NCBI GenBank assembly: GCA_963776545.1
Contig: CAVZND010000006.1
Coordinates: 13,565 to 77,564 of the forward strand
DNA from: an uncultured Chloroflexia bacterium
GTDB lineage: Bacteria > Chloroflexota > Limnocylindria > Limnocylindrales > CSP1-4
Reading direction: 5' to 3'
Length of the DNA stretch: 64,000 nucleotides
This document shows positions 1-64,000 of the stretch, piece by piece. The notes beneath the pieces were generated by a model. It was not told where the DNA came from and made no database searches. It saw only the letters and a list, made by a program, of their open reading frames with translations. Numbering within the stretch: position 1 is the first letter of the stretch; every line of letters starts with the position of its first letter. Made by a program: the position numbers and the translations under genes.

Positions 1-251
1 GGCGACGGGGTCGGGATCGGGCGGAGGGCGCCCGGCGCGGCCGTGTCACCGGCATGCCCTCGGACCCCGCTCGGCTCGCTCCCGCCCGAGGACGAGCCCC
101 ACGGTTTCGCGACGCTCAGGCCGATGGCGAACGCGACGACGGCCACGATCGCGAGCAGCTGGGTCTGATTCCGGCGGCCCTTGCCGACCGGCTGCACGGG
201 CATCGCGACAGCCTGGTCGTCAGGCGGTGGCAGGATCTCGCCGGCAGCCAT
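1..251 (-). CDS. hypothetical membrane-anchored protein; only the N-terminal part is in the window and the gene runs off the left edge
   Basis: ATG at 251 lies 5 nt after the livF stop. The frame is GC3-rich. The N-terminus reads MAAGEILPPPDD and is followed by a hydrophobic helix LLAIVAVVAFAIGLSV. It is absent from the ORF track because the window edge truncates it. Confidence 0.45.
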   Translation of the reverse strand, partial: MAAGEILPPPDDQAVAMPVQPVGKGRRNQTQLLAIVAVVAFAIGLSVAKPWGSSSGGSEPSGVRGHAGDTAAPGALRPIPTPS

Positions 252-256
252 GGCCG

Positions 257-1015
257 TCAGATCTCGCCGAGGTAGGCCTTTCGGACGGTGTCGTTCGTGA
301 TCAGCTCCGACGCCGGACCGGACAGGAGTACCGTGCCGGTCTGCAGGACGTAGCCGCGGTGCGCCACGGTGAGCGCCTGGAGCGCGTTCTGCTCGACCAG
401 CAGGATCGTCGTGCCCTGGTCGTTGATCTCCTTGATGATCGCGAAGATCTGCTGGACAAGGATGGGCGACAGCCCCAGCGACGGTTCGTCGAGGAGCAGC
501 AGTCGCGGTCGCGACATCAGAGCGCGGGCGATGGCGAGCATCTGCTGCTCTCCGCCCGAGAGCGTGCCGCCTTGCTGACCCGTGCGTTCCCGTAGCCGCG
601 GGAAGAGCGTCATGACCCGTTCGGTGTCATCGGCGATCTCCGCGGCGGCCCGGGTGAACCCGCCCATCTGCAGGTTCTCGAGCACGGTCATCCGGGAGAA
701 GATCCGGCGCGCTTCCGGCGCGTGTCCGATGCCGTCGCGAACGAGCGTGTGGGCCGCGACCTTCGAGATGTCCCTGCCCTCGAATTCCACCTTTCCGTTG
801 CGTGGATGAAGCAGCCCGGAGATCGTCTTGAGCGTGGTCGTCTTGCCGGCACCGTTCGCGCCGATGAGCGTGACGATCTCGCCGCGCTTGACCTCGATGG
901 TCACGCCCTGGAGGGCGTGGATGTGTCCGTAATAGGTATGGACATCGTCGAGGGCGAGGATGGTGTCACCCGAACCCGACCTGTCCACGGCACCAGTCTC
1001 GACGGGGGCCGTCAT
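257..1015 (-). CDS. livF: branched-chain amino acid ABC transporter ATP-binding protein LivF
   Basis: 252 aa. Walker A GANGAGKTT, signature LSGGEQQ, Walker B LLLLDEPS. ATGA overlap with the upstream livG. Confidence 0.9.
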   Translation of the reverse strand: MTAPVETGAVDRSGSGDTILALDDVHTYYGHIHALQGVTIEVKRGEIVTLIGANGAGKTTTLKTISGLLHPRNGKVEFEGRDISKVAAHTLVRDGIGHAPEARRIFSRMTVLENLQMGGFTRAAAEIADDTERVMTLFPRLRERTGQQGGTLSGGEQQMLAIARALMSRPRLLLLDEPSLGLSPILVQQIFAIIKEINDQGTTILLVEQNALQALTVAHRGYVLQTGTVLLSGPASELITNDTVRKAYLGEI

Positions 1016-2022
1016 CCTGCCGGTGCCCCGAGGTAGGCCTCGATGACCTTGGGGTCGCGGCGGACGTCCTCCGGCGTCCCTTCCGCGATCTTCTCGCCGT
1101 GGTCGAGAACGGTGACCCGATCGCTGACACCCATGACCACCTTCATGTCGTGCTCGATCAGGAGGACGGTCAATCCGAGCTCGCGTCGGAGTTTGTTGAT
1201 GAGGATCATCATCTCCGCGGTCTCATTCGGGTTCATGCCGGCGGTCGGCTCATCGAGCAGCAACAAGGCCGGATCGCTCGCGAGGGCCCGGGCGACCTCG
1301 AGCCGCCGCTGATCGCCGTAGGGCAGGTTCTTGGCGAGGTCTTCGCCGCGTCCGGTCAGGCCGACCAGCGTCAGCAGCTCCTCGGCTCGCTGGCGGGAGC
1401 TCACTTCCTCGCGACGGATCTTGGGCGTCGACAGCAGGGCGTCGACGAGGTTGGCCTTGAGCTTCGTGTGCATCCCCACGAGGACATTCTCGAGGGCGGT
1501 CATGTTCTGGAAGAGGCGGATGTTCTGGAACGTCCGCCCGAGGCCGGCCTCGACCATGTCGTTCGGACGGGCGCTCCGGAAGATCCCGAGCCGGTTGAGC
1601 AACCGGGTGTACCGGGCGGGTCGCGCGACCGCGGCAAGCAGCATGAGCGTCATGGCGGCCAGGGTGAGGACGCCTCCGACGACGCCGACCAATTCCGTGT
1701 TGGTCACGAGGAAGGCGATGAATGTGAGCACGAGGACGACGACCGCCGGGATGAACCAGACGAACGGCTCGAGATAGCTCCGGACCGAGTGGGCGATCAT
1801 CTTGCGTCCCGCGACCTGCACCGAGCCGGCTGTCGGATCGTAGATGCCGGCGATGATGTTGAAGAACGTTGTCTTGCCCGCCCCGTTCGGCCCGATGAGG
1901 CTGACGATCGAGCCGCGCGGGATGTCGAAGCTGATGTCGTTGATGGCCAGCAGGCCACCGAACCGCTTCGTGATGTGGTCGGCGTTGAGCAGGATGTCCC
2001 CCTGCTGGGCGGTGGCGGTCAT
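1012..2022 (-). CDS. livG: branched-chain amino acid ABC transporter ATP-binding protein LivG, with a ~75-aa insertion containing two hydrophobic helices
   Basis: 336 aa. Walker A GPNGAGKTT, Q-loop region RTFQNIRLF, Walker B LLLLDEPTAG. Between Walker A and the Q-loop sit PFVWFIPAVVVLVLTFIAFLV and VGVVGGVLTLAAMTLMLLAAVA. Confidence 0.85.
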   Translation of the reverse strand: MTATAQQGDILLNADHITKRFGGLLAINDISFDIPRGSIVSLIGPNGAGKTTFFNIIAGIYDPTAGSVQVAGRKMIAHSVRSYLEPFVWFIPAVVVLVLTFIAFLVTNTELVGVVGGVLTLAAMTLMLLAAVARPARYTRLLNRLGIFRSARPNDMVEAGLGRTFQNIRLFQNMTALENVLVGMHTKLKANLVDALLSTPKIRREEVSSRQRAEELLTLVGLTGRGEDLAKNLPYGDQRRLEVARALASDPALLLLDEPTAGMNPNETAEMMILINKLRRELGLTVLLIEHDMKVVMGVSDRVTVLDHGEKIAEGTPEDVRRDPKVIEAYLGAPAG

Positions 2023-3164
2023 CGGTCTGCCTCGCTGAGCTCGACGTCGGCCGCGACCGCATCCGGTCCGAGGTCCTCGGCCGCGTGCAGCTCGCGCCGC
2101 CGACGTCTCGACGGGAAGAGCCCCTCGGGTCGGAACAGCATCATGAACACCAGGGCCAGGCCGTACAGCAGGAACTGGTACTGGACGAAGTTGATGTCCT
2201 TCAGGATCGGCACGCCGACCGCGGCGAAGAAGGCGTTCAGCTGTTTCAGGAAGACCACCTGGATGGTGTAGATCACGAAGGCGCCGAGCGCCACGCCCCA
2301 GATGTTGCCCAGGCCACCGAGCACGATCATCGCGAGGATCGAGAACGAGACGTTCGAGCCGAACTGGTCCGGGCTGACGAGGGTCAGCTTGGAGGCGTTG
2401 AAGACGCCGGCGAGTCCGGCCGTCGATGCGCCGAGGGCGAACGCGAGCAGCTTGGTCGTGACCGTGTTGAGGCCGCTCGCCGCGGCCGCGAGCTCGTCCT
2501 CACGGATCGCCATCCACGACCGCCCGATCCGGGAATCCTGGAGCCGGTAGATGAGCATCATCGTGATCGTGATGATCACGGCCATCAGTATGTAGAACGG
2601 CCAGGGATTCAGGAGCGAGAACTCCACGAACGGCAGTTCCGGCTTGTAGAGACCGCCGATGCCGTTGGTGCCTTCCGTGTACTCCTCGGCGTTAAGGAAC
2701 ACGATGGGGACGATCTCGCCGAAGCCGAGGGTCACGATCGCGAGGTAGTCGCCCCGGAGTCGCAGCGTCGGTGCCCCGAGCAGCACGCCGAACGAGGCGG
2801 CGACCAGCGCACCGATGATCAGCATCAACAGGAACGGAGCGTGCTGGCCCGAGTAGGGCGAGGCGCCGTAGGCGTAGGTGTACGCGCCGATCGCGAAGAA
2901 CGCGGCGTAGCCGAGGTCGAGCAGGCCGGCCATGCCGACCACGATGTTGAGGCCCAGCGCCAGCAGGACGAAGACCCCCGCATTCGAGAAGCCAAAGAGC
3001 CAGACGTCCTGCTTCTGGAACGCGTTGAACGGCGGCAACAGTGCCAGGATCGGCAGGATCGCGGTCACCGCGATCATCACGATCAGGATCGTCAGGGACC
3101 GGTGGTTGTCGGTGAAGGCGCCGACCCGCTGGCGCCAGGGAGTCGGCATCTGTCGGGCGGTCAT
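2019..3164 (-). CDS. livM: branched-chain amino acid ABC transporter permease LivM
   Basis: 381 aa polytopic membrane protein of LivM type. 4-nt overlaps with livG and livH. Confidence 0.85.
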   Translation of the reverse strand: MTARQMPTPWRQRVGAFTDNHRSLTILIVMIAVTAILPILALLPPFNAFQKQDVWLFGFSNAGVFVLLALGLNIVVGMAGLLDLGYAAFFAIGAYTYAYGASPYSGQHAPFLLMLIIGALVAASFGVLLGAPTLRLRGDYLAIVTLGFGEIVPIVFLNAEEYTEGTNGIGGLYKPELPFVEFSLLNPWPFYILMAVIITITMMLIYRLQDSRIGRSWMAIREDELAAAASGLNTVTTKLLAFALGASTAGLAGVFNASKLTLVSPDQFGSNVSFSILAMIVLGGLGNIWGVALGAFVIYTIQVVFLKQLNAFFAAVGVPILKDINFVQYQFLLYGLALVFMMLFRPEGLFPSRRRRRELHAAEDLGPDAVAADVELSEADR

Positions 3165-4237
3165 GCTCGTTCACCGATCTGCTGGCCGAGGATGCCTGCG
3201 GGCCGGAACACGAGGACGAGGATCAGCACGACGAACACGATGGCCTGCGACCAGCGCTGTTGCCCGTTGGCCGCCGCAAAGACCTCGACGAACGCGATCA
3301 GGAAACCGCCGAGCACGGCGCCGGCCAGGTTGCCGATGCCGCCGAGGACGGCGGCCGTGAACGCCTTCAGCCCGGCGTTGAAGCCGAGGTCGAACCGGAC
3401 GAAGCCGAAGTACTGCCCCTGGAAGACGCCGGCCGCGCCGGCCAGCGCGCCGCCGATCAGGAACGTCATCGCGATCGTCTGGTTCAGGTCCACGCCCATC
3501 AGCTGGGCGGCCTGCTGGTCCTGGGCCGTCGCCCGCATGGCCCGTCCCAGTCGCGTCCGGCCGACGAACAGCTGGAGCACGTACATCAGGATCAGCGCCA
3601 CGACCACGATGAAGATGTTCAGGACACCGACGTTGGCACCGAAGATCCCGACCTTGGTCGGCGGGAAGAGCTGCGGAACCAGGCGATCGCCCGTGCCGAC
3701 GATGATCTGCATGACGTTCTGCAGGATCAGCGAGACGCCGATGGCCGTGATGAGCGGCGCCACCCTCGGCGCGTGGCGGAGCGGTCGATAGGCGAAACGC
3801 TCGATCGTGACGTTGATCAGCCCCATGACCGTCATCCCGAAGAGGAACGCCGCGACCATGACGAGCCCCAGCACGAGCGGTTCCTCGATCGGGCCCCTCA
3901 GGTGCAGGCCCAGGAAGTCGAGGGGCTCGGGGAACGAGGAGAGGAAGAACAGCGACATGAACGTGCCGACCATGAACAAGTCGCCATGGGCGAAGTTGAT
4001 CAGCTCGATGATGCCGTAGACCATCGTGTAGCCGAGGGCGACGAGCGCGTAGATCGCGCCGAGGGTGAGGGCATTGGCGACCTGCTGGGCCGCGACGGGC
4101 CCTCCGCCCGTGACCATCGCGCTCAGGACGAGGTAATAGAGGACGATCCCGCCCAATGAGAAGACGACAAGCTTGAGGCGTGGGTCGAATCGACCCCGAT
4201 CACTCGGGCTCCCTGGTCGAGTCGCAGTAGCCGTCAC
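3161..4237 (-). CDS. livH: branched-chain amino acid ABC transporter permease LivH
   Basis: 358 aa, LivH-like (GYTMVYGIIELINFAHGD motif region), polytopic. Confidence 0.85.
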   Translation of the reverse strand: MTATATRPGSPSDRGRFDPRLKLVVFSLGGIVLYYLVLSAMVTGGGPVAAQQVANALTLGAIYALVALGYTMVYGIIELINFAHGDLFMVGTFMSLFFLSSFPEPLDFLGLHLRGPIEEPLVLGLVMVAAFLFGMTVMGLINVTIERFAYRPLRHAPRVAPLITAIGVSLILQNVMQIIVGTGDRLVPQLFPPTKVGIFGANVGVLNIFIVVVALILMYVLQLFVGRTRLGRAMRATAQDQQAAQLMGVDLNQTIAMTFLIGGALAGAAGVFQGQYFGFVRFDLGFNAGLKAFTAAVLGGIGNLAGAVLGGFLIAFVEVFAAANGQQRWSQAIVFVVLILVLVFRPAGILGQQIGERA

Positions 4238-4320
4238 GGTCGATCTCTCCCTAACCCGAAACCGCCAAGCCGGTGTGACGCGTTCGCTGGGGGGCGCTAG
4301 GGACGCTGGTGCAGGAAATA

Positions 4321-4348
4321 GGCCGGGGATCCACGCGGATCCCCGGCC
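4321..4348 (-). terminator. perfect GC-rich stem-loop between the binding-protein gene and livH (partial terminator or mRNA stabiliser)
   Basis: GGCCGGGGATCC-ACGC-GGATCCCCGGCC, a 12-bp perfect stem. On the minus strand it is followed by TATTTCC. It sits 24 nt after the stop of the 4372-5679 gene. Confidence 0.45.
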
Positions 4349-4371
4349 TTCAAGTTCGGTCGATCAGGACC

Positions 4372-5679
4372 TTACTTGGCGAAGTCGAGCTGGGACTTGA
4401 AGACCCAGTCCTTGAGCGTGGCGTCGTAGCCATAGAACGAGATGATCTTCTGGCTCGTGTCGCCGTTCGCGTCGAAGACGAACTCACCGATCACGCTCGT
4501 GTACTTGGCGGCCGGATCGACCGCAGCCACGCGAACGTTCTCCTTGAGGGTCTTCATGTCGGTTGCCGCGGCCGCCCGGTTGAGGGCGTCGAGGACGACC
4601 TGCGCGCAGGCGTAGCCCGTCGCGCTGTAGCCGGTCGGGTCCGTGTTGTACTCGGCCTTGAACCGCGCCGCGAATTCCGCACGGCCGGGGAAGTCGCCGA
4701 CGGCGGCCGCGGTGGCGTACGCATTCTTGGCGTCGTCGCCGGCCAGGTTGAGGAACGAATCCTTCGTCTTGTTCGAGCCGTCGTAGATGCCGTCCGGTCC
4801 GATGAAGGGGATGTCCGCCATACCGGCCGCAACGGCCGCCTTGAGGATCCGCGCGCCGCCGTCGGCCGTCACGCCACCGAAGTAGATGGCCTCAGGCTTC
4901 TTGGCTGCCGCGGCAGTCATGAGCGAGCTGTAGTCCGAGGTGCCCTTCGGGGCGCCGTCGCGAGCGACGGTCGTGCCGCCGTTGGCTTCCAGGTACTTCT
5001 GGAAGTTGTCGGCGATGCCCTTACCGAAGGTGTCGGTGCTGTCGATGATGTAGACGCTCTTCTTGGCGAGCGTCTCGAGGATGAACTTGGCGGCCGCAGG
5101 ACCCTGGTTGTCGTCGGTGGTGACGACCCGGACGTAGTTGATCTTCGTCGGGTTGGCCTTGCGGATGTCGAGCGCCCCGAACTCGGGCTTGGTCAAGCCT
5201 TCGTTCGTGTTCGCCGGGCTGCACTGCAGGAGGCCGGCCTCGTTGCTGATCGGGATCTGGACCTTCGCCACGCTCGAGTTGAGCGGGCCGATGACCGCGA
5301 CCACATTGTCGAGACCGACGATATTGCTCATGTTCTGCGCGCCGGTCTGCGGGTCATGGACCCCGTCCTTCGCGTCGTCGAAGATGACGCTCGTCGGGAT
5401 GTCGATCTTGTAGCCGCCGGCCGCGCCGCCCGCTTCCTTGATCGCGAGCTTGATGCCGTTGATGATCGGGTCAGACGCCGCCTTCTCGCTGCCCTGCTGC
5501 GGGAGCTCGATGGCGATGTTGACGGTGCCCTTGCTCGTGTCGCCGGGTGTCGCGGCGGGCGCGGCACTCGTGCCGGCGCTGGCGGCGGCACTCGGGGCCG
5601 AGCTGGTCCCGCTGCTGCTGCACGCAGCGAACGCGAGGATGCTGATGGCCGCGAGCGCAGCGACCTTGTGTAGTCTCAT
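4372..5679 (-). CDS. branched-chain amino acid ABC transporter substrate-binding lipoprotein (LivK/LivJ family)
   Basis: Internal ATG at 5679 is preceded by GGAGG. Lipoprotein signal MRLHKVAALAAISILAFAAC. Type-I periplasmic binding fold sequence follows. The 646-aa track ORF is an upstream shadow extension. Confidence 0.85.
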   Translation of the reverse strand: MRLHKVAALAAISILAFAACSSSGTSSAPSAAASAGTSAAPAATPGDTSKGTVNIAIELPQQGSEKAASDPIINGIKLAIKEAGGAAGGYKIDIPTSVIFDDAKDGVHDPQTGAQNMSNIVGLDNVVAVIGPLNSSVAKVQIPISNEAGLLQCSPANTNEGLTKPEFGALDIRKANPTKINYVRVVTTDDNQGPAAAKFILETLAKKSVYIIDSTDTFGKGIADNFQKYLEANGGTTVARDGAPKGTSDYSSLMTAAAAKKPEAIYFGGVTADGGARILKAAVAAGMADIPFIGPDGIYDGSNKTKDSFLNLAGDDAKNAYATAAAVGDFPGRAEFAARFKAEYNTDPTGYSATGYACAQVVLDALNRAAAATDMKTLKENVRVAAVDPAAKYTSVIGEFVFDANGDTSQKIISFYGYDATLKDWVFKSQLDFAK

Positions 5680-5877
5680 CCAGTAACTCCTCCATATCAC
5701 CGGTCGAAACCACCTGGCCGGCGTCCCGGACGAAGCGTCGCGCCCGCACCCGTTGCCTTGGACCGTCAGGCGAAACCTTGTTCGGGTCTCGACCGTGCCC
5801 GGTATCGGGTCAGTGCGGATGGTGGCGACAAGCCCCTCGTCCGGGCGGCGCGCAGGTGGCCGCCGAAGCGATGCCGT

Positions 5878-5905
5878 ATCATAGCCGCCGGCGAACCGAT
5901 TGCAA
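5878..5905 (-). promoter_or_regulatory. candidate sigma70-type promoter for the liv operon (TTGCAA-N16-TATGAT)
   Basis: On the minus strand, TTGCAA is at 5905-5900 and TATGAT at 5883-5878. This would give a ~190-nt leader before the ATG at 5679. Confidence 0.3.
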
Positions 5906-6048
5906 TACCGGTCGGCCGCACCCGTCAGCCCGTCGCGAGCGCCCATCGCTCGCCGCCGACGAGGGGAGCGCGAGCCCGGTACGACCCCAGGGTCGAGTCC
6001 CCGGTCGGGGGCGAACGGTCGCCGGCCCTGCGAGGTGCACCGTTCGGC

Positions 6049-6510
6049 GTGGAATACCTGGTCCGAGCAGCCCGTGTCACGGACATCGATCGGCTCGTCG
6101 CCTTGAGTGACGGGTCGCTTGGTGCGGCTGACGGGAGCCCGCTCGGGGCCGCGGACCTGATGCGCCAGTTGGTCTACCTGCCGCAGGCGAGCATCATCGT
6201 CGCGGAAACGCGGCGGACGGTCGTGGGTGGGGCGGTCCTCGCCCTCCGGCCGTCGGTCAGCTCCGGTGGCTACGTCGGGACGATCGACCTCCTGGTCATC
6301 GACCCCGACCACGATCCGGATCGGCTCACCGAGGCCCTCGTCGAGGAGTGCCTCCGGTCGGCCAGCAACAAGGGCTGCACCGTCGTCGAGACGGCGCGGC
6401 CGAATGACAAGGCGGCCCGGGCACGCCTCGAAGCGATGGGCTTCGGCGAGGCCGGACCGCGACTACAACACACCGTGGCAGCGGCGGGAACCGCCGCGCG
6501 CCGCGCGTGA
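6049..6510 (+). CDS. GNAT family N-acetyltransferase
   Basis: The C-terminal ~150 aa of track ORF 5758-6510 looks GNAT-like (IIVAETRRTVVGGAVLALRP, LLVIDPDHD, ARLEAMGF). The in-frame GTG at 6049 is taken as the start, but the start is uncertain. Confidence 0.6.
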   Translation: MEYLVRAARVTDIDRLVALSDGSLGAADGSPLGAADLMRQLVYLPQASIIVAETRRTVVGGAVLALRPSVSSGGYVGTIDLLVIDPDHDPDRLTEALVEECLRSASNKGCTVVETARPNDKAARARLEAMGFGEAGPRLQHTVAAAGTAARRA

Positions 6511-6575
6511 CGACCGCACCCGCCGTGCAGCGTGATCGCGCCGGCGGGGCGGACCGATAGACCCAAGGAGTCAAT

Positions 6576-8477
6576 GTGGGAAAGAACGTCGCCGTCTTCG
6601 TGGACGTGGCGAACATCTTTTATGCGGCCAAGGCGGCCGGAGTGGACATCGATTACGTCACGCTCCTGAAATCGGCCTCCGCCGGCCGCGATCTCGTGCG
6701 GGCCTACGCCTACACGGGCCTGGACCCGGACAACGAGAACCAGCGCAACTTCCATGACTTCCTGCGCCGGAGCAACTACAAGGTCGTCAGCAAGGACATC
6801 CGCAAGTACGGCGACGGGAAGGTCAAGGCGAACCTCGACATCGAACTCGTGGTCGACATGATGAAGACCGCGAGGAACCTCGATATCGCCATCGTCGTGT
6901 CCGGCGACGGCGACTTCGCGCCCGCGATCCGGGCGGTCCAGGAACAGGGCGTCCGGGTCGAGGTCATCAGCTTCCGTGGCAACACGAGCTCCGACCTCAT
7001 CGAGGTGGCCGACCAGTTCACCGACATCGTCCAGCTCGCCCGGGTCGAGAAGGGCTCGCGCTCGGGACGGCGAGTCTCCGAGGACGATGCCGATCTCTCG
7101 ATGACCGAGGTGCCCGACAAGCAGACCGAAGGTGCCGGCGGGAGTCGTGGCCGGGGTCGCGGCCGGGGCCGCGGGCGAGCCGGCGAGGCCGAACCCGTCG
7201 TCGCTACCGCCAGCCGTAGCCGTGGCCGAGGTCGTCCGACCGCTGCGAGTGCCAGCCCAGCGGCGGCCGGTGCCGCCGCGGCTGGAGGCATCGTGGCGCT
7301 GCCCGGCGAGCGACTCTCCAAGGCGCCCGGGACGCTGTCCGAAGCGGACCTGGCGGCCGCCGAGGTCTTCACCCTCGACGACGACATCGAGGGCTCCGAC
7401 GAGGCCGCGCCCGGCACCGCCGCCGCGACCGGTGTGGAGGGTGACGACGCGACCCGTCGACGACGCCGACGCGGTGGCCGTGGCCGCGGCCGTGGTCGCG
7501 GCCGAGGTGAGGGCGAGCCCGTGCCGCAGAGCGGCGGCAACGGAACCGGCAGCCGGCCAGCGCCGGTCCTCGAGGACGTCGACGTCGACGACGACGACCT
7601 CGAGGAGGCCGCCGCGGCGCCCAAGGCTCCGCGCGCCAACCCGTTCGGTTCGGTCTGGGATTCGCAGCTTGGCACGCCGACCTCGGCGCCGGCCTCCGCC
7701 AACCTCGCGCCCCTGACCGACGACGATGACCTCGACGAACCGGAGATCCCCGAATACCTGATCGCGGAACAGCGCCGCGGGCCGAATCTCCGCAGCGGCC
7801 AGGGTGGCAACCGTGGACCGCGCGGTGGACGCGCCGCCTATCAGTCGGCCATCGCGCGCGAGCGCTACGGCCGCGGCGGCGGCGGCGGGATCAACCGCTA
7901 TCCGGACGTGAGCGCCCGAACGGCTGCGCCCCGCGAGGAGCGTCCGTACGGCGGCGATCGCCAGGGCCAGGGCGACCGGCACGACCGCGTCGACCGGACG
8001 CCGGCGCCGAGGCGCGGGTCCGGGGAGTGGAGCGAGGTCCCGCCCGAGCTCGAGGCGCAGTTGCGCGCCCAGCTCGCCAGCAAGCCGTCCGCTCCGACGC
8101 CGTCGCCGGAGTCCGTGACCACCCACCCGGAGCCCGTCGCCGCAGCGGCCGCGGAGCCCGCTGCCGAGTCCGCCGCGTCGACCGCCCCCAAGCGTCGCGC
8201 GCCAAGCAAGTCCGGTGCCACGGCGACGAAGGCCAAGGCCTCGTCGGCGAAGACATCGACCGGCGCGAAGCCCGCCGCGTCGAAGAGCCGCACGGCCGGC
8301 AAGGCGGCGACGACCGCCGCCGATGTCGATGCTGTCGACGCGGCAGCTCCCAAGGCCGCTCCCAAGAGCCGCACGCCCCGGAAGACGTCGACGACCGCCG
8401 CGACGTCCGATGGCGACGCGGCAGCTCCCAAGGCCGCTCCGAAGCGACGCGCGACCGCCAAGCCCGCCGCCGACTGA
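6576..8477 (+). CDS. NYN (LabA/DUF88-like, PIN-related) domain protein with a long RG/RGG-, acidic- and AKP-rich disordered C-terminal tail
   Basis: GTG start with AAGGAG 6 nt upstream. The N-terminal ~165 aa reads VAVFVDVANIFY...IAIVVSGDGDFAPAI...VEVISF, typical of NYN. The remainder is low complexity (GRGRGRGRGR, RRRRRRGGRGRGRGRGRG, DDDDLEE, AAPKAAPK). Confidence 0.8.
   Translation: MGKNVAVFVDVANIFYAAKAAGVDIDYVTLLKSASAGRDLVRAYAYTGLDPDNENQRNFHDFLRRSNYKVVSKDIRKYGDGKVKANLDIELVVDMMKTARNLDIAIVVSGDGDFAPAIRAVQEQGVRVEVISFRGNTSSDLIEVADQFTDIVQLARVEKGSRSGRRVSEDDADLSMTEVPDKQTEGAGGSRGRGRGRGRGRAGEAEPVVATASRSRGRGRPTAASASPAAAGAAAAGGIVALPGERLSKAPGTLSEADLAAAEVFTLDDDIEGSDEAAPGTAAATGVEGDDATRRRRRRGGRGRGRGRGRGEGEPVPQSGGNGTGSRPAPVLEDVDVDDDDLEEAAAAPKAPRANPFGSVWDSQLGTPTSAPASANLAPLTDDDDLDEPEIPEYLIAEQRRGPNLRSGQGGNRGPRGGRAAYQSAIARERYGRGGGGGINRYPDVSARTAAPREERPYGGDRQGQGDRHDRVDRTPAPRRGSGEWSEVPPELEAQLRAQLASKPSAPTPSPESVTTHPEPVAAAAAEPAAESAASTAPKRRAPSKSGATATKAKASSAKTSTGAKPAASKSRTAGKAATTAADVDAVDAAAPKAAPKSRTPRKTSTTAATSDGDAAAPKAAPKRRATAKPAAD
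8337..8440 (+). repeat. in-frame direct duplication in the NYN-protein tail
   Basis: An identical 26-nt block GACGCGGCAGCTCCCAAGGCCGCTCC occurs at 8337-8362 and 8415-8440. The 78-nt (26-codon) period encodes DAAAPKAAPK twice. Confidence 0.85.
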
Positions 8478-8485
8478 GCCTCGCG

Positions 8486-9754
8486 GTGGACGGCGCCCGG
8501 ACGCGCGGCCATGAGGCGGCGCTCGCCGCGATCGAGGCCATGGTCCGGGCCGCGCCGCCGCACGCGATCCTGCTCAGCGGGCCTGGCGGCGTCGGCAAGA
8601 CCACGCTCGCGCTCGACCTCGCGGCCGGGCTCCTGTGCGCGGCGTCGGACCCGGCGGCCCGACCCTGCCGATCGTGCCGCGGTTGTCGTCTCGTCGACCG
8701 CGGCGACCATCCGGACCTGCACCGGCTGGGACCGGAGGGGCCGGGTGGCCAGGTCGTCATCGGCGGCCCCGATGCCCAATACCGTGGCGTCCGTGACCTC
8801 ATCTCCGATCTGGCGCTCCTGCCCCTCGAGGGCGGGGCACGCGTCGCGATCGTGGAATCGGCCCACCGGATGAACGAGGACGCGCAGGGGGCCCTGCTCA
8901 AGACGCTCGAGGAGCCGCCACCGGGCGTGACGATCGTGCTGTGCGCCGACGACGAGACGCGGCTCATGCCGACCGTCCGTTCGCGCTGTGCCCGGATCCG
9001 CCTCGGGCCGGTCGGACCGCGCGCCATCGAGGCGATCCTCGCCGACCGTGGAGCAGCAGACCCGCCGACGGCTGCGCGGCTCGCGCGCATGGTCGGCGGC
9101 CGACCCGGTGTCGCACTCGCCTACGCCCTCGCACCCGACGCGCTGCGGACGCGCGGGGAGATCGGCCGGTCGCTGCTCGACCTGCTCGACGCGGGTCCGG
9201 CCGACCGCCTGGCGGCGATGCGCTCGGCGATGCCCCAGGCGCTCGAGTTCGCCGCCGACCTCGAGCGAGGGGCGATCGCGGCCGGCGCGGCCGCCGGTTC
9301 GGACCCCTCGTCGAACGGGGGAACCGCTGGGGACGGGCGTCGCGGTCGATCGCGGAAGGCCGACACGCCCGTCGCGCGCGCCCCGACCTCGAGTGCGCCA
9401 GCCGCGGACGCGAGCGGCGACGCGGACGCCGAGGAGGCCGACCCGGACGCGCCCGTCCGGGCGGTCGCGGCGCCGTTGCGTCGGCGCGCGGCCGAGGCCC
9501 TCGTCCTGGTCTGGACCGAGGTCGCGCGCGACCTCGCCCTGGTCGCCGCCGGCGGGGCGACGTCCATCCACGACCCGGCCATGCTCGAGGAGACGACCGA
9601 GGCGGCCGGACGGCTGTCGCCCGACGTGACGATCGAGGCGCTGCGACGACTGGAGCGAGCCGGGACCCTCCTGGCTGCCAACGTCTCGCCCGAGCTGGTC
9701 CTCGACGCCCTGGCCATCGGCTGGCCACGAGCTCGACGAGGCGCGGAGACCTGA
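8486..9754 (+). CDS. holB: DNA polymerase III subunit delta prime (HolB)
   Basis: In-frame GTG at 8486 follows the upstream stop. Contains HAILLSGPGGVGKTTLA, the zinc module CRSCRGCRLVDRGDHPD, and LLKTLEEPP...TVRSRC. A low-complexity insert lies in the C-terminal domain. Confidence 0.85.
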   Translation: MDGARTRGHEAALAAIEAMVRAAPPHAILLSGPGGVGKTTLALDLAAGLLCAASDPAARPCRSCRGCRLVDRGDHPDLHRLGPEGPGGQVVIGGPDAQYRGVRDLISDLALLPLEGGARVAIVESAHRMNEDAQGALLKTLEEPPPGVTIVLCADDETRLMPTVRSRCARIRLGPVGPRAIEAILADRGAADPPTAARLARMVGGRPGVALAYALAPDALRTRGEIGRSLLDLLDAGPADRLAAMRSAMPQALEFAADLERGAIAAGAAAGSDPSSNGGTAGDGRRGRSRKADTPVARAPTSSAPAADASGDADAEEADPDAPVRAVAAPLRRRAAEALVLVWTEVARDLALVAAGGATSIHDPAMLEETTEAAGRLSPDVTIEALRRLERAGTLLAANVSPELVLDALAIGWPRARRGAET

Positions 9755-10065
9755 TGGCCGACGGGGCCGATGACGTCGCTCGCCTCGACGCGGTCGTGCA
9801 CGGGCGCGTGCAGGGCGTCGGGTTCCGCTACTTCGCCTGGCGCGAAGCGCAGGACCTCGACCTCGAGGGCTGGGTCGCCAACGAGGCGGATGGCTCGGTC
9901 CGCTGCGTCGCCCAGGGACCGCGCCCTCGGGTCGAGGCGCTGCTGCGACGGCTGGAGGCCGGTCCGGCGGGCGCGATCGTCGACCACGTGGGGGCGACGT
10001 GGCTGCCGGCGTCCGGCCCGCTCGGGCCGTTCTCGGTCCGGAGCGGGGGCCATCGGGGTGATTGA
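9754..10065 (+). CDS. acyP: acylphosphatase
   Basis: 103 aa. Contains the VHGRVQGVGFRYF motif and GWVANEADGSV. The ATG overlaps the holB TGA (TGATG). Confidence 0.85.
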   Translation: MADGADDVARLDAVVHGRVQGVGFRYFAWREAQDLDLEGWVANEADGSVRCVAQGPRPRVEALLRRLEAGPAGAIVDHVGATWLPASGPLGPFSVRSGGHRGD

Positions 10066-10133
10066 CGCCCAACACCATCGGCCGCGATCGAACGGGACCG
10101 AAGGGCTATTCCCACCCTGACCTTCGGGCGCGC

Positions 10134-10409
10134 ATGGTGCGGACGATGGAGCAGAACTCTCTGGCCGAAGAGCTGCCTGCCCTCTACCGAGCCATCCTGG
10201 ATCGGGTCGCTGACCTTGAATCCGACGGCGATCGAGCGGAGGCCGCCCGCGTGCGCGCCACCGCTACCCGGATCTACTCTCGTGCCTGGGACGATTCGGC
10301 CCGGCGCGGCCTGACCAACCTCCTTCGCAGGTCCGCGCCGCTGACCGGCGAGACCGTCCCGGCCCAGCGCCCGGTCCGCCGCCGCCGCGTCGCCGCTTCG
10401 CGAGGCTGA
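10134..10409 (+). CDS. hypothetical small protein
   Basis: Track ORF 10062-10409. The internal ATG at 10134 is preferred. No recognisable motif. Basic C-terminus. Confidence 0.35.
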   Translation: MVRTMEQNSLAEELPALYRAILDRVADLESDGDRAEAARVRATATRIYSRAWDDSARRGLTNLLRRSAPLTGETVPAQRPVRRRRVAASRG

Positions 10410-10469
10410 CCGGACGCACGCCGCCCGCCTGACCTCCCGCGCGAAGCCGTAGGCCGTAGGCTGTAGGCG

Positions 10470-10772
10470 ATGTCCCTGGCGACCGTCGACGACCTGATCG
10501 GACGCGCCCTCGAGGCCTACGCCGCGCTCGAAGCGCTCGGCGAGGAGATCGAGGACGAATGGACCTACGTCACCGACCTCGAGGCCGCCTGGCGAACCCG
10601 CCTCGACGAGGTCGCGGCCGCCCGCCGCGGTGAGACCCTCGTTCCGCCCATCGCCGCTGCGGTCGACCGGGCGATCGAGGAGATCGGCCTCGTGCGCGAC
10701 CCACATCGCGCGATCGACTGGCTCTCGACGTTCCCCCAGGTGGTGCTCGTCGCACTCGGGGAGGGAACGTGA
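10470..10772 (+). CDS. hypothetical protein (100 aa, acidic, helical)
   Basis: GC3-rich frame. GTGA overlap with the next gene indicates co-translation. No recognisable domain. Confidence 0.55.
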   Translation: MSLATVDDLIGRALEAYAALEALGEEIEDEWTYVTDLEAAWRTRLDEVAAARRGETLVPPIAAAVDRAIEEIGLVRDPHRAIDWLSTFPQVVLVALGEGT

Positions 10773-11443
10773 GGTTCCAGGATGCCGCCCGTGATGCCCG
10801 CGCGGTCGTCTACGCGGGCATCCAGGCCGATCCGTCCGTTGCCCAGGCGGCCGCCCTGCTCGCCGACGCGTCGCCGGCCCAACGGGTGCTGGCCCGGGCC
10901 GTGATGAACGGCGAGTCCACCGAACCGGGTGCGTGGCGCGTCATGTTCCCGACGCTCCTGGGGCCCGACGCGACGCAGGCGGACCGCGAGCGCGCCGAGG
11001 CGGTCCTCGCCGCCTCGCTGCGGGTCGCGGATCGCGGCGAACAGGTCCGCAGCCAGGTCCGTGGCGCGATCGTCGAGGCCGTCACCGCCGTGCTCCTGGC
11101 CCGTCGCGTCGGTCCCGATGCCGTGCGCCGCGAGCGCCGCATCCTGTTCGACGGCGTCGCCGCGGAGATCCATCCGTACGACGTGACCGTCGAACGCTCG
11201 GGCGCCGCCGAGGCGTACGACTGCAAGTGGGGCGCGCGCGGCATCGGGCCCGACGTCCTGAACCAGCTCGACGATGCGCGGATCCACGCGGCCGACGAAG
11301 ACGAGTCGCTGGCCGTCTGCCTGGTCGTGTTCGACGCCCGTCGGTCGTGCGAGGTCCGCCTCGACCGCCAGACCGCCCCGACCGCCGGCATCGACCTCGT
11401 GAGCCTCGAGTCGCTCGACCGGCTCGCCGACGCCCGTCCATGA
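10769..11443 (+). CDS. hypothetical protein with a possible PD-(D/E)xK nuclease-like motif
   Basis: 224 aa with GTG start. Contains IVEAV ... HPYDVTV ... EAYDCKWG, whose spacing is compatible with an E/PD/DxK core. Overlaps its neighbours by 4 nt at both ends. Confidence 0.5.
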   Translation: MRFQDAARDARAVVYAGIQADPSVAQAAALLADASPAQRVLARAVMNGESTEPGAWRVMFPTLLGPDATQADRERAEAVLAASLRVADRGEQVRSQVRGAIVEAVTAVLLARRVGPDAVRRERRILFDGVAAEIHPYDVTVERSGAAEAYDCKWGARGIGPDVLNQLDDARIHAADEDESLAVCLVVFDARRSCEVRLDRQTAPTAGIDLVSLESLDRLADARP

Positions 11444-12189
11444 CCGACCGGGGGCCCGGGGCGAACGGGTTCAGCGCCCCGTATCGCGTCCGCTTCGACG
11501 AGGCCGGCCCGGACGGTCTCCTGCGCACGTCGGCGGTCCTGCGCTATGCCCAGGACCTCGCCTGGGTGCACTCCGCCACGCTCGGGTTCGACCGCGCGTG
11601 GTACGCCGTACAGGGCCTGACCTGGCTCGTCCGGGCGGCCGAACTCGCGGTGACGGCGCCCATCGCGGTCGGGGCCACGCTGACCGCGACGACCCGCGTG
11701 GTCGGCTTCCGGCGCGTCTGGTCGCGCCGGCGGACCGACTTCGTCGATGCCGCCGGCCGGCCCCTCGCGTGGATCCACATCGACTGGGTCCTGCTCGACG
11801 CCCGCGGCGCCCCGACGCGGATCCCGGCCGCCTTCGAGGAGATCTTCCGGGCCCCCGCCGCGACGTTCGGCCTGGCCCGGGTGTCCCTCGGCGACCCGCC
11901 GGTGGATGCCTTCCACCGCCCGTTCGCCGTTCGGCCGCAGGAGCTGGATCCACTGGACCACGCGAACAACGCGGTCTACGCCGACTGGCTCGAGGAGGCC
12001 GTCATCGGCGCTGGCGACGTCGACGCGACGCGAACGATCCCGCGCGTCGCCCGCCTGGAGTACGCGCTCCCGGCGGAGGCAGGCGCCTCGGTCGAGTCGG
12101 TCGCGTGGCTCGCCGACGGCGGCTGGTCGTACCGGCTGCTCGGATCGGACGGCGGCGATCGGCTCCGGGCGCGCCTCGAGCGAGGCTGA
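11440..12189 (+). CDS. acyl-ACP thioesterase-like (double hotdog) protein
   Basis: 249 aa from the in-frame ATG at 11440 (ATGA overlap). Two hotdog-like halves: YRVRFDEAGPDGLLRTSAVLRYAQD and RPQELDPLDHANNAVYADWLEEA. Confidence 0.7.
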   Translation: MTDRGPGANGFSAPYRVRFDEAGPDGLLRTSAVLRYAQDLAWVHSATLGFDRAWYAVQGLTWLVRAAELAVTAPIAVGATLTATTRVVGFRRVWSRRRTDFVDAAGRPLAWIHIDWVLLDARGAPTRIPAAFEEIFRAPAATFGLARVSLGDPPVDAFHRPFAVRPQELDPLDHANNAVYADWLEEAVIGAGDVDATRTIPRVARLEYALPAEAGASVESVAWLADGGWSYRLLGSDGGDRLRARLERG

Positions 12190-12218
12190 GGCGTCGGTCC
12201 CGATCCCGGCCGGGCCGG

Positions 12219-13937
12219 TCAGGCCTCGGGTCGGGCGGCGCCGCTCGTCGTCGTGCCGGCGAGTTCCTGAAGCATCCGCCAGTTCCACAGGCGGTCGTCC
12301 TGCGTCGCGAGGATCTCGGGCGTCGGCGTCCCGTCCGGGGCGAAGTGCGGGGCGAAGCGGCCTTCGGTCCGGGCGAACGCGAGGAAGTCGACCGGTGTCC
12401 CATCGGGCGATGCCGTCCAGTCCTCGCGGAGCGCCGGGTTGCCCTGGAGCGACAGGCGCTCGTGCATCGTCGGGCCGCGCCGCGGGTCGTAGGTGAAGAG
12501 CGGGAACGCGCGCGAGTCGACCGCGAGCTTCGCCTGCCGCGTCGAGGCATCGTCGGCGATGCCGTGCTCCGGCTGGCAGGGCGTGTAGGCGACGATCACC
12601 GCCGGCCCCGGGTAGGCGTTGGCCTCCATCACGGCCCGATAGAAGTGGTTGATGTGGGCCGGCGTCGTCTGGGCGACATAGACGTCGCCGTGGGCCATGA
12701 GGATCCGGCCCAGTTCCTTGCGCCGCTCCGGGCGCCCGTGCTGGGCCTTGCCGAAGGCGGAGAGCTTGGTGACCTGGCCGCCGAATGTCGCCGTCGAGGC
12801 CTGCCCGCCGGTGTTCGAGTAGACCTGCGTGTCGAGGACCAGCACCTTGATGTCGGCACCGGAGGCGACCATCCGGGAGAGGGCCTGGAAGCCGATGTCG
12901 TACATCGCCCCGTCGCCGCCGACGACCCACAGCCGACGATCGGGCTGCCCTTCGGCATCCCAGCGCGCTCGGATCCCGAGCGCCATCGCGGGCGCATTCT
13001 CGAAGAGAGAGTTCGTCCACGGGATCCGGTAGGGGTTGAACGGGTAGGTGCTGCCGTAGACGGTGTTGCAGCCCGTGGCCGCGACCATGCCCATGCTCTC
13101 GGGTCCATGGACCTGGCGAGTCGCGGCGACGAGCATCCGCAGCGCGGTCGCCTCGCCGCAACCGGAGCAAGACCCCGCGCCGCCGACATAGCCGAAGGCA
13201 TGCTCGCCGAGCATCAGGTCCGCGAGTGCCCGTTCGTTGCGGTACTCCAACGGCGTCGGCGGCAGCGACCGGAAGAACCGGAAGTCGCGCTGGACCCGGT
13301 CCAGTGCCCGTTCGCCGCTCGGCTCGAGGGCGGCCTTGTCGATCATGTGCAGGGCGTCATAGCCGAGCTCGTGGCAGACCGACACGCACTCCGAGCAGCC
13401 CTTGCAGTGAAGCGGGTCCACGAAGATGCCGAAGGCGGCCGGCTCCAGGCCACGGCGGGCCGGCACCTCCGCGTACTTCTGGGTCTTGGCGAAGTGGGCG
13501 TCGATGGATGCGCGCGCGACATCCGCGTCGGGCTCGGCCGCCGCGAAGTCGGCGGTCTTGGCCTCGACCTGACCGACTGGCAACGCGATGCCGAGGATGG
13601 CCGTGTCGGGGCAAGCCGTGACGCAGGTCATGCACCCGACACAGGCCTCCCGGATCACGTCCGGGATCAGCGGCGAGAGTCCGCTGAAGTCGCGGCTGGC
13701 GGCCGTCGCCGGCGGGATGATGCTGCGGGCGACGGCCCGGTCGGCCGGGAGCTCGCCGTCAGCCACGTTGCGGCGGTACGCGTCGACCACGGTGCTGTTG
13801 AAGTCGTCCACGTAGGCGTGGACGTCGAAGACCGTCGCGGTCCCGGCGAGGCTGGCCTGGTGGGCCTCCATCGGCTCCCCGACGGCCTTGCGCAGGGTCG
13901 AGGTGGCATGGCCTCCGGGATCGTGCACGGCGGTCAT
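12219..13937 (-). CDS. 2-oxoacid/pyruvate:ferredoxin oxidoreductase, C-terminal half (2x[4Fe-4S] ferredoxin domain plus TPP-binding beta domain)
   Basis: 572 aa. Contains CVGCMTCVTACP and CKGCSECVSVCH, then GGAGSCSGCGEAT and the TPP motif GGDGAMYDIGFQAL...VLDTQVYSNTGGQ. Confidence 0.85.
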   Translation of the reverse strand: MTAVHDPGGHATSTLRKAVGEPMEAHQASLAGTATVFDVHAYVDDFNSTVVDAYRRNVADGELPADRAVARSIIPPATAASRDFSGLSPLIPDVIREACVGCMTCVTACPDTAILGIALPVGQVEAKTADFAAAEPDADVARASIDAHFAKTQKYAEVPARRGLEPAAFGIFVDPLHCKGCSECVSVCHELGYDALHMIDKAALEPSGERALDRVQRDFRFFRSLPPTPLEYRNERALADLMLGEHAFGYVGGAGSCSGCGEATALRMLVAATRQVHGPESMGMVAATGCNTVYGSTYPFNPYRIPWTNSLFENAPAMALGIRARWDAEGQPDRRLWVVGGDGAMYDIGFQALSRMVASGADIKVLVLDTQVYSNTGGQASTATFGGQVTKLSAFGKAQHGRPERRKELGRILMAHGDVYVAQTTPAHINHFYRAVMEANAYPGPAVIVAYTPCQPEHGIADDASTRQAKLAVDSRAFPLFTYDPRRGPTMHERLSLQGNPALREDWTASPDGTPVDFLAFARTEGRFAPHFAPDGTPTPEILATQDDRLWNWRMLQELAGTTTSGAARPEA

Positions 13938-14347
13938 GACCGTCCTCCGACGATGGCCCGGACGACATCGGTCGTCGAGATGATCCCGATGGGGGTCCGC
14001 CCGTCATCGGCCACGACGACGAGCCGGTGGACATGCGCCGACTCCATGCGCTGGATGGCCTCCGCGACGGGCGTGTCGGCCGAGACGGTCAGGGCGGGGG
14101 ACGTCATGAGGTGGCGCGCGGCGAGACCCGGCCAGCGCGACCAGAGGTCGTCCGTGGCACGGGCGCGGATGAGGTCCGTCCGGCTGATCACGCCGACGAG
14201 GTCGCCGTGCGCGTCGACCACCGGCATGCCGCTGACGTCTGCTCGCTCGATGAGATCGGCCACCTTGGGGAGCGGCGTATCCGCGTCCACCAGGATCGGA
14301 TCCCTGGTCATCAGGTCACGGACGAGTCCGTCGCTCGTATCCATCAC
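13934..14347 (-). CDS. CBS-pair (Bateman) domain protein
   Basis: 137 aa with two CBS motifs (VRDLMTRDPILV..., GMPVVDAHGDLVGVISRTDL, HRLVVVADDGRTPIGIISTTDV). ATGA overlaps at both ends. Confidence 0.85.
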   Translation of the reverse strand: MMDTSDGLVRDLMTRDPILVDADTPLPKVADLIERADVSGMPVVDAHGDLVGVISRTDLIRARATDDLWSRWPGLAARHLMTSPALTVSADTPVAEAIQRMESAHVHRLVVVADDGRTPIGIISTTDVVRAIVGGRS

Positions 14348-16323
14348 GAACCCTCCGCTGTCGGCCCGACGGCGATCAGCTCACTGTGTTGCCCTGGGAC
14401 GAGGCCGGTCACCGTGCCGGTCACGTCGATGACGTGGTCGTAGGCGGCCGCGACGACCGCGAGGTTCGCCTCGACGACCGCCCCTCCGCGCTTGCCGAAG
14501 AACCGTGCCAACTGGACCCGGACGGCGTCGAGCAGCGCCGAACGGTCGAGCCCGGCCTCGGTCGCGAACGGCGCGACCCGCAGGAACACCCCGACGAGGG
14601 CCACGCCCTGCATCCGGACGAGCAGGTCCGGCCGCGGGGCGTGCGCCCGGGCGAGGGCGATCGTGTCAAGCGCCCAGACATGGATCCCGCGGGCGAGGAT
14701 CTCCGCCCGGGCGGGGGCCGGGATGGCCGCCCAGATCTCGTCCGGGTGGACGATGGCGGTCTGCACGAAGAGCGATCCGCCGTCGACCAGGCCGTGCAGC
14801 GGGTCGCCCTGACGGAAGGCCGCCACGTCGTGGATCGGCACGAAGTCGACCGTGTCGAGTTCGGCGTGGGCGTGGATCGGCTCGTCCGCGATGATCAGGA
14901 AGTAGCTGGTCGGTAGCCCTTTCTTCTCGGAGCCGTAGCGCGGGTAGGCCTGCACGTGGCGCCCGAACGTCTCGCCGACCAGGGCCGCGAGCAGCTTGTT
15001 GGTCGTGACCGAGCCGAAGCCGCCGATCGAGTGCCCTCGCACCCGGAACGCGCCGTGGGGCATGAGGTCGACCGGGACGCGCTGCAGCGCCAGCGGGTGC
15101 TGGACCCCGAGCACGACGTGGCGACGGGTGTGGGCCTCGGGGTCGGCGAGCCAGTCGAAGCAGGCGACCAGGTCCCCCGGCGTGACGTCGCGGGACCCGA
15201 GGCCCGCCGACGCGGACATGACCCGCGGCATCGGCCAGCTGTCCGACGCCAGGTCGAAGAGGGCCGCCTTCACCTCACGGGTCAGCGGATTGCTCCCGGC
15301 GGCCGGGTCGTCGGTCCGCTCGACCACGCCGACCGTCCGAGCGCCATGAAGCGCGTGAGCCAGCGCCTCCGCCGGGAAGGGTCGGAACGCCGTGACCGTC
15401 ACGCTGCCGACGGTCCGTCCCTTCGCGCGCAGGTGGTCGACGACCGCGGCGGCGGTGTCGGCGAGCGTGCCCATGGACACGACGATCTCGGTGGCGTCCT
15501 CGCAGCGGTAGGCATCGATGGGCGCGTACGGGCGGCCGGTCAGCGACGTCCACGACGTCATCGCCGACTCGAGCGCCTCGGGCAGACGGTCGTAGAAGGC
15601 GCGCTGCCCGATCCGGCCCTTCATGTAGCTGTCCTGGTTCTGGACCACGCCGGTCATCAGGGCCTCACCAGGGTCGAAGTAGCTCCGGATGTGCTCGCGA
15701 GGATCGCCGACGAAGTCGCGCAGCAGGGCATCCTCGGGCAGGCGCAGGTCCTCGAGCGTGTGGGTCGTCAGGAAGCCGTCCTGGACGACGAAGAACGGGG
15801 TCTCGGTCTCCTCCGCCACCTTGCGCGCGATGGCCGTCAGGTCGGCGGCCTCCTGGGCGTTCCTCGCGAAGACCATGCCCCAGCCGGTGTCCGCGACGCC
15901 CATGACGTCGTCGTGGCCGGCGTGGATGTTGAGGGCCTGGCTCGTCAGCGCACGGGCGCCGACGTGGAACACCACGGGCAGGCGCTTGCCGGAGATGACG
16001 TAGAGGACCTCCTTCATGAGGATCAGGCCCTGGCCGGCCGTGAAGTTCACGACCCGCCCGCCGGCGAGGGCGAAGCCCTCCGCGGCGGACGCCGACGAGT
16101 GCTCGGACTCGGGCTCGATGAACTGGAGGCCGGTGCCCCACAGGTTGGTCCGGCCGTCGGCGACCGCCGCCTGGAAGATCGCCGCCATCGTGGTCGATGG
16201 CGTGATCGGGTAGGCGCAGGCCGCCTCGGCGATCCGCGTCTCGACGGAGGCGATCGCCTCCGACCCGTCGACGATGGCCCTGGTCCCGGGGAACGGCGGC
16301 GAGGCGGCGCCTGACCTGGTCAT
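14344..16323 (-). CDS. 2-oxoacid/pyruvate:ferredoxin oxidoreductase, N-terminal half (domains I-II-III: alpha plus gamma)
   Basis: 659 aa. Contains GSEAIA...AYPITPSTT, EHSSASAAEG, the domain III motif GFGSVTTNKLL and YGSEKKGLPT. Confidence 0.85.
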   Translation of the reverse strand: MTRSGAASPPFPGTRAIVDGSEAIASVETRIAEAACAYPITPSTTMAAIFQAAVADGRTNLWGTGLQFIEPESEHSSASAAEGFALAGGRVVNFTAGQGLILMKEVLYVISGKRLPVVFHVGARALTSQALNIHAGHDDVMGVADTGWGMVFARNAQEAADLTAIARKVAEETETPFFVVQDGFLTTHTLEDLRLPEDALLRDFVGDPREHIRSYFDPGEALMTGVVQNQDSYMKGRIGQRAFYDRLPEALESAMTSWTSLTGRPYAPIDAYRCEDATEIVVSMGTLADTAAAVVDHLRAKGRTVGSVTVTAFRPFPAEALAHALHGARTVGVVERTDDPAAGSNPLTREVKAALFDLASDSWPMPRVMSASAGLGSRDVTPGDLVACFDWLADPEAHTRRHVVLGVQHPLALQRVPVDLMPHGAFRVRGHSIGGFGSVTTNKLLAALVGETFGRHVQAYPRYGSEKKGLPTSYFLIIADEPIHAHAELDTVDFVPIHDVAAFRQGDPLHGLVDGGSLFVQTAIVHPDEIWAAIPAPARAEILARGIHVWALDTIALARAHAPRPDLLVRMQGVALVGVFLRVAPFATEAGLDRSALLDAVRVQLARFFGKRGGAVVEANLAVVAAAYDHVIDVTGTVTGLVPGQHSELIAVGPTAEGS

Positions 16324-16325
16324 GG

Positions 16326-17030
16326 CTAGCGGATCGACGGGAACACCAGGTCGTTCGCGTTCCCCTCGACCCGGCTGTCGTCGAGGATCCAGGAGAGCTC
16401 GGCGTCCAGGCGGATGACGCCCGGGACGACGGCGACGAGCCGCTCGATCAGTTCGGCGACGGACCGCGTCTCGGCCTGGCCGCGCATGCGGACGACCCCG
16501 TTGGTCACCGTGATGTCGAAGAGGACCGGATTGACGAGCAGGTGTCGCAGCAGGACGTCCTGGCGGATCGTCTCGGCGATCTGGTCGTCGGATCGAACGT
16601 AGGCCCGGATGAGGTCGGCCCGGGTGACGATCCCGACGAGGACGCCGTCCCGGGTCACCGGCAGTCGGTTGACGGCACGATCGACCATGATGGCCGCGGC
16701 GGCCGGCAGCGAGGCTTCCGGCGCGATCGTGATCGCGGGTGAGCTCATCGCCTCACCGGCGGTCGCCGCCTCGACCTTCGCGCGGGCCGACTTGGTCGAC
16801 TTCGACTCGCCGAGGACGCGCGCCCCGCGGCGATGCGGCAGCCCGTCGGCGCCGCGCTCCTTGATGAGAAGGTCGGCCTCGGAGACGACTCCGACGACGT
16901 GCTGATCGGCGTCGACGACCGGCAGGCCGCTGATCGCGCCCGCCACGAGGAGCCGCGCGACCTGCTTGAGTGGGGTGTCTGTGTGGACCGCCGTCACCGG
17001 CGCGGTCATGACGTCATGGACAGTCAACAT
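16326..17030 (-). CDS. CBS-pair plus BON domain protein
   Basis: ATG at 17030 is preceded by AGGAAGG. Two CBS motifs are followed by a BON-like C-terminus (ITVTNGVVRMRGQAETRSVAELIERLVAVVPGV). Its stop lies 2 nt before the por N-half start. Confidence 0.8.
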   Translation of the reverse strand: MLTVHDVMTAPVTAVHTDTPLKQVARLLVAGAISGLPVVDADQHVVGVVSEADLLIKERGADGLPHRRGARVLGESKSTKSARAKVEAATAGEAMSSPAITIAPEASLPAAAAIMVDRAVNRLPVTRDGVLVGIVTRADLIRAYVRSDDQIAETIRQDVLLRHLLVNPVLFDITVTNGVVRMRGQAETRSVAELIERLVAVVPGVIRLDAELSWILDDSRVEGNANDLVFPSIR

Positions 17031-17165
17031 CGTGGATACCAAGCCTTCCTGATGGGACCGTGCAGAGGTCGATCCCGAACCTGACTTTGCGCGTCGCTCG
17101 AGCCTCCAGGCAGGGTCGAAAGTCACTTTCCGACGGGCACTGCGGACGTCACCGACCGCGGCGGC

Positions 17166-17996
17166 TCAGAGCGTGGTGTTCGCGACAGCGAGGTTGCGGG
17201 ACGTGACCGCGGCCAGGCGCATCGCCTGGGTCGGCGTGAGCCGCCCGCAGACGCGGTCCCAGTGGATCGCGACGTCGTCGCCCGGCCGCAGGACGTCGCC
17301 GAACCCGTCGCCGGCCGCGATCGACAGGCGCTCGAGGCGTGGCAAGCCGAGGCGGAGTCGCCCATCGACCAGCTCGAGTGGCGGGAGCTCCACGTCGAGC
17401 GCGTCGGCGGCCGTGGACGCCACCCGTCCCGGTCGGACGAGGCAGCGCTCCAGCACGCCGATGAGGTCCGGCGGGAGGCCGCCGCGGATCAGTCCGATGC
17501 GCGGCAGGATCTCCAGCACGTGGAAGCTGTGATGGACGGCCGACGGGCCGTCGGCCTTCGCCTCGAGCCAGCGCCACTCGCGCTGCGACGCACGCCCTCG
17601 GAACCGCTCGGTCAGGTCGTCGTGCCGCGCCCGGGGCCCCACGCGATCGAGGAGGTCGTTGCCGAGCCAGTACGCCTCGACGACGCGGGCGTCCAGCGGG
17701 TCGGCGATGTCGTTCTCCGAGGCGATGAGCTCCAGGTACGGGTACGCGCCCTCGAAGCCCCGCGCGATCCGCGACAGCTCCGGATCCGGTCGCCCGGCCC
17801 TCACCCGCTCGGGCAGCGTCAGGCCGGACTCCGGCCCGCACAGCCCGAGGCGGTTCGGCGGGAAGGCGAAGCGCGCGAACAGGAGCGGTCCCGGGAGCCA
17901 GCACCCCACGAGCCCGTCGCGGCCGCGCTCGACGCCGGGCGCGGCGGCGCCCTCGCGCTCAGCGCGGTCCACGGCTGGCGCAAGGGCGACGGTCAC
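17166..17996 (-). CDS. conserved-looking hypothetical protein (276 aa) at the end of the hydrogenase operon
   Basis: GTG at 17996 overlaps the DMT transporter stop (GTGA). Sequence includes FPPNRLGLCGP, FEGAYPYLELIASEN, VVEAYWLGNDLL. I cannot assign a characterised family. Confidence 0.6.
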   Translation of the reverse strand: MTVALAPAVDRAEREGAAAPGVERGRDGLVGCWLPGPLLFARFAFPPNRLGLCGPESGLTLPERVRAGRPDPELSRIARGFEGAYPYLELIASENDIADPLDARVVEAYWLGNDLLDRVGPRARHDDLTERFRGRASQREWRWLEAKADGPSAVHHSFHVLEILPRIGLIRGGLPPDLIGVLERCLVRPGRVASTAADALDVELPPLELVDGRLRLGLPRLERLSIAAGDGFGDVLRPGDDVAIHWDRVCGRLTPTQAMRLAAVTSRNLAVANTTL

Positions 17997-18934
17997 GCCG
18001 CGACCTCGCCCGTCGATCCGGTGCCCGGCAACGCCCGACGGCGACCGGCCGCCGTCAGGGCGACGAGTCCGACGCCGAGGGCCAGCAACGCGAGGCCGGC
18101 CACCGCGGTGGGCGCCGGGACGGTGCCCGCGCGGACCGAGGTCAGCGCCGCCGTGACGAGCGCGCCACCGACGAGGACCGAGGTCACGAGGCTCGCCGGG
18201 GCACGCTGCAGTGCGGCATACCAGGTCGTGACATAGCCGAGGAGCAGGACGCCGGTCGCGGCGACGATCGCCCACTGCCCCGCGGAGAACGCGGCGATGG
18301 CGCCCAGTCGACCCGACGCCACGAGGAACCCGACGATGATCACCGCGCCCAGCGCCATCCGGGCGGTCGTCGCGAGCCCGACGCTGACGCGATCCTCGCC
18401 CAGGAGTCGACGGGCGATGACGACCTCGGCCGACCAGAGCAGCGTGGCGGCCAGGATCATGATCTCGGCCGGTCCGACGCCGATCGAGCCGGTCGGCCCG
18501 ATAAGCATGACGCCGCCGAACAGCGCGATCAGCGCGATCACCTGGGCGAGCCCGAGCGATTCGCGCAGGAACACGACGGCCAGGCCGGCGACCCAGATGA
18601 AGAGGGTCTTGTGGATCAGCGCGGCTCCGGGTCCCGTCGCCTCGGCGAGCCCGCTGAAGAACAGGATGAACGGCACGCTCCCGCCGATGAGCGCGATGGC
18701 CGCGAGGCCCGCGGCGTCCGTCCGGCGCAGGGACGCCACCTCGCGGGCACCGCCCCGCGCGACCAGGAGCCCGAGCAGGACGAGGCCGACGAGCAGGTTG
18801 CGGGCGCCGGTCAGGGCGACGGGGTCGCTGAACTCCTTGACGACGAGCCCGTTGACGAAGATCGAGAGGCCGGAGATCGTGGCCGTGGCCGCGGCCAGCG
18901 CGATGCCCCATCCGGTCGTGCGCGGGATCGACAT
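17993..18934 (-). CDS. EamA/DMT-superfamily transporter
   Basis: 313 aa with ~10 hydrophobic helices in the duplicated EamA-like pattern. Confidence 0.75.
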   Translation of the reverse strand: MSIPRTTGWGIALAAATATISGLSIFVNGLVVKEFSDPVALTGARNLLVGLVLLGLLVARGGAREVASLRRTDAAGLAAIALIGGSVPFILFFSGLAEATGPGAALIHKTLFIWVAGLAVVFLRESLGLAQVIALIALFGGVMLIGPTGSIGVGPAEIMILAATLLWSAEVVIARRLLGEDRVSVGLATTARMALGAVIIVGFLVASGRLGAIAAFSAGQWAIVAATGVLLLGYVTTWYAALQRAPASLVTSVLVGGALVTAALTSVRAGTVPAPTAVAGLALLALGVGLVALTAAGRRRALPGTGSTGEVAA

Positions 18935-18943
18935 GATGTCCTC

Positions 18944-19192
18944 CTAGGGTGTGGATCGGTCAGCGGGAAGGACCTGCGTCCGCAGGGCCGGGGGTCGTTG
19001 GATCGCGTCGAGGGCCGCCTCGTCGTCCGGCGCGACACGCCCGAGGACGACCCCGAGGCCGACGAGGACGAGGTCACCCGGGACGAGGTCCGGGACCATC
19101 AGTGACAGTGCGTTGCGCCGGACCTCGCCGAGGTCGACGACGGCCATGCCATCCTCGACGGCGACGACCCGGCCGACGGTGGTCCGGCACAT
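18944..19192 (-). CDS. hypC: HypC/HupF-family hydrogenase assembly chaperone-like protein
   Basis: 82 aa. N-terminal Met-Cys (MCRTTVGRVVAV), then the DG.AVVD...GDLVLV...G pattern typical of HypC. Confidence 0.7.
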   Translation of the reverse strand: MCRTTVGRVVAVEDGMAVVDLGEVRRNALSLMVPDLVPGDLVLVGLGVVLGRVAPDDEAALDAIQRPPALRTQVLPADRSTP

Positions 19193-19195
19193 CGG

Positions 19196-19720
19196 TCAGG
19201 CCTCCCGACCCGGCGCGCGGGCCGCCGCGACCGGATCGGCCAGGCGATCGAGCGCCGAACCGATGGCCGTGCCGAACGCCGGCATCGCAGCACGGGCGGC
19301 GACCGACAATGCGGCGCCGTACCCGAACTCGCCGCCGGCGAGGCCGATGAAGCGGCCGTCGATGGGTCCGCCGCGCAGGATCGCCGCCAGGCGCACGACC
19401 AGGTCGATCGGCAGCTGATGCGACGAGCGCGGCGTGAACCCGGGCTGCTCGGTCAGTTCGTCGAGCGACAGCTCGACGATCGAGCCCGGCTCGACCCCGA
19501 CGACCGCGTCGAGGATGAGGCACGACCCGCCCGCGGGGAGCTCGACGAGGTCCTCGACGCGCAGCTCCAGGCAGCGCAGGACGTTCAGGCGCGCGAGCAG
19601 CTCGGCCGAGAGGGTCGGCATGAGCGCTGCGACCGTCGCGGCCGCGACGCCGTCGTCGCCGCGATCGGCATTCCCGCAGACGATGACCTGGACGAGGGGT
19701 TCGACGAGGGCTGTCGTCAT
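19196..19720 (-). CDS. hydrogenase maturation endopeptidase (HyaD/HycI/FrhD family)
   Basis: 174 aa from the ATG at 19720 (ATGA overlap with the large-subunit stop). Contains VIVCGNADRGDDGVA, ILDAV and SSHQLPI. Confidence 0.8.
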   Translation of the reverse strand: MTTALVEPLVQVIVCGNADRGDDGVAAATVAALMPTLSAELLARLNVLRCLELRVEDLVELPAGGSCLILDAVVGVEPGSIVELSLDELTEQPGFTPRSSHQLPIDLVVRLAAILRGGPIDGRFIGLAGGEFGYGAALSVAARAAMPAFGTAIGSALDRLADPVAAARAPGREA

Positions 19721-21033
19721 GGCGCGGCCTCGATCGTCAGGTCCAGGAAGTGGGTCGCGCACGAGATGCACGGGTCGTAGCTCCGGATCAGCTGCTCGAG
19801 CCGATGGGTCGCGACGTCGTGGGGCAGGTCGAGGATGGCCGGTGCGAACGCGGCCATGTCGGCCTCGATGGCGACCTGGTTCTGGCTCGTCGGCGGGACG
19901 ATGCTGGCGGTCGCGATCCGCCCGCGATCGTCGAGTTCGTAGTGATGGAACAGCAGGCCGCGCGGGGCTTCGGTCGCCCAGGCGGCCGTGCCAGGCCCCG
20001 GTGTCCACGGCTGGGCGGCGCGGTCCGGCTCGACGTAGCCGTCGACGATGTCCATGGCCTCGGCGACCGCGTGCACCAGCTCGATGGCCCGGGCGGCGAT
20101 GCTCCGATACGGGTTGCGCCGGATCGCATCGGCGAGACCGATCCGGTCGAGCGCGGCCCGCGCCTGGGGATGCAGCTGATCAGCCGCCAGGGTGATCCGG
20201 GCCGCCGGGCCGAGGAGGTACGGGACCCGATCGGGCATGCGCGCCTGGAGTGCGTGCGACCAGGGGACCTGCTCCTCGTGGAAGACCGCCTCCCAGTCGG
20301 TCGGGGCGAGATCGACGCCGTCGGACGACACGATCCGTCCGTCGTTCATCGGGTATTCGGACGGATGTCGCAATGAGACGAAGCGCTCGTCGCGCTCGAA
20401 GTCGGGTGTCGTGAACGTCGCGACCCAGTCGACCGTCTCGATGGCCCGCTTGAGGGAAGCCTCCAGGTCGCTTCGCAGGACCTCGAGCTCGCGCCTGGCG
20501 GGGACCTTCGAGAACCCGCCGACCCGGACGCTGACGGGATGGATGGGTCGGCCACCGAGGATCGCCACGATCCGGTTGCCGGTCTTCTTGAGGGCCAGGC
20601 CGCGCTCGACGGCCGCCTTGTCGAGGGCGGCGAGCTCGACGGCGTTGGCACAGCCGAGGAAGTCGGGCGCGTGCAGCAGGTAGAGGTGCAGCGCGTGGCT
20701 CTCGATCCATTCGCCGCAGTACAGCAGTCGACGCAGCGACCGCACCGAGGGCTCGATCGTCACCCCGGCCAGGTCCTCGAACGCGTGCACCGCGGACATC
20801 TGGTAGGCGACCGGGCAGATCCCGCAGATCCGCGCGACGATGTCGAGGACCTCGTCCGGCGTCCGGCCGACGACGAGTCGCTCGAAGTACCGCGGGGCCT
20901 CGAAGATCGCGAGCTGGGCCTCGTCGACCCGACCGTCGCGCACGACCAGGCGGAGCGAGCCCTCGCCTTCGACGCGGGTCAGCCCGGCGACCTCGAAGCG
21001 CCGCTCGACGCCCGTGACGTTGGTGCCATGCAT
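19717..21033 (-). CDS. hyhL: [NiFe] hydrogenase large subunit, cytoplasmic group 3 (3b-like)
   Basis: 438 aa. RVEGEG near the N-terminus, L1 motif RICGICPVAY, L2 motif DPCISCATH followed by a short cleavable tail FLDLTIEAAP. Confidence 0.9.
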   Translation of the reverse strand: MHGTNVTGVERRFEVAGLTRVEGEGSLRLVVRDGRVDEAQLAIFEAPRYFERLVVGRTPDEVLDIVARICGICPVAYQMSAVHAFEDLAGVTIEPSVRSLRRLLYCGEWIESHALHLYLLHAPDFLGCANAVELAALDKAAVERGLALKKTGNRIVAILGGRPIHPVSVRVGGFSKVPARRELEVLRSDLEASLKRAIETVDWVATFTTPDFERDERFVSLRHPSEYPMNDGRIVSSDGVDLAPTDWEAVFHEEQVPWSHALQARMPDRVPYLLGPAARITLAADQLHPQARAALDRIGLADAIRRNPYRSIAARAIELVHAVAEAMDIVDGYVEPDRAAQPWTPGPGTAAWATEAPRGLLFHHYELDDRGRIATASIVPPTSQNQVAIEADMAAFAPAILDLPHDVATHRLEQLIRSYDPCISCATHFLDLTIEAAP

Positions 21034-21863
21034 CAGGTCTTCCCTCCGCCCGGACCGGCGACCGGCGGCCCACCCAGGGCGTCGATGACCTCCCGGAATG
21101 GCCGGGCCGACGCGGTGAAGCCCGAGAAGAGCCGGGCGACGTCGGCGTCCGAGCGACCGTCACGTCCGAACCATCGGGCGAGACTGGCGGCGTTCGCCGC
21201 CTCGCGCGGCCCGAAGCATCCGTAGCAGCCGCGCGCGAAGGCCGGGCACAGGGCACCGCAGCCGGTCTGGGTCACCGGGCCCAGGCACGGCCCGGCCCCG
21301 GTCACGAGCACGCAGACCGTCCCGCGCCGCTTGCACTCGAGGCAGACCGATTCGTCCGGCAGCTGCGGCCGACGACCGACGACGAGCGCCGTCAGCAGCT
21401 CGAGCAGCTGGCCGGGGTCGATCGGGCAGCCGCGAAGCTCGGCGTCGACGGCGACATGGTCGGCGATCGGCGTTGACGTGGCGAGGGACTCGACGTATTC
21501 GGGATGCGCGTAGACCGCCGCCCGGTACGCATCGTGGTCGCCCCAGTTGCGGAGCGCCTGGATCCCGCCCGCGGTGGCGCAGGCGCCGATCGTCACGAGC
21601 AGGGGCGTCTCCTGTCGGATGCGCAGGATCTCCTCGGCCTGCTCGGGCGTGCTGATCGAGCCCTCGACCAGGACGATGTCGAACGGACCCGACGAGCGAT
21701 ACGAGGACGCCTCGGCGAACTCAACGAGGTCGAACCGCTGGAGCAGGTCGAGCAGGTTGTCCTCGAGGTCGAGCAACGTCAGTTGGCAACCGTCACACGA
21801 GGCGAACTTCATGACGCCCAGCCGTGGCCGCGACCGGATGCTGGCTCGGGCCGCGCCGGTCAT
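21033..21863 (-). CDS. hyhS: [NiFe] hydrogenase small subunit (NuoB-like), group 3
   Basis: 276 aa from the ATG at 21863 (TGATG junctions at both ends). Contains KFASCDGCQ, GACATAGG, and a C-terminal Cys-rich FeS region CLECKRRGTVC ... CGALCP ... GCYGC. Confidence 0.85.
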   Translation of the reverse strand: MTGAARASIRSRPRLGVMKFASCDGCQLTLLDLEDNLLDLLQRFDLVEFAEASSYRSSGPFDIVLVEGSISTPEQAEEILRIRQETPLLVTIGACATAGGIQALRNWGDHDAYRAAVYAHPEYVESLATSTPIADHVAVDAELRGCPIDPGQLLELLTALVVGRRPQLPDESVCLECKRRGTVCVLVTGAGPCLGPVTQTGCGALCPAFARGCYGCFGPREAANAASLARWFGRDGRSDADVARLFSGFTASARPFREVIDALGGPPVAGPGGGKT

Positions 21864-23866
21864 CAGAGCCCCTCTTGGCCGAAGGCCGGGCCGAGCTCCT
21901 CGAGCGAGAAGACCGGGCCGTCGCGGCAGACGAAGGCCTTGCCGAGCTGGCAATGGCCGCACAGCCCGACCCCGCACTCCATGTGCCGCTCGAGCGTGAC
22001 GAAGATTCGATCGTCGGTGACCCCGCGGTCACGGAGGACGCTGACGGTTGCCTCCATCATCCGTTCCGGGCCGCAGATGAACGCGACGGCGCCGGGACCG
22101 TCCAGATGGCCCTGATCGAAGAGACTCGTGACGACGCCGACGCGCCCGAACCAGTCCGGCCCGGCGCGGTCGACGATCTGCCCGACGTCCAGGTCGGGAC
22201 GGGCGGCGAGGTCGGATAGCTCCTCGACGTAAAGGCGGTCGGCCGGGCTCCTGGCGCCGTACAGCAGCCGGATCTCGCCGAACCGGATGCGATCGGCCAG
22301 CAGCGCGTCCATGAGCGGCCGCAGGGGTGCGAGGCCGATCCCACCCGTCACGACGACGACATCGTGGCCGGCGGCCGCATCGACCGGCCAGCCCCGGCCC
22401 ATCGGGCCGCGCAGGCCGAGCGAGTCGCCGCGGCGGAGGCCGCACAGCGCTCGGGTGGCGGCCCCGGCTGCGCGGATCGTCAATTCGAGACCGTCCGGGT
22501 GGAACCTCGAGACGGAGATGGGCGCGGCCGAGAAGGCCGGCAGCGCGGCCATCACGAATTGGCCGGGCCGGCCCGCTCGGAGTGCCGGATCGTCGGTCTC
22601 GAGCCGCAGGGTGACCGTGTCGTGCGTCTCGCGCCGGTGTTCGACGACGAAGGCCCGCGCGTAGGTCGGCGGCGGCTCGGCCGGGTCGGGCAGGGCCACC
22701 GACGCGAGCTGGAAGGCCGGACTCGGGTCGAGCCGGATCGGCTCCACGTCGGCGTCGGGCGGCGGTGCCACCGCCAGCAGCTCCTCGCGGACGTCGATGC
22801 CGACCGGGCACCACGTGATGCAGCGGCCACAACCGACGCAGCCGGACATCCCGAACTGATCCCACCACGTGCCGAACTTGTGCGTCAGCCACTGCCGGTA
22901 CCGGTCCTGCACGCGCGGGCGGAAGTTCCCGCCGGCCACGCGGGCGAACCCGAGCGTGAAGCAGCTGTCCCAGGTCCGCTCGGCCACGGCGTCGATGCCG
23001 TCGAGGTCCGAGACCTGGGTGACCCCGGTGCAGAAGCAGGTCGGACAGACGAGCGTGCAGTTGGCACAGGCGAGGCAGCGCTCGGCGATCTCCGCCCAGC
23101 GCGGGCTGTCCGCCGCGGCGATGAGCCGAGCCGGGAGTCCCGCGGTCGGGACCGGGTCGCCGATCCGATCGCGCGCGGCCGCGACGGCGCCGCTGGCCTC
23201 GGACCGTTGCCCCTCGCTGGCGGGCGACAGGTCGAGGCGTGCCAGCAGGTCGTCACCGGCGGCCGAGCCGGCACGGACGACGAACCCGTCGTCGAGCTCG
23301 GTCATCGCGAGGTCGAACCCGGTCGTCACTTCCGGGCCGGTGCCCATGGACGTGCAGAAGCACGTGTCGGCGGGCGTCACGCACTCGACCGCCACGATGA
23401 AGGCTGCCGCCCGTCGGGCCGTGTAGTCGCGGTCGATGGCCGGTCCGTGCGCGAGGACGGCATCCTGTGTCAGCAGCGCGGCGATCTCGCATCCTCGGAC
23501 ACCGAGGAATGCCACCGGTGGGACCGGTGGCATCGCGTCCTCGAAGGTGGCCTGACCCTCGACCCGTCGGCCGAGGGTGATCGGAACGCGGGGCGGGAAT
23601 GTCTCCTGTTTCCAGGCCGTCGGACCGACCGCGTAGTCGAATTGGCGCTCCGTCCCCGTCTGCCGGAGCCGGTACGTGCCGGGCGCCTGGTCGGCCGTCC
23701 AGCCGGCAGGCAGTTCGGCCGACGACCGGATCTCCGCGTAGACGATGGCGCCGCCGCTGGCCGTCGGCCCGATGATCCGCCGGCCGTCTTCGGCGAGCAG
23801 GTCGAGCAGGTGGTCGAGGTCGCTCCGCGGCAGGAAGCCCGGGGCGGCACGGACGTCGGTCACCAT
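21863..23866 (-). CDS. fused hydrogenase beta-gamma diaphorase subunit (AsrA/HydB-like 4Fe-4S domain plus HydG/AsrB-like FAD/NAD(P)-binding domain with C-terminal 2Fe-2S)
   Basis: 667 aa. Contains CLACANCTLVCPTCFC and CVGCGRCITWCP, then a PyrK-like half with VVVTGGIGLAPL and CGVGLCGHCQ. Confidence 0.85.
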   Translation of the reverse strand: MVTDVRAAPGFLPRSDLDHLLDLLAEDGRRIIGPTASGGAIVYAEIRSSAELPAGWTADQAPGTYRLRQTGTERQFDYAVGPTAWKQETFPPRVPITLGRRVEGQATFEDAMPPVPPVAFLGVRGCEIAALLTQDAVLAHGPAIDRDYTARRAAAFIVAVECVTPADTCFCTSMGTGPEVTTGFDLAMTELDDGFVVRAGSAAGDDLLARLDLSPASEGQRSEASGAVAAARDRIGDPVPTAGLPARLIAAADSPRWAEIAERCLACANCTLVCPTCFCTGVTQVSDLDGIDAVAERTWDSCFTLGFARVAGGNFRPRVQDRYRQWLTHKFGTWWDQFGMSGCVGCGRCITWCPVGIDVREELLAVAPPPDADVEPIRLDPSPAFQLASVALPDPAEPPPTYARAFVVEHRRETHDTVTLRLETDDPALRAGRPGQFVMAALPAFSAAPISVSRFHPDGLELTIRAAGAATRALCGLRRGDSLGLRGPMGRGWPVDAAAGHDVVVVTGGIGLAPLRPLMDALLADRIRFGEIRLLYGARSPADRLYVEELSDLAARPDLDVGQIVDRAGPDWFGRVGVVTSLFDQGHLDGPGAVAFICGPERMMEATVSVLRDRGVTDDRIFVTLERHMECGVGLCGHCQLGKAFVCRDGPVFSLEELGPAFGQEGL

Positions 23867-24339
23867 GGTTCATCGACCGGATGGGAGAAAAGGTCGAGGA
23901 GCTGCATGCGGGTGGCGACGAGGCGGCTCGCCAGGGCGGCCAGCAGCGATCGGTAGACGGCCGCGGCGAGGACCGGATCGGCATCGAGCTCGGCCCGCAG
24001 GGCATCGCCATCGAGCAGGGCGAGCTCGGTCGGCGCGAGCGCGACCACGGTCGAGGTGGCTCGGTGCGGTGGCACGACCACCGACCATCCGATGATGTCT
24101 CCCTCCTCGACGGTCAGGATGGAGGTCGCGCCGCGCTCCGGGACACGGAGGCGCAGCGCCACCCGGCCCCGGATGACGATGCCGAGGTCGCGGGTGGGAT
24201 CGCCCTCGCGCAGGATCTCGGTTCCGGCCGCATACGACGCCGTGCGGATGAGCGCGTCCAGCCTCGCCACCGCCGCCTCGGGCAGGCTCGCCCCGAACGA
24301 TGTGCCGCGCAGCGACGCGGACTGCCTTCCGTCGATCAT
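23860..24339 (-). CDS. stand-alone cyclic-nucleotide-binding (cNMP/Crp-type effector) domain protein
   Basis: ATG at 24339 is preceded by GGAAAGG. Beta-roll sequence GTEILREGDPTRDLGIVIRGRVAL...EEGDIIGWS. No HTH follows. The stop overlaps the start of the beta-gamma gene by 7 nt. Confidence 0.75.
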   Translation of the reverse strand: MIDGRQSASLRGTSFGASLPEAAVARLDALIRTASYAAGTEILREGDPTRDLGIVIRGRVALRLRVPERGATSILTVEEGDIIGWSVVVPPHRATSTVVALAPTELALLDGDALRAELDADPVLAAAVYRSLLAALASRLVATRMQLLDLFSHPVDEPW

Positions 24340-24573
24340 CGGGGACACCCTTTCCTTGTGACCCAACGGTAGGGACGGACCGCGCAGGGGTTCTCATGCC
24401 GTTCGGCCCGAAAACTCGGCCAGACGTCACAAGCGCGACACGACGCGCCAGTCCGCGGGCCGGATGGCCCCCGATGTGGTGACCGGGGACCGATGTACGC
24501 GCCGGTCGTCTGACGCACGCTCATCGAGGACTCGACACATGGTCGTGCCCATCGTGAAAGGAGCGGAGTCGCC

Positions 24574-24975
24574 ATGAAGCGGATCCTGCTGGCCTATGAC
24601 GGCACCGAACCGGCGCGTAGAGCGCTCGAGACGGCCGCCGACCTGGCCAAGAAGTACGAAGCGAGCGTGACCGTCGTGAGCGTCGTCCCGGTGCATCCAG
24701 GCCGCGCCCCGATCGATCCTTGGGATGACGTCGAGGTCCACGACGCCCAGCTGCGTGAGGCCGACCTGGCGCTTCGGGCGCTCGGCATCGAAGCCAAGCT
24801 GCTGGAGCCCGCCGGAGATCCGGCATCGTCCATCGAGCGGGTGGCTGCCAAGGGCGAATTCGACATGATCGTCATCGGAGCCCGGGGTCTCAGCACGATC
24901 GGGCGGATGCTGCAGGGCAGCGTCTCGGCCCACGTGGCGACCCACGCCCAGACCGACGTCGTCATCGTCCGCTGA
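24574..24975 (+). CDS. universal stress protein (UspA family)
   Basis: 133 aa. Reads ILLAYDGTEPARRAL ... MIVIGARGLS...GSVS..V......DVVIV. SD is AAAGGAG. Confidence 0.85.
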   Translation: MKRILLAYDGTEPARRALETAADLAKKYEASVTVVSVVPVHPGRAPIDPWDDVEVHDAQLREADLALRALGIEAKLLEPAGDPASSIERVAAKGEFDMIVIGARGLSTIGRMLQGSVSAHVATHAQTDVVIVR

Positions 24976-25022
24976 CGAGTCCCGAGGGGGCGGGCGGACG
25001 GCGTCGACCGAGACCGGACGGC

Positions 25023-25038
25023 CATACGCAATCGTATG
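25023..25038. promoter_or_regulatory. inverted repeat CATACG-N4-CGTATG upstream of the LacI-family gene (candidate auto-operator)
   Basis: Perfect 6-bp arms lie 29 nt upstream of the 25067 start. CATACG half-sites recur at 28370-28390. Confidence 0.35.
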
Positions 25039-25066
25039 ACCGCATCGGAGTGCTACGCTTTGGCCC

Positions 25067-26218
25067 ATGGGAGCGGAGCAGGGCGGCGACGCCGTTTCGG
25101 GCGGGTCGACGGATACCGACGAGCGCCCGGGATCGGCCGGCCGGCGGGCCCCGTCGGTCACGACCATGCGCGACATCGCGGCCGCCGCCGGCGTCTCGCA
25201 GAGCACGGTGTCGCGCGTCCTCAATGACGTCTCCACGAGGGTCCCGATCGCGCCCGAGACGCGCGAGCGCGTCATCCTGACGGCGCGCCGGCTGGGGTAC
25301 CGTCCGAACCCGCTCGCGCGCGGCCTGCGAGGCGCGCCGACGATGCTGCTCGGGGCCGTGGTCCGGGACTTCAGCGACCCCTTCTTCGCCGGGGCGATCG
25401 AGACGCTCGCGGTCGAGGCGATGGGGAGCGGCTACAACGTCGTCCTCGGCCACGCGCACGGCCGGCTCGAGGAGGAGATCTCGTTGCCGGCGGTCATCGA
25501 GACCCGGCACTGCGACGCGATCGTGATGCTCGGCGACATGCAGGACCAGCCCCGCCTGCTCGAGGACCTCCGGAACTCGATGGTGCCCGTGGTCGCGCTC
25601 TGGCAGGGTTCGAGTCCGCTGGAGTTCCCGACGGTCGACGTGGACAACCATGCCGGCATCTTCGCCGGGCTGGAACACCTGGTCGGGTTGGGCCACGAGC
25701 GGATCGCCTTCGTCAGCGGGCAGCTGCCGGGTGACAACCCGCAGCGTCTCGACGCGTTCGTCGAGTTCATGACCGACCGGTTCGGGGGCGTCCGCCAGGG
25801 CTACATCCAGCACGTCCCCAATTCCATGGCCGGCGGCGAGGCGGCCCTGGCGGCCCTGCTCGAATTGGCGGACGCGCCGACCGCGCTCGTGACGTCGACG
25901 GACCTCGTGGCTGTCGGCGTCCTCCACGCCGCCTACAGCCGCAACCGGGTCGTGCCCGACGAGCTTTCGGTCGTCGGATACGACGACATCCCGATCGCCG
26001 CCCACACGGTGCCCGCCCTGACCACGCTCCGGATGCCGATCCCGGAGGTGACCGGCGAGGGGGTCCGGCTCGCCATCCAGTTCGCTCGCGATGCGTCGCT
26101 CGAGCAGGAGGCGAACGTGACTCTCTTCGAGCCGACCCTCGTCGTTCGGCAGTCGACGGCGCCGCCCGCGACATCTGCCCGGAGGGTCGCGCAGCGCGCC
26201 TCGGCGCCGGTCGCCTGA
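25067..26218 (+). CDS. LacI-family transcriptional regulator
   Basis: HTH TMRDIAAAAGVSQSTVSRVLN, then a periplasmic-binding-like sugar domain. An alternative start lies near 25166. Confidence 0.85.
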   Translation: MGAEQGGDAVSGGSTDTDERPGSAGRRAPSVTTMRDIAAAAGVSQSTVSRVLNDVSTRVPIAPETRERVILTARRLGYRPNPLARGLRGAPTMLLGAVVRDFSDPFFAGAIETLAVEAMGSGYNVVLGHAHGRLEEEISLPAVIETRHCDAIVMLGDMQDQPRLLEDLRNSMVPVVALWQGSSPLEFPTVDVDNHAGIFAGLEHLVGLGHERIAFVSGQLPGDNPQRLDAFVEFMTDRFGGVRQGYIQHVPNSMAGGEAALAALLELADAPTALVTSTDLVAVGVLHAAYSRNRVVPDELSVVGYDDIPIAAHTVPALTTLRMPIPEVTGEGVRLAIQFARDASLEQEANVTLFEPTLVVRQSTAPPATSARRVAQRASAPVA

Positions 26219-26233
26219 CCTCCTCGCGCCGGG

Positions 26234-28090
26234 TCAGGCCTCGGGGGTGGCCGCCTCGATCGGCTCGCCGGCTCGCACCGGGATCCAGACCCGCATCCCG
26301 CGCACCGTCCGGTGGGCCCACGAGGCGTACGGCACCGCGCCGACCTCGATCGCCCTCCCCGTCGCGGAATCGATCGCCGGCATCGTGATCCCCAGCGGGG
26401 CACCCGGAACGTCGTCGCGTGCGACGACGACCGGCTTGACCGATGGCGAGAGGACGACCGCCTCGAGGTCGGTGCCGTCGGGCAGGTCGGCCGTCTCGAC
26501 GCAGAAGACGATCGGTCCGCGTTCGATGGCGACGCAGCCGCGGATCGCGTCGATGCGGGGATCCGGCTCGGTCACGCGGACGGGCATCTCGAGCGACAGG
26601 ACGACCCGGTCGCCGGCACGCCAGGCGCGAGTCTCCTGGACCACCCGGGCCCCATCGGCGACCGGCGCAGGCTCGTTCGACCCGATCCGGAGCGCCGCCG
26701 ACCGGCTCCAGGCCGGGATCCGCATCGACAGGGTCCACGGGCGCTCCGGGGCCTCCTCGACGGTCACGGCGATCTCGCCGCTCCACGGGTAGTCGGTGTC
26801 GACCGCGAGGCGGACGGAGCCGCCGGCGACCTCGACGTGGAACGACGCCGTCGCGTACTGATGGAGCTGGATCCCATCCGCATCGGCCGTCGCGAGGTAT
26901 TGCTGCCAGGAACTGAGCGTGCGCATGACGTTCGGTGGGCAGCAGGCGCAGGGGAACCACGGCTGGCGCTCACCGGTGCCCGAGGTGGCAGCCGCGCCGT
27001 TGGTCCGCCGCTGGAGCGGGTTCACATAGAAGAACTCGGTCCCCGCGGCCGACACGCCGGACAGGACCCCGTTGAACATCGTCCGCTCGATGACGTCGGC
27101 GCAGTCCGGATCGCCCGTCGCGAGCAACAGCCGCCAGGCGAGCATCACGCTCGCGATCGCCGCGCAGGTCTCGGCATATGCCCGGTCGGGCGGCAGTTCG
27201 AACGGATCGCCGATGGCTTCGTCGCTGTGTCGGCTGCCGACCCCCCCGGTGAGGTAGCTCCGCGTGGCGACCAGGTCGCGCCAGCGGCGCAGGACCGCGT
27301 CGAGCAGCGCCTGATCGCCCAACTCGACGGCGACGTCGACCGCGCCACAGTCGAGGTACAGCTGGCGGACGGCGTGACCCGTGGGAGTCGGCGCCTCGCG
27401 CACGGGCGCGTGATCCTGCCAGTAGGCCGACCCGAAGCGACCGGTCCCGAGCAACCCATGGCCACGCAGGTCGATCATCCGCGCGGCCAGGTCCAGGTGC
27501 CGCCGATCGCCGGTCGTGCGGTACAGCTCGACCAGGGCCATCTCGATCTCCGGATGCCCGTCGATGGCGTCCCGCCCGCCCGGGCCGAGCTCGTGCTCGA
27601 CCGAGTCGACCGCACGCAAGGCGATGTCGAGCAATCGGTCGTCGCCCAACGCCCGATGCCAGGCGACCGCCGCCTGGACGAGGTGCCCGACGTTGTACAG
27701 CTCGTGGCCCCACGCGAGGTCTCGATAGGTCTCGCCGCCGCCGACGACCTGGACGTAGCTGTCGATGTAGCCGTCCGGACGTTGGGCCGCGGCCACGAGG
27801 CCGATGACCTCGTCGGCCTCGCGGGCGAGCTCGGGGTCCGGCGCCCGGCCGAGTTCCCAGCCGACGGCCTCGAGCCACTTGTAGACGTCGGTGTCGAGGA
27901 ACGGGTAGATCACCCCGAGGGGTTCGCTCAGCGCCCGATACCGGCCCGGCTGTCCCGCGGCCATACGCAGATTGGCGAAGTTGCCGACGCGGTCGAGTTC
28001 GGCGAAGCCATGTCCGATCGTGCGCTCGCGATTGGTCCGGACCCGGTCGGCCCACAGGCCGCCGGTCATGGTCACGTCCGGCGCGCTCAT
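26234..28090 (-). CDS. glycoside hydrolase family 127 (beta-L-arabinofuranosidase, DUF1680-type)
   Basis: 618 aa from the ATG at 28090. Contains DTDVYKWLEA, GHELYNVGHL and DGHPEIEMALVELY, a typical GH127 N-terminal (alpha/alpha)6 region. Confidence 0.75.
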   Translation of the reverse strand: MSAPDVTMTGGLWADRVRTNRERTIGHGFAELDRVGNFANLRMAAGQPGRYRALSEPLGVIYPFLDTDVYKWLEAVGWELGRAPDPELAREADEVIGLVAAAQRPDGYIDSYVQVVGGGETYRDLAWGHELYNVGHLVQAAVAWHRALGDDRLLDIALRAVDSVEHELGPGGRDAIDGHPEIEMALVELYRTTGDRRHLDLAARMIDLRGHGLLGTGRFGSAYWQDHAPVREAPTPTGHAVRQLYLDCGAVDVAVELGDQALLDAVLRRWRDLVATRSYLTGGVGSRHSDEAIGDPFELPPDRAYAETCAAIASVMLAWRLLLATGDPDCADVIERTMFNGVLSGVSAAGTEFFYVNPLQRRTNGAAATSGTGERQPWFPCACCPPNVMRTLSSWQQYLATADADGIQLHQYATASFHVEVAGGSVRLAVDTDYPWSGEIAVTVEEAPERPWTLSMRIPAWSRSAALRIGSNEPAPVADGARVVQETRAWRAGDRVVLSLEMPVRVTEPDPRIDAIRGCVAIERGPIVFCVETADLPDGTDLEAVVLSPSVKPVVVARDDVPGAPLGITMPAIDSATGRAIEVGAVPYASWAHRTVRGMRVWIPVRAGEPIEAATPEA

Positions 28091-28160
28091 CGGGGACAGG
28101 GTCGAGATCGCCGAGCGGCAGGGCAGCACGACGCTCACGGACGCGCGGCTCGTCCCGGTC

Positions 28161-28331
28161 TCAGACGCCACGGTCGAGGAAGTAGTAGGCATGGTTCCAA
28201 CGGAGCTCCCGTTTGAGGCAGGCGGCGATCCGGCCGGCATGCTCGTCGACCTGCCGCAGCACGTCATCGCCGTACAGCCGCTGGCTGCCGGTCACGAACC
28301 ACACCTCGAGCTCGGGCAGGCCTCTGCTCAC
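28161..28331 (-). pseudogene. araA: remnant of L-arabinose isomerase (araA): only the first ~36 codons are retained
   Basis: GTG at 28331 is preceded by GGAGG. The translation MSRGLPELEVWFVTGSQRLYGDDVLRQVDEHAGRIAACL matches the AraA N-terminus (E. coli [21 protein letters not shown]). It then diverges and stops after 56 codons. It is below the size cut-off of the ORF track. Confidence 0.7.
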
Positions 28332-28382
28332 CGATCCTCCACCCTCGACCGTCTCCGCTGGACGGAGAGCATACGAACGCTA

Positions 28383-28394
28383 GCATACGTTTGC
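28383..28394. promoter_or_regulatory. LacI-type near-palindrome GCATACGTTTGC
   Basis: 10 of 12 positions are symmetric with a central CG. A second CATACG lies 14 bp to the left. The site sits in the gap between the permease gene and the araA stump. Confidence 0.25.
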
Positions 28395-28445
28395 ATGAGC
28401 GGCATCCCGACGTCACCCGAGGGGCGGGCGGCCGGTCCGCGACGG

Positions 28446-29324
28446 TCACTTGAGGGCGCCGGACGTGAGCCCGGAGACGTAGTACTTCTGCAGCAGCAGG
28501 TAGATGCCGATGCACGGGATCATCGAGATCGTGATCCCGGCCTGGAGCATGCCCCAGTCGGTGCCGCCGAGGCTCGTCTCGGCACGGGCGGCGGCCAGGA
28601 TGAGCGGCAACGTGAACGTCGAGCCCTTGCTCATCAGGACCAGCGCGCCGAGGAACTCGTTCCAGGACGTCACGAAGGCGAACAGCGCGACCGTGACGAT
28701 CGCCGGGACGACGGCCGGGATGAAGACGTGGATGAGGGTCTGCCAGGAATTGGCGCCGTCTGTGACCGCGGCCTCCTCGAGCTCCCGTCGGCACCGCCTC
28801 GAAGCTGTTGCGCATGATGTAGAGGCTGAACGGCAGCTGGATCGCGGTATGGACGATGGCCAGGCCGATGAGGGTGTTCGTCAGCTTGAGCTGCGCGAAC
28901 ATCAGGAAGATCGGCGTCAGCAGGGCCTGGTACGGGATGATCAGTGCCAGGAGCAGGAAGATGAAGATCAGCTCCTTGCCCGGCACCGGGAACCGCGCCA
29001 GACCATACCCGGCCGTGATGGTCAGCACGAGCGTGAAGGCGATCGTCAGGAACGCCGTCCCGAAGCTGTTCCAGAGGTACGTCGGCAGGCCGGCCTGGTA
29101 CGACCACAGCCGGGCGTAGCTGTCGAGGCTCAAGCCGTGCGGGAAGTACGTCGGCGGCACGGCCGCGGCCTCGGCGGTCGTCTTCACCGAGGCCGTGATC
29201 GAAAAGAGGATCGGCATGACCATGAGCGCGCAGATCGCGAGGCAGAGCGCGCCGACGAGATACCGGTTGCGCCCGCGAGGACGCGCGACCGCGACCGGGT
29301 TCGCTGTGCCGCGACGGCCGTCAT
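28446..29324 (-). pseudogene. CUT1 sugar ABC transporter permease (AraQ-like), two frameshifts
   Basis: ATG at 29324 (ATGA with the upstream stop) gives MTAVAAQRTRSRSRVLAG. The frame changes near 29268-29277 to NRYLVGALCLAICALMVMPILF...NSFEAVP. It changes again near 28786-28793 to RELEEAAVTDGANSWQ...TSWNEFLGAL...GALK. Confidence 0.8.
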
Positions 29325-30200
29325 CCCCGGCTCCGACGGGTCAGTGCCATCTGCACGATCGTGAACAGCAGGATGATCACGGCCAGGATGAGCGACAGGG
29401 CCGCCCCGTAGCCGAGCTTCAGGTACGGGAACGAGTTGAGGTAGACGTAGAACACCGCGGTCGCGGTCTGATTGAACGGCTGGCCCGCGGTCATGATGTA
29501 GAACTGGTCGAAGGCCAGCAGCGAGCCGATCACGCTGACCAGCGTGACCAGCAGGACGGTCGACTTGGTCAGCGGCAGGGTGACCCGCCGGGTGCGCTGC
29601 CAGAAGCTGGCACCGTCGACCATCGTCGCTTCATTGATCTCGGTCGGGATGGCCTGGATCGCGGCGACGAACAGGATCATGCCGAAACCGAGCACCTTCC
29701 AGACGACGGACGTGATGATCGCCCACGTGGAGACGTCGGCGTCGGTCCCGAGCCATTGGATCGGCTTTTCGATGAGGCCGATGTCGGACAGGAACTGGTT
29801 GATGTAGCCGAACGTCGGGATCGAACAGCCAGACCCAGAGCAGGCTCGAGACGCCCAGGCCGATGACGACGGGCACGAAGATGACCGCGCGCGTGAACCG
29901 CCGCAGGGGCGTGTTCGGTGACACCAGCAGGGCGAGCAGGTACCCGCCGATCATCAGGATCGGCGTGATGAGCAGCGTGTACTTGAGGGTGTAGCCGAGC
30001 GAGACCCAGAACTGGGCGTCGTTGAAGGCCCGGATGAAGTTGTTGAACCCGATGAACTTCGGCGGCGTGATCAACGTCCAGCTGTTGAGCGAGACCCAGG
30101 CCATCTGGATCAGCGGATAGGCCGTGAAGGCCAGCACGAAGAGCAGCGCCGGCGTCAGGTACAGCAGCCCGATCAGCTTGTAGCGCCGTCTCGCATACAT
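29321..30200 (-). pseudogene. CUT1 sugar ABC transporter permease (AraP-like), one frameshift
   Basis: The N-terminal frame MYARRRYKLIGLLYLTPALLF...LWVWLFDP breaks near 29814-29819. It continues in another frame as FGYINQFLSDIGLIEKPIQWLG...VLGFGMILFVAAIQAIPTEINEA. Confidence 0.8.
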
Positions 30201-30342
30201 GCCGGGTCTCCAGCGATCAGTGGAATCGTAGATGGACGCCGTCGGAGGAGCCAGCCTGGGCGCGGCGGACGGCGTCAGATGTGGCCGCGGCGCTTCCTTC
30301 GAAGCGCCGCGGCCGCCGGGTGGAGGAGGGCTACTGTCAGCT

Positions 30343-31763
30343 CTAGCCGCAGGAGATCCCCTTCATCGCCGTCTTGCCGTCGGCGATGATCTTGTCGAGA
30401 TCGTCCGTGGAGTAGTAGGCCTTCTGGAGCATCTGCAGCCAGGGGCCCTGGGGTGAGTTGATCTGCTCGAAGAACGTCAGGGTGTACGGCGTCCGGCCGA
30501 CGGCCAGCGCCTTGGCGACGTCCTGGACGAGCGGCTCGGCCTTGTAGTACTGGTTGTCGACGAGCTTCGGGTCGGTGCGGGTCGTGAGGTTGAGCGACTT
30601 GGCGTACAGCTCGACCTGGTTCTCATCGGTCAGCAGGTAGTGCATGAAGGCGAGGGCGTCATCGACCCGCTTGCTGCCCTTCGGGATGACCACGAGGTCA
30701 CCGCCGATGAACGAGGCGGACTTGCCCGCTTCCTGGCCCGGCAGCAGGCTGATGCCGAACTCGAAGGGATGGTCCTTCATCTGGTCGCGCGCGAGCACGA
30801 TATTGAAGTTCCCGGTGCCCATCATGCCCAGCGTGCCTGAGCCGAACTGCAGGTGGAACGTGGCCCCGGTCTCGGCGCGGGCCCCCTCGGGGACGTTGCC
30901 GGCGGCGACCATGTCACGAGTGAACTGGAGCACCTGCTTGACGCCCTCGCCGACGAGCGGCTCGTCGCCGCACTTGCCGGCCTCGATGGTGGCGCCGTTG
31001 GCCCACATCAGCGGACCGACGGTGAAGATGTTGCAACCGGCGCAGTTGCCGGGCAGGTAGTAGCCCTTGGTGTCGCCGCCCAGCTTGGTGATCGCGTCCG
31101 CGTAGGTCCGCATCTCCGCCTGGGTGGTCGGCGGCTTGTTGGGATCGAGCCCGGCCTTCTTGAACAGGTCCTTGTTGTAGAACAGCGCCGAGACGTCGGC
31201 GTACAGCGGGACGCCGAACAGTCGGTCGTTGAAGGTCGCGACCTGCTTGTGGCCCGGGCTGACATCGGCCAGCTCCGTCCAGGCCTTTGTCTGGTCGGTG
31301 ATGTCGGTCAGCTGTCCGGCATCCTCGAACTGCGGGGCGTAGATCAGGTCCATGCCCATCAGGTCCGGGACGTCGCCCGAGGCGATGCCCTGGGCGATCT
31401 TGGCCACCATGTCGGTGTGGACGATGTAGCTCAGGTTGATCGGCTTCGTCGGGTTCGCCGCGTTCCAGGCGCAGACGAGGATGTCGACCATCTCCTTGTT
31501 CCCGCCCGAGCGCTCCCACATCTGCATCGCGTTGGCGTCGGTGCTCTGGGCGCAGGCCTTCGCGGGCTGCGGCGTCGGGACCGCCGCGGGCGCGGACGCG
31601 GACGCGGCGCGGTACGCGCTCGCCGCGGCGTGCCGGTCGCCGCCGGCGGTGCGGCCGATGGCGCGGCCGCGCTCGGCGCGGTGCTCGCTGTCCCCGAGCT
31701 GCACGCGGCGATCAACAGGATCGTCGCGATCGCGAGGGCGGGCAACCTGAGTTGGTTCCTCAT
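30343..31763 (-). pseudogene. CUT1 sugar ABC transporter substrate-binding lipoprotein; the signal peptide is out of frame with the mature domain
   Basis: Lipoprotein signal MRNQLRLPALAIATILLIAAC (ATG at 31763) is in one frame. The mature domain (MQMWERSGGNKEMVDIL...KGISCG) is in another. The switch lies in the Ala/Pro linker around 31610-31650. Confidence 0.7.
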
Positions 31764-31950
31764 CCCTGTGCTCCTCCATCTCGACGGACCCGACCTGTCC
31801 GGTGAGCGAAATGCTGCCGGTTCGCAGCGCCGGGCTGGGACACATTAACACGCACGCAAACGAGTGCATACATTCGATTGCAGTAGGATTTCAGTCGACG
31901 GGACGGAGCGGCTGGCCGTGCGCCGGCGGTCACCCGAGGCGGAGGGATCG

Positions 31951-32922
31951 ATGGACGGCGTGCGACTCGGGATCAACCTGTGGAGCCAGGCGAGCGACTG
32001 GCCGTCGTTCCTCGAGGCGGCCCAGCGAGCCGACCGACTCGGCTACGACCACCTCTGGACCTGGGACCACCTGCTGGCGATCTTCGGCGACCCGGACCAG
32101 CCCATCTTCGAGGGCTACACGGCCTTGGCCGCCCTCGCCCAGGCGACGGAGCACGTGCAGCTGGGCCTCTTCGTGGGCGCGAACACCTTCCGCAACCCCG
32201 GCCTGGCCGTCAAGAGCGTCACGACCATCGACCACATCAGCGGCGGCCGGACGATCATGGGCCTCGGCGGGGCCTGGTTCGGGGCGGAGCACGACGCCTT
32301 CGGCCTCGATTTCGGGGCTGGGTTCGGCGAGCGACTCGACTGGCTGTCGGAGGCGGTCGGCGCGGCCCGCGTGCTGCTCGACGGCGGCGAGGTCACCAGT
32401 CCGCCCGGCGGTCGGTACGCCTTCGACCGCCTCCGGATCCTGCCCGTCCCGGTCCAGGCCCACCTGCCGATCATGGTCGGTGGCGCAGGCGAGCGGAAGA
32501 CGCTGCGCATCGTCGCCCAGTACGCCGACATGTGGAACGTCTTCGGGCTGCCGGACGAGCTGGTCCACAAGGACCAGGTCCTGCGCGCCCACTGCGCCTC
32601 CGTCGGGCGCGATCCGGACACGATCGAGCGGACCGTCGGCTGCAAGATCACCATCCGCGGGACCGAGGCCGAGGCCGAACGCGTCCGGCGATCCCTGCTC
32701 GAGCACAACAGGACCACGCTCGAGCGGGTCGAGGGCGATCACACGTTCTGGACGGGCACGCCCGAGCAGATCGCGGAGACGATGCTCGCCTATCGACGGA
32801 TCGGGTTCCACACGTTCATCGTCGAGCTGGCCGCGCCCTACGACGTCGAGACGATGGAGAGCCTCATCCACGTCGTCAAGCCGATGGTCGACGACGCGAT
32901 GCGACCGACCGGCGTCGGCTGA
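31951..32922 (+). CDS. LLM-class (luciferase-like) F420/flavin-dependent oxidoreductase
   Basis: ATG at 31951 follows GGAGGG. Reads GINLWSQ...YDHLWTWDHL...GGRTIMGLGGAW...MVGGAGERKTL. Confidence 0.75.
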   Translation: MDGVRLGINLWSQASDWPSFLEAAQRADRLGYDHLWTWDHLLAIFGDPDQPIFEGYTALAALAQATEHVQLGLFVGANTFRNPGLAVKSVTTIDHISGGRTIMGLGGAWFGAEHDAFGLDFGAGFGERLDWLSEAVGAARVLLDGGEVTSPPGGRYAFDRLRILPVPVQAHLPIMVGGAGERKTLRIVAQYADMWNVFGLPDELVHKDQVLRAHCASVGRDPDTIERTVGCKITIRGTEAEAERVRRSLLEHNRTTLERVEGDHTFWTGTPEQIAETMLAYRRIGFHTFIVELAAPYDVETMESLIHVVKPMVDDAMRPTGVG

Positions 32923-32928
32923 CGTGTC

Positions 32929-33795
32929 CTACCGACCCGATCCGACCTCTTCGAACGCCAGGTCGATCACCAGCCGGAGCGTCTCCCCCGCCGGCAGCAT
33001 GACCAATCCGCCCGGCTCGCCGCCGAGCAGCCGGCGAACCGCCTGCGGGGCGTGCGTCTCGGGCTCGACGGCGACTGCGCCGACCCGGCCGGGGCTGGCG
33101 GCGACGATGTACGGCGCGGGCGGCTGCGTCCGCATCGTCGCCCGAAGGCCCAGCTCGTCCCACTGGAGCTCGACCGGGGGTTCCGCGACGCTGGTCCACG
33201 TGCCGTCGAGGTCGTCGGCCATCGGAGCCAGTCCCCGCAGGTCGTAGGCGCCCGCGACCGGTGCCGGCCGCGGCTCGGTCGCGAGGTTGTCGGCGAAGAA
33301 CTCGTCGGCGTGGACCGCCACCCGGACCGGCCGGAGGAACCAGGGGTGGATGCCCATGCCGGCCGGCATCGGATCGTCGGACGTGTTCGTCAGCCCCAGG
33401 TCGATCCGGAGCGTCGCCCCATCGACGGTGACCGTCTGCCGCACGTCGTAGGTCCACGGCCAGCCATCGCCGCCGGCGGAGACGACGAAGCTGCCCTCGC
33501 CCGCGCGGGTCCAGGGCCGCAGGTACACCTGGCCGTGGATGGCCGTGCCGTCGGGGAAGTTCGATGCCAGGTCGACCGTCCGGGAGCCGATCGCGGTCGG
33601 GCGGGCCTCGATCCGGTTGCACCAGGGCGCCATCACGTAGGAGCCCCAGAAGAACGGGTCGGCGAGGTGCGTGGCCGGGTCGTCGGGCGTCAGGATGATG
33701 TCGCGCCCGAACGCGCGGACGCGATGGAGCCGGGCCCCGGCGTCGGGCAGCACGACCACCTCGAGTGGCCCATCGGCGATCACGACCTCGTCCAT
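32929..33795 (-). CDS. aldose 1-epimerase family protein
   Basis: 288 aa. Contains VMAPWCNRI, AIHGQVYLRPW and GMGIHPWF. Confidence 0.75.
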   Translation of the reverse strand: MDEVVIADGPLEVVVLPDAGARLHRVRAFGRDIILTPDDPATHLADPFFWGSYVMAPWCNRIEARPTAIGSRTVDLASNFPDGTAIHGQVYLRPWTRAGEGSFVVSAGGDGWPWTYDVRQTVTVDGATLRIDLGLTNTSDDPMPAGMGIHPWFLRPVRVAVHADEFFADNLATEPRPAPVAGAYDLRGLAPMADDLDGTWTSVAEPPVELQWDELGLRATMRTQPPAPYIVAASPGRVGAVAVEPETHAPQAVRRLLGGEPGGLVMLPAGETLRLVIDLAFEEVGSGR

Positions 33796-33813
33796 CGAGC
33801 GCCTTCCCTTCCG

Positions 33814-35193
33814 TCAGTTCGCCACGACCATGGCTCGGTCCGGTCGCAGCAGGAACGGCGGCAGGACGGCCGGCATGTTCGAGAACGGCAGGACATCGGG
33901 GTGCAGGTCGATGCCGAGCGACTCCGCCATGAACCGCCGCCGCGCCTCGATCCGCCGCCAGGCGACCGGGTAACGCGTGGCGAGCTCTTCGCGGAGCGTC
34001 TGGTCGGCCAGGGCGATGCCGTCCTCGATATTGGTCGTGAAGTAGGCCGTGCCGGTCGCCGGGATGATATCGACCTGGAGCGCCATCCCGGAGCGCAGCT
34101 CGGTCGTCGAGCCGGGCCCGACCGGCGAGTTGACCCACTCGTCGAGGTGGAGCTGGTGGCCCGGGTTCAGGAAGATGCCGAAGAACGGGTCGGCCAGGCG
34201 GCGATCGATGATCGCCTGGAGGGTTCCGCCGGTCTGGCCGATGTGGAGCGCCCCGTACCACTCGGTCACGGCCTCGAAGTACGGCCCGACGAGCTTCTCG
34301 ACGTAGTCGCCGATGCCGTCGGGCAGCTCGGTCGCGTCCTCGACCACGAAACCGGCGCGACAGGTGAGCGAACCCCAGATGCCGAAGGCCGTCGTGAAGC
34401 GGTCGCCCCGTTCGATGACCCGGTCGCCGGGACTGAGCAGCCCCAGCGTCGCGCGCGGGCCGGCGGTGAGCATCAGGTGGCATGACAGCGGGGTGCCGTC
34501 CCACTCGAGCAGGCGGACGGCCTCGCGTTCGCGCAGCCCCGGGCGCAGCTCGGCGAGCATGTTCCGGATCCCGTTCGACGTCCGGCTGGCGGCGTGCTCG
34601 AAGGCCGCGAGCTGGTCTGCGTCGTTGATGATGCGCAGGCCGTCGGCGGGGTCGATCAGCAGGTCGTTGGCGTTCTCGACGAGCCCGCCCGAGCCGGTCA
34701 GGCGGCGGAGCTCATCGACCAGGTAGGCCGGGACCTCCATCCGGCGGCGATCCGCGTCGGTCTTCCAGCCGAGCACGCCGACCCGTGCCCCCGGCCCGAC
34801 ACCCTCGTCGGCGAGGATCTCGCCAAGCGGGCGCGACCGGTCGCGCGGCTGGCTCGGGAGGCTCAGGTCCTGGTAGCGGTGACGGCGCATCGGGAGCGGC
34901 GCGGCCCCGGCCATGCCGTAGCACTCGTTGCCGACGAGGATGGCGGGCTCGCCGCTCGGGCCGAGCATCAGGATCGCTTCCTCGAAGCGCGGGTCGAAGC
35001 CGGTGAGGAACGACAGGTTGGCGCTGTGCTCGCGGTCGGCGTACACGACCAGACGGTCGTACCCGCGCGCCTCGGCGCGCTCGCGCAACTGCTCGACCCG
35101 TCGCCCGTACGTCGCGGCCGGGATCTCCGGGCGATCGTCCTCGGGCGGACCGAAGTCCGGCAGCCGGATCTCGGCGAGTCGGGCGCCGGTCAA
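33814..35193 (-). CDS. M24-family (creatinase/prolidase pita-bread fold) protein
   Basis: 459 aa from the TTG at 35193 (TTGA overlap with the upstream stop). N-terminal creatinase-like region YDRLVVYADREHSANLSFLTGF. C-terminal pita-bread-like region GHQLHLDEW...ALQVDIIP. Confidence 0.55.
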   Translation of the reverse strand: MTGARLAEIRLPDFGPPEDDRPEIPAATYGRRVEQLRERAEARGYDRLVVYADREHSANLSFLTGFDPRFEEAILMLGPSGEPAILVGNECYGMAGAAPLPMRRHRYQDLSLPSQPRDRSRPLGEILADEGVGPGARVGVLGWKTDADRRRMEVPAYLVDELRRLTGSGGLVENANDLLIDPADGLRIINDADQLAAFEHAASRTSNGIRNMLAELRPGLREREAVRLLEWDGTPLSCHLMLTAGPRATLGLLSPGDRVIERGDRFTTAFGIWGSLTCRAGFVVEDATELPDGIGDYVEKLVGPYFEAVTEWYGALHIGQTGGTLQAIIDRRLADPFFGIFLNPGHQLHLDEWVNSPVGPGSTTELRSGMALQVDIIPATGTAYFTTNIEDGIALADQTLREELATRYPVAWRRIEARRRFMAESLGIDLHPDVLPFSNMPAVLPPFLLRPDRAMVVAN

Positions 35194-36188
35194 ACGCGTC
35201 CGGTCCTCTCGGCAGCCTCGAAGATCCGCTCGATCACCCGCAGGTTGGCGACGGCGTCCTCCGGCGGGACCGGCGTCGGCCCGTCGTCGAGGACGGCCGC
35301 CGCGAACCGCTCGGCCTCGACGGTGTACGGATCGGCCGTCTCGAAGGTCAGCGTCTCGGTGTCCGGTGCGACCGGCGGATCGCCGCCGGCCGTGACGAAC
35401 ACCTGCGTGGGGCGATCCGGGGGGATGTTGAACGGGATGCCGATCGAGATGCGGCCCTCCGTGCCGTAGACATGGACGCGCTGGTCGCTCTCGGCTCGGG
35501 TGGAGCAGGTGAACGAGGCCACGCCGTCCTCGAACGCCAGGATGCCGCTCGTCAGGACATCGACGCCCGTCGTCGGGTCGCGGACCACCGCCGCCTCGAC
35601 ACGGACCGGCTCGGCGCCGAACAGCATCCGGGACAGGTTCACCGAGTAGCACCCGATGTCGAACAGGGCGCCGCCCCCGAAGTCGCGGATGTTGCGGATG
35701 TTCGCCGCATCGTCGTTGAAGTAGGAGAACCAGCTGTCGACCGACACCAGCCGCCCGATGCGACCGGACGCGACGAGCTCGCGAACGGCCACCCACGATG
35801 GATGCAGGCGGTACATGAACGCCTCCATCAGCCGGACGCCCTCGGCCCGACAGACATCGACCATCTCCTGGGCGTCGGCGGCGGTCATCGCCAGTGGCTT
35901 CTCGCACAGCACGTGCTTGCCGGCGCGTGCCGCCGCCATCGTCCATTCGGCGTGGAGGTGGTTCGGCAGCGGGATGTAGACCGCATCGACGTCGGGGTCG
36001 GCCAGAAGCGCCTCGTACGAGCCGTGGATCCGGGGGATGCCAAGGTCTTCGCCCACGCGCCGAGCCCGTTCGACGTCGCGCGAGCCGATCGCCACCACCC
36101 GGCATCGCGCGGCCTTCTGGATCCCGGGGATGACCTTCTGGGTCCCGATATTCGCAGTCGACACGATCCCCCAGCGAAGGTCAGTCAT
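35190..36188 (-). CDS. Gfo/Idh/MocA family oxidoreductase
   Basis: 332 aa. Rossmann N-terminus WGIVSTANIGTQKVIP, then EKPLA and VLCEKP motifs. Confidence 0.85.
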   Translation of the reverse strand: MTDLRWGIVSTANIGTQKVIPGIQKAARCRVVAIGSRDVERARRVGEDLGIPRIHGSYEALLADPDVDAVYIPLPNHLHAEWTMAAARAGKHVLCEKPLAMTAADAQEMVDVCRAEGVRLMEAFMYRLHPSWVAVRELVASGRIGRLVSVDSWFSYFNDDAANIRNIRDFGGGALFDIGCYSVNLSRMLFGAEPVRVEAAVVRDPTTGVDVLTSGILAFEDGVASFTCSTRAESDQRVHVYGTEGRISIGIPFNIPPDRPTQVFVTAGGDPPVAPDTETLTFETADPYTVEAERFAAAVLDDGPTPVPPEDAVANLRVIERIFEAAERTGRV

Positions 36189-36267
36189 GGCTCATCGACA
36201 CGCGCCAACTCCTACTCGGGTGAGGCTGCTTGACACCACCAAGGGCCATGCAACAGTCTGTCACAGA

Positions 36268-36291
36268 ACATTTGGCAGAGAGGAACACAAA
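36268..36291. promoter_or_regulatory. candidate ROK/XylR operator in the divergent Gfo / ROK-regulator region
   Basis: ACATTTGGCAGAGAGGAACACAAA closely resembles the xylA-upstream palindrome at 44019-44045. It shares ACATTTG, GAGAG and CACAAA in the same order. Confidence 0.4.
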
Positions 36292-36295
36292 CCCC

Positions 36296-37531
36296 TTGAC
36301 GCTGGGTCGGAACGAGATCGGTCAGCGCAGCGAAACCGTCCGCCGTGCGAACCTGAGCGCGATCGTCCGGGAGCTGCACGACCACGGGCCGCGGTCCCGA
36401 TCCGGCCTGGTCGCCCGGACGGGCCTGACCCGCAGCGCGATCCGCGCCCTGATCGGCGAGCTGGTCGCCGGCGACCTCGTCTCCGAAGGGCGCGCCGCAC
36501 CGCTCGGGACGCCCGGACGTCCGTCGCCTGTGGTCCGGCTCAACCCCGATCGGGCCGTCGTGTTGGCCCTCGAGATCGCGGTGGACTCGCTCGCGGTGGC
36601 CACCGTCGGATTGGGCGGCCACGTCTTCGACCTCATCCGCGTGGACCGGCCGCGCGAGCACGCCTCGGTCGATGAGATCGCCGACGACCTCGCCAGGCTG
36701 GCGAAGGTCGTCCTGGCCCGACGGCCCGGGGATCGCCCGCCGATCGGCGTCGGCGTGACGGTCGTCGGCGTCGTCCGCCGCATCGATGGACTCGTCTCGA
36801 TGGCCCCGAACCTGGGCTGGCACGATGTCCCGCTCGGGGACCGGCTGGCCGTCGCGCTCGGGACCGACGTCCCGATCTCGGTCGCCAACGACGCGGACCT
36901 CGGGGCGCTCGCCGAGTGGCGACGCGGCGCCGCGATCGGCGTGAGCAATCTGCTCTTCCTGTCCGCCGAGGTCGGGATCGGCGGCGGCCTGATCGTCGAC
37001 GGTCGGCCGCTGACCGGTGTCGCCGGCTACGGCGGCGAGGTCGGCCACCTCCCGGTCGACCGGAACGGATCGCCCTGTCGCTGCGGCTCGATCGGGTGCT
37101 GGGAGACCGAGGCCGGCGCCGGCGCCCTGCTGCGGCTCGCCGGCCGCCCGGCCGATGGCGGTCGAGCCGAGGTCGAGGCAGTCATCCGCGATGCCGAAGC
37201 GGGCTCGCCCATCGAGGTCGCCGCCGTCGCCGAGATCGGGCACTCGCTGGGCTACGGCCTGGCGGGCCTGATCAACCTGTTCAACCCACGGCTCGTCGTC
37301 CTGGGCGGCCTGTTCGGCCGCATCTATCCGATGGTGTCGGAGCTCGTCGATGCCGAGCTCGATCGACGCGCCCTGCCAGCCCCGCGCAAGCTCGTGCGGA
37401 TCGAGCCGGCAACCCTCGGGATCGACGCGCCGCTGCTCGGCGCCGCCGAGCTCGCGTTCGAGCCGCTCCTGTCCGATCCGGCCGCCTGGATGCCGTCACG
37501 CGACGTGTACAGCCGATTGGCGAGCGCCTGA
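36296..37531 (+). CDS. ROK-family transcriptional regulator (XylR-like)
   Basis: wHTH RRANLSAIVRELHDHGPRSRSGLVARTGLTRSAI, plus a ROK sugar-kinase-like domain with the zinc motif GHLPVDRNGSPCRCGSIGCWE. The TTG at 36296 is chosen so that the operator lies upstream. Alternative starts are 36248 (ATG) and 36230 (TTG). Confidence 0.8.
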   Translation: MTLGRNEIGQRSETVRRANLSAIVRELHDHGPRSRSGLVARTGLTRSAIRALIGELVAGDLVSEGRAAPLGTPGRPSPVVRLNPDRAVVLALEIAVDSLAVATVGLGGHVFDLIRVDRPREHASVDEIADDLARLAKVVLARRPGDRPPIGVGVTVVGVVRRIDGLVSMAPNLGWHDVPLGDRLAVALGTDVPISVANDADLGALAEWRRGAAIGVSNLLFLSAEVGIGGGLIVDGRPLTGVAGYGGEVGHLPVDRNGSPCRCGSIGCWETEAGAGALLRLAGRPADGGRAEVEAVIRDAEAGSPIEVAAVAEIGHSLGYGLAGLINLFNPRLVVLGGLFGRIYPMVSELVDAELDRRALPAPRKLVRIEPATLGIDAPLLGAAELAFEPLLSDPAAWMPSRDVYSRLASA

Positions 37532-37701
37532 ATGACCACCGCCGGCACCCTCGCGTGCCATCCGGGATGGGCGACCGTATCGATGGATCCACCAGCGCGT
37601 CGATGCCCGATGCGCGCATCGGAGAGGGTGGTAGCCTAGTCGGGACCTGACGTGCGAGCTCCGGGGGGAGTTATGGGAAACGACAGGAGGAGGAGACACG
37701 G

Positions 37702-38838
37702 ATGAACTTTCGGCGAGTAGCGCCCGTTGTGGCGGTTGTCGCGATCATCGCGGCGGCCTGCTCAAGCGGGACTCCGAGCGGCTCCGGGGCCACCACGACC
37801 GGCTGCACGGTCGGCGTTTCGTGGAATAACTTCCAGCAGCCCCGCTGGGCGGCCAAGGACCGGCCGAGCATGCAGAAGGTCGTCACCGACGGCGGTGGCA
37901 TCTTCATCGACTTCGACGCGAACCTCAGCAACACGCAGCAGCTGACCGACGTCCAGACGCTCATCAATCAGGGCGCCGACGTCATCGTCCTCCTCGCCCA
38001 GGACGACAAGGCCGGTGCCGAAGTCGTCAAGCTGGCGGCCCAGAACAAGATCCCGGTCATCGCGTACGACCGGCTCATCGAGGATCCGAGCGTCCTCTAC
38101 CTGTCGTTCAACAACACGGACGTCGGCAAGGCCGAAGCGACGGCGATGCTGGCCAAGGTGCCTGAGGGCAACTACGTCCTCATCAAGGGCGATCCGGGCG
38201 ACGCGAACGCCAAGACCTTCCTGCCAGCAGGTTGGGACGAGGCCGGCCTCAAGGCCGCCGTGGACAGTGGCAAGATCAAGATCCTTGCCGACCAGTACAC
38301 CGACGCCTGGGACACGACCAAGGCCCAGAACAACATGGAAGCGATCATCGACAAGGCCGTCGCAGACAAGACGCCGATCCATGCCGTTCTCGCCGAGAAC
38401 GACAGCACGGCGCTCGGCGTCGTCCAGGCGCTCAAGGCCAAGTCGTACGGGGTCATCCCGGTCAGCGGCCAGGACGGCGACACCGCCAACCTCCAGAACG
38501 TCGCTGCCGGCCTCCAGTACGTGGACGTGTGGAAGAACTCCAACGAGCTCGGCAAGGCCGCCGGTGCGGCTGCCCTCGCCCTGTGCAAGGACCCGACGGT
38601 CGCGAACGTCGAGCTCCCGGCGGGCCTCATCCTCGAGGCGAACGCCCCGCCCAAGGGCAACAAGGTCGTGGACTTCACGACGCCGGGCAACAACGTCGTC
38701 AAGTCGGTCATCCTCAATGTCCAGCCCGTCACGCAGGAGAACCTCCAGCTGATCCTGGACGCCAAGTGGCTCGACAAGAAGACCCTCTGCAAGAACGCGA
38801 CAGACCCAGCAACAGCGGCGGCGATCTGCAAGTCGTAG
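37702..38838 (+). CDS. xylF: D-xylose ABC transporter substrate-binding lipoprotein
   Basis: 378 aa. Lipobox AIIAAAC. XylF-like sequence VGVSWNNFQQPRW and VIAYDRLI. SD is AGGAGGAGG. Confidence 0.85.
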   Translation: MNFRRVAPVVAVVAIIAAACSSGTPSGSGATTTGCTVGVSWNNFQQPRWAAKDRPSMQKVVTDGGGIFIDFDANLSNTQQLTDVQTLINQGADVIVLLAQDDKAGAEVVKLAAQNKIPVIAYDRLIEDPSVLYLSFNNTDVGKAEATAMLAKVPEGNYVLIKGDPGDANAKTFLPAGWDEAGLKAAVDSGKIKILADQYTDAWDTTKAQNNMEAIIDKAVADKTPIHAVLAENDSTALGVVQALKAKSYGVIPVSGQDGDTANLQNVAAGLQYVDVWKNSNELGKAAGAAALALCKDPTVANVELPAGLILEANAPPKGNKVVDFTTPGNNVVKSVILNVQPVTQENLQLILDAKWLDKKTLCKNATDPATAAAICKS

Positions 38839-38860
38839 GTCGTCGAGTCCGAACCTAGCA

Positions 38861-38899
38861 AGCGCCCTGCGCTCGCGGAACGCCGCGACGCAGGGCGCT
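38861..38899 (+). terminator. strong intercistronic stem-loop after xylF
   Basis: AGCGCCCTGCG...CGCAGGGCGCT gives 11-bp perfect outer arms, extended by the inner pairing TCGCGG/CCGCGA. There is no T-tract, so it is more likely an mRNA stabiliser or attenuator than a full terminator. Confidence 0.35.
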
Positions 38900-38930
38900 C
38901 ATGTCATCGGTCCGGGGTGGGAGACAGCCC

Positions 38931-40267
38931 ATGACTGACCTTGCGGGTGCCGCGCCCGACGTCGGCCTGAAGCCCGAAGGCGAGGCCTGTCGGTGCGACG
39001 CCTATTCGCGGCGACCGAGATCGACCTGCGCCTGTTCGGGATGCTCGTCGCGCTCTTCGGCATCTGGCTCGGCTTCGGCATCCTCACCGACGGCAAGATC
39101 CTCGCCCCGGCCAGCATGGTGACGCTCGGCGTCCAGACCACGGTCGTCGCGATCATGGCGACGGGCATGGTGCTCGTCATCGTGTCCCGGAACATCGACC
39201 TGTCGGTCGGCTCGCAGGTCGGGGTCATCGCGATGACGTATGCCCTGCTCATGACCGACTGGCTGCCGAACCTGGGCATCGGCCTCGGCAGCCCGCTCAT
39301 GTGGATCCTCGCGCTCGCGCTCGGGATGTCGCTCGGCGTCGGGATCGGCGCGCTCCAGGGATTCATCATCGCCTACATCGGCGTCCCCTCGTTCATCGTG
39401 ACGCTGGGCGGACTGCTGTCGCTGCGCGGCACGGTCTGGCTCATGTCCAGCGGGGCCGCGGTCGCCGGCATCAACGACGTCTTCCAGCACCTGGCCGGTG
39501 GTGCGGCCGGGTCGATCGGCGGTACGGCCACCTGGGCGCTGGCCGCCCTCGGCTGCGGCGCCGTCGTCCTGCTTCTGGCATACAACCGGCGCCAGCGTCG
39601 TCGGTTCGGGTTCCCCGTCCGGCCGATGTGGGCCGAGGCCCTGCTCGCCGCTTCGGCGGCCTCGCGGTCCTGGGGCTCGCATTCATCGCCAATGCATACT
39701 ACTGGCCGCCCTCGCTGGCCGACGCCTACGCCGAGGCGAACGGCATCCCGATCCCGCCCGGCGGGCTCCAGATCTCGTCCGGCTTCCCGTGGCCGCTCAT
39801 CCTCCTCGTCGGCGTGACGATCGCCATGACCTTCCTCGCGACACGTCGCCGCTTCGGACGCTACGTCTACGCCTACGGCGGCAACCCGGACGCGGCCGAG
39901 CTGGCGTGGCATCAATACCCGCTGGACGATCATGAAGACGTACATGCTCATGGGTCTCCTGTGCGCCATCGCGGCGGCCGTCGCGTCGGCGCGGCTGAAC
40001 GGCGCCACGCTGGACGTCGGCCAGGACAACGAGCTGTACGTCATCGCCGCGGCGGTCGTCGGCGGCACCTCGTTCGCCGGCGGCATCGGCACGATCCCGG
40101 GCGCTGTCCTGGGCGCGTTCGTCATGCAGTCACTGTCGTACGGCCTGGCCTACATGAACGTGAATTCCCCCACCCAGAACGTCGTGGCCGGCATCGTCCT
40201 CATCGTCGCCGTCGGCTTCGACAGATCAATCGCCGTCGCGGCGGTGCGACAGGAGACGATGAGATGA
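38931..40267 (+). pseudogene. xylH: xylose ABC transporter permease XylH, two or three frameshifts
   Basis: Readable segments lie in three frames: [18 protein letters not shown]...[11 protein letters not shown]; then [18 protein letters not shown]...[11 protein letters not shown]; then [18 protein letters not shown]...IVAVGFD. Breaks are near 39646-39652 and 39904-39908. A third break is possible near 38985, linking the ATG at 38931 to the GTG-38993 frame. Confidence 0.8.
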
Positions 40268-41058
40268 CCCAGGTCGCGGCCGCGCCGCTCGTCGAGATTC
40301 AGGAACATCAACGTCGCCTTCGGTGGCGTGCACGCGGTGCGGACGTCTCGAATCGATCTCCATGCCGGGGAGGTCATGGGCGTCGTCGGCGGCAACGGCG
40401 CCGGCAAGTCGACCCTCATGCGCGTCCTGTCCGGAGCCCACCCGGCCGACTCGGGCGAGATCCGGTCGAAGGTCGCCGGTCTCGATCGACGAACCCGCGC
40501 GACGCGAAGAAGTTGAACATCGAGACGATCTACCAGACGCTCGCCTTGGCGGACAACGTCGACGCCCCGGCGAACGTGTTCCTGGGCCGGGAGATCACGA
40601 CTCACGCTTTGGCAACCTCGACGACGGGGCGATGGAGGACGCGACGCGCAAGGTCATGGGACGCCTCAACCCGAACTTCACGAAGTTCACGTCCCCGGTG
40701 AAGTCGCTGTCCGGCGGCCAGCGCCAGGCCGTCGCCATCGCCCGCGCCGTCCATTTCAACGCCAAGATCCTCATCATGGACGAGCCGACGGCAGCGCTCG
40801 GACCGGCCGAGACGGCGCAGGTTCGCGACCTGATCCGCCAACTCAAGCACGAAGGCATCGGCATCTTCCTCATCAGCCACGACATCCACGACGTGTTCGA
40901 CTTGTCCGACCGGATCAGCGTCATGTACCACGGGCAGGTCGTTGGCACCGTCAACAAGGACGAGGTCACCCCGGACGACGTGCTCGGCATGATCATCCTC
41001 GGCAAGAAGCCCGAAGAGGCGACCGAGATCGACAAGGCGGCCATCGAGACTGCGCTAG
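40264..41058 (+). pseudogene. xylG: xylose/ribose-type ABC transporter ATP-binding protein XylG-like, at least three and probably five frameshifts
   Basis: ATG at 40264 (ATGA with the xylH stop). Segments: [13 protein letters not shown] / [12 protein letters not shown]...[16 protein letters not shown] / [20 protein letters not shown]...FLGREIT / FGNLDD...[15 protein letters not shown]...[11 protein letters not shown]. Breaks are near 40302, 40450-40490 and 40606-40610. The 3' end is uncertain. Confidence 0.75.
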
Positions 41059-41091
41059 GTCGGGGCTGCGCACCGCGCGGCGTGCTGCCCG

Positions 41092-42576
41092 TCACATGCG
41101 CCGGAACGACGGCGCCAGCGCGGGGTACAGCTCTCGATACACGCCGTGGGCGGTCGCGTAACGCGGTGTGTCCGGCCCGGATCCGCAACCGGCGTCGCGC
41201 TGACGAGCGCGCCGGTCGCAGCCTCGACGCTCAGGAACCAGCCGGCCCCGACGGCCGCGAGCAACCCCGCGCCGTAGGCGGCGCCCTCCGTCGTGTCGAC
41301 GGTGGCGATCTCCGCGCCCAGCACGTCGGCGAGGATCTGACGCCAGAGCGGGCTCGCCGTTCCGCCGCCTGACGCCCGGATCTGAGCCGGCGCCGGCATG
41401 CCGGTCGCGAGCATAAGGTCGAGACCGTCGCGCAGCCCGAAGGCCACCCCTTCGAGGACCGCCCGGGTCATGTGGCGGCGATCGTGGCCGAGACCCAGCC
41501 CGACGAACGCGCCGCGGGCCTGAGGATCCGGGTGTGGGCTCCGCTCGCCGGTCAGATAGGGCAGGAAGAGGAGGCCCTCGCTGCCGGCGGGGACCTCGCC
41601 CGCCGCCGCGACCAGGTCGTCGAACGGTACGCCCGGCGCCAGGGCGTCGCGGAACCAGCGCAGGCTGCCGGCCGCCGACAGCATCACCGACATCAGGTGC
41701 CAGCGTCCCGGCACGGCATGGCAGAACGCGTGGACGATGCCACGTGGTTCGTGGATGGGTCGGTCGGTCGCCGCGAACACGACGCCCGAGGTCCCGAGCG
41801 AGAGGGCCATGCTCCCGGGGTCGACGACCCCGACCCCGACGGCGTTGGCGGCCTGGTCGCCGCCGCCCGCGACGACGGGCGTGCCGGCTCGAAGGCCCGT
41901 GGCCGCGGCGGCCTCTGCGCTGACGACCCCCGTGGTCTCGGGACCCTCGAAGGTCGGGGGCATCCAGGCGCGCTCGATCTCGAGGGCGGCAAGCACCTCG
42001 GGCGACCAGTCGCGGGCGGCCAGGTCGAACAGGATCGTCCCGGCGCCGTCGGCCTTGTCCATCGCATGCCCGCCGGTGAGCCGGAGCCGGACGTAGTCCT
42101 TCGGCAGCAGCACGTGCGCGACGCGTTTCCAGACGTCCGGTTCGTGGTCGCGGACCCAGACCAGCTTGGGGGCCGTGAACCCGGTCAAGGCGTCGTTGCC
42201 GGTGATCGCGATGAGCCGCTCAGCGCCGACCGCGGCACGGATCGCGTCGCACTCGGCGGCCGTGCGCTGGTCGTTCCAGAGGATCGCCGGTCGCAGGACC
42301 GCATCGCTGCGGTCGAGGAGGACGAGGCCGTGCATCTGACCGGTCAGACCGATCGCGACCACGTCCGTCCCGGCCACTCCGGTCGTCGCCAGGACCGATC
42401 GGATCGAGGCGACCGCGCCGTCCCACCACAGGCCGGGCGACTGCTCGCTCCAGCCCGGCTCCGGGATCTCGAAGTCCGTACTCGGAGACGCCGACACCGC
42501 GGACCGCGCCGGCGTCGTCGATCAGGACGGCCTTGGTCGCGGTGGTCGACGCGTCGATGCCGATGACGTGCGCCAT
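41092..42576 (-). pseudogene. xylB: xylulokinase XylB, two frameshifts
   Basis: ATG at 42576 lies 4 nt after the xylA stop and gives MAHVIGIDASTTATKAVLIDD...SEY. The frame changes near 42474-42480 to DFEIPEPGWSEQSPGLWW...(FGGY kinase body). It changes again near 41172-41180 to [27 protein letters not shown] with a stop at 41092. Confidence 0.8.
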
Positions 42577-42580
42577 CGAC

Positions 42581-43945
42581 TCAGCGCTCGGTGCCGACCT
42601 TCGCGCGCGTCGCCCCGGCCGCCCAGACCGACCGGTTGACGATGTTCTCGAGAAGCTCCTGCTGGCCGGAGACGCGTCGTGGGACGATCTCCCCGGCCGC
42701 GACCTTCGACTCGAGCGACTCGAGGGTCTCCGAGCCGTCCAGGATCGCGGTGCCGAGAGGTCCGTCCCAGCCGGCATACCGCTCGACCTTGAGCTTCGCG
42801 AGGTCGCGGCGTTCGACGAGGTCCGCCGCGACCAGAAGGGCCTGGGCCAGCGTGTCGAGGGCGCCGATGTGGGCGTGGAACAGGTCGTTCCTGTGGGTGC
42901 TCTGGCGACGCAGCTTGGCGTCGAAATTGAAGCCGCCCGGCGCGATCCCGCCGTTGAGCAGGATCTCGAACAGCGGCAGGGCGAGGTCCTCCACCGAGTT
43001 CGGGAACTGGTCGGTGTCCCAGCCGTTCTGCGGGTCGCCTCGGTTGGCGTCGATGCTGCCGAGGACCCCGGAGGCGATGGCGGTTGCCACCTCGTGGTGG
43101 AAGCTGTGACCGGCGAGCGTCGCGTGGTTCGCCTCGATGTTCAGCCGGTACTCGCCCTCGAGCCCGTGGCGGACGAGGAAGCCGTCGACCGTCGCGACGT
43201 CATAGTCGTACTGGTGCTTGGTGGGCTCCATCGGCTTTGGTTCGATGAGCAACTGGCCCCGGAAGCCGATGCGCTGCTTGTGCTCGGCGACGAGGTGGAG
43301 GAAGCGCGCCAGCTGGTCGCCCTCGCGGCGGAGGTCCGTGTTCAGCAGCGTGTCATAACCCTCGCGGCCGCCCCACAGGACGTAGTTCTCGCCACCGAGC
43401 CGCTCGGTGACCTCGAGCATGTGCTTGACCTGTGCCGCGGCGAAGGCGAACACCTCGGGATCGGGGTTCGTGGCCGCGCCCGCCTGGTAGCGCGGATGGG
43501 TGAACAGGTTGGCGGTGCCCCACAACAGCCGCACGCCGGTCCGCTCCTGGTAGCCGGCCGCGTCGTCGGCCAGCGCACCCAGGTTCGACCGGAATTCCGC
43601 GTACGTCGAGCCCTCGGGCGCCACGTCGCGGTCGTGGAAGCAGTAGTAAGGGATGCCGATCTTGGTGAAGAACTCGAAGGCGACCGCCATCTTGGTACGC
43701 GCTGCCACCATCTGGTCGCCGCTGCCGTCGAGCCAGGGACGGTCCATGGTCCCGACCCCGAACATGTCCACGCCGGGCCAGGAGAACGAGTGCCAGAAAC
43801 AGACACCCGGCCGGAGGTGGTCCTCCATGCGCTTCCCCAGCACAAGACGGTCGGGCTCGTAGACCTTGAACGAGAGTGGGTCCGTCGATTCGAGACCGCC
43901 GAAGGGGATCGGCCCCGTCACGTCCGGAAAGAAGTCATCGACCAC
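42581..43945 (-). CDS. xylA: xylose isomerase (long, class II type)
   Basis: 454 aa, intact. Contains [32 protein letters not shown] and DANRGD. Confidence 0.92.
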
Positions 43946-44018
43946 GCCCGATCCCTCCTGCCTCCACCGGCCTGACGCGAACCCCGCGCCGAGGGCCTGG
44001 ATGTCGAGTGCCTATCTT

Positions 44019-44045
44019 ACATTTGTGCGAGAGATGCACAAATGT
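44019..44045. promoter_or_regulatory. perfect 10-bp inverted repeat upstream of xylA (candidate XylR/ROK operator)
   Basis: ACATTTGTGC-GAGAGAT-GCACAAATGT lies ~75-100 nt upstream of the xylA ATG (43945, minus strand). A related site is at 36268-36291. Confidence 0.5.
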
Positions 44046-44050
44046 GCCGA

Positions 44051-44070
44051 CGCCCGATAGCGGTCGGGCG
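44051..44070 (-). terminator. stem-loop after the DUF1905/YdeI gene
   Basis: CGCCCGA-TAGCGG-TCGGGCG lies 6 nt after the stop at 44076. The T-tract is weak. Confidence 0.3.
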
Positions 44071-44075
44071 CTCAT

Positions 44076-44525
44076 TCAGCGGATCCGCCCCTCGCGGAGC
44101 GCATCGATCGACTTGGCGATCCGGCGCTGACGCGTCTCCTCGGTCTTCGCTCCCGTGATCTGCAGCACGTGCCACGACTTGTTGCTGTACGAGAGACGCT
44201 CGAACGTGGCCCGGGCGGCCGGTTCCGCGTCGAGCGCGGCGGCGAAGTCGGGCGGCACCGTCACCTCCCGGGGCGCCGTGTCGAGCTCGATGTCGACGTC
44301 GACCTCGTCGCCGCCGGCGACCCCGGCGCCGGCCCGGTTCTCGGCGCTGACCCCGACCATGAAGACGCCGCCCATCACGGCGATGCTGCTCCGGTAGGTG
44401 AAGCCGTTGATCGTGACGGTGACCGCCGGACGCTTGCCCGCGCCGAGCGCGGCCACGACTTCGTCCGGGACCCGGATGCCCGTCGCCGTCTTGTCGCTCT
44501 GGAGGATGGTCGTGCGGAATCGCAT
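44076..44525 (-). CDS. DUF1905 plus YdeI/OmpD-associated family protein
   Basis: 149 aa. Contains KTATGIRVPDEVVAALGAGKRPAVTVTINGFTYRSSIAVMGG, and a C-terminal region FERLSYSNKSWHVLQITGAKTEETRQRRI. Confidence 0.7.
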   Translation of the reverse strand: MRFRTTILQSDKTATGIRVPDEVVAALGAGKRPAVTVTINGFTYRSSIAVMGGVFMVGVSAENRAGAGVAGGDEVDVDIELDTAPREVTVPPDFAAALDAEPAARATFERLSYSNKSWHVLQITGAKTEETRQRRIAKSIDALREGRIR

Positions 44526-44560
44526 GCGGTCAGCTCCCGGGTGGTCGTCTCGGTCGGTCG

Positions 44561-44800
44561 TCAGCGCCAGTGATTGTCGTGGTGCAGGTAGAAGTCGGCC
44601 AGCTCGTTCGCGCTCGGCCGCCCGGTGACGGCGAACGCCGCGCGGTAGAGCCCGAACCCGCCGCCCGTGGCGGCGCCGGTCGCGAGGTAATGGACGGTGT
44701 TGCCGTTGCGATACGTCAGGTCCGGCGCGTGGTCGGCCGGCCGGTAGCTCGCGCTGACCTCGCCGGTCTCGCCGAGGTAGCGTGGGTCCGGGTAGGTCAC
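44561..44800 (-). CDS. short cupin-family N-terminal fragment (possibly truncated gene)
   Basis: GTG at 44800 with GAAGGAGGG 7 nt upstream. TYPDPRYLGETGEVSASYRPADHAPDL...HYLATGAATGGGFGLYR resembles the N-terminal leader of ~160-aa actinobacterial cupins. It stops at 79 aa, before the barrel core. Confidence 0.45.
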   Translation of the reverse strand: MTYPDPRYLGETGEVSASYRPADHAPDLTYRNGNTVHYLATGAATGGGFGLYRAAFAVTGRPSANELADFYLHHDNHWR

Positions 44801-44814
44801 GTCGCGACCCTCCT

Positions 44815-46206
44815 TCAGCTGAGGCTTGCCGGCGGAATGTTCTGGTTGAGCCGGAACAGGTTGTCCGGGTCGTAGCGTGCCTTGATCGCGACGAGCCGGT
44901 CCCACGTCTCGCCGGGATAGGCGGCCCGGATCCGGGCCTCGCCCTCGTCGAGGAGGAAGTTGACGTACGCGCCGTGGTCGCCTTGCTGGAGCGCAGCCGA
45001 GAGGACCTCGACCCACGCCTGGCGGACCCGCTTGTCCTCGGCGCCCTCGTAGAACGCGGCCACGCTGACCATGATCCGGCTGGCCCGATGGGCGAAGGCG
45101 GTGGCGTCGGCCGGCACGCGGGCCATGGCCCCGCCCAGCACCCGCAGTTGGGCGACGCGCATCGACGCGTCGGAGGCCTCGAGGTGGCTGACGATGGTCT
45201 CCGCCACGGTCCGGTCGATCGACTCCATGAACATGGTTCGCTGGACCGCGGTCGGGTGGTACGACGGGTCGTCGGGCGGGAACATCTCGGCGTACGACAT
45301 CGGTCGGAGCATGTCGACGATCGGCGTCGCCAGGGCCCGGAATGGGGCGAGGATCCGGTCGCCCTCCGGGTTCGCGCCTGCGAACGTCATCAGGGCCATG
45401 ACGACGAGCTTGCCGTGATGCTCCTCCGGGACGAACGGCATCGGCGGACACGGCATGACGTTCGCGATCGTCGACAGTCCGTCCGGCGCGGCGTCGGCGG
45501 CGGCGATGAACCCGGCGATCGTGTCGGGCGTCGCCGGCAGGATCAGCATCCCGCCCACGACGGATGGGAGCTCGTGCAGCCGGAACCGGAACCGGGTCAC
45601 GACGCCGAAATTGCCGCCGCCGCCGCGGATCGCCCAGAACAGGTCCGGGTGGGTCTCGGCATCCACGCGTAGCAGCTCGCCGTCGGCCGTCACGATCTCG
45701 GCCGCGAGCAGCGAGTCGATGGTCAGGCCGAGCCGGCGCACCAGGTACCCGATGCCGCCACCGAGCGTGATCCCGCCGATCCCGACCGACCCGGTGTCGC
45801 CGAAGCCGATCGCCAGGTCGTGGGCGCCGACCGCCTCGGTGAGCTCGATCGCCGCCAGCCCGGCCTCGGCCCATGCGGTCCGTCCGTCCACGTCGATCTC
45901 GATCCCGGTCATGTCCCGCAGGTCGAGGACGATCCCGCCATCGGTCGTGCTATGCCCGGCACCGCTGTGCCCGCCGCTCCGGATGGCGAGCTCCAGCGCC
46001 GTCTCGCGGGCGATGGCGACGACCGTGGCCACGTCGGTCGCATCGGCCACCCGGACGATCACCGCCGGACGGCGGTCGAACTCCCCGGACATCACGGCTC
46101 GCGCATCGTCATAGCCCTCGTCCCCGGGCGCGATCACCCGACCCTTGATGACGTCCCGGAGCACTGGGATGGACAGGCTGGCGGTGAGCGAGGGCGAGGT
46201 CGACAT
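44815..46206 (-). CDS. FAD-binding (PCMH/VAO-type) oxidoreductase with a BBE-like C-terminus
   Basis: 463 aa. Contains AIRSGGHSGAGHS, GGGIGYL, FWAIRGGGGNFGVV, and a C-terminal YVNF...ARYDPDNLFRLNQNI. Confidence 0.85.
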   Translation of the reverse strand: MSTSPSLTASLSIPVLRDVIKGRVIAPGDEGYDDARAVMSGEFDRRPAVIVRVADATDVATVVAIARETALELAIRSGGHSGAGHSTTDGGIVLDLRDMTGIEIDVDGRTAWAEAGLAAIELTEAVGAHDLAIGFGDTGSVGIGGITLGGGIGYLVRRLGLTIDSLLAAEIVTADGELLRVDAETHPDLFWAIRGGGGNFGVVTRFRFRLHELPSVVGGMLILPATPDTIAGFIAAADAAPDGLSTIANVMPCPPMPFVPEEHHGKLVVMALMTFAGANPEGDRILAPFRALATPIVDMLRPMSYAEMFPPDDPSYHPTAVQRTMFMESIDRTVAETIVSHLEASDASMRVAQLRVLGGAMARVPADATAFAHRASRIMVSVAAFYEGAEDKRVRQAWVEVLSAALQQGDHGAYVNFLLDEGEARIRAAYPGETWDRLVAIKARYDPDNLFRLNQNIPPASLS

Positions 46207-46385
46207 CGGGGACTCCTTGGGCGCGTCGTGGCCGGCTCGTCGACGGCGCGATCAGGCGCCGACCCGTCCATTGAACCCGACGGGACGATCCGTCGCACGG
46301 CGGCGAGCGTGACGGACCTTCCCACGCACCCTGACGGGGCCCCGGCGTCGTGCGGTTGCGAGGCCCTGTCGTGCCGAGCGCGAGC

Positions 46386-46787
46386 TCAGGCGAGGTCGCT
46401 CGGCACCCAGTGATACCAGCCGGCCGCGACGAGCACGACGACGTCGACGACCAGCGCGCCGAGCGTGCTGAACGTCGGGAACGCGACCGGGAACAGCAGC
46501 AGGCCCACGAGTGACGCGACCGAGGAACCGATCGCGAGCGGCGTGAACCAGGCCGCCGGGAGCCAGCCCATGACGACCGCCGCGAGGGCGATGAACCCGA
46601 CCATCGCCACGGTCCACAGGACCGTGCCGATCGCCTGCGTCACGGGCGTGCCGGCGACGCCGTCGAGGAGCCACGAGCCACCGTCCCACGCCGGGTTGAC
46701 GGTGGCGACCTTGAAGACCCCCAGGAGACCCATGCTATGGCCGATCCCGTGGGCGAGCAGCACGAGGGCGATCACGATCTTGAGCAT
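46386..46787 (-). CDS. hypothetical integral membrane protein (4 TM helices)
   Basis: 133 aa, hydrophobic (MLKIVIALVLLAHGIGHSMG...). It lies 12 nt after the flavodoxin-like gene. Confidence 0.6.
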   Translation of the reverse strand: MLKIVIALVLLAHGIGHSMGLLGVFKVATVNPAWDGGSWLLDGVAGTPVTQAIGTVLWTVAMVGFIALAAVVMGWLPAAWFTPLAIGSSVASLVGLLLFPVAFPTFSTLGALVVDVVVLVAAGWYHWVPSDLA

Positions 46788-46799
46788 TGCTACATCCCT

Positions 46800-47321
46800 T
46801 CACGTGGTGGCCGGCGTCGCGGTCAGGTCGCTCGCGATCTCGTCGGCCCAGGCATCGATCGAATCCCAGTCGCGGTAGTCGCCCTCGGCCACGAAGTGCT
46901 TGGCCAGGAATCGATCCGCGACCCCAAGGTCCGACCCGTCGACCGCCCGACGATCGAGCGCGCCGGCGAAGGTCCGATGCCCCCTCGCGTGGACCGCGGC
47001 CGAGATCTCGAGGACCTCGGCCTGTCGGACTGGCTCGGCCGCCGCGGCCATGCGACCCACGGGCCCACTGCTGAACAACCAGGTCGGGCGTGCCGAGAGC
47101 GCCGCCTCGAGGTCACTGACGAACTCGGTCGCCTCGGTGAGCCATCGGCCGGCGTACACGGCACTCCCGATCACGACCGCGTCATACGGCGTCAATGCAT
47201 CGACCGCATCGACCTGTCGGACGACGACGGCGAGTCGATGCGTCTCGAGCCGGCCGGCGATCCGTTCGGCGATCGCCTTCGTCGATCCGAGACGGGTCGC
47301 ATAGGCGACCAGGACGTTCAT
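46800..47321 (-). CDS. flavodoxin-domain protein (HemG-like long flavodoxin family)
   Basis: 173 aa from the ATG at 47321. Contains MNVLVAYATRLGSTKAIAE and VVIGSAVYAGRW. Confidence 0.75.
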   Translation of the reverse strand: MNVLVAYATRLGSTKAIAERIAGRLETHRLAVVVRQVDAVDALTPYDAVVIGSAVYAGRWLTEATEFVSDLEAALSARPTWLFSSGPVGRMAAAAEPVRQAEVLEISAAVHARGHRTFAGALDRRAVDGSDLGVADRFLAKHFVAEGDYRDWDSIDAWADEIASDLTATPATT

Positions 47322-47367
47322 CGTCACGCCGCCCTCGCTTGGGATCCACCCCGCTGCTGGCCTCGGG

Positions 47368-47544
47368 TCAGCCGGCGAGGTCGACCTCCTCCATGAGGTC
47401 CTCACGGGCCTCCGCGATCCGCTCGCGCCAGTCGAATCCGGCGAGCTTCGAGCGGACAAGCTCGTTGCGCTGGACCAGGACGATCAGTCCGATGGACAGC
47501 AGCACGGCGAGCGTGGTGAACACGAACGGAGCGAGATTTCGCAT
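47368..47544 (-). CDS. small single-pass membrane protein (58 aa), not in the ORF track
   Basis: ATG at 47544 with GGAGGTG 7 nt upstream. Translation: MRNLAPFVFTTLAVLLSIGLIVLVQRNELVRSKLAGFDWRERIAEAREDLMEEVDLAG. GC3-rich. Confidence 0.5.
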   Translation of the reverse strand: MRNLAPFVFTTLAVLLSIGLIVLVQRNELVRSKLAGFDWRERIAEAREDLMEEVDLAG

Positions 47545-47706
47545 GGGATCGCACCTCCAACCGGGGCGGTCTGGCCGCCGACCCTAATCCAAGCGTTCGC
47601 GGGCCGGGGAAGGCAGGGCCATCTGCCATTCGGTCGCGGGCCGGCTGGCATGAATCCCCCGCGGCCTCGTGACTTGTGGCCCGCCAGCGCGTGCCTGCCG
47701 GCACTC

Positions 47707-47730
47707 ATCGATGTCTGCGCATATGTCGAT
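47707..47730. promoter_or_regulatory. imperfect 24-bp palindrome immediately upstream of the ArsR-family gene (candidate operator)
   Basis: ATCGATGTCTGCGCATATGTCGAT has perfect ATCGA/TCGAT ends and 17 of 24 symmetric positions. It ends 10 nt before the ATG at 47740. Confidence 0.3.
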
Positions 47731-47739
47731 AGTCGAGGC

Positions 47740-48135
47740 ATGGACGAGATCACGATCCTCCAGGCCGAGGTCCTCAAGACGCTCGCCAGCCCGAGACGCC
47801 TCGAGATCCTCCATGCCCTCGCCGATGGACCGCTCGAAGTCGGGCGCCTGGCACGCGCCATCGGCGCCAGCCAGCCGAATGTGTCACAGCATCTCGGCCT
47901 GCTTCGCGCGGTGGGCATCGTCGAGGCGGAACGCGACGGCCGCGAGGTGCGCTACCGGCTGACCGACCCGGACGTCATGGTCGCTTGCGGCCTCATGCAG
48001 ACCGTGCTCGAACGGCGGCTCGCGCGCCTCGGGGAGATGGCCGCCAATGCCGCGGTCGGGTCCGCCGCCCGGGTGGCGCCGCTGACCGCGGGTCCGCAGC
48101 CCGTCCGACTGACCGTCCACACCACATCGAGGTGA
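47740..48135 (+). CDS. ArsR/SmtB-family transcriptional regulator
   Basis: 131 aa. wHTH LKTLASPRRLEILHALADGPLEVGRLARAIGASQPNVSQHLGLLRAVGIV. One Cys only (VACGL). Confidence 0.8.
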   Translation: MDEITILQAEVLKTLASPRRLEILHALADGPLEVGRLARAIGASQPNVSQHLGLLRAVGIVEAERDGREVRYRLTDPDVMVACGLMQTVLERRLARLGEMAANAAVGSAARVAPLTAGPQPVRLTVHTTSR

Positions 48136-48140
48136 CCGTC

Positions 48141-48554
48141 ATGACCGAGCCCCTGAACCTGGTGCTCTTCTCCGGGACCGACGACAAGCTCCAGGCGGCG
48201 GCGGTCCTGACCGCCGGCGCGGCCGCGCTCGGGAAGCCCGTCAACATCTTCCTGCAGTACTGGGCGCTCGACGCCTTCCGGGCCGCGAAGATCGCCGACG
48301 ATCACGGACTGGCTCCCGAGGCGGGCGTCGCGGGCCGGGCCGCGGTCGACGCCCTCGCCCGAGCCGGGCAGGCCCCCTGGGCGGAGACGCTGCGCCAGGC
48401 CAAGGACCTCGGCGGCGTCGACATCCAGGCGTGCTCGCTGTCCATGGATCTGCTGCACCTCGAATTGACCGACCTCGACCCACTCGTCGACGGCGTGGAA
48501 GGCGTCACGGCCTTCTACATCAATGCCGGCGAGGGCCAGGTCCTCTTCATCTGA
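48141..48554 (+). CDS. DsrE/DsrF-like (COG2210-type) sulfur-relay family protein
   Basis: 137 aa. Contains LNLVLFSGTDDKLQAA, and a candidate active Cys in IQACSLSMDLL. Confidence 0.7.
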   Translation: MTEPLNLVLFSGTDDKLQAAAVLTAGAAALGKPVNIFLQYWALDAFRAAKIADDHGLAPEAGVAGRAAVDALARAGQAPWAETLRQAKDLGGVDIQACSLSMDLLHLELTDLDPLVDGVEGVTAFYINAGEGQVLFI

Positions 48555-48580
48555 CCGACGTAGCCCGGAAGGAGTCAGCG

Positions 48581-48817
48581 ATGCCAGTCATCGAGATCAC
48601 CCAGACGATCGACGCCCGTGGGCTGTCGTGCCCGATGCCGATCGTGAAGACCGCCCAAGCCGTCAGGACCATGCCGTCCGGCGCTGCCTTGGAGCTGCTC
48701 GCCACGGACCCCGGGTCGATCAAGGACGTCGCGGCCTGGTGCCGCGCGACCGGCAACGAACTCATCGAGCAGACATCGGATGGCGCGCTCTACCGCTTCG
48801 TCATCCGCCGGAAGTGA
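48581..48817 (+). CDS. TusA-family sulfurtransferase
   Basis: 78 aa. Contains DARGLSCPMPIVK (CPxP motif). SD is GGAAGGAG. Confidence 0.85.
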   Translation: MPVIEITQTIDARGLSCPMPIVKTAQAVRTMPSGAALELLATDPGSIKDVAAWCRATGNELIEQTSDGALYRFVIRRK

Positions 48818-48826
48818 GGACACCCG

Positions 48827-49420
48827 ATGACCACCGAAACGCTCACCCCGCTCGACCCGCTCGCCGATGCGATCGCCGCGGTCGACGGCTGGCCCGAGGT
48901 CGACGGATCGCCGGCGCCCCTCCCGACCGGTGATGGCGCCGCGGCCACGAAGGACCTCCTGATCATCGACTACAGCGGCGATCTCGAGAAGGTCTGGGCG
49001 ACGATGATCCTCGCCTCGACGAGCGCCGCGATGGGGGTCAAGACCCGCGTCTTCGTGACGTTCTGGGGGCTCCAGGTCTTCGTCAAGGACTCGAAGCGGA
49101 TCACCGGCGAGAACTGGATGCAGAAGATGCTGTCGGCGATGCAGCGGCCCGGCGTCAGCCATCGGAAGCTGTCGAAGATGAACTTCCTCGGGATGGGCCC
49201 CTGGATGATGGGCCGCCTTGCCAGGCAGTACGGCGTGGCCAGCCCCAAGGAGCTCCTCGAGGTCGCGCAGGAGATGGGCGTCGAGTTCATCCCGTGTCAG
49301 ATGACCATGGACATGTTCGGGCTCAAGCCCGAAGACATGATCGAGGGCATGGCCGAGCCCGTCGGCGCCGCCACCGTCATCGGCCTGATGACCGAGAACT
49401 CCGTCCCGTTGTTCATCTAG
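48827..49420 (+). CDS. DsrE/DsrF-like (COG2210-type) family protein, long form
   Basis: 197 aa. Contains LLIIDYSGDLEKVWATMILAS, and a candidate Cys in EFIPCQMTMDMFGL. Confidence 0.7.
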   Translation: MTTETLTPLDPLADAIAAVDGWPEVDGSPAPLPTGDGAAATKDLLIIDYSGDLEKVWATMILASTSAAMGVKTRVFVTFWGLQVFVKDSKRITGENWMQKMLSAMQRPGVSHRKLSKMNFLGMGPWMMGRLARQYGVASPKELLEVAQEMGVEFIPCQMTMDMFGLKPEDMIEGMAEPVGAATVIGLMTENSVPLFI

Positions 49421-49436
49421 GAAGGGACACATCGTC

Positions 49437-49682
49437 ATGACCGACACCGCCATCGCCATCACGCGCACCGTCGACGCACGCGGCAGCTTCTGCCCCGGGC
49501 CGTTGATGGAACTGATCCGGGCCATCCGTGAGGGACAGGTCGGCGACGTGATCGCCGTCTACTCCTCGGACAAGGGCTCGAAGATCGACATCCCGAAGTG
49601 GGTCGAGAAAGCCGGGCACGGCCTCATCGCCCTCGAGGCCCGCGACGGCTACGACGAGATCGTCGTCGAGAAGCGGCGCTAG
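49437..49682 (+). CDS. TusA-family sulfurtransferase (second copy)
   Basis: 81 aa. Contains DARGSFCPGPLMEL (CPxP motif). Confidence 0.85.
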   Translation: MTDTAIAITRTVDARGSFCPGPLMELIRAIREGQVGDVIAVYSSDKGSKIDIPKWVEKAGHGLIALEARDGYDEIVVEKRR

Positions 49683-49692
49683 GGGGCCCGAC

Positions 49693-50850
49693 ATGCAGCG
49701 CATCCTCATCCTGGGCGGTGGCGTCGGGGGGACCCTGACCGCGAACCTGCTGGTGAAGCGCCTTCGCCAGCGGATCGACCGCGGCGAGGTAGAGGTCATG
49801 GTGGTCGACTCGACCGGCCAGCACGTCTACCAACCCGGCTTCATGTACATCGCGATGGGTGGCGAGCGGGCGGCGAACCTCCAGCGCCCCGAGCGCTCAC
49901 TGCTCGACAAGCGCGTGACGCTCGTCATCGGCGAGGTGGCGCGAGTCGACGAGGACCGCCAGGTCGTGGCGCTCACCGATGGCCTCGAGCTCGGATATGA
50001 CCAGCTCGTGCTGGCGACGGGCTCCCGTATCGTGCCCGAGGCGATCGAGCACTTCGACACCGAGGCCCAACACTTCTATAGCGCTGAAGCCGCGGCGCGA
50101 CTCCGGACCGCGCTCGACCGGTTCGACGGCGGCCGGATCGTCATCGGCATCGCCGGCATGCCTTACAAGTGCCCGCCGGCGCCGCTCGAGGTCGCGTTCC
50201 TCATCGAGGCCGAGATGCGCCAGCGCGGCCTGCGGGACCGGACGACCATCGACTTCTGCTCGCCGATCGGACGGGCGTTCACCATCGAGACCGTCTCGGA
50301 GATGGCGACGCCGATCCTGGAACGCAAGGGCATCGAGCTGCACACGTTCTTCAACGTCGAGGCGATCGATCCGGAGCGCAAGGTCGTGCTCAGCCTCGAA
50401 GGCGAAGAGCTCCCCTACGACCTGCTCATCCTCGTGCCCCCGCACAAGGGCCAGCAGTTCCTGATGGACTCCGGCCTGGCGCCGGCCCCGGGCGGCTGGC
50501 TGCCGACCGATCGGGCGACGCTCCAGGTGGGCGGCAGGCCGAACGTCTATGCCCTCGGCGACGCCACGGACCTGCCGCTTTCGAAGGCCGGCTCGACGGC
50601 CCACTTCGAGGCGCCGGTCGTGACCGAGCGACTCGTCGCGGCGATCGAAGGCCGCGCGGTCGATCACCCGCGTGGCGACTATCTCGGCAAGGTCATGTGC
50701 TTCTTCGAGATCGGCGACGGCAAGGGCACGTTGCTCCAGTTCGACTACGAGCATCCACCCAAGCCACCGAAGCCGAACCAGCTCTGGCACCTGGGCAAGA
50801 TCGTCTTCAACAAGACGTACTGGCACACGGTGCCGAAGGGCCGCGTCTGA
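49693..50850 (+). CDS. sulfide:quinone oxidoreductase-like FAD-dependent pyridine nucleotide-disulfide oxidoreductase
   Basis: 385 aa. Contains ILILGGGVGG, YKCPPAPLE, and GDATDLPLSKAGSTAHFE. Confidence 0.75.
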   Translation: MQRILILGGGVGGTLTANLLVKRLRQRIDRGEVEVMVVDSTGQHVYQPGFMYIAMGGERAANLQRPERSLLDKRVTLVIGEVARVDEDRQVVALTDGLELGYDQLVLATGSRIVPEAIEHFDTEAQHFYSAEAAARLRTALDRFDGGRIVIGIAGMPYKCPPAPLEVAFLIEAEMRQRGLRDRTTIDFCSPIGRAFTIETVSEMATPILERKGIELHTFFNVEAIDPERKVVLSLEGEELPYDLLILVPPHKGQQFLMDSGLAPAPGGWLPTDRATLQVGGRPNVYALGDATDLPLSKAGSTAHFEAPVVTERLVAAIEGRAVDHPRGDYLGKVMCFFEIGDGKGTLLQFDYEHPPKPPKPNQLWHLGKIVFNKTYWHTVPKGRV

Positions 50851-51082
50851 ACGGCCCTGACTACGGCAGCGGCTCTCCCTTCCCCGCTGCCTATCAGCTG
50901 CGCCTGGGCGCCCTCGTGCCCGGGCGCAGCTCCTCACGACCGGCTCCTCGGCGACTCCGTAGAACTGCGGGCCATCGCGACCGGCGGGACGTGACCGACG
51001 GCCCTGTCCAGCGGCCGCCGGTCGCGCGACCGTTAGATACGGGCGACGAACCTTGAGGGCGGCCCGCAGCAGGAGTCGAGCC

Positions 51083-51559
51083 ATGACCACGGAAGCCGGC
51101 GGAACCCAGCCCGTCTGGGCATACGCGGAACATGAGCACCGGGACCTCGTCCGCGGGATCAACCGGATGCACGACATCGCGTGCGGCATCGGTCGCCGGC
51201 CGACGCCCGAGGTGTCCGTGCAACTGCTCGGCCTGCTGGGCTGGGTGGACGACACCCTCGAACCGCACATCGCGTGGGAGGAGGCGTGGCTCTACCCGGA
51301 GATCGACGCGCGGATCGGTAGCCCGTGGGCGACTCGGGCGGCCCGCTTCGACCATCAGCAGATCCGCGAGATGGCCGCGAAGCTGCGTGCCGACCAGCAC
51401 TCCCTCGGCCGTCACGAACCGGCCGATCAGCACGCCGAGCTGCGCTGTCACGTCTTCGGGCTTGAGGCCCTGGTCCGGGCGCACATCCAGCGCGAGGAAC
51501 GTTTCCTCATCCCGTTGCTCGACGAGCAACGACCACCGATCCAGTCGATGACGGGGTAG
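51083..51559 (+). CDS. hemerythrin (HHE cation-binding) domain protein
   Basis: His/Glu-containing helices: EHEHRDL, HIAWEEAWLYPEID, FDHQQIREM, HIQREERFLIPLL. The start is uncertain (51053 or 51083). Confidence 0.65.
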   Translation: MTTEAGGTQPVWAYAEHEHRDLVRGINRMHDIACGIGRRPTPEVSVQLLGLLGWVDDTLEPHIAWEEAWLYPEIDARIGSPWATRAARFDHQQIREMAAKLRADQHSLGRHEPADQHAELRCHVFGLEALVRAHIQREERFLIPLLDEQRPPIQSMTG

Positions 51560-51571
51560 TCTCGGAGCGCC

Positions 51572-52264
51572 ATGAGCGTCCAGCGCCCCACACCGGTCCG
51601 CTTCGATCCTGTCTCGGCCGCGCCCCTGCTGAGCGAACTTGGGTTCGTCGCCAGCCCGGACCTGCCCGATCGTCCGGGTCCCGCATACCTGCTGGTCGCC
51701 CTGCGGGCGTCGCCGACCCTGCGCCACTACGACCCGGAGGGGGTCGAATACTGGGTCAGCGACGGGGGCCGCGGCTCGCGCCGGACCGTGACCCGTTCGA
51801 CGCGCCTGCCGCTCGAGAGCGAGTTCTCATGGGGCCTGATCCGGATCACCGATCGTCTGCATGTCACCAACGAGTACCTGACGTTCGGCGGACACCTGTC
51901 CGTCGATTCGGTCGATGACGTCGTCGTGGCCGTCTTCACCTCGCCAGCGCCGATGTTGCGGCGCGGCGGTCATTCACAGGACTGGGACGAAGGCGCCGAG
52001 ACGCTCGGCGCCTTCTTCAGCCGCGTCCTGCTCGCCGTCGACGTGGCCCCGGGGTTCGAGGGTCGGGTGGCCGCGGCCGATCCCGTCTCGCGCTACGCCG
52101 CGTTCGTCGCGGATGCCATGGCCCGCTATCGGGCCAGCCCGATGCTCCGGATCGAGCAACCACGCCTCTGGACCATGCTCCAGGCGGAGGAACACGGGCT
52201 TCGCGAGAATCACCCGGCGGAATGGGCGGCCGGCGAGGGACTCCGGAACGAGACGGCCAGGTGA
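51572..52264 (+). CDS. hypothetical protein (230 aa)
   Basis: GC3-rich ORF with no recognisable motif. Confidence 0.5.
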   Translation: MSVQRPTPVRFDPVSAAPLLSELGFVASPDLPDRPGPAYLLVALRASPTLRHYDPEGVEYWVSDGGRGSRRTVTRSTRLPLESEFSWGLIRITDRLHVTNEYLTFGGHLSVDSVDDVVVAVFTSPAPMLRRGGHSQDWDEGAETLGAFFSRVLLAVDVAPGFEGRVAAADPVSRYAAFVADAMARYRASPMLRIEQPRLWTMLQAEEHGLRENHPAEWAAGEGLRNETAR

Positions 52265-52282
52265 CCCGCCGCTAGACCGCGG

Positions 52283-52831
52283 TCAGGCGCCGCGATCGGC
52301 GGGGCGTGGTGGCTTCTCCACGACCCGTCGAGGTCCCGGCTGCGCCTGACCGGATGGGCGTCGCGGAGCCGGCTCGCTCCAGCGGTAGGCTCCGACGGTC
52401 TGCGCCCGCGGCTCGTCACCGGCCAGGACGCGAAGCCGTGCCACGAGCTGGCGGTCGGTCAGCCGCGTCGAGGCCTTACAGGTCACCTCGCGCGCGCCCG
52501 GGTGGCGCTCGTCCATCGCGCGGACATGGCGCTCCAGGCGTTCGCGGACCGTGCCAGGGCCGAGGATCAGCAGGTCCTCGCCCGGGGCCAGGGTCCGTGC
52601 GACCCGGTCGACGAACCGTTCGAGGTGCTCCAGGCGGCGTGGCTCGCCGGCCGTCTGGGCCCGCCCTCCGCCGTGGCGCGCACCCGGACCGTGGGTGATG
52701 TGGCCGGTCGCACGATGGTGAGCCGGCACGTCGGAGTCCAGGCGTTCGACGCTGGCACGATCGTCGTGCCAGCGGACGATGACCGCCTCGCGAGCGTCGA
52801 TCCAGACGAGCGTTCGGGCTGCTGCTTCCAT
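52283..52831 (-). CDS. host-attachment / bacterial eRF1-like (baeRF) family protein (tentative)
   Basis: ATG at 52831 is preceded by AGGAGGG. Contains LVWIDAREAVIV, FVDRVARTL and DLLILGPGTVRERLERHV, which resembles the eRF1-core-like family. The remaining upstream part of the 359-aa track ORF is shadow. Confidence 0.4.
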   Translation of the reverse strand: MEAAARTLVWIDAREAVIVRWHDDRASVERLDSDVPAHHRATGHITHGPGARHGGGRAQTAGEPRRLEHLERFVDRVARTLAPGEDLLILGPGTVRERLERHVRAMDERHPGAREVTCKASTRLTDRQLVARLRVLAGDEPRAQTVGAYRWSEPAPRRPSGQAQPGPRRVVEKPPRPADRGA

Positions 52832-53068
52832 GTCGAAGGCCCTCCTGCCCGGACCTCGGGCGTACCGCCAGCGTCGCCTCGTCCAACCGCCGGCACAGCG
52901 GCCATCGGATGCGGTGGCACGTGACAAACGGCACGAACGACGCAGATCGCCGGCGGCCCGGGCATGCCCTGGGCGGCTCACGACGATGGGTCCGATGGCT
53001 CTCGACCCGGGCCACTCGCGACCCGCAGATTGGGCATCTCGGCCCACGCTCCAAGCAGGGAGTCCGAC

Positions 53069-53557
53069 ATGACGTACGACATCACGACGCGCGAGCTCGC
53101 GCAGCAACCGGTCCTCTCCATCCGCGAGCGACGGGTCCAGCGGGCGATCCCCGAATTCCTCGGCGGGGCCTTCGACGAGCTCTTCGGGACGCTCGGGCGT
53201 CTCGGGGCGGCGCCGGTCGGTCCGCCCCTGGTCATCTATCACGCGTTCGGCCCCGACGGCATCGACGCGGAAGTCTGCGTACCGGTCGATCGAGGCGTGA
53301 AGGCAACGGGCCGGATGCGCTATCGCGTGCTGCCCGCCATGACCGTCGCCTGGACGCTGCACGTCGGGCCGTACGAGGACCTGACGGTGGCGTACTCGGC
53401 CATCACGGACTGGATCCAGGGCATCGGCCTCGAAGCGGCCGGCCCAGTCCAGGAGCGGTACCTCAACGGCCCAGGCGATGACGTCAGGCCCGCGGAGTAC
53501 CGCACGGAGGTCGAGATCCCGGTCGCGCTGGTCGCCGCTGTCGCCCTTGGCATTTGA
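53069..53557 (+). CDS. GyrI-like small-molecule-binding domain protein
   Basis: 162 aa. Contains ITTRELAQQPVLSIRER, VCVPV, and HVGPYEDLTVAYSAITDWIQ...ERYLNGP. Confidence 0.7.
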   Translation: MTYDITTRELAQQPVLSIRERRVQRAIPEFLGGAFDELFGTLGRLGAAPVGPPLVIYHAFGPDGIDAEVCVPVDRGVKATGRMRYRVLPAMTVAWTLHVGPYEDLTVAYSAITDWIQGIGLEAAGPVQERYLNGPGDDVRPAEYRTEVEIPVALVAAVALGI

Positions 53558-53653
53558 CGGAATCGATCCGCGGCCCGATGGTGGGGCTCACGTCGCAGGC
53601 GCCGGGCTTCCATTTCGTCGGCCCGAAGCGCGCGATCGATCGGATCCAACCCA

Positions 53654-54134
53654 ATGGCTCGAACGTCCTTCTCCCCGCCTGAGGCGAACATCGTCGTGTG
53701 CAGCGACGGCTACTTCGATGTCTATCCGTCGTCCGCTCGGTCGGATGGCGACAAGCCCGCGTATCGCGGCGTGCTGGCTGAACTTGGTACCGGGATCCGT
53801 GGCGCCGACGATCGGCTCGCGGTCCGCCCCGGATCCGTGGCGCTCGCCGACGCCGTCAGCGTCTGGTCGACGGCGAACGGCGCGGCCGCGGTCCGTGGCG
53901 AACTCGGCGGGGGACGCGACGGCAACCAGACGGAAGGCTGACCTCGCGAGGCTGACGACCCATCGACCGAGTCTTCGCGCCGACGGTTCGTCGACGCTCG
54001 AGTCGTCGTTCAGCAATGCGGGTGGATCGCTCCGGTTCGCCGGGCTCGTGGCGCAACCCCGCGACGGGTTCGACGGACCGCCGGTCGACCTTGCCGGGAC
54101 GCTCGAGTGGACCTGCGGCGCCGTGCCGGTCTGA
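53654..54134 (+). pseudogene. hypothetical ORF whose GC3-rich coding signal changes frame near 53935 (disrupted gene, or two small ORFs)
   Basis: Frame 1 (53654-53941) and frame 2 (about 53940-54134, ...GSLRFAGLVAQPRDGFDGPPVDLAGTLEWTCGAVPV) both show high GC3. The second has no start codon of its own. Confidence 0.3.
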
Positions 54135-54224
54135 CCGAGGTCACGGGGGGTTCGGGTCCACATGGCCCTTGCATGCCGTGTCCCTCGTGGCGGACCATGG
54201 CACGTACTCTGGAGGACCATGGGC

Positions 54225-54494
54225 ATGGCTACGCGGAAGCAATCGGTCGCGGACGTGATGACGAGCAACCCGATCGTCGTCTCGGTGAACGCCTCCCTCG
54301 AGGAAGCCGATCAGCTGCTCCGCTCGACCTTCATCATGGGCCTCCCGGTCGTCGATGACCGCGGCACGCTGGTGGGCGTCATCAGCCACACCGACCTGAC
54401 GGCGTACCGCTTCGTCGAGCGGTCGCGTCAGATCCGTTCGAAGGCCATCGCCACGGACCCGCCGCCGCCGAGGCAGAGGGTCGCGAGGCCGTAG
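54225..54494 (+). CDS. single-CBS-motif protein (possibly a truncated Bateman protein)
   Basis: GGAGG lies 9 nt before the ATG at 54225. There is one CBS motif, VADVMTSNPIVV...GLPVVDDRGTLVGVISHTDL. The last ~22 codons overlap the convergent thiolase 3' end. Confidence 0.5.
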   Translation: MATRKQSVADVMTSNPIVVSVNASLEEADQLLRSTFIMGLPVVDDRGTLVGVISHTDLTAYRFVERSRQIRSKAIATDPPPPRQRVARP

Positions 54495-55669
54495 CGTCCC
54501 TCGCGCCGCTGGAGCTCGTACAGCAGCGTCGCGACGATCCGGGCCCCGGACGCACCGATCGGGTGGCCGAGGGCGATGGCGCCACCGTTGACGTTCACCT
54601 TGTCCCAGTCGAAGCCGAGCTCGGTCCCATCGGCCAGCGTCTGGGCGGCGAACGCCTCGTTGATCTCGATGAGGTCGAATGCCTCGATCGGCATCTCGAT
54701 CCGGTCGAGCAGTCGGCGGACGCCCTGGACGGGGGCCAGGAACAGCCACTTGGGTTCGACCTCGGCCTGGGCGTAGCCGACGATCCTGGCCAGCGGCTTC
54801 AGGCCGTATCGCTCGACCGTCCGCTCGCTCGCGACGACGGTCGCCGCGGCGCCGTCCGTGATGCCGGGTGCGTTGCCGGCGGTGACGGTGCCCTCCGTTG
54901 CGCCGCCACGGTCCTCGCCGGCGGGTAGGTCGAAGACCGGCTTGAGGCGAGCCAGGGCCTCGATGGTCGAATCCCGCCGGGGCCCTTCGTCCACGGCCAC
55001 GACGGTCTCGCGCCCCTTCGCATCGCGCAAGGTGACCGGCGCGATCTCGGGCTCGAAACGACCTTCGTCGATCGCCTCGATCGCGCGCACGTGGCTGCGC
55101 AGGGCGAATTCGTCCTGCGCCTGACGGCTGATCGTGTTGGAGATCGCGACGCGTTCGGCATGCGTGCCCATGTGGCACCCCTCGACGGCGCACCACAGGC
55201 CATCCTGGACGGTGGCGTCGACGAGCGTCCCGTTGCCCAGGCGGTAGCCGAAGCGGGCCTTGGGCAGGAGGTACGGCGCGCCGTTCATGCTCTCCATCCC
55301 GCCCGCGACGACGACGTCGGCGTCACCGGCCCGGATCTCCGCCGCCCCGAGCATGATCGCCTTGAGCGCGGAGCCGCAGACCCGGTTGATGGTCGTGGCA
55401 CTCGTCGTGACCGGGAGGCCGCCCCGAAGGGCCGCCTGGCGGGCAGGAGCCTGTCCGACGCCGGCCTGGAGCACCTGGCCCATGAGGACCTCGTCGATGG
55501 TCGCCTCGGTCGGGAGCCCGCTCCGCTCGACCGCCGCCCGGATGGCGACACCACCGAGCTCGACCGCGGGCACGTCCGCGAGCGCGCCGCCGAACTTGCC
55601 GATCGGCGTCCTGGCGGCGCTGACGAGATAGACGCCGCCGTTGCGGCCGGTCTGCGTCGTGTCTTCCAC
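54428..55669 (-). CDS. phaA: acetyl-CoA C-acetyltransferase (thiolase II)
   Basis: 413 aa. Contains ARTPIGKFGG, the active-site region NRVCGSALKA, NEAFAAQ, GGAIALGHPIGASG and CLGGGG. Confidence 0.9.
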   Translation of the reverse strand: MEDTTQTGRNGGVYLVSAARTPIGKFGGALADVPAVELGGVAIRAAVERSGLPTEATIDEVLMGQVLQAGVGQAPARQAALRGGLPVTTSATTINRVCGSALKAIMLGAAEIRAGDADVVVAGGMESMNGAPYLLPKARFGYRLGNGTLVDATVQDGLWCAVEGCHMGTHAERVAISNTISRQAQDEFALRSHVRAIEAIDEGRFEPEIAPVTLRDAKGRETVVAVDEGPRRDSTIEALARLKPVFDLPAGEDRGGATEGTVTAGNAPGITDGAAATVVASERTVERYGLKPLARIVGYAQAEVEPKWLFLAPVQGVRRLLDRIEMPIEAFDLIEINEAFAAQTLADGTELGFDWDKVNVNGGAIALGHPIGASGARIVATLLYELQRREGRYGLATLCLGGGGSVAMAFERI

Positions 55670-55729
55670 AGTGGTTCTCCTCGCTCGTTGCGTGTCCCTG
55701 GTCGTCCGGCCCCCAGCGGAGTCCCCGAC

Positions 55730-56473
55730 CTAGGTGTATAGGCCGCCGTTGATCTCGATCGCCTGGCCGGTGAGGTAGTCGCCGTGCGCGACAAGGAACA
55801 CGACCATCTGCGCGATCTCCTCCGGGCGCCCGAAGCGACCCATCGGGATCTTCGCCAGGATCGTGGCCCGAACCTCCTCCGGCATCGCCGCGATCATCTC
55901 CGTCTCGATGAAGCCGGGCGCGATCGCATTGACCGTGATGCCCTTGCGGGCCACCTCGAGTGCCGCGGACTTGGTGAAGCCGACGATCCCCGCCTTGGCC
56001 GCCGCATAGTTGGCCTGGCCGAAGTTGCCGTGCAGGCCGATCACCGAGCTGATGTTGATGATCCGGCCGTAGCTGGCGGCGACCATGTGCGGAAGCACGC
56101 GGGACGTCAGCTGGAAGACACTCGTGAGGTTGGTCTGCAGGACGGCGTCCCACTCCTGGGCCGTCATCTTCGCGAGCGAGCGGTCGCGGGTGATCCCCGC
56201 GTTGTTCACGAGCACGTCGATCTTCCCGAAGCGCTCGACGACGGCGGCGACCGCCGGCTCGATGGCCTCCGGGTCACCGACATCGAAACCCAACGCGAAC
56301 GAATCGCCACCGAAGGGCGCGATCTCGGTGACGACGGCTTCCGCCGCGTCCTTGTTGTTGGCATAGCCGACGGCCACGGACGCTCCGAGCCGCCCGAGCT
56401 CGAGCGCGATCGCCCGGCCGATGCCACGCGATCCGCCTGTGACGAGGCACGCCTTGCCTGACAGCTCAGCCAT
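55730..56473 (-). CDS. phaB: acetoacetyl-CoA reductase / 3-oxoacyl-ACP reductase (SDR)
   Basis: 247 aa from the ATG at 56473 (AGGAGGG SD). Contains TGGSRGIGRA, NNAG and YAAAKAG. Confidence 0.85.
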   Translation of the reverse strand: MAELSGKACLVTGGSRGIGRAIALELGRLGASVAVGYANNKDAAEAVVTEIAPFGGDSFALGFDVGDPEAIEPAVAAVVERFGKIDVLVNNAGITRDRSLAKMTAQEWDAVLQTNLTSVFQLTSRVLPHMVAASYGRIINISSVIGLHGNFGQANYAAAKAGIVGFTKSAALEVARKGITVNAIAPGFIETEMIAAMPEEVRATILAKIPMGRFGRPEEIAQMVVFLVAHGDYLTGQAIEINGGLYT

Positions 56474-56555
56474 CGCAGTACCCTCCTGGACTCGGCCAAG
56501 GCACGACGAAGTGGCCGGCGGATCGCCGGCCACTTCGGTGCTCATCAGCCGTCGA

Positions 56556-56954
56556 TCAGCGCTTCGTGGGTTCGGTCGCCTTCGTGGCCATCTTCACCGT
56601 GGTCTGCCAGCTCTCAAGGGTCGCCTTCTGCGTCCGCTTGACGAGCTCGCTGAACTGCGCGACGGCCTCTCGATTGCTCTTCACGCCGAGGTCGAACATC
56701 CCCAGTCCGGCATCGATGGCCGCGTTCTGCGCTTCGAACGCCGTCTTGAGGATCGACTCGCTCTGGACGGACCAGGTGCCGAGCAGATCGCGGCTGATGA
56801 CACTGGTGTCGTCCGCGAAGGTCCGCGCGGCCTCGATCGATGCCTTCGCGGTCTCGGTCCCGTTGCGGGCTGCCTGTGCGGCGATGCGGGTCGCTTCGGC
56901 GACGGCCGCGGCTGCGGACTCAGGCATCTCGTTGGTGGTTGTGGTGGTGGACAT
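56556..56954 (-). CDS. phasin-family PHA-granule-associated protein
   Basis: 132 aa from the ATG at 56954 (AAGGAGG SD). It is an Ala/Glu/Thr/Lys-rich helical protein lying between the pha genes. The assignment rests on composition and context. Confidence 0.6.
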   Translation of the reverse strand: MSTTTTTNEMPESAAAAVAEATRIAAQAARNGTETAKASIEAARTFADDTSVISRDLLGTWSVQSESILKTAFEAQNAAIDAGLGMFDLGVKSNREAVAQFSELVKRTQKATLESWQTTVKMATKATEPTKR

Positions 56955-57083
56955 CTCGGTCCTCCTTCGACTATTATCCATTCGCCTGTATTGGCTCACC
57001 GGCTCTAGGTGCATTGTGCACTTAGTGTGCTAAGATTGTCAAGTACCGCCGCCAGATCGGATCGAGGACGTCGAGCACGAACC

Positions 57084-57641
57084 ATGCCAGATCGCCAGAC
57101 CGCGTCCGAACGCCGCTCCGCACCTGATCCGTCGTTGGACGGGCGGCGGGCCCGAGGTCGCCGCACGGATCCGCGTGATCCAGATCGGCGCGCCGCCAGC
57201 GATGGCCGCGACACGCGACCCGAGGGTGCGGACGAGCCGGCGGAAGAGCCTGAGGCGCTCTTCGGCTGGCCGCCACGCGACTTCCTCGCCCCGTTCGTCC
57301 TGCTGGCGGTGTCGATGCAGCGATCGCACGGGTATGTGATCGAGGACTACCTGCGCGCGCTCGGCCTGTTCGGGATCACCATGAGCACGCTGTACCGGAC
57401 CCTTCGCCAGATGGAGAAGGACGGCTTCCTCGAATCGACCTGGGAGCCGGGGCCGACCGGTCCCGCCCGCAGGGTGTACACGATCACCGATGCGGGCCAC
57501 GTCTGGCTGGACTCTTCGGCAGCGATGCTCAACGCCTATCGCGAGACCATCGATCGGTTCTTCGGTCTGTATGGCGCCGGCCCGCGTGCGAACCGCGACC
57601 GCCGCGCTGACTCGAAGGCCGAGAAGGAGACGCCGCTATGA
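57084..57641 (+). CDS. PadR-family transcriptional regulator
   Basis: Contains LLAVSMQRSHGYVIEDYL...STLYRTLRQMEKDGFLESTWE...RRVYTITDAG. The start is uncertain (57009 or 57084). Confidence 0.8.
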   Translation: MPDRQTASERRSAPDPSLDGRRARGRRTDPRDPDRRAASDGRDTRPEGADEPAEEPEALFGWPPRDFLAPFVLLAVSMQRSHGYVIEDYLRALGLFGITMSTLYRTLRQMEKDGFLESTWEPGPTGPARRVYTITDAGHVWLDSSAAMLNAYRETIDRFFGLYGAGPRANRDRRADSKAEKETPL

Positions 57642-58227
57642 CCAAGACCAAGGAAACGGGCCAGGCCGTCGATCCGTTCGAGACGTGGCGCCAGCTGTAC
57701 GACGCCAACGAGCGCGCATGGACCACGGCCATCGGCGAGGCCATGGACAGCCCGGAATTCGCCGATTCCAGCGGGAAGATGCTCGAGACGATGCTCGCCG
57801 CCCAGAAGGCGGTCCGCGAGAACATGCGCACCTACCTCGAGACGATGAACGTGCCGACGCGGGAGGACATCGCCCGCCTCGGCGAGCTCATCGTGGGGTT
57901 GGAGGAGAAGGTCGACCAGGTGGTCGACCGGCTCGATGATCTCGAGGCTGCCGTTCGCGCCGTGCCCGCCGGCGCCACGGGCCCAGCCGGGCCGGCTGGG
58001 CAGACCGGGCGCGTGGGACCCGCCGGGACGCGTGGGCCAGTGGGGAAGGCCGGCCCGCAGGGGCGGCCAGGCCCCAGGGCCGGCCAGGTCCCCAGGGCAA
58101 ACGAGGGCTCCAGGGTCCGGCCGCTCGGGTCAAGCCCGCCGGGACGCCCCGTGTACCGGGTCGCGCCGTGGCCGCCCGAGCCCCGAAGCCCATCGCGGGC
58201 CCGAAGCCTGAAGGCGGCGCTCGATGA
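57638..58227 (+). pseudogene. phaE: PHA synthase subunit PhaE/PhaR-like protein with a collagen-like Gly-X-Y tract; apparent 1-nt frameshift in a C4 run
   Basis: The N-terminal part DPFETWRQLYD...ETMNVPTREDIARLGELIVGLEEKVDQVVDRLDDLE is PhaE-like. Gly-X-Y triplets start at 57971. The frame breaks at CCCC 58072-58075. The shifted frame continues Gly-X-Y and ends at TGA 58225-58227, overlapping the phaC ATG (ATGA). Confidence 0.7.
57971..58122 (+). repeat. collagen-like (Gly-X-Y)n coding tract, about 17 triplets across the frameshift
   Basis: GAT GPA GPA GQT GRV GPA GTR GPV GKA GPQ GRP GP(Q) | GRP GPQ GKR GLQ GPA, read directly from the DNA. Confidence 0.8.
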
Positions 58228-59294
58228 CCACGATGCCACCCCCGATCCCGCCGGACGCCGCGAGTGTCTGGTTCTCGAACGATCGAGCCCTGGAGATGGC
58301 GCGAGCCGTCCTCGGCTCGATCGACGCGCAGGTCGGTCTCACCCCGAAGGAGCTGGTCTGGCGCAAGAACAAGGCGCGCCTCTACCGCTATGTCCGGTCC
58401 GAGCCCGCGACCCACCGGACGCCGATCTTCCTCGTCCTCCCGCTGATCAACCGCTCGTACATCCTCGACCTGCGCCCCGGCGCCAGCTTCGTCGGGTTCC
58501 TCCTGAACGAGGGCTTTGACGTCTTCCTCATCGACTGGGGCACGCCGGCTGACGAGGACCAGGGGCTCGACGTGACCGCGCTGGTGACCCGCTATCTGCC
58601 ACGGGCCGCGAAGGCCATCCAGCGGACCACCGGCGCGGACCAGATGACCGTCCTGGGCTACTGCATCGGCGGGACCCTCGCCGCCTGTTTCGCGGCCCTC
58701 CATCCCGAGGTCACCCGCAATCTCGTGCTGCTGACGGCTCCGATCGACTTCTCGGATGCCGGTCAGTTCGGTCGCATGACGGCGCGCGGCAGCTTCCCGG
58801 TCGAGCAGCTGACCGACACCTACCCGACCGTGCCGTCCCAGTTCCCAGACATCGGCACGAAGATGCTCAACCCGGTGGCCAACTACGTGGGTACCTACCG
58901 GCAGCTCTGGAACAAGCTCGCCGACCCCGAGTTCGACGTCCGCGGCTGGCAGGCGATGTACCGCTGGGTGAATGACAGCGTCCCGTTCGCTGGGGCCGCG
59001 TTCCGCCAATGGATCGTCGAGTTCTACCAGGAGAATCGCCTGGCTCGGAACATGCTCGACATGGACGGCCGGCGCGTCCGCCTGGCCGACATCCGCTGCC
59101 CGGTCCTCAACATCGCCGCGAGCCGGGATCAGATCGCCCCGCGCACGACCACGAGCGTCGTCACGAGCCGTGTCAGCAGCGACGACGCTTCGGAGATCCT
59201 CGTCGAGGGCGGGCACGTCGGGATCGTCGTCGGTCGCCGGGCCAGCCAGGATCTCTGGCCGCACGTCGGTGCCTGGCTCGCCGCGCACGACTGA
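58224..59294 (+). CDS. phaC: class III poly(R)-hydroxyalkanoate synthase PhaC
   Basis: 356 aa, alpha/beta hydrolase with lipase box GYCIGG. The size and the preceding phaE fit class III. Confidence 0.9.
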   Translation: MTTMPPPIPPDAASVWFSNDRALEMARAVLGSIDAQVGLTPKELVWRKNKARLYRYVRSEPATHRTPIFLVLPLINRSYILDLRPGASFVGFLLNEGFDVFLIDWGTPADEDQGLDVTALVTRYLPRAAKAIQRTTGADQMTVLGYCIGGTLAACFAALHPEVTRNLVLLTAPIDFSDAGQFGRMTARGSFPVEQLTDTYPTVPSQFPDIGTKMLNPVANYVGTYRQLWNKLADPEFDVRGWQAMYRWVNDSVPFAGAAFRQWIVEFYQENRLARNMLDMDGRRVRLADIRCPVLNIAASRDQIAPRTTTSVVTSRVSSDDASEILVEGGHVGIVVGRRASQDLWPHVGAWLAAHD

Positions 59295-59325
59295 TCCGAC
59301 CCGCCCGGCGGAGCTTGAAGCGGGT

Positions 59326-60380
59326 CTAGGTCTCGCGGACCGGGTCGCCCGGCCGCCGCGAAGTCGGAGTCAGTTCTCGCGTCGCGACCCATGATCGAAG
59401 CGTGCGCATGTAGTTGGCGCGCTCGAACGCGGACGGGTTCTCGGCCGTGGCCTGGCTGGCGCTGCCCCGCAGCTGCGCTACCAATTCGTACTCGTGCTCC
59501 GTCATCCACGCCCGAACCTCGGCTTCGACCGTGCCGATGTGCTCGGGGCCGTGGCGCAACAGCGCCGAGGTCATCATCACCACGTCGGCCCCGACCATGA
59601 GGCCCTTGATCGCATCGGTCCCAGAGTGGACACCGGAGCTCGCCGCGAGCGACACGTCCGGCCCGAGCTGGGGTCGCAGGATGGCGATCCACCGCACCGG
59701 CAGCCGCAGCTCCCAGGAGTGGCTCAGCTCGATGCGCGGGACGACCTCGAGCTCCTCGAGGTCGAAGTCCGGCTGGTAGAACCGGTTGAACAGCACCAGC
59801 CCCTCGGCACCGGCGGCCTTGGCGCTCGCGGCGAAGTTGGCCAGGGCGGAGTAGTACGGGCTCAGCTTGATCGCGAGCGGGATCGTGACCGCCGCCCGGA
59901 CGGCCGTGATCAGTTCCAAGTCGGCCGCTTCGATCTCGGCCGCCGACCTTCGCGCGTCTGCCGCGACCCGGTACACGTTGAGTTCGAGCGCGTCGGCCCC
60001 GGCATCCTGGATGAGCCGGGCATAGCGCACCCAGCCGCCGGCGCTGTATGCGTTGAGGCTGGCGATGATCGGCACACCCACGCCGGCCTTGACCCGCTCG
60101 AGCCCCGCAAGATACCGATCGGCGGCGCCGATGATCCGATCGATCGCCGGGAAGTAGTCGAGCGCCTCGGCAAAGGCCTCGGTGCCCTGTTCGAGCGAGT
60201 GGTCAAGTTCGATCTCCTCCGCCAGGATCTCCTCCTCGAACAGCGATGGCAGCACGATGGCGCCCGCTCCCGCGCGCTCGAGGCGTCGGGCCATCGCCGG
60301 CTCTCCGTTCTGTGGAGCGGCTGAAGCCACGATCGGGGAGCGAAGCTCGAGACCGAGGTAGCTCGTCCGCAGTTCGATGG

Positions 60381-60384
<4 letters not shown>
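59326..60384 (-). CDS. dihydroorotate dehydrogenase-like (TIM-barrel flavoprotein) protein coupled to PFOR
   Basis: 352 aa from the ATG at 60384 (ATGA overlap with the PFOR stop). Contains LELRSPIVASAAP, ADALELNVY, IKLSP and LVLFNRF. Confidence 0.75.

Positions 60385-64000
<3,616 letters not shown>

Follow-up and report, generated by a model that had tools for sequence, protein, structure and literature searches.

Four tightly packed genes of the minus strand make up this locus, in the order CBS-BON, PFOR domains I-II-III, CBS pair (137 aa), and a protein with the ferredoxin and TPP domains (Table 1; positions are those of the window, that is, the whole 64,000-nt stretch of DNA analysed). The four ORFs of a preliminary description of this DNA are all present, and its domain calls agree with a Pfam profile search for each of the proteins. 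Reading the junctions from the sequence bears out the 2-nt gap that had been noted between CBS-BON and the N-terminal half of the enzyme (N-half), where the stop codon TAG is followed by cc and then by the N-half ATG. Two ATGA overlaps had also been claimed: the one between the CBS stop and the start of the C-terminal half (C-half) is correct, but the N-half stop and the CBS start share GTGA (4 nt), or TGATG (1 nt) with the ATG located one codon downstream. The enzyme is cut after domain III, ahead of what appears to be a remnant of domain IV. The Bateman module that had been placed at the split point is encoded there, but as a separate polypeptide and not as an inserted domain.

Table 1. Genes and features of the locus and its surroundings, with their positions in the window
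Feature	Position	Strand	Domains and remarks
PFOR C-half, 572 aa	12219..13937	-	apparent domain-IV remnant, domain V, domain VI
CBS pair, stand-alone; 137 aa if started at GTG, 136 aa at the following ATG	13934..14347	-	CBS x2, between halves
PFOR N-half, 659 aa, alpha-gamma-like	14344..16323	-	domains I-II-III; POR_N, PFOR_II, POR
CBS-pair + BON protein, 234 aa	16326..17030	-	CBS x2 + BON; lineage-specific upstream partner
135-nt intergenic region, upstream of CBS-BON	17031..17165	-	conserved footprint (four-locus alignment)
DUF6390 protein, 276 aa	17166..17996	-	PF19927 E 1.7e-68; same position in L084, L087
EamA-family transporter	17993..18934	-	same position in L087
HypC/HupF hydrogenase maturation protein	18944..19192	-	
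Hydrogenase maturation protease	19196..19717	-	TIGR00072, 58.7 bits vs cut-off 47.45
[NiFe] hydrogenase large subunit, sulfhydrogenase (group 3b) type	19717..21033	-	NiFeSe_Hases; best NCBIfam ShyA/HydA, below cut-offs
Hydrogenase small subunit, delta type	21033..21863	-	Oxidored_q6; best ShyD/HydD; ATG at 21863
Fused beta-gamma diaphorase subunit	21863..23866	-	Fer4_22, NAD_binding_1, DHODB Fe-S
Small cNMP-binding-domain protein	23860..24339	-	PF00027; ATG at 24339; leads co-directional cluster
Universal stress protein (Usp)	24574..24975	+	PF00582 E 1.7e-29; divergent from hydrogenase-PFOR cluster
Monolithic PFOR paralogue	60381..63998	-	TIGR02176; EKR present; comparison only, outside module

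The two halves of the split enzyme

The N-half matches Pfam POR_N (3e-58), PFOR_II (2.5e-18) and POR (1.8e-27), and among solved structures it is closest to the monolithic PFORs 1B0P and 6CIN, with an aligned span of ~5-608 (7-606 in 1B0P). In the alignment with 1B0P, its T41, E74 and R124 correspond to T31, E64 and R114 of the Desulfovibrio africanus enzyme and do not vary across 68 family members, and the Gly-rich CoA-binding loop, GG(F/Y)GS...N(K/R), is conserved among 68 sequences. Binding of the TPP pyrimidine and of CoA is the predicted role of this half. The C-half matches Fer4 dicluster models and TPP_enzyme_C (5e-15), and aligns to ~650-1110 of the same monolithic enzymes (649-1107 in 6CIN). 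Its domain V would carry two [4Fe-4S] clusters, with two CxxCxxCxxxC motifs (C99, C102, C105, C109 and C178, C181, C184, C188) whose eight cysteines are kept in 67 of 68 sequences, that is, in every sequence aligning there. Domain VI would provide the TPP diphosphate site and the proximal cluster; the four cysteines of that cluster (C257, C260, C290, C454), GDG (341-343) and YSNTGGQ are invariant in 68/68 sequences. All catalytic residues and 12/12 cluster cysteines are present in the split enzyme of the window, and this alignment check answers the concern, raised earlier, that the halves might be inactive remnants: they are not.

Domain IV (EKR) is typical of monolithic PFORs. The Pfam EKR model (PF10371) finds no match in either half, and is detected in the monolithic paralogue; in the alignment with 6CIN, residues ~61-95 of the C-half fall on its EKR region, where RDFSG replaces EKRG, and this head is conserved family-wide. 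Neither half reaches the NCBIfam equivalog cut-offs, with 364 bits for the N-half and 208.5 bits for the C-half against the monolithic PFOR equivalog TIGR02176 (cut-off 911 bits). Taken together, the split enzyme is predicted to be a catalytically competent pyruvate (small 2-oxoacid):ferredoxin oxidoreductase, pyruvate being the probable substrate in view of the conserved substrate residues and of acetyl-CoA hydrolase/transferase neighbours.

Does it derive from a recent break of the PFOR encoded elsewhere in the same genome? This paralogue, already recognized as full-length, is a true monolithic PFOR (TIGR02176, 1736 bits against the cut-off of 911), which overruns the window end and is ~7 residues short. 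The split halves are only 29-37% identical to it, which rules out a recent break; judged by sequence, the split enzyme is an old, separate OFOR clade, of which the only un-split relative seen was a partial singleton (P0310).

The CBS pair and its distribution

The 137-aa protein harbors two PF00571 CBS motifs (E 7e-33) and zero cysteines. CBS structures have revealed a ribose-site motif, G-h-h-S/T-x-x-D/N, in CBS repeats; the repeats here read GVISRTD (52-58) and GIISTTD (121-127), and the positions G52-V-x-S55-x-T57-D58 and G121-x-x-S124-x-x-D127 show a conservation of 95% or more among 58 orthologues. The orthologues form a group of their own, with 9 representatives at E<=1e-30 and all top matches stand-alone; they score 63-183 bits against the interleaved CBS, compared with 13-35 bits for the remaining CBS ORFs of the loci. 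No reliable CBS-PFOR fusion was found, and none occurs among the best 150 representatives; the apparent fusions in L001, P0249 and P0308 result from frameshifts or from truncated or doubtful gene calls. For both CBS proteins, the best-matching solved structures include the archaeal CBS hibernation factors 9ZNI, 9ZNF, 9E6Q and 9SR9, together with Rv2626c, and CBSX1/2 are also among their PDB matches.

Of 74 usable GTDB loci, which carry the labels of several phyla, 63 have a CBS-pair ORF between the two halves, as do five further gene-called contigs (L084, L086, L087, L088 and L089, Pfam CBS). The synteny of CBS with split por genes is thus kept in relatives, and the same gene order in so many of the related loci places the arrangement far beyond chance. 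The N-half/CBS junction is a 4-nt stop/start overlap in 44 of 61 loci, and the CBS/C-half junction a stop/start overlap in 41 of 61. Pairwise-identity correlations are 0.92 (N-CBS), 0.90 (C-CBS) and 0.92 (N-C), so that the CBS is co-inherited with either half as closely as one half is with the other, a pattern expected of any linked genes. Three of the four genes (porAG-like, CBS pair, porDB-like) constitute an old, widely kept and translationally coupled module, in which CBS pair and split enzyme go together.

The split clade is found in MAGs labelled Chloroflexota (Limnocylindria), Dormibacteraeota, Rokubacteria/Methylomirabilota, Binatia and Acidobacteriota, some of these phylum labels being possibly binning errors, and both halves show 60-80% identity across phyla. 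About 11 of the 74 relatives have no CBS between the halves. These loci are scattered singletons within CBS-containing clades, and therefore look like losses, with a CBS ORF next door in two cases; since these relatives do without it, the interleaved CBS is not structurally essential. Neighbours other than the interleaved CBS vary among related loci.

Upstream genes and genomic neighbourhood

CBS-BON combines two CBS motifs (E 1.5e-28) with a BON domain (PF04972, 31.8 bits against a cut-off of 27, residues 147-212), which is also called in the L086 protein; the start ATG at 17030, giving the 234-aa product, is that picked by gene callers in relatives. In L084, L086 (where the flank differs) and L087 the gene immediately precedes the N-half, a position from which it is absent in the 80 GTDB loci. 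The survey of relatives for a CBS-por-CBS-por order, as suggested in the preliminary description, thus gives a divided answer: the interleaved CBS is kept in most relatives, but CBS-BON is not a general component, and is restricted to the close clade of the window, at 84-96% identity. A second CBS gene, placed upstream, has been acquired independently in this clade (CBS-BON) and in L080/L081 (plain CBS). In the intergenic region upstream of CBS-BON, the alignment of four related loci reveals a conserved footprint, GTGACTTTCGACCC (17113-17126; reverse strand GGGTCGAAAGTCAC), a putative internal promoter or operator. No sigma-70-like site was found upstream of CBS-BON, and a pattern resembling the DosR box shows no enrichment in the window (3 occurrences, with 2.35 expected).

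The best NCBIfam matches of the upstream operon are ShyA/HydA, ShyD/HydD and ShyB+ShyC/HydB+HydG, all below equivalog cut-offs, and its large, small and Fe-S/NAD(P)-binding diaphorase subunits point to a group-3b type enzyme. The beta-gamma diaphorase fusion is shared by 17-18 related loci, and a NiFe large subunit is encoded upstream on the same strand, 0.5-3 kb away, in 11 loci, and directly upstream in L089. Considering 82 sequences (81 related loci and the window), the neighbours include Usp (28), acetyl-CoA hydrolase/transferase (25), a GAF-HisKA_3 (DosS-like) kinase (19), hydrogenase beta-gamma (18) and the cNMP-binding gene (14), the cluster of the latter being found in L089 as well. 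A GerE response regulator lies beside the GAF-HisKA_3 kinase in the gene-called contigs L001, L002 and L088, and a four-subunit OFOR operon frequently adjoins the split enzyme in relatives; among the annotated genes of the window, neither a DosR-like regulator nor a DosS/DosR pair was found. The cNMP-binding gene and group-3b-type hydrogenase operon located directly upstream, and the hypoxia-type neighbours in relatives, had been missed in the earlier reading. In Mycobacterium smegmatis, the group 3b hydrogenase Hyh is fermentative, and is activated by DosS/T-DosR under hypoxia (bioRxiv 10.1101/2023.09.11.557286).

A regulatory partner for the split PFOR?

What is directly observed (genes, domains, intact catalytic residues, conserved order, coupling, co-inheritance and neighbourhood) leads us to favour, with moderate confidence, a split PFOR of hypoxia or energy limitation with a dedicated and probably ligand-gated CBS partner, the binding and the gating being the parts that we infer. 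That the interleaved CBS is kept in most relatives suggests a regulatory partner specific to the enzyme. The enzyme would convert pyruvate and CoA into acetyl-CoA and CO2 and deliver the electrons, by way of three [4Fe-4S] clusters, to a low-potential acceptor. Most likely, the split PFOR is bound by the CBS protein, and the conserved gene order and overlapping codons suggest a stable non-covalent complex. The CBS protein would sense a ligand that contains adenosine, such as AMP, ADP, ATP, or possibly CoA or acetyl-CoA (which both contain an adenosine moiety), and may thereby tune PFOR activity or assembly. Physical binding, ligand and direction of regulation are predictions drawn from gene and protein sequences, and gating by nucleotides or energy charge is proposed from the G-h-h-S-x-x-D motifs and from the behaviour of CBS pairs elsewhere. 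CBS-BON would be a second partner added upstream in the lineage of the window. The module may belong to a hypoxia/energy-limitation programme, with presumed hypoxic expression: in the window, it forms one co-directional cluster with the cNMP-binding protein and the group-3b-type NAD(P)-linked [NiFe] hydrogenase, and in relatives it adjoins Usp, DosS/DosR-like two-component and acetyl-CoA hydrolase/transferase genes. Against this explanation, group 3b hydrogenases use NAD(P)H and not ferredoxin, so that an electron route from PFOR to H2 is unaccounted for.

More tentatively, and with somewhat less than even confidence, the CBS could be a stoichiometric third subunit of what would be the first allosterically gated OFOR; it would read the adenylate or CoA/acetyl-CoA pool and turn pyruvate oxidation on only when respiration fails. 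If true, energy charge would be tied to fermentative H2 production via the adjacent group-3b hydrogenase, and the second CBS partner (CBS-BON, or the plain CBS in L080/L081) would add an input, for example membrane or osmotic state.

Could the CBS-pair gene (and CBS-BON) instead encode a general dormancy or stress protein, merely co-transcribed with PFOR and acting elsewhere? Models for such a role are the CBS protein Hrp1 (Rv2626c) of the DosR regulon and the archaeal CBS-built ribosome hibernation factors, both represented among the best solved matches. Usp and DosS-like genes are abundant in related loci, the CBS is not fused to PFOR, CBS-less relatives exist, and BON-domain and Usp proteins rise under hypoxia at the Burkholderia Lxa locus (PMC12973609). 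Yet a free factor would have no reason to stay exactly between the halves, with overlapping codons, in 63/74 loci while other neighbours vary. The interleaved CBS also forms a distinct orthologue group, separated in score from the other CBS ORFs, and we regard this explanation as unlikely.

The position of the CBS gene exactly at the split point and the lack of a detectable Pfam EKR domain would also fit a structural or assembly subunit without sensing, which either bridges the III-IV cut or protects the clusters against oxygen in the manner of domain VII of D. africanus PFOR; the hosts are probably aerobes, which would need to protect an oxygen-sensitive enzyme. However, CBS-less split relatives keep the same N-half tail, C-half head and catalytic residues, so the halves can probably assemble alone, the strong conservation of both ligand-site motifs is unexpected for a purely structural role, and the CBS protein is devoid of cysteine, which together make such a subunit quite improbable. 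As for the split genes being decaying PFOR remnants and the CBS genes unrelated insertions, a complete monolithic PFOR does exist in the genome and both halves fall short of the equivalog cut-offs, but this reading is refuted by the cross-phylum identity of the halves and the invariance of their catalytic and cluster residues; with a GC3 of 0.85-0.91, typical of coding sequence, and no internal stops in the split-locus genes, it retains next to no probability.

PFOR is a central, well-studied and oxygen-sensitive enzyme of anaerobic metabolism. For its described forms (monolithic, four-subunit, two-subunit), we know of no dedicated regulatory subunit, and found none in the literature. A literature search likewise found no paper on the present arrangement, in line with the preliminary description, which did not know it as a described one; a split PFOR with an interleaved CBS is apparently undescribed. 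If true, the presence of a conserved CBS partner in this separate split clade would give a first indication that an OFOR is under direct allosteric control. The clade occurs in phyla that are abundant in soil and groundwater and for the most part uncultured (Limnocylindria, Dormibacteraeota, Rokubacteria/Methylomirabilota, Binatia). As hypoxia-type regulators, Usp and a fermentative-type hydrogenase adjoin the module, it may help supposedly aerobic bacteria to survive without oxygen, and, consisting of only three or four genes, it is directly testable by co-expression.

Comparison with known systems

The closest system is the monolithic homodimeric PFOR (D. africanus 1B0P, Moorella thermoacetica 6CIN; TIGR02176), which gives the best structural and HMM matches of both halves and shares their domain order I-II-III-(IV)-V-VI, their TPP, substrate and CoA-loop residues and three [4Fe-4S] ligand sets, whereas the split enzyme consists of two chains cut between III and IV, with a CBS gene at the cut. 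Four-subunit POR/VOR (PDB 9BT4; archaeal PorABCD) have the same domain set, and the PorA, PorB, PorC and PorD models all match; in contrast, the split enzyme fuses alpha-gamma and delta-beta, and follows the monolithic order, not gamma-delta-alpha-beta. To our knowledge, four-subunit POR/VOR have no CBS partner, nor did we find a paper on one, and we know of no OFOR with a CBS-type partner.

A Bateman module with ribose-site motifs and a catalytic partner is likewise found in AMPK/SNF1 gamma, CBS-pyrophosphatase, IMPDH, OpuA, MgtE, ClC and CBSX1/2. AMPK gamma and CBSX (plant CBSX1/2 activate thioredoxins) are separate polypeptides, like the CBS pair of the window, but AMPK gamma has four CBS motifs, while the window's protein is a single CBS pair whose partnership is predicted from genes. 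Hrp1 (Rv2626c, mycobacterial DosR regulon) is also a small stand-alone CBS pair with a hypoxia-type neighbourhood, and is weakly matched (1XKF/1Y5H); unlike the CBS pair described here, it is not embedded in an enzyme operon, and the similarity is generic to CBS (E ~5e-8 to one CBS-BON repeat). We know of no PFOR or CBS-PFOR module at the mycobacterial Hyh locus. The likeness to Hyh of M. smegmatis (DosR regulon) lies in the upstream sulfhydrogenase-type NiFe hydrogenase and its maturation genes, and in the DosS/DosR-like genes and Usp carried by relatives of the locus, whereas in the window the beta and gamma subunits are fused and a cNMP-binding protein heads the operon.

Gene order and domain content of the split enzyme

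The four minus-strand ORFs placed around the split PFOR in the preliminary description are confirmed at their coordinates, and Pfam bears out the domain assignments of all four proteins (see table). Their third-position G+C content (0.85-0.91, in a window of ~70% G+C) is that of real genes.

Coordinates of the split PFOR genes, their neighbours and related features (positions in the window unless a related locus, L0xx, is named)
Feature	Position	Strand	Content
CBS-BON	16326-17030	-	CBS motif (two), BON
N-half	14344-16323	-	POR_N, PFOR_II, POR
Interleaved CBS	13934-14347	-	CBS motif (two)
C-half	12219-13937	-	4Fe-4S dicluster models, TPP_enzyme_C
Intergenic region upstream of CBS-BON	17031-17165		135 nt
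Footprint	17113-17126		GTGACTTTCGACCC
Upstream CBS, distant loci	L080 2884-3378; L081 5026-5523		plain CBS pair
cNMP-hydrogenase operon	19196-24339	-	headed by small cNMP-binding protein
cNMP-hydrogenase operon, L089	L089 1-5374
Second POR operon	L089 10128-12899; L046 13762-14421; L057 14365-14655		four-subunit type
Thioesterase trio	10467-12189	+	100-aa and 224-aa proteins, acyl-ACP thioesterase
Thioesterase trio, other loci	L087 8541-10260; L088 1925-3693
NYN-domain protein	6561-8477	+	638 aa
G+C-rich region	8000-12000		G+C 0.74-0.76
ArsR-DsrE region	46800-51559		ArsR-type regulator, DsrE-like proteins, Flavodoxin_5 protein and others
ArsR-DsrE-TusA-DsrE and Flavodoxin_5, other loci	L001 4376-5998; L088 14156-14686
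Monolithic PFOR	60381-63998	-	EKR present
Monolithic-PFOR neighbourhood	54428-63998
DHO_dh-like gene	59326-60540
PhaC-like synthase	58212-59294
Acetoacetyl-CoA-reductase-like SDR	55730-56593
Thiolase	54428-55729

The top NCBIfam model for both halves is the monolithic PFOR TIGR02176 (364 and 208.5 bits, below the cut-off of 911), and their closest solved structures are the PFORs of D. africanus and M. thermoacetica, along their residues ~5-608 for the N-half and ~650-1110 for the C-half. The C-half opens with a conserved head of ~60 residues (LFDVxAYVDDFN...ELPAD.GVARS.IPP.TAA.RDFS) that aligns with the final part of domain IV in the M. thermoacetica enzyme (6CIN), and on this basis the split falls between domains III and IV, although the split enzyme gives no Pfam EKR match. 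As for the junctions, the 2-nt gap between CBS-BON and the N-half (TAG, cc, ATG) and the ATGA overlap between the CBS gene and the C-half are as previously read, but the other supposed ATGA, between the N-half and the CBS gene, reads GTGA (or TGATG, if the start is the ATG one codon on).

The paralogue at the end of the window, where ~7 residues are cut off, is a true monolithic PFOR (1736 bits to TIGR02176). Next to it come a DHO_dh-like gene, a PhaC-like synthase, a thiolase and an acetoacetyl-CoA-reductase-like SDR, a neighbourhood that suggests a route from pyruvate through acetyl-CoA to PHB storage, apart from the split enzyme.

Conservation of the interleaved CBS gene

The split PFORs make up a distinct clade, and the small CBS pair has been their genuine companion for a long time. 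Among the 80 best loci, taken as one genome per GTDB species and whose ORFs were searched with the four window proteins, 74 non-redundant ones hold both halves, and a CBS-pair ORF lies between them in 63 (full-length and separate in 61, frameshifted in L001, partial in L076) and is lacking in 11, so that the gene is indeed syntenic with the split halves in relatives. The same order is found in independent gene calls with Pfam in five loci (L084, L086, L087, L088, L089). Record titles name Chloroflexota (mostly Limnocylindria), Rokubacteria/Methylomirabilota, Binatia, Acidobacteria, Dormibacteraeota and a few others, some of which may be binning errors, as for L029, which nests among Chloroflexota. 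The stop of the N-half overlaps the CBS start by 4 nt in 44 of the 61 loci, and the CBS stop overlaps the C-half start in 41; the start nearest to the stop was used, which favours small gaps, although an exact -4 overlap still needs a specific sequence.

Pairwise identities of the CBS protein correlate with those of the N-half (r = 0.92) and of the C-half (0.90) as closely as those of the two halves do with each other (0.92), which demonstrates co-inheritance but not contact. The CBS-less loci do not group together in a neighbour-joining tree but occur singly inside CBS-bearing clades, a pattern that indicates sporadic loss of an ancestral CBS gene; two of them (L049 and L081) keep an adjoining CBS ORF. 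The protein itself forms a distinct orthologue group: only 9 of 1.84 billion representatives match it at E<=1e-30, the top matches being stand-alone proteins of 131-171 aa. The ligand-site motif G-h-h-S-x-x-D is kept at at least 95% in both repeats, as is W-x-G in the linker, with a proline in between at 60-80%, and the protein has no cysteine.

Is the CBS pair ever fused to the enzyme? Each apparent fusion proved to be a frameshift or a doubtful call. The 811-aa POR-CBS product of L001 was rejected as a Rosetta-stone fusion, being a frameshift in which the N-half runs on in a different frame, while the CBS starts at a Met of its own. A chimeric junction query designed to rank fusions first returned only singletons, all set aside: P0249 contains garbled frameshifted stretches, P0308 is without domain I and its long contig is error-prone, and P0310 is a partial un-split relative (47% identity) in which the N- and C-domains are joined directly, without CBS. 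No PFOR fusion occurs among the best 150 matches of the CBS protein in an exhaustive search of representatives, where the long matches are multi-CBS proteins of 28-35% identity. Loci with and without CBS do not differ in the tail of the N-half or the head of the C-half, and the conserved columns relaxed after CBS loss are four, scattered, and drawn from seven sequences only.

A distinct clade with its catalytic residues

The split halves share only 29-37% identity with the resident monolithic PFOR, and therefore do not stem from a recent fission of that gene. Homologues of the C-half number in the thousands at 60-80% identity and similar length in metagenomes and MAGs, and those of the N-half follow the same pattern. 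The nearest GTDB relatives of the source organism are Limnocylindria MAGs. In an alignment of 68 family members, the substrate and TPP residues T41, E74 and R124 (T31, E64 and R114 in D. africanus PFOR, 1B0P), the four cysteines of the proximal cluster, GDG and YSNTGGQ are invariant (68/68); in the Gly-rich CoA loop, which is conserved, the glycines, Ser and Asn do not vary, and the eight ferredoxin cysteines occur in all sequences that align there (67/68). The split PFOR thus looks competent, and the alternative that its halves are inactive remnants is contradicted by the retention of TPP and cluster ligands. In the gene call of one N-half homologue, P0323 (on the contig of L032), a receiver of ~130 aa is fused to the N-terminus (Response_reg at 26 bits, under the cut-off); this singleton may be a gene-call extension.

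CBS-BON and the upstream region

CBS-BON is a lineage-specific, local addition. Among the 80 GTDB loci it is found only in L041, 7 kb off and on the other strand, while in the three closest contigs, L084 (96%), L087 (94%) and L086 (84%, its flanks being quite different), it immediately precedes the N-half, which speaks for a real link within the lineage. The preliminary interpretation, which included both CBS proteins, is partly supported: the interleaved CBS is tied to the split PFOR, but CBS-BON belongs to the arrangement in the window's lineage and not in general. A distant Methylomirabilota-like pair (L080/L081) has independently acquired a plain CBS-pair gene, without BON domain, in the same place, and L081 lacks the interleaved CBS.

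The intergenic region upstream of CBS-BON carries a footprint conserved in four related loci, GTGACTTTCGACCC, which is similar to the DosR half-palindrome and overlaps a perfect palindrome, GAAAGTCACTTTC; a DosR box was considered, but this pattern has no statistical enrichment in the window. The palindrome GAAAGTNACTTTC is unique. Sigma-70 promoters and intrinsic terminators were sought at 11.9-25.2 kb, and Rfam families and tRNAs across the window, all without a match.

Neighbouring genes and possible role

The split PFOR genes close a 12-kb co-directional cluster, divergent from a Usp gene, that runs from a cNMP-binding protein through a fused beta-gamma diaphorase, the small and large subunits of a sulfhydrogenase-type (group 3b) [NiFe] hydrogenase, a maturation protease, HypC, an EamA transporter and DUF6390 to the intergenic gap, CBS-BON, N-half, CBS and C-half. 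When neighbour families were clustered across 82 sequences (81 related loci and the window), Usp recurred in 28, acetyl-CoA hydrolase/transferase in 25 (27 of its 30 copies being upstream and co-oriented), GAF-HisKA_3 kinase in 19, hydrogenase beta-gamma in 18, the NiFe large subunit in 17 (co-oriented and within 0.5-3 kb upstream in 11), cNMP-binding protein in 14 and a second, four-subunit POR in 13-18. For example, in L089 (Dormibacteraeota) the hydrogenase operon continues directly into the PFOR genes, and in L088 the module adjoins a GerE response regulator, a GAF kinase and three Usp genes. Hyh, the group 3b hydrogenase of M. smegmatis, is fermentative and turned on by DosS/T-DosR in hypoxia (bioRxiv 10.1101/2023.09.11.557286), and BON-domain and Usp proteins of the Burkholderia Lxa locus are hypoxia-induced (PMC12973609).

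The split site holds a conserved, translationally coupled and co-inherited CBS gene, with hypoxia-type and hydrogenase neighbours. CBS pairs elsewhere act with partners (AMPK gamma, CBS-pyrophosphatase, IMPDH, CBSX-thioredoxin), and by this analogy nucleotide gating is plausible: the CBS protein would bind the split PFOR and an adenosine-type ligand, and could tune its activity or assembly. Judging from the neighbours, the enzyme would oxidise pyruvate to acetyl-CoA under oxygen or energy limitation, acetyl-CoA being turned into acetate and the electrons ending as H2. Alternatively, the CBS proteins may be general dormancy factors, a view kept alive because the best PDB matches of both the interleaved CBS and CBS-BON are recently described CBS-built archaeal ribosome hibernation factors (9ZNI, 9ZNF, 9ZNG, 9E6Q, 9SR9). 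The architecture is not known as a described one, and literature searches on CBS with PFOR/OFOR, DosR or Limnocylindria yielded neither an account of it nor any CBS partner of PFOR or OFOR (2-oxoacid:ferredoxin oxidoreductase); the OFOR domain arrangements summarised in PMC8091585 include none with a CBS component.

Other features near the split PFOR

The NYN-domain gene is followed by a very G+C-rich stretch of ill-defined gene boundaries, which encodes an acylphosphatase and has several small ORFs that match no family. Next to the split PFOR, a trio made of two proteins without Pfam match and an acyl-ACP thioesterase recurs in the close relative L087 and in L088, whose C-half is labelled Polarisedimenticolia. 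In 13-18 related loci the second POR operon, with genes for gamma, beta, alpha and delta, is found downstream of the split PFOR on the opposite strand. Further along, the window encodes an ArsR-type regulator, DsrE-like proteins, a sulfide:quinone-reductase-like flavoprotein, a hemerythrin and a Flavodoxin_5 protein, and other loci have ArsR-DsrE-TusA-DsrE and Flavodoxin_5 in the vicinity of the split PFOR. The group-3b-type operon with fused beta-gamma headed by a small cNMP-binding protein is present in the window, L089 and 11 GTDB loci, and MAGs with labels of different phyla repeatedly have this unit upstream of the split PFOR.

Follow-up and report, generated by a model that had tools for sequence, protein, structure and literature searches.

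The [NiFe] enzymes of group 3b belong to the most widespread hydrogenases of aquatic and soil bacteria. What is known of their biochemistry comes from four-subunit enzymes of archaea and from Hyd3 of Mycobacterium smegmatis, all of them without a gene for a protein of the cyclic-nucleotide-binding (CNB) fold. Positions 17166-24339 of the window (the whole 64-kb stretch of DNA analysed) hold a hydrogenase operon that starts with such a gene, and the question raised by the locus is whether the CNB-fold protein regulates the operon, helps to assemble the enzyme or belongs to it. For the locus as a whole, the reading given somewhat better than even chances is that of a 3b hydrogenase operon in which the CNB-fold protein is an accessory partner of the diaphorase, and a small HypC and a DUF6390 protein act in maturation.

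Gene organization

The locus consisted of eight open reading frames, all on the minus strand, preceded by a conserved non-coding block:

24364-24430, minus strand: conserved non-coding block 5' of the CNB-fold gene, GTGACGTCTGGC...GGGCCGAACGGCA...CCTACCGTTG
23860-24339, minus strand: CNB-fold (cNMP) gene, 159 aa
21863-23866, minus strand: beta-gamma (fused diaphorase) subunit, 667 aa
21033-21863, minus strand: small (delta) subunit, 276 aa
19717-21033, minus strand: large (alpha) subunit, 438 aa
19196-19720, minus strand: protease (hydrogenase maturation endopeptidase), 174 aa
18944-19192, minus strand: HypC/HupF-type chaperone, 82 aa
17993-18934, minus strand: EamA/DMT-family membrane transporter, 313 aa
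17166-17996, minus strand: DUF6390 protein, 276 aa

The CNB-fold gene started with ATG, with AAGGAAAGG just before it, and overlapped the beta-gamma gene by 7 nt. The following junctions, in the direction of the DUF6390 gene, were TGATG at both ends of the small subunit gene, an ATGA overlap between the large subunit and protease genes, a 3-nt gap, a 9-nt gap and GTGA. Gene sizes, co-direction and junctions, checked against the ORF coordinates, were exactly those of the original prediction, and Pfam and NCBIfam agreed with its gene assignments.

The closest loci were found in Chloroflexota (Limnocylindria MAGs; 85-86% identity). The eight-gene order recurred in loci L001 and L002, and also in L083 and L084, where the DUF6390 protein was only about 50% identical, which argues against a chance arrangement. 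Synteny in relatives, on which the original prediction had made itself depend, was in this way retained. The block at 24364-24430 was common to L001 and L002 within diverged intergenic sequence and is a candidate promoter or operator. A consensus scan returned no sigma-70 or terminator match at this block, and promoter and terminator scanning, an inverted-repeat search and Rfam gave nothing useful in the operon region (72% G+C).

Core enzyme

The large subunit contained RICGIC at residues 68-73 and DPCISCATH at residues 420-428, which agree with the RxCGxC and DPCxxCxxH signatures, and a C-terminal tail of 10 residues (FLDLTIEAAP) followed the second motif. Its NCBIfam matches were stronger to ShyA (4e-78) and HydA (5e-67) than to frhA (7e-41) and VhuA (3e-39), and all scores fell short of the archaeal equivalog cutoffs, which is expected of a bacterial enzyme. 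Its best PDB matches (5yxy_A and 9nez_D, both approximately 1e-58) were sulfhydrogenase alpha subunits from Pyrococcus and Thermococcus, and other groups were weaker (Mvh, 5e-44; NAD-reducing enzyme, 3e-43). The small subunit, with 12 Cys, matched Pfam Oxidored_q6 and NCBIfam ShyD (5.8e-47) and HydD (1.4e-43).

The beta-gamma protein matched Fer4_22 at residues 263-357 and FAD_binding_6, NAD_binding_1 and DHODB_Fe-S_bind at residues 407-658 (Pfam), together with the HydB/ShyB and HydG/ShyC families of NCBIfam. Beta subunit 9nez_B aligned to residues 106-359 and gamma subunit 9nez_C to residues 412-656, on either side of a Pro-rich linker at about residues 360-410. By homology, the beta part carries Fe-S clusters and the gamma part the FAD, NAD(P)H and [2Fe-2S] sites. 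The proposed fusion of HydB-like and HydG-like subunits in a 667-aa protein was thus supported by both family databases and by the structural alignments. It was a single ORF in 34 related loci, and is a trait of whole lineages and not a feature of a single genome.

An AsrA-like beta and an AsrB-like gamma were both encoded with delta and alpha, as expected for group 3b. From its motifs, its equivalog-family ranking and the sulfhydrogenase alpha, beta and gamma subunits that are its best solved relatives, the enzyme is classed as a cytoplasmic, bidirectional, NAD(P)-linked group 3b [NiFe] hydrogenase of a soil bacterium from a Limnocylindria-like Chloroflexota lineage, in agreement with the original assignment; three or four of the other genes would be helpers dedicated to it. 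By homology, the alpha subunit holds the NiFe site, and delta passes electrons via Fe-S clusters to the single beta-gamma polypeptide, which has the NAD(P)H site, FAD, a [2Fe-2S] cluster and [4Fe-4S] clusters of its own.

Sulfhydrogenases I and II of P. furiosus (HydBGDA/ShyBCDA) and Hyd3/Hyh of M. smegmatis (MSMEG_3931-3927) share with the window operon the alpha, delta, beta and gamma components, the large-subunit motifs and a dedicated endopeptidase. Unlike them, the window operon encodes beta and gamma as one polypeptide, has a CNB-fold gene before beta-gamma (absent in Pyrococcus and M. smegmatis), and continues after the protease with a HypC-EamA-DUF6390 tail.

Structure and ligand site of the CNB-fold protein

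PF00027 was the sole Pfam match of the CNB-fold protein, and its AF2 model (pLDDT 89) showed a beta-roll and a long C-helix (residues 122-152) at the end of the chain. No HTH was found by Pfam or in the AF2 model, so that the DNA-binding part of a CRP/FNR transcription factor was missing, and the claim that the first gene encodes no DNA-binding or catalytic domain held. Foldseek with the model retrieved stand-alone CNB proteins and CRP N-domains. The 240 closest homologues all had PF00027 only, and almost all were 150-180 aa long. A C-terminal motif, RLxATRxQLLDx[FY], was nearly invariant across phyla and more conserved than the ligand pocket.

In an alignment with E. coli CRP, GDFIG71-E72 of CRP corresponded to GDIIG84-W85 and R82-S83 to A94-T95, a mapping consistent with the AF2 secondary structure. 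The canonical phosphate-binding cassette (Gly-Glu and Arg-Ser/Thr) was therefore not preserved, with W85 in place of the Glu and A94 in place of the Arg. Reading G80-D81 and R93 as the canonical Gly-Glu and Arg was considered and dropped, since the CRP alignment and the AF2 model gave G84-W85 and A94. Of 30 type I members, 28 had W at position 85, where most type II members had W, V or L; position 94 held A, S or G in type I members, and 29 of the 33 type II members had W there. Arg93 adjoined the canonical Arg position, one residue early, in about 76% of members, so that some nucleotide binding may be retained.

The first gene would encode a CNB fold that has lost both the CRP/FNR DNA-binding domain and the canonical cNMP contacts. 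If the protein has a ligand at all, NAD(P)H or another non-canonical nucleotide would be more likely than cAMP or cGMP. Of the earlier suggestion that the protein is an enzyme-bound subunit or sensor, the part concerning a cyclic-nucleotide sensor is doubtful with the canonical Glu and Arg replaced.

Distribution and gene order

Of 70 related loci that could be assessed, 67 had a CNB-fold gene; these came from at least 8 phyla, and the gene always adjoined beta, which ruled out an oddity specific to the window. Carriers included Alphaproteobacteria, Acidobacteriota, Planctomycetota, Verrucomicrobiota, Nitrospinota, Actinomycetota and others, as well as Rhodococcus, Streptomyces and Burkholderia plasmids. 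The order was CNB-fold gene followed by fused beta-gamma in 35 loci, as in Chloroflexota, and beta, CNB-fold gene, gamma in 32 loci, as elsewhere. The original prediction had proposed to check whether CNB-fold genes and beta-gamma fusions accompany 3b hydrogenases in related genomes, and they do: both are traits of whole lineages and not features of one genome, and the CNB-fold gene is already mentioned in three papers.

Two proteins, P0410 and P0510 (542 aa; two contigs), were natural fusions of beta with the CNB domain, each followed by a second, free CNB-fold gene and then by gamma. P0410 surfaced in a profile search of representatives, and the 240 closest CNB-fold homologues included no fusion. 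Tandem-duplicated single-chain versions also occurred (P0362). A further candidate, P0404 (363 aa), taken as a fusion of the CNB domain with gamma, was rejected as an out-of-frame read-through.

These arrangements bear on the possibility that the protein is a CRP/FNR-type sensor without a DNA-binding domain of its own, which would respond to cAMP or cGMP and affect operon expression in an indirect way, for instance through titration of, or pairing with, a DNA-binding protein. In its favor, CRP-family N-domains share the fold and are the closest structures solved, database names and a paper on Frankia speak of a small transcriptional regulator, and in the window the gene comes first in the operon with a conserved DNA block upstream. 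However, the window protein has no HTH, its 240 closest homologues have no further Pfam domain, and the canonical cNMP contacts are replaced. In most phyla, moreover, the gene lies between both diaphorase structural genes and translationally close to them, a position that implies stoichiometric co-expression, and a fusion to beta exists. Such a regulator is judged very unlikely.

The CNB-fold protein is a partner conserved across many phyla and probably attached to the enzyme. It would bind the beta part of the diaphorase, probably as a dimer formed through the long, highly conserved C-helix.

Operon adjacency and one fusion lineage would fit an assembly factor equally well, that is, a protein that serves the maturation of beta or beta-gamma, for instance by Fe-S or flavin loading or by module docking, and stays outside the mature enzyme. 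The operon already holds several maturation genes, and the core enzyme can do without the protein: SHI of the archaeon P. furiosus and Hyd3 of M. smegmatis, the 3b enzymes that have been characterised, have no CNB-fold gene and work with four subunits. As the gene is absent from these and from loci L009, L036 and L043, the protein must be dispensable for the core reaction. Against an assembly factor, a permanent fusion to beta, as in P0410 and P0510, would keep the CNB domain on the mature protein, and the tandem duplicates and the pairs of fused and free copies suggest that the architecture is dimeric and fixed. CNB folds are not known to act as Fe-S or flavin chaperones, which also counts against this role. 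On this evidence, an assembly factor is unlikely.

Comparison with HoxI

The soluble hydrogenase (SH) of R. eutropha has the composition HoxHYFUI2, and HoxI leaves HoxFU at high ionic strength (PMC3189943). HoxI of the C. necator H16 SH (group 3d) resembles the window protein in being a stand-alone CNB protein of about 160 aa without an HTH, in being encoded in the operon of a cytoplasmic NAD(P)-linked hydrogenase, and in having no canonical Arg. The HoxI cassette keeps Gly-Glu, whereas the window CNB family has Gly-Trp. HoxI is encoded by the last gene of hoxFUYHWI and its partner is the Complex-I-type HoxFU, in contrast to the AsrAB-type beta-gamma partner in the window. Its hallmarks are a dimer that co-purifies with the diaphorase module and NADPH-dependent activation; HoxI is known as a dimer on that module (PMC3189943). 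For the CNB family of the window, the fusion with beta followed by a free copy and the tandem duplicates give indirect support for such an arrangement.

Orthology with HoxI was rejected. Against the HMM of the CNB family, HoxI scored 52 bits, compared with 131-193 bits for members and 36 bits for E. coli CRP; a tblastn search of plasmids with the window protein did not retrieve pHG1, and BLASTP aligned the two proteins only over a patch of 48 residues. The analogy with HoxI is therefore limited to function. With this restriction, the CNB-fold protein on beta would be an accessory or regulatory subunit, comparable in function to HoxI2 on HoxFU. The HoxI precedent, adjacency to beta across phyla and the fusion of beta with the CNB domain together give good support to that part of the original prediction which placed the protein on the enzyme and not among transcription factors.

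The same CNB family occurs in 3b operons of Frankia (Francci3_4499), Rhodococcus equi 103S (WP_013415449.1) and the methanotroph 'Methylocapsa acidophilus' 29, where, unlike in the window, beta and gamma are unfused and the order is beta, CNB-fold gene, gamma. A homologue on a plasmid of Rhodococcus sp. DK17 scored 131 bits against the family HMM. A 3b-linked CNB gene has already been labelled HoxI (PMC12319191), and the papers on Frankia, R. equi and 'Methylocapsa acidophilus' annotated the gene only, as a 'small transcriptional regulator' or as 'HoxI', without analysis or experiment.

A further-reaching reading, tentative and on balance improbable, gives most bacterial 3b enzymes the CNB-fold protein as a true fifth subunit: a dimer on beta, recruited independently of HoxI, through which a small nucleotide ligand exerts direct allosteric control on H2/NAD(P)H exchange. 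The DUF6390 protein would, in the same reading, be a new Hyp-type maturation factor. The ligand could then be a second messenger bound non-canonically, or NAD(P)H as proposed for HoxI. If the protein is a subunit or an allosteric switch, most bacterial 3b enzymes would be five-component, regulated complexes, and 3b activity would be under post-translational control in hypoxia, methanotrophy, nitrite oxidation and symbiosis. The comparative data provide handles in cultivable carriers such as Methylocystis parvus, Enhydrobacter aerosaccus, Rhodococcus sp. DK17 and Frankia casuarinae, the natural fusion of beta with the CNB domain and the conserved C-terminal motif.

Maturation genes and operon tail

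The protease matched TIGR00072 above its cutoff (6.3e-16). The small HypC matched PF01455 (1.7e-11; 44.5 bits, cutoff 28.5) and had Cys2 (it starts with MC); in an alignment with the HypC proteins of E. coli and C. necator it lacked an equivalent of His51 (..LVLVGLG.. against ..VLVHVG..). The endopeptidase would cut the 10-residue tail off alpha after metal insertion.

The DUF6390 protein (PF19927, 1.7e-68) consisted of an N-terminal helical domain and a C-terminal HypC-like domain, with C53, H156, H159, C185 and H245 invariant. An hhalign comparison with HypC gave a probability of 94.4% (E 9e-8) and aligned C185 to Cys2 and H245 to His51. The top Foldseek match of its AF2 model (pLDDT 86.8) was HypC 2z1c_B (probability 1.00; TMt 0.63), with a weak E-value (0.016), and the N-terminal domain had no Foldseek match in the PDB. 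In comparison with HypC/HupF/HybG, the alignment of the last 90 residues starts at Cys2 of HypC and reaches to its C-helix, both the essential Cys and the counterpart of His51 are kept, and the predicted OB-barrel and helix would correspond to HypC 2z1c. HypC proteins, however, have 70-100 aa and their Cys at position 2, while the Cys of DUF6390 is internal (C185 of 276), behind a helical domain of 185 residues with invariant Cys and His of its own. With the essential Cys internal, DUF6390 is HypC-like and not a member of the HypC family.

DUF6390 homologues were found inside hyp clusters of Mycobacterium and Sulfobacillus, beside different hydrogenase groups, and a literature search for DUF6390 returned nothing. 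From sequence and predicted fold, the protein looks like an unrecognised assembly or maturation factor for hydrogenases. The original prediction had suggested metal or cofactor supply as a role for the transporter and the 276-aa protein, which was borne out by half: for DUF6390, the HypC-like domain and the hyp-cluster setting point to the Fe(CN)2CO cofactor or to chaperoning of the large subunit, and not to metal import.

The absence of hypA, hypB, hypD, hypE and hypF from the window was corroborated, as a tblastn search with HypA, B, D, E and F of pHG1 gave no match to these proteins in the 64 kb. The sole match of the pHG1 Hyp set, at 9796-9993, was an acylphosphatase-like patch. A chaperone role for the Fe(CN)2CO group or the apo-large subunit would fall to the small HypC and, by way of its HypC-like domain with the aligned Cys and His, to DUF6390; both would depend on hypDEF and hypAB genes at other sites of the genome.

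The EamA/DMT transporter (PF00892, two repeats) matched no specific NCBIfam family. Its position between HypC and DUF6390 was kept in L001, L002, L007, L009, L013, L016, L017, L044, L083 and L084. The HypC, EamA and DUF6390 genes could be lineage-specific passengers, with EamA and DUF6390 unrelated to the hydrogenase: the tail is absent from type II operons (the Methylocystis operon ends at the protease) and from many Chloroflexota loci, EamA transporters are generic metabolite carriers, and in Mycobacterium and Sulfobacillus DUF6390 has no EamA gene beside it. This is nevertheless quite unlikely, in view of the HypC-like domain of DUF6390 with its functional Cys and His aligned, its presence inside hyp clusters of two other phyla with different hydrogenase groups, and a HypC-EamA-DUF6390 order, with overlapping or abutting junctions, that is kept down to about 50% identity.

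Placing DUF6390 in HypC-related maturation machinery gives an uncharacterised family a testable function and may help the heterologous production of [NiFe] hydrogenases. If the tentative fifth-subunit reading is true, DUF6390 would combine a HypC domain with a metal-binding helical domain and be used by several [NiFe] groups.

Genomic surroundings

Downstream, at 12219-17126, a co-directional and tightly packed set of genes encoded a CBS-BON protein, a two-gene 2-oxoacid:ferredoxin oxidoreductase and a CBS protein. This set was separated from the operon by a gap of 39-135 nt and was not syntenic in L083 and L084. Neighbour genes were of the universal stress, CBS and 2-oxoacid:ferredoxin oxidoreductase types, and in relatives included phosphoketolase and acetate kinase. 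Hyd3 of M. smegmatis is induced at low oxygen (PMC2799521). By analogy with Hyd3 and from the neighbours, the enzyme may help to balance redox or take part in fermentative H2 metabolism when oxygen is limiting. The window locus and Hyd3 are also alike in having their hyp genes encoded elsewhere and in a context linked to hypoxia or stress.

Operon Structure and Enzyme Class

Eight genes, all on the minus strand, occupied positions 17166-24339 (ORF listing and start-codon inspection). Domain assignments (Pfam and NCBIfam), in 5' to 3' order, were:

159-aa gene, minus strand, cNMP_binding domain only (cNMP gene)
667-aa gene, minus strand, Fer4_22 (Fe-S subunit, beta) plus FAD/NAD/[2Fe-2S] domains (diaphorase subunit, gamma)
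276-aa gene, minus strand, Oxidored_q6, small subunit (delta)
438-aa gene, minus strand, NiFeSe_Hases, large subunit (alpha)
174-aa gene, minus strand, hydrogenase maturation protease
82-aa gene, 18944-19192, minus strand, HupF_HypC
313-aa gene, minus strand, EamA transporter
second 276-aa gene, minus strand, DUF6390 (1.7e-68)

The junctions, from 5' to 3', were a 7-nt overlap, TGATG, TGATG, ATGA, a 3-nt gap, a 9-nt gap and GTGA, identical on re-inspection to those of the original prediction of an eight-gene operon. The large subunit carried RICGIC at residues 68-73 and DPCISCATH at 420-428, followed by a 10-residue tail. Counterparts of HypA, HypB, HypD, HypE and HypF had been reported as missing, and tblastn with the proteins of the C. 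necator megaplasmid found none in the 64-kb window.

For the large subunit, the NCBIfam models ShyA and HydA (sulfhydrogenase alpha) clearly outranked those for Frh, Vhu and group 1. Its nearest solved relatives were the cytosolic sulfhydrogenase alpha chains of Thermococcus and Pyrococcus (about 1e-58), and matches to Mvh and NAD-reducing enzymes were weaker (about 1e-43 to 1e-44). Judged from these similarities, the enzyme, which belongs to a Chloroflexota bacterium, is a group 3b hydrogenase, in agreement with the predicted group 3 (3b-like) membership. The predicted fusion of HydB-like and HydG-like subunits was likewise borne out: residues 106-359 of the 667-aa protein aligned to the beta chain of P. 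furiosus sulfhydrogenase I and residues 412-656 to its gamma chain, so in the fusion the beta part precedes gamma, joined to it by a Pro-rich linker.

Operon Types Among Related Loci

The closest genomic relatives were Chloroflexota MAGs (85-86% identity), and many further ones were labelled Limnocylindria. Two operon types occurred among 80 related loci. Type I (cNMP, fused beta::gamma, delta, alpha, protease) comprised essentially all Chloroflexota loci; beta::gamma was a single ORF in 34 type I loci, the few exceptions being frameshift-ridden assemblies, and in two Pirellulaceae loci the genes stood in type I order without being fused. Type II (beta, cNMP, gamma, delta, alpha; 32 loci) was found in Alphaproteobacteria, Acidobacteriota, Verrucomicrobiota, Planctomycetota (Jettenia), Nitrospinota and Ilumatobacteraceae, and its order also on Rhodococcus, Streptomyces and Burkholderia plasmids. 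Cultivable carriers of this order include Methylocystis parvus, Enhydrobacter aerosaccus, Rhodococcus sp. DK17 and Frankia casuarinae. The cNMP gene was present in 67 of the 70 loci with an assessable upstream region, adjoining beta every time; the other three (L009, L036, L043) had no cNMP gene within 10 kb. Given this wide recurrence, the cNMP gene and the beta-gamma fusion are lineage-wide traits, and their being peculiarities of the window genome was ruled out.

The HypC-EamA-DUF6390 tail was confined to type I, with gene order kept down to about 50% identity (relatives L083 and L084); the type II operon of Methylocystis parvus stopped at the protease.

Some loci departed from these layouts. 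A second beta-gamma copy directly followed the protease in three of them (L027:11930-13876, L028:11892-13839, L024:2566-3984), so that each operon would have two diaphorase modules. The maturation protease lay upstream of the cNMP gene (at about 5750-6530), not behind the large subunit, in L011, L022 and L025, and L011 had an additional distant hydrogenase small/large pair at 2052-3379. Four Chloroflexota loci (L038, L039, L041, L042; about 10001-11310 in each) encoded a large-subunit paralogue with 59-60% identity, and beta, gamma and small-subunit genes were not detected within 10 kb of it. A protease gene followed 1-2.5 kb downstream of the paralogue in L038, L041 and L042, with no protease match in L039; the ORFs examined by Pfam around L038 included no hydrogenase partners.

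Probable Association of the cNMP-Domain Protein With the Enzyme

Among 1.8 billion representatives, a profile search returned mostly proteins of about 155 aa, plus one of 542 aa (P0410), in which Pfam identified a beta subunit (Fer4_22) fused to a full CNB module. Two full-length beta::cNMP fusions lay on independent contigs (L086:2924-5393, L087:1739-4199) of a lineage with about 49% G+C. There a further cNMP gene, free-standing (153 aa), lay behind the fusion (542 aa) and ahead of gamma, so that each operon encoded two CNB modules. Fusion and constant adjacency to beta are classical evidence, of the gene-arrangement kind, for the cNMP protein as a physical partner of the enzyme. Single-chain tandem duplicates of the protein also existed (P0362), and the partner probably acts as a dimer. 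The gene was missing from M. smegmatis Hyd3 (MSMEG_3931-3927) and from archaeal enzymes, so its product counts as accessory to the core enzyme, not as part of it.

The AF2 model of the cNMP protein (pLDDT 89) consisted of a CNB beta-roll and a single long C-helix, with nothing beyond. Foldseek matched it to stand-alone CNB proteins and to the N-terminal halves of GlxR and Mtb CRP; its 240 closest database homologues all had PF00027 alone, nearly all at 150-180 aa. In an alignment that fitted the predicted secondary structure, Gly71-Glu72 of E. coli CRP corresponded to Gly84-Trp85 and Arg82 to Ala94. Across the family, position 85 was Trp (or Val/Leu) and position 94 was Ala/Ser/Gly in type I and Trp in type II, with an Arg one residue before position 94 in about 76% of members. 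Both hallmark cyclic-nucleotide contacts were thus replaced, so canonical binding of cAMP or cGMP is unlikely. At the end of the C-helix, the motif RLxATRxQLLDx[FY] was nearly invariant from Chloroflexota to Proteobacteria. Such constancy is not usual in a dimerisation helix of the CRP type and suggests that a protein-protein contact has been conserved. The protein had been proposed as a subunit or sensor of the hydrogenase; association with the enzyme was favored by its place beside, and fusion to, beta, and the replaced contacts spoke against cyclic-nucleotide sensing.

The soluble group 3d hydrogenase of R. eutropha (C. necator), HoxHYFUI2, includes a cNMP-domain protein, HoxI, which sits on the HoxFU diaphorase and is released at high ionic strength (PMC3189943). 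A 2025 paper applied the name HoxI to the 3b-linked cNMP gene (PMC12319191), a Frankia paper described the gene between the diaphorase genes as a small transcriptional regulator (PMC11879354), and an R. equi paper listed it (PMC13332983); all three named it without analysis or test. The stretch shared by HoxI (megaplasmid pHG1) and the window protein was only 48 residues. With the family HMM, HoxI scored 52 bits, compared with 131-193 bits for family members and 36 for E. coli CRP, and orthology was rejected on these scores. The cNMP protein therefore probably works in the manner of HoxI, by analogy, but is no orthologue of it; the CNB fold seems to have been recruited twice, independently, to different diaphorase types.

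HypC, EamA and DUF6390

The DUF6390 protein had five residues invariant across its family (Cys53, His156, His159, Cys185, His245). Profile-profile comparison aligned its residues 185-265 to HypC from Cys2 on (94.4% probability, E 9e-8), with Cys185 matching Cys2 and His245 matching His51. The AF2 model (pLDDT 86.8) was built of a helical domain, a small beta-barrel and a C-helix, in that order; the best Foldseek PDB match was the HypC of T. kodakarensis (probability 1.00, TMt 0.63, E 0.016), and the helical domain had no PDB match.

Homologues at 35-37% identity sat inside hyp maturation clusters: hypF-hypC-hypC-SIS-hypE-hypC-hypD-DUF6390 on an M. intracellulare plasmid (NZ_CP012886.2; DUF6390 at L088:8971-9726) and hypF-hypC-x-hypD-hypE-tatA-DUF6390 on a Sulfobacillus acidophilus plasmid (CP003180.1; DUF6390 at L089:8974-9747). 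Both clusters adjoined non-3b hydrogenases, that of S. acidophilus a group 1 enzyme. The HypC-like fold and residues and the hyp-cluster context make DUF6390 very likely a maturation factor for [NiFe] hydrogenases, equipped with a HypC-like module. Metal or cofactor supply had been suggested for the tail genes; for the 276-aa DUF6390 protein, a metal supplier gave way to a maturation factor. The literature searched did not mention DUF6390. The M. intracellulare cluster also encoded a 236-aa protein with an N-terminal extension, for which the annotation was HypC-like.

The small HypC (18944-19192) kept Cys2 and lacked the conserved His, which the HypC-like domain of DUF6390 retained, and the two may be complementary. 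In the alignment of this HypC and its relatives, VHVG was replaced by VGLG, VGAG or VAAG. The EamA transporter between HypC and DUF6390 was conserved in this lineage only. Two parts merit experiments: the cNMP protein, as a widely conserved putative fifth component, and DUF6390 with its HypC-like domain.

Genomic Neighborhood

Divergently upstream of the operon lay a universal stress protein (USP) gene (24574-24975), then a LacI-type regulator gene. Upstream of the cNMP gene, a 67-nt block (24364-24430, minus strand; GTGACGTCTGGC ... GGGCCGAACGGCA ... CCTACCGTTG) was conserved with the related loci L001 and L002 within diverged intergenic DNA, and could be a promoter or operator. Scans for promoters, terminators and Rfam families gave nothing informative.

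Downstream, after a gap of 39-135 nt, four tightly packed minus-strand genes with abutting or overlapping junctions (12219-17126) may be co-expressed with the hydrogenase:

16326-17126, minus strand, CBS-BON protein
14344-16323, minus strand, 2-oxoacid:ferredoxin oxidoreductase alpha-gamma gene
13934-14347, minus strand, CBS-pair protein
12219-13937, minus strand, TPP/ferredoxin beta-delta gene

The alpha-gamma and beta-delta genes make up a two-gene 2-oxoacid:ferredoxin oxidoreductase. The four genes were not syntenic in L083 or L084; in relatives, phosphoketolase, acetate kinase and Usp genes lay nearby instead. M. smegmatis Hyd3 is induced by hypoxia, and by analogy the gene context would fit redox balancing under oxygen limitation.

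Between 7900 and 11500, G+C was 74-76%, with long overlapping ORFs on both strands; the two ORFs tried (7898-10078 and 10565-11287) had no Pfam match. An acylphosphatase-like patch at 9796-9993 resembled the HypF N-terminus but was not HypF. Unrelated neighbors were:

6576-8477, NYN-domain protein (633 aa)
25067-26218, LacI-family regulator
26234-28267, GH127 beta-L-arabinofuranosidase-like protein

Follow-up and report, generated by a model that had tools for sequence, protein, structure and literature searches.

In an uncultured Chloroflexota bacterium from soil, the small partner subunit of a two-component PHA synthase (class IV/III-like) is encoded by a gene which carries a tract of Gly-X-Y triplets; judged from its conservation, this tract is genuinely collagen-like. 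The gene, here called phaR, lies in a stretch of 64,000 nucleotides of one contig (the window), where its frame is broken. The true product is most likely a single protein of 196 amino acids, the window presumably being short of one C of a run of five at positions 58072-58075. This break can with good confidence be ascribed to a one-base error in the consensus of a metagenome assembled from long (Nanopore-type) reads, inside a copy-variable G+C-rich 18-nucleotide repeat. Taken as a whole, a PHA synthase subunit of 196 amino acids, an assembly error, and a collagen-like rod which would tether the synthase appear to be the best explanation of the locus and a fairly probable one.

The pha locus and the small synthase subunit

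The metagenome-assembled genome (MAG) from which the window is taken consists of 22 contigs and is 85.6% complete. Its nearest relatives are the Microflora Danica MAGs, which were derived from Nanopore reads only, assembled with Flye and polished in a single round with Medaka (PMC12313526). Two related loci were used for detailed comparison, one 99.45% identical to the window across 6.6 kb (L013) and one 94.6% identical (L014). The following features were located in the window.

54428-55669, minus strand: phaA-type acetoacetyl-CoA thiolase (Pfam Thiolase_N 8.5e-89, Thiolase_C 2.1e-44)
55730-56473, minus strand: phaB-type short-chain dehydrogenase, acetoacetyl-CoA reductase-like (Pfam adh_short 9.3e-64; end mapped from the 247-amino-acid gene of L013)
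56556-56954, minus strand: open reading frame of 132-152 amino acids at the position of a phasin gene (called as a 132-amino-acid gene in L013)
57255-57641, plus strand: PadR-family PhaQ-like repressor gene (PF03551 PadR 1.5e-16; start mapped from L013)
57638-57970, plus strand: N-terminal domain of PhaR/PhaE type with three helices, residues 1-111 (TIGR02132, PF09712, AF2)
57869-57964, plus strand: coiled-coil heptads within helix 3 (residues 78-109), immediately preceding the first Gly-X-Y
57971-58075, plus strand: Gly-X-Y tract part 1, 11 triplets and GP, residues 112-146, in frame with the 57638 ATG
58055-58071, plus strand: 17 nucleotides absent from L013 in the alignments, an extra QGRPGP unit (18 nucleotides in L014) short of one base
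58072-58075, plus strand: run of four C, point of frame loss (five C in the intact L014)
58075-58122, plus strand: Gly-X-Y tract part 2, Q and five triplets, read in the -1 frame and matching the L014 product residue for residue
58123-58227, plus strand: basic Ala/Pro/Lys/Arg-rich tail of 34 amino acids and TGA (58225-58227), which overlaps the phaC start
58224-59294, plus strand: phaC, catalytic subunit (356 amino acids) of a class III/IV-type PHA synthase (TIGR01836, PhaC_N, Abhydrolase_1)

The genes phaQ, phaR, and phaC form a translationally coupled operon beside the divergent phaA, phaB, and the gene at the phasin position. The TGA of the PhaQ-like gene overlaps the ATG of phaR (ATGA, 57638-57641), and the TGA of phaR overlaps the ATG of the co-oriented phaC in the same manner (ATGA, 58224-58227). 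The arrangement of phaR and phaC is kept in nearly all of 62 related loci with downstream DNA. The catalytic subunit has the lipase box GYCIGG and matches TIGR01836 with 6.9e-97 (324.6 bits, cutoff 365.3), and the PhaQ-like gene matches TIGR02719 repress_PhaQ with 1.4e-22, under the curated cutoff. The open reading frame at 56556-56954 matched no Pfam or NCBIfam family and is a putative phasin from its position.

A first reading from sequence alone (the sequence-only reading) had described the phaR product as a PhaE-like PHA synthase subunit. The synthase partner subunit with a collagen-like tract was retained from this description; the assignment to PhaE was shifted, as the N-terminal domain is closer to the class IV subunit PhaR. 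Its best family match is TIGR02132 phaR_Bmeg (E 8.3e-24, residues 10-105, model positions 6-101 of 189), at 84.6 bits against an equivalog cutoff of 148.4, compared to E 8e-9 for the class III PhaE model TIGR01834, which scores 35.5 bits (cutoff 154.95) over positions 230-322 of 324. The Pfam family PF09712 PHA_synth_III_E is matched above its threshold of 25.7 bits by the repaired product (30.5 bits; 29.3 bits for the frame as written), over profile positions 222-308 of 311 only. An AF2 monomer model yielded three helices at residues 13-36, 41-69, and 75-108 with pLDDT 66-85. A profile search of the PDB found no solved structure for this domain, only collagens and BclA being matched, via the tract. 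In helix 3 all ten heptad a and d positions are hydrophobic and conserved across 120 homologues, and the coiled coil ends three residues before the tract starts. The Pfam Trimer_CC match to the product is weak (17.4 bits, under the 27-bit threshold).

The resemblance to class IV PhaR of Bacillus/Priestia megaterium extends to the locus, in that a small subunit is encoded just upstream of an approximately 40-kDa class III/IV-type PhaC, and in that a PhaQ-like PadR repressor is common to both. Both phaQ and an operon phaRBC are known from B. megaterium (PMC9049629). In the window, by contrast, phaB does not lie between phaR and phaC, the host belongs to the Chloroflexota (Limnocylindria) and not to the Bacillota, and the C-terminal half of the protein consists of the collagen-like tract and the basic tail instead. 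With class III PhaE the window protein shares the coupling to a class III-type PhaC (TIGR01836), but at 196 amino acids it is set apart from the much longer PhaE, the profiles of which comprise 311 (Pfam) and 324 (TIGR) positions.

Reading frame of phaR and origin of the break

As written, the open reading frame extends over 57638-58519 on the plus strand and encodes 293 amino acids, with the helical N-terminal part followed by the triplets GAT GPA GPA GQT GRV GPA GTR GPV GKA GPQ GRP GP. Translation agrees with the sequence-only reading in that CCCC (58072-58075) is where the frame breaks, that the -1 frame continues with Q GRP GPQ GKR GLQ GPA and ends in a TGA on the phaC ATG, and that the unshifted frame runs on into phaC, where it stays open to 58519, 292 nucleotides past the TGA at 58225-58227.

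The two relatives were informative as to which frame is real. In L014 the site reads CCCCC, and an intact open reading frame of 196 amino acids (3001-3591) has exactly the predicted sequence and ends with ATGA on phaC. L013 is devoid of the 18-nucleotide unit and encodes an intact protein of 190 amino acids, and the four members of the 190-amino-acid cluster are all single-frame. The 17-nucleotide gap is the sole indel between the window and L013 over 6.6 kb. Substitutions after the break between the window and L014 (n=7) are six synonymous and one non-synonymous in the repaired frame, whereas none of the seven is synonymous in the written one. Because the L014 product matches and the changes after the break are mostly synonymous in it, the repaired frame is taken to be the real one, as had been proposed, with one extra C restoring it.

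The copy number of the QGRPGP unit differs between L013 and L014, the underlying DNA being a G+C-rich 17-18-nucleotide tandem repeat, and the extra unit of the window differs from the unit beside it only in three third codon positions, all synonymous. An origin of the 17-nucleotide insert as an assembler artefact was considered and ruled out, L014 having this unit in frame with 16 of 18 bases identical. The exact sequences of 196 and 293 amino acids were not found in a collection of 15 billion proteins, and the junction with four or five C gave no match in two exact-pattern scans of metagenome contigs.

For the cause of the break the sequence-only reading had left a choice between a sequencing error, a phase-variable switch, and -1 slippage. 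Several lines of evidence favour the first. Among tract-bearing loci a frame-broken phaR occurs in 7 of 25 with Nanopore-type names and in none of the 10 from short reads, a contrast which is only suggestive (Fisher p = 0.08). A frame scan gave 8.2 candidate breaks per 100 kb for the source MAG and 14 for the contig of the window, compared to 3.9 in three control genomes of the same genus, which are more fragmented and therefore presumably short-read assemblies; as this background of the heuristic is high, the result is read only as a roughly two-fold excess. When strong candidates were picked at random, four of eight were confirmed by Pfam as splits of single genes, namely glyA (with the SHMT profile split into positions 2-72 and 80-376), priA, a gene for a chorismate-binding enzyme, and one of the beta-lactamase family. 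Such breaks in the housekeeping genes glyA and priA point to a consensus error at the C-run as well.

The deletion of one base could also be real in the strain, phaR then being a recent pseudogene or a truncated allele, the product of which would have lost its basic tail along with the five final triplets, gained about 147 out-of-frame residues, and given up the coupling to phaC. The repeat would be a plausible mutational hot spot, its copy number varying between L013 and L014, and the clusters of broken sugar-utilisation genes in the window, with partial domains, could reflect true decay. The comparison with L013 over 6.6 kb is free of further indels, which speaks against an extreme local error rate and is a counterpoint to an error at the C4/C5 run. 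Current Nanopore chemistry is usually accurate at such short homopolymers. Against a real deletion stand the frame breaks which this assembly also has in glyA and priA, the intact phaA, phaB, phaQ, and phaC genes flanking the break with a PhaC 100% identical to that of L013, and the confinement of broken phaR to Nanopore-named relatives among the loci compared. A real deletion is thus regarded as unlikely.

A functional role of the C-run, as a programmed -1 ribosomal frameshift or a phase-variable homopolymer by which the tail and the phaC coupling are switched on and off, is hardly credible. In its favour, a -1 slip on C CCC would allow perfect re-pairing of a P-site tRNA-Pro, the rare codon AGG follows in the zero frame, and the -1 frame terminates exactly on the phaC ATG. 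On the other side, a canonical X XXY YYZ heptamer is absent at the C-run, and known phase-variable homopolymers are far longer than four to five bases. Both variants are rejected for want of conservation of the site among relatives, neither slippery site nor two-frame layout recurring in L014 with its five C, in L013 without the unit, in the four single-frame members of the 190-amino-acid cluster, or in the 10 of 10 single-frame short-read tract loci.

The consensus error favoured here has a practical side. MAGs derived from Nanopore reads only often break the G+C-rich repeat of phaR, which leads to spurious long, fused, or truncated gene calls, some of which even serve as cluster representatives in protein databases. 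A frameshift in phaR should not be taken as biology in the absence of reads.

The Gly-X-Y tract and the basic tail among homologues

After repair of the frame the product contains 17 uninterrupted Gly-X-Y triplets and passes the threshold of the Pfam Collagen family PF01391 (36.5 versus 27.2 bits), under which the written frame falls with 25.2 bits; the tract of about 17 triplets that had been read from the sequence thus holds. The homologue statistics refer to the best 120 of 713 homologues. In most of these 120 both PF01391 and PF09712 are present; residue 112 is nearly always the first of the tract, which comprises 5 to 23 uninterrupted triplets (median 18). Across the columns of the tract alignment the glycine is invariant or nearly so while the X and Y residues diverge, and proline occupies 46% of the X positions. 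The homologue hits with the tract are confined to Limnocylindria. Chance does not account for the tract, which is found again in hundreds of homologues with near-invariant glycine. The sequence-only reading had called for a search of homologues and had named uniqueness of the tract to this assembly as an argument against it, and this argument fails as the periodicity was found.

In a tree of PhaC the tract marks a clade of 43 rows with a few losses. A nested group of this clade has tandem repeats of a 24-amino-acid coiled coil instead of the tract. The basic tails are retained throughout the clade, also where the tract has been replaced or lost, and in the homologues they are composed of 28% A, 13% P, 13% K, and 13% T with a mean net charge of +6. 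A search with the N-terminal domain among representatives at 50% clustering, which collapses the collagen-bearing proteins, gave at least five triplets in only 2 of the 150 listed, both seemingly frame-damaged. More distant relatives of this domain have coiled-coil or basic C-termini instead of the tract.

Uninterrupted Gly-X-Y repeats without hydroxyproline are likewise found in Scl1 and Scl2 of Streptococcus, BclA of Bacillus, and Lcl of Legionella, and as in bacterial collagen-like proteins the tract of the window protein adjoins a helical domain which may be a trimerisation module. The profile matches to the Scl1/2, Lcl, and BclA families cover the tract only (37-48 bits versus cutoffs of 325-500). 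Scl1/2, BclA, and Lcl are secreted, reside on the cell surface or in the spore coat, and possess signal peptides or anchors. The window protein, in contrast, belongs to a cytoplasmic enzyme complex and has a short tract of 17 triplets, and its N-terminus MTKTKETGQAVDPFE, read from the translation, is hydrophilic with no secretion signal and no hydrophobic signal region.

A possible rod and tether at the PHA granule

From the architecture, conservation, reading frame, and gene context described above we infer a trimer, a rod, and DNA binding. The N-terminal domain would bind and activate PhaC in the manner of PhaR and PhaE. Oligomerisation, probably to a trimer, would come about through the coiled coil, which would also set the register of a collagen-like triple helix; with 51 residues x 0.286 nm this helix would form a rod about 15 nm long. 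The basic tails at the end of the rod would bind a polyanion, most likely the nucleoid. In this way the PhaR-like subunit might cluster synthase molecules and space the nascent granule from the DNA by a fixed length. The sequence-only reading had suggested a granule-organising, trimerising stalk, and this idea has gained in plausibility because the tract is conserved and relatives carry coiled-coil repeats in its place. In its full form, a cytoplasmic rod of about 15 nm which trimerises PhaR and three basic tails which tether synthase and granule to the nucleoid, with the coiled-coil lineages having reached the same geometry, the model is tentative.

A precedent for the tails is given by PhaM and PhaF, which tie granules to the nucleoid by histone-like tails (PMC9049629). 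PhaM of Cupriavidus necator and PhaF of Pseudomonas putida follow the same design of a granule- or synthase-binding part with a basic Ala/Pro/Lys-rich C-terminal tail, although without a collagen-like segment. No sequence homology of the window protein to PhaM or PhaF was detected, and its tail is devoid of PAKKA and AAKP repeats and richer in Arg and Pro than theirs.

The tract could also do without a triple helix, as a flexible, positively charged disordered linker or a granule-surface coat which arose by repeat expansion and through which no trimerisation takes place. The AF2 monomer has no confident structure over the tract (pLDDT about 33), the DNA encoding it is a 17-18-nucleotide tandem repeat, the tract is absent altogether in some relatives, and 15-18 triplets are short for a stable collagen helix when hydroxyproline is absent. 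A mere linker, on the other hand, would hardly keep a glycine at every third position over 5-23 triplets in the best 120 of 713 homologues while X and Y diverge, nor proline at 46% of the X positions. Moreover, the tract always lies three residues past the conserved heptad coiled coil, and its substitute, the tandem coiled-coil repeats, is another rod-forming element. A disordered linker or coat is therefore considered doubtful.

Our literature search found no paper joining a collagen-like tract with PhaE or PHA synthase, nor Limnocylindria with polyhydroxyalkanoate. If the rod and tether model is true, one small protein would unite the roles of PhaR in activation and of PhaM and PhaF in attachment of the granule to the nucleoid. 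The tract would then be a bacterial collagen triple helix that is intracellular and attached to an enzyme, whereas the families compared (Scl1/2, Lcl, BclA) are all from the surface or the spore. The natural swaps between collagen-like rod, coiled-coil repeats, and no rod in one lineage would in that case constitute a ready-made comparative experiment, and the PhaR-type parts are small and easily expressed. For the granule itself the mechanism, if true, would mean a new mode of PHA granule organisation, with the synthase clustered and spaced from the nucleoid.

The PHA locus and the phaR subunit

The gene phaR is part of a PHA locus which is complete in the window:

54428-55669, minus strand, thiolase (family match)
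55730-56473, minus strand, short-chain reductase (family match)
56556-57014, minus strand, ORF of 132-152 amino acids in phasin position, between phaB and the divergent phaQ, conserved in the closely related metagenome contig L013
ending at 57641, plus strand, PadR-family gene, closest family the PHB-responsive repressor PhaQ (1.4e-22)
from 57638, plus strand, phaR, between the PadR-family gene and phaC
ATG at 58224, plus strand, class III/IV-type phaC, 356 amino acids (family match)

The ORF at 56556-57014 occupies the site expected for a phasin gene and had no match in Pfam or NCBIfam. Both plus-strand junctions are ATGA overlaps (58224-58227, and 57638-57641, where the TGA of the PhaQ-like repressor gene overlaps the phaR ATG), so phaQ, phaR and phaC are chained. 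An AAGGAG lies 8 nt upstream of the ATGA at 57638-57641.

The N-terminal domain of phaR was matched best by the Bacillus class IV PhaR (TIGR02132, 8.3e-24, model positions 6-101 of 189) and more weakly by class III PhaE (TIGR01834, 7.7e-9). As both scores are under the curated cutoffs, the partner subunit is a divergent member of the PhaR/PhaE type that stands nearer to PhaR, and of the PhaE-like identity proposed in the sequence-only reading the partner subunit is retained and the closeness to PhaE is not. In an AF2 model of the monomer the helix preceding the collagen-like tract spans residues 75-108. The heptad pattern at residues 78-109 is perfect, with hydrophobic residues at 10 of 10 a/d positions, conserved in 120 of 120 sequences; several of the d positions include beta-branched residues. 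A profile search of the PDB matched only collagens and BclA, by way of the tract, and yielded no structure for the N-terminal domain.

The reading frame and the origin of its break

Translation confirmed what had been described from the sequence. The ORF 57638-58519 (293 amino acids) encodes a helical part followed by GAT GPA GPA GQT GRV GPA GTR GPV GKA GPQ GRP GP as far as the CCCC at 58072-58075, and the frame as written then stays open to 58519 within phaC. The -1 frame from 58075 continues with Q GRP GPQ GKR GLQ GPA and a basic tail of 34 residues to the TGA at 58225-58227, in overlap with the phaC ATG (58224). The joined product of 196 amino acids contains 17 Gly-X-Y triplets without interruption and passes the Pfam thresholds for both Collagen (36.5 bits, threshold 27.2) and PHA_synth_III_E (30.5 bits, threshold 25.7).

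Two closely related loci decide between the frames. L013 is 99.45% identical to the window across 6.6 kb, and the sole indel in this stretch is 17 nt present in the window only; its gene is intact and encodes a 190-amino-acid protein. L014, from a neighbouring species and 94.6% identical to the window, has this extra unit too, 18 nt long and with CCCCC in place of CCCC; its intact ORF of 196 amino acids terminates in an ATGA shared with phaC. Counted from the first Gly-X-Y, its product differs from the predicted one in only three residues, with identity across the break. The extra unit of the window differs from its neighbouring unit in three synonymous third positions only, and when read in the repaired frame six of the seven substitutions against L014 downstream of the break are synonymous, against none in the written frame. 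Judged by these comparisons and the substitution pattern, selection acts on the repaired frame, and a single C is missing in the window from what should be a C5 run, as had been supposed when an extra C was proposed to restore a frame ending on the phaC ATG. Elsewhere, a 12-nt in-frame length difference to L014 was found at 57234, in an Arg/Asp-rich region preceding the PadR domain, and the phaA-phaB intergenic spacer (55701-55715) shows several small indels.

The frameshift in phaR is most likely an artefact, and an assembly error at 58072-58075 is its probable source. The genome is a MAG of 22 contigs with a completeness of 85.6%, and nearly all of its relatives are MAGs from Microflora Danica, assigned to the Chloroflexota class Candidatus Limnocylindria. 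Microflora Danica MAGs are Nanopore-only and were assembled with Flye, with one Medaka polishing round to reduce indels (PMC12313526). Among tract-bearing related loci phaR was frame-broken in 7 of the 25 whose contigs are named in Nanopore style versus 0 of 10 from short reads (Fisher p = 0.08), and some of the affected loci are broken twice or falsely fused to phaC. The broken loci are L018, L023, L034, L044, L056, L057 and L062; in L018 and L057 the gene departs from the frame and comes back, and L023 reads as a PhaR-collagen-PhaC fusion of 544 amino acids, which is probably an artefact. A codon-position HMM, used to flag sites at which the coding phase shifts although the previous frame remains open, marked 258 places in the genome. 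Their density is 8.2 per 100 kb for the whole genome and 14 per 100 kb for the contig of the window, compared with 3.9 per 100 kb in three more fragmented, presumably short-read, assemblies of the same genus. Four of eight randomly picked strong candidates were single genes split between two frames by their Pfam coordinates, with breaks outside the window at C1:341953, C8:14728, C19:54655 and C3:92560 on contigs of this genome:

glyA, SHMT profile 2-72 and 80-376 in the two frames
priA, profile coordinates continuing across the break
chorismate-binding enzyme of TrpE/PabB type, profile coordinates continuing across the break
beta-lactamase-family gene, profile coordinates continuing across the break

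Profiles running on across such breaks mark an assembly with frame breaks in housekeeping genes, and real mutations in glyA and priA are unlikely. Within the window, the sugar ABC transporter genes at 38931-42600 (xylH/xylG region) likewise appear shattered between frames, the stop-to-stop ORFs matching only positions 171-269 of 269 of the BPD_transp_2 permease profile and 80-137 of 137 of ABC_tran. Among the 50% cluster representatives of the protein library, P0127, P0134, P0138, P0143, P0150 and P0154 include several visibly out-of-frame readings of phaR or false fusions with neighbours, so that assembly errors seed spurious protein clusters.

A one-base deletion that arose as a real mutation of the strain would fit the shortness of the homopolymer at the break and the lack of any further indel over the 6.6 kb common to L013 and the window, and is nevertheless improbable. 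Programmed -1 slippage or phase variation at the C run, both of which had been suggested, can be practically dismissed, as the gene is in a single frame in L014, L013, four 190-amino-acid cluster members and all 10 tract-bearing short-read loci, and a canonical slippery heptamer is absent.

Conservation and replacement of the tract

A search of 5.8 billion proteins yielded 713 homologues. Among the best 120 of these, most carry PF01391 together with PF09712, a pair already named in some JGI annotations, and the tract starts at residue 112 nearly without exception. It is uninterrupted and 5-23 triplets long (median 18, in a sample biased towards the length of the query), with Pro (46%), Arg (24%) and Ala (17%) at X and mainly Ala, Thr, Val and Lys at Y, and the tails behind it abound in A, P, K and T, their net charge averaging +6. 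Species-level loci have 7-29 triplets. The collagen-tailed PhaR is therefore real and conserved, and the periodicity looked for in homologues is not unique to one assembly.

In a tree built from the PhaC of 55 loci, a clade of 43 rows is distinguished by the tract, and the basal lineages are stalkless. In two separate groups, within or beside this clade, the tract is replaced by tandem repeats of a helical segment of 24-29 residues similar to the last part of helix 3 (one example is RSRPAEVAKIDRIAKRLDTIERAV, in three copies), and a few lineages have the basic tail alone. Two to three helical copies with the basic tail kept were seen in L045, L049, L054 and L055 (about 3300-3600) and in L047, L048 and L050. 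Among 742 cluster representatives related more distantly by the N-terminal domain, most end in a coiled-coil or basic C-terminus without Gly-X-Y. Some few loci bear the labels Verrucomicrobiia, Solirubrobacterales, Acidimicrobiales or Anaerolineaceae; the four placed on the tree nest within sequences from Limnocylindria and probably come from wrongly labelled bins.

A literature search found no paper tying collagen-like repeats to PhaE, PhaR or PHA synthase, and none tying PHA to Limnocylindria; the collagen-tailed PhaR is apparently undescribed so far.

A possible function of the subunit

The gene, coupled to phaC, encodes a subunit of PhaR type in which a conserved coiled coil is followed by Gly-X-Y triplets in strict periodicity and then by a basic tail; coiled-coil repeats can take the place of the middle element. 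A rival reading of the tract, as a basic linker without ordered structure, seems rather unlikely. The picture of a rod and a tether, which as a whole is put forward tentatively, is the following. The N-terminal domain would bind and activate PhaC, like PhaR in class IV and PhaE in class III synthases, the coiled coil would oligomerise, probably to a trimer, and nucleate a triple helix of about 15 nm, and the basic tails may bind DNA or another polyanion. For such a putative DNA-binding tail an analogue is found in PhaM and PhaF, where histone-like tails attach the granules to the nucleoid (PMC9049629).
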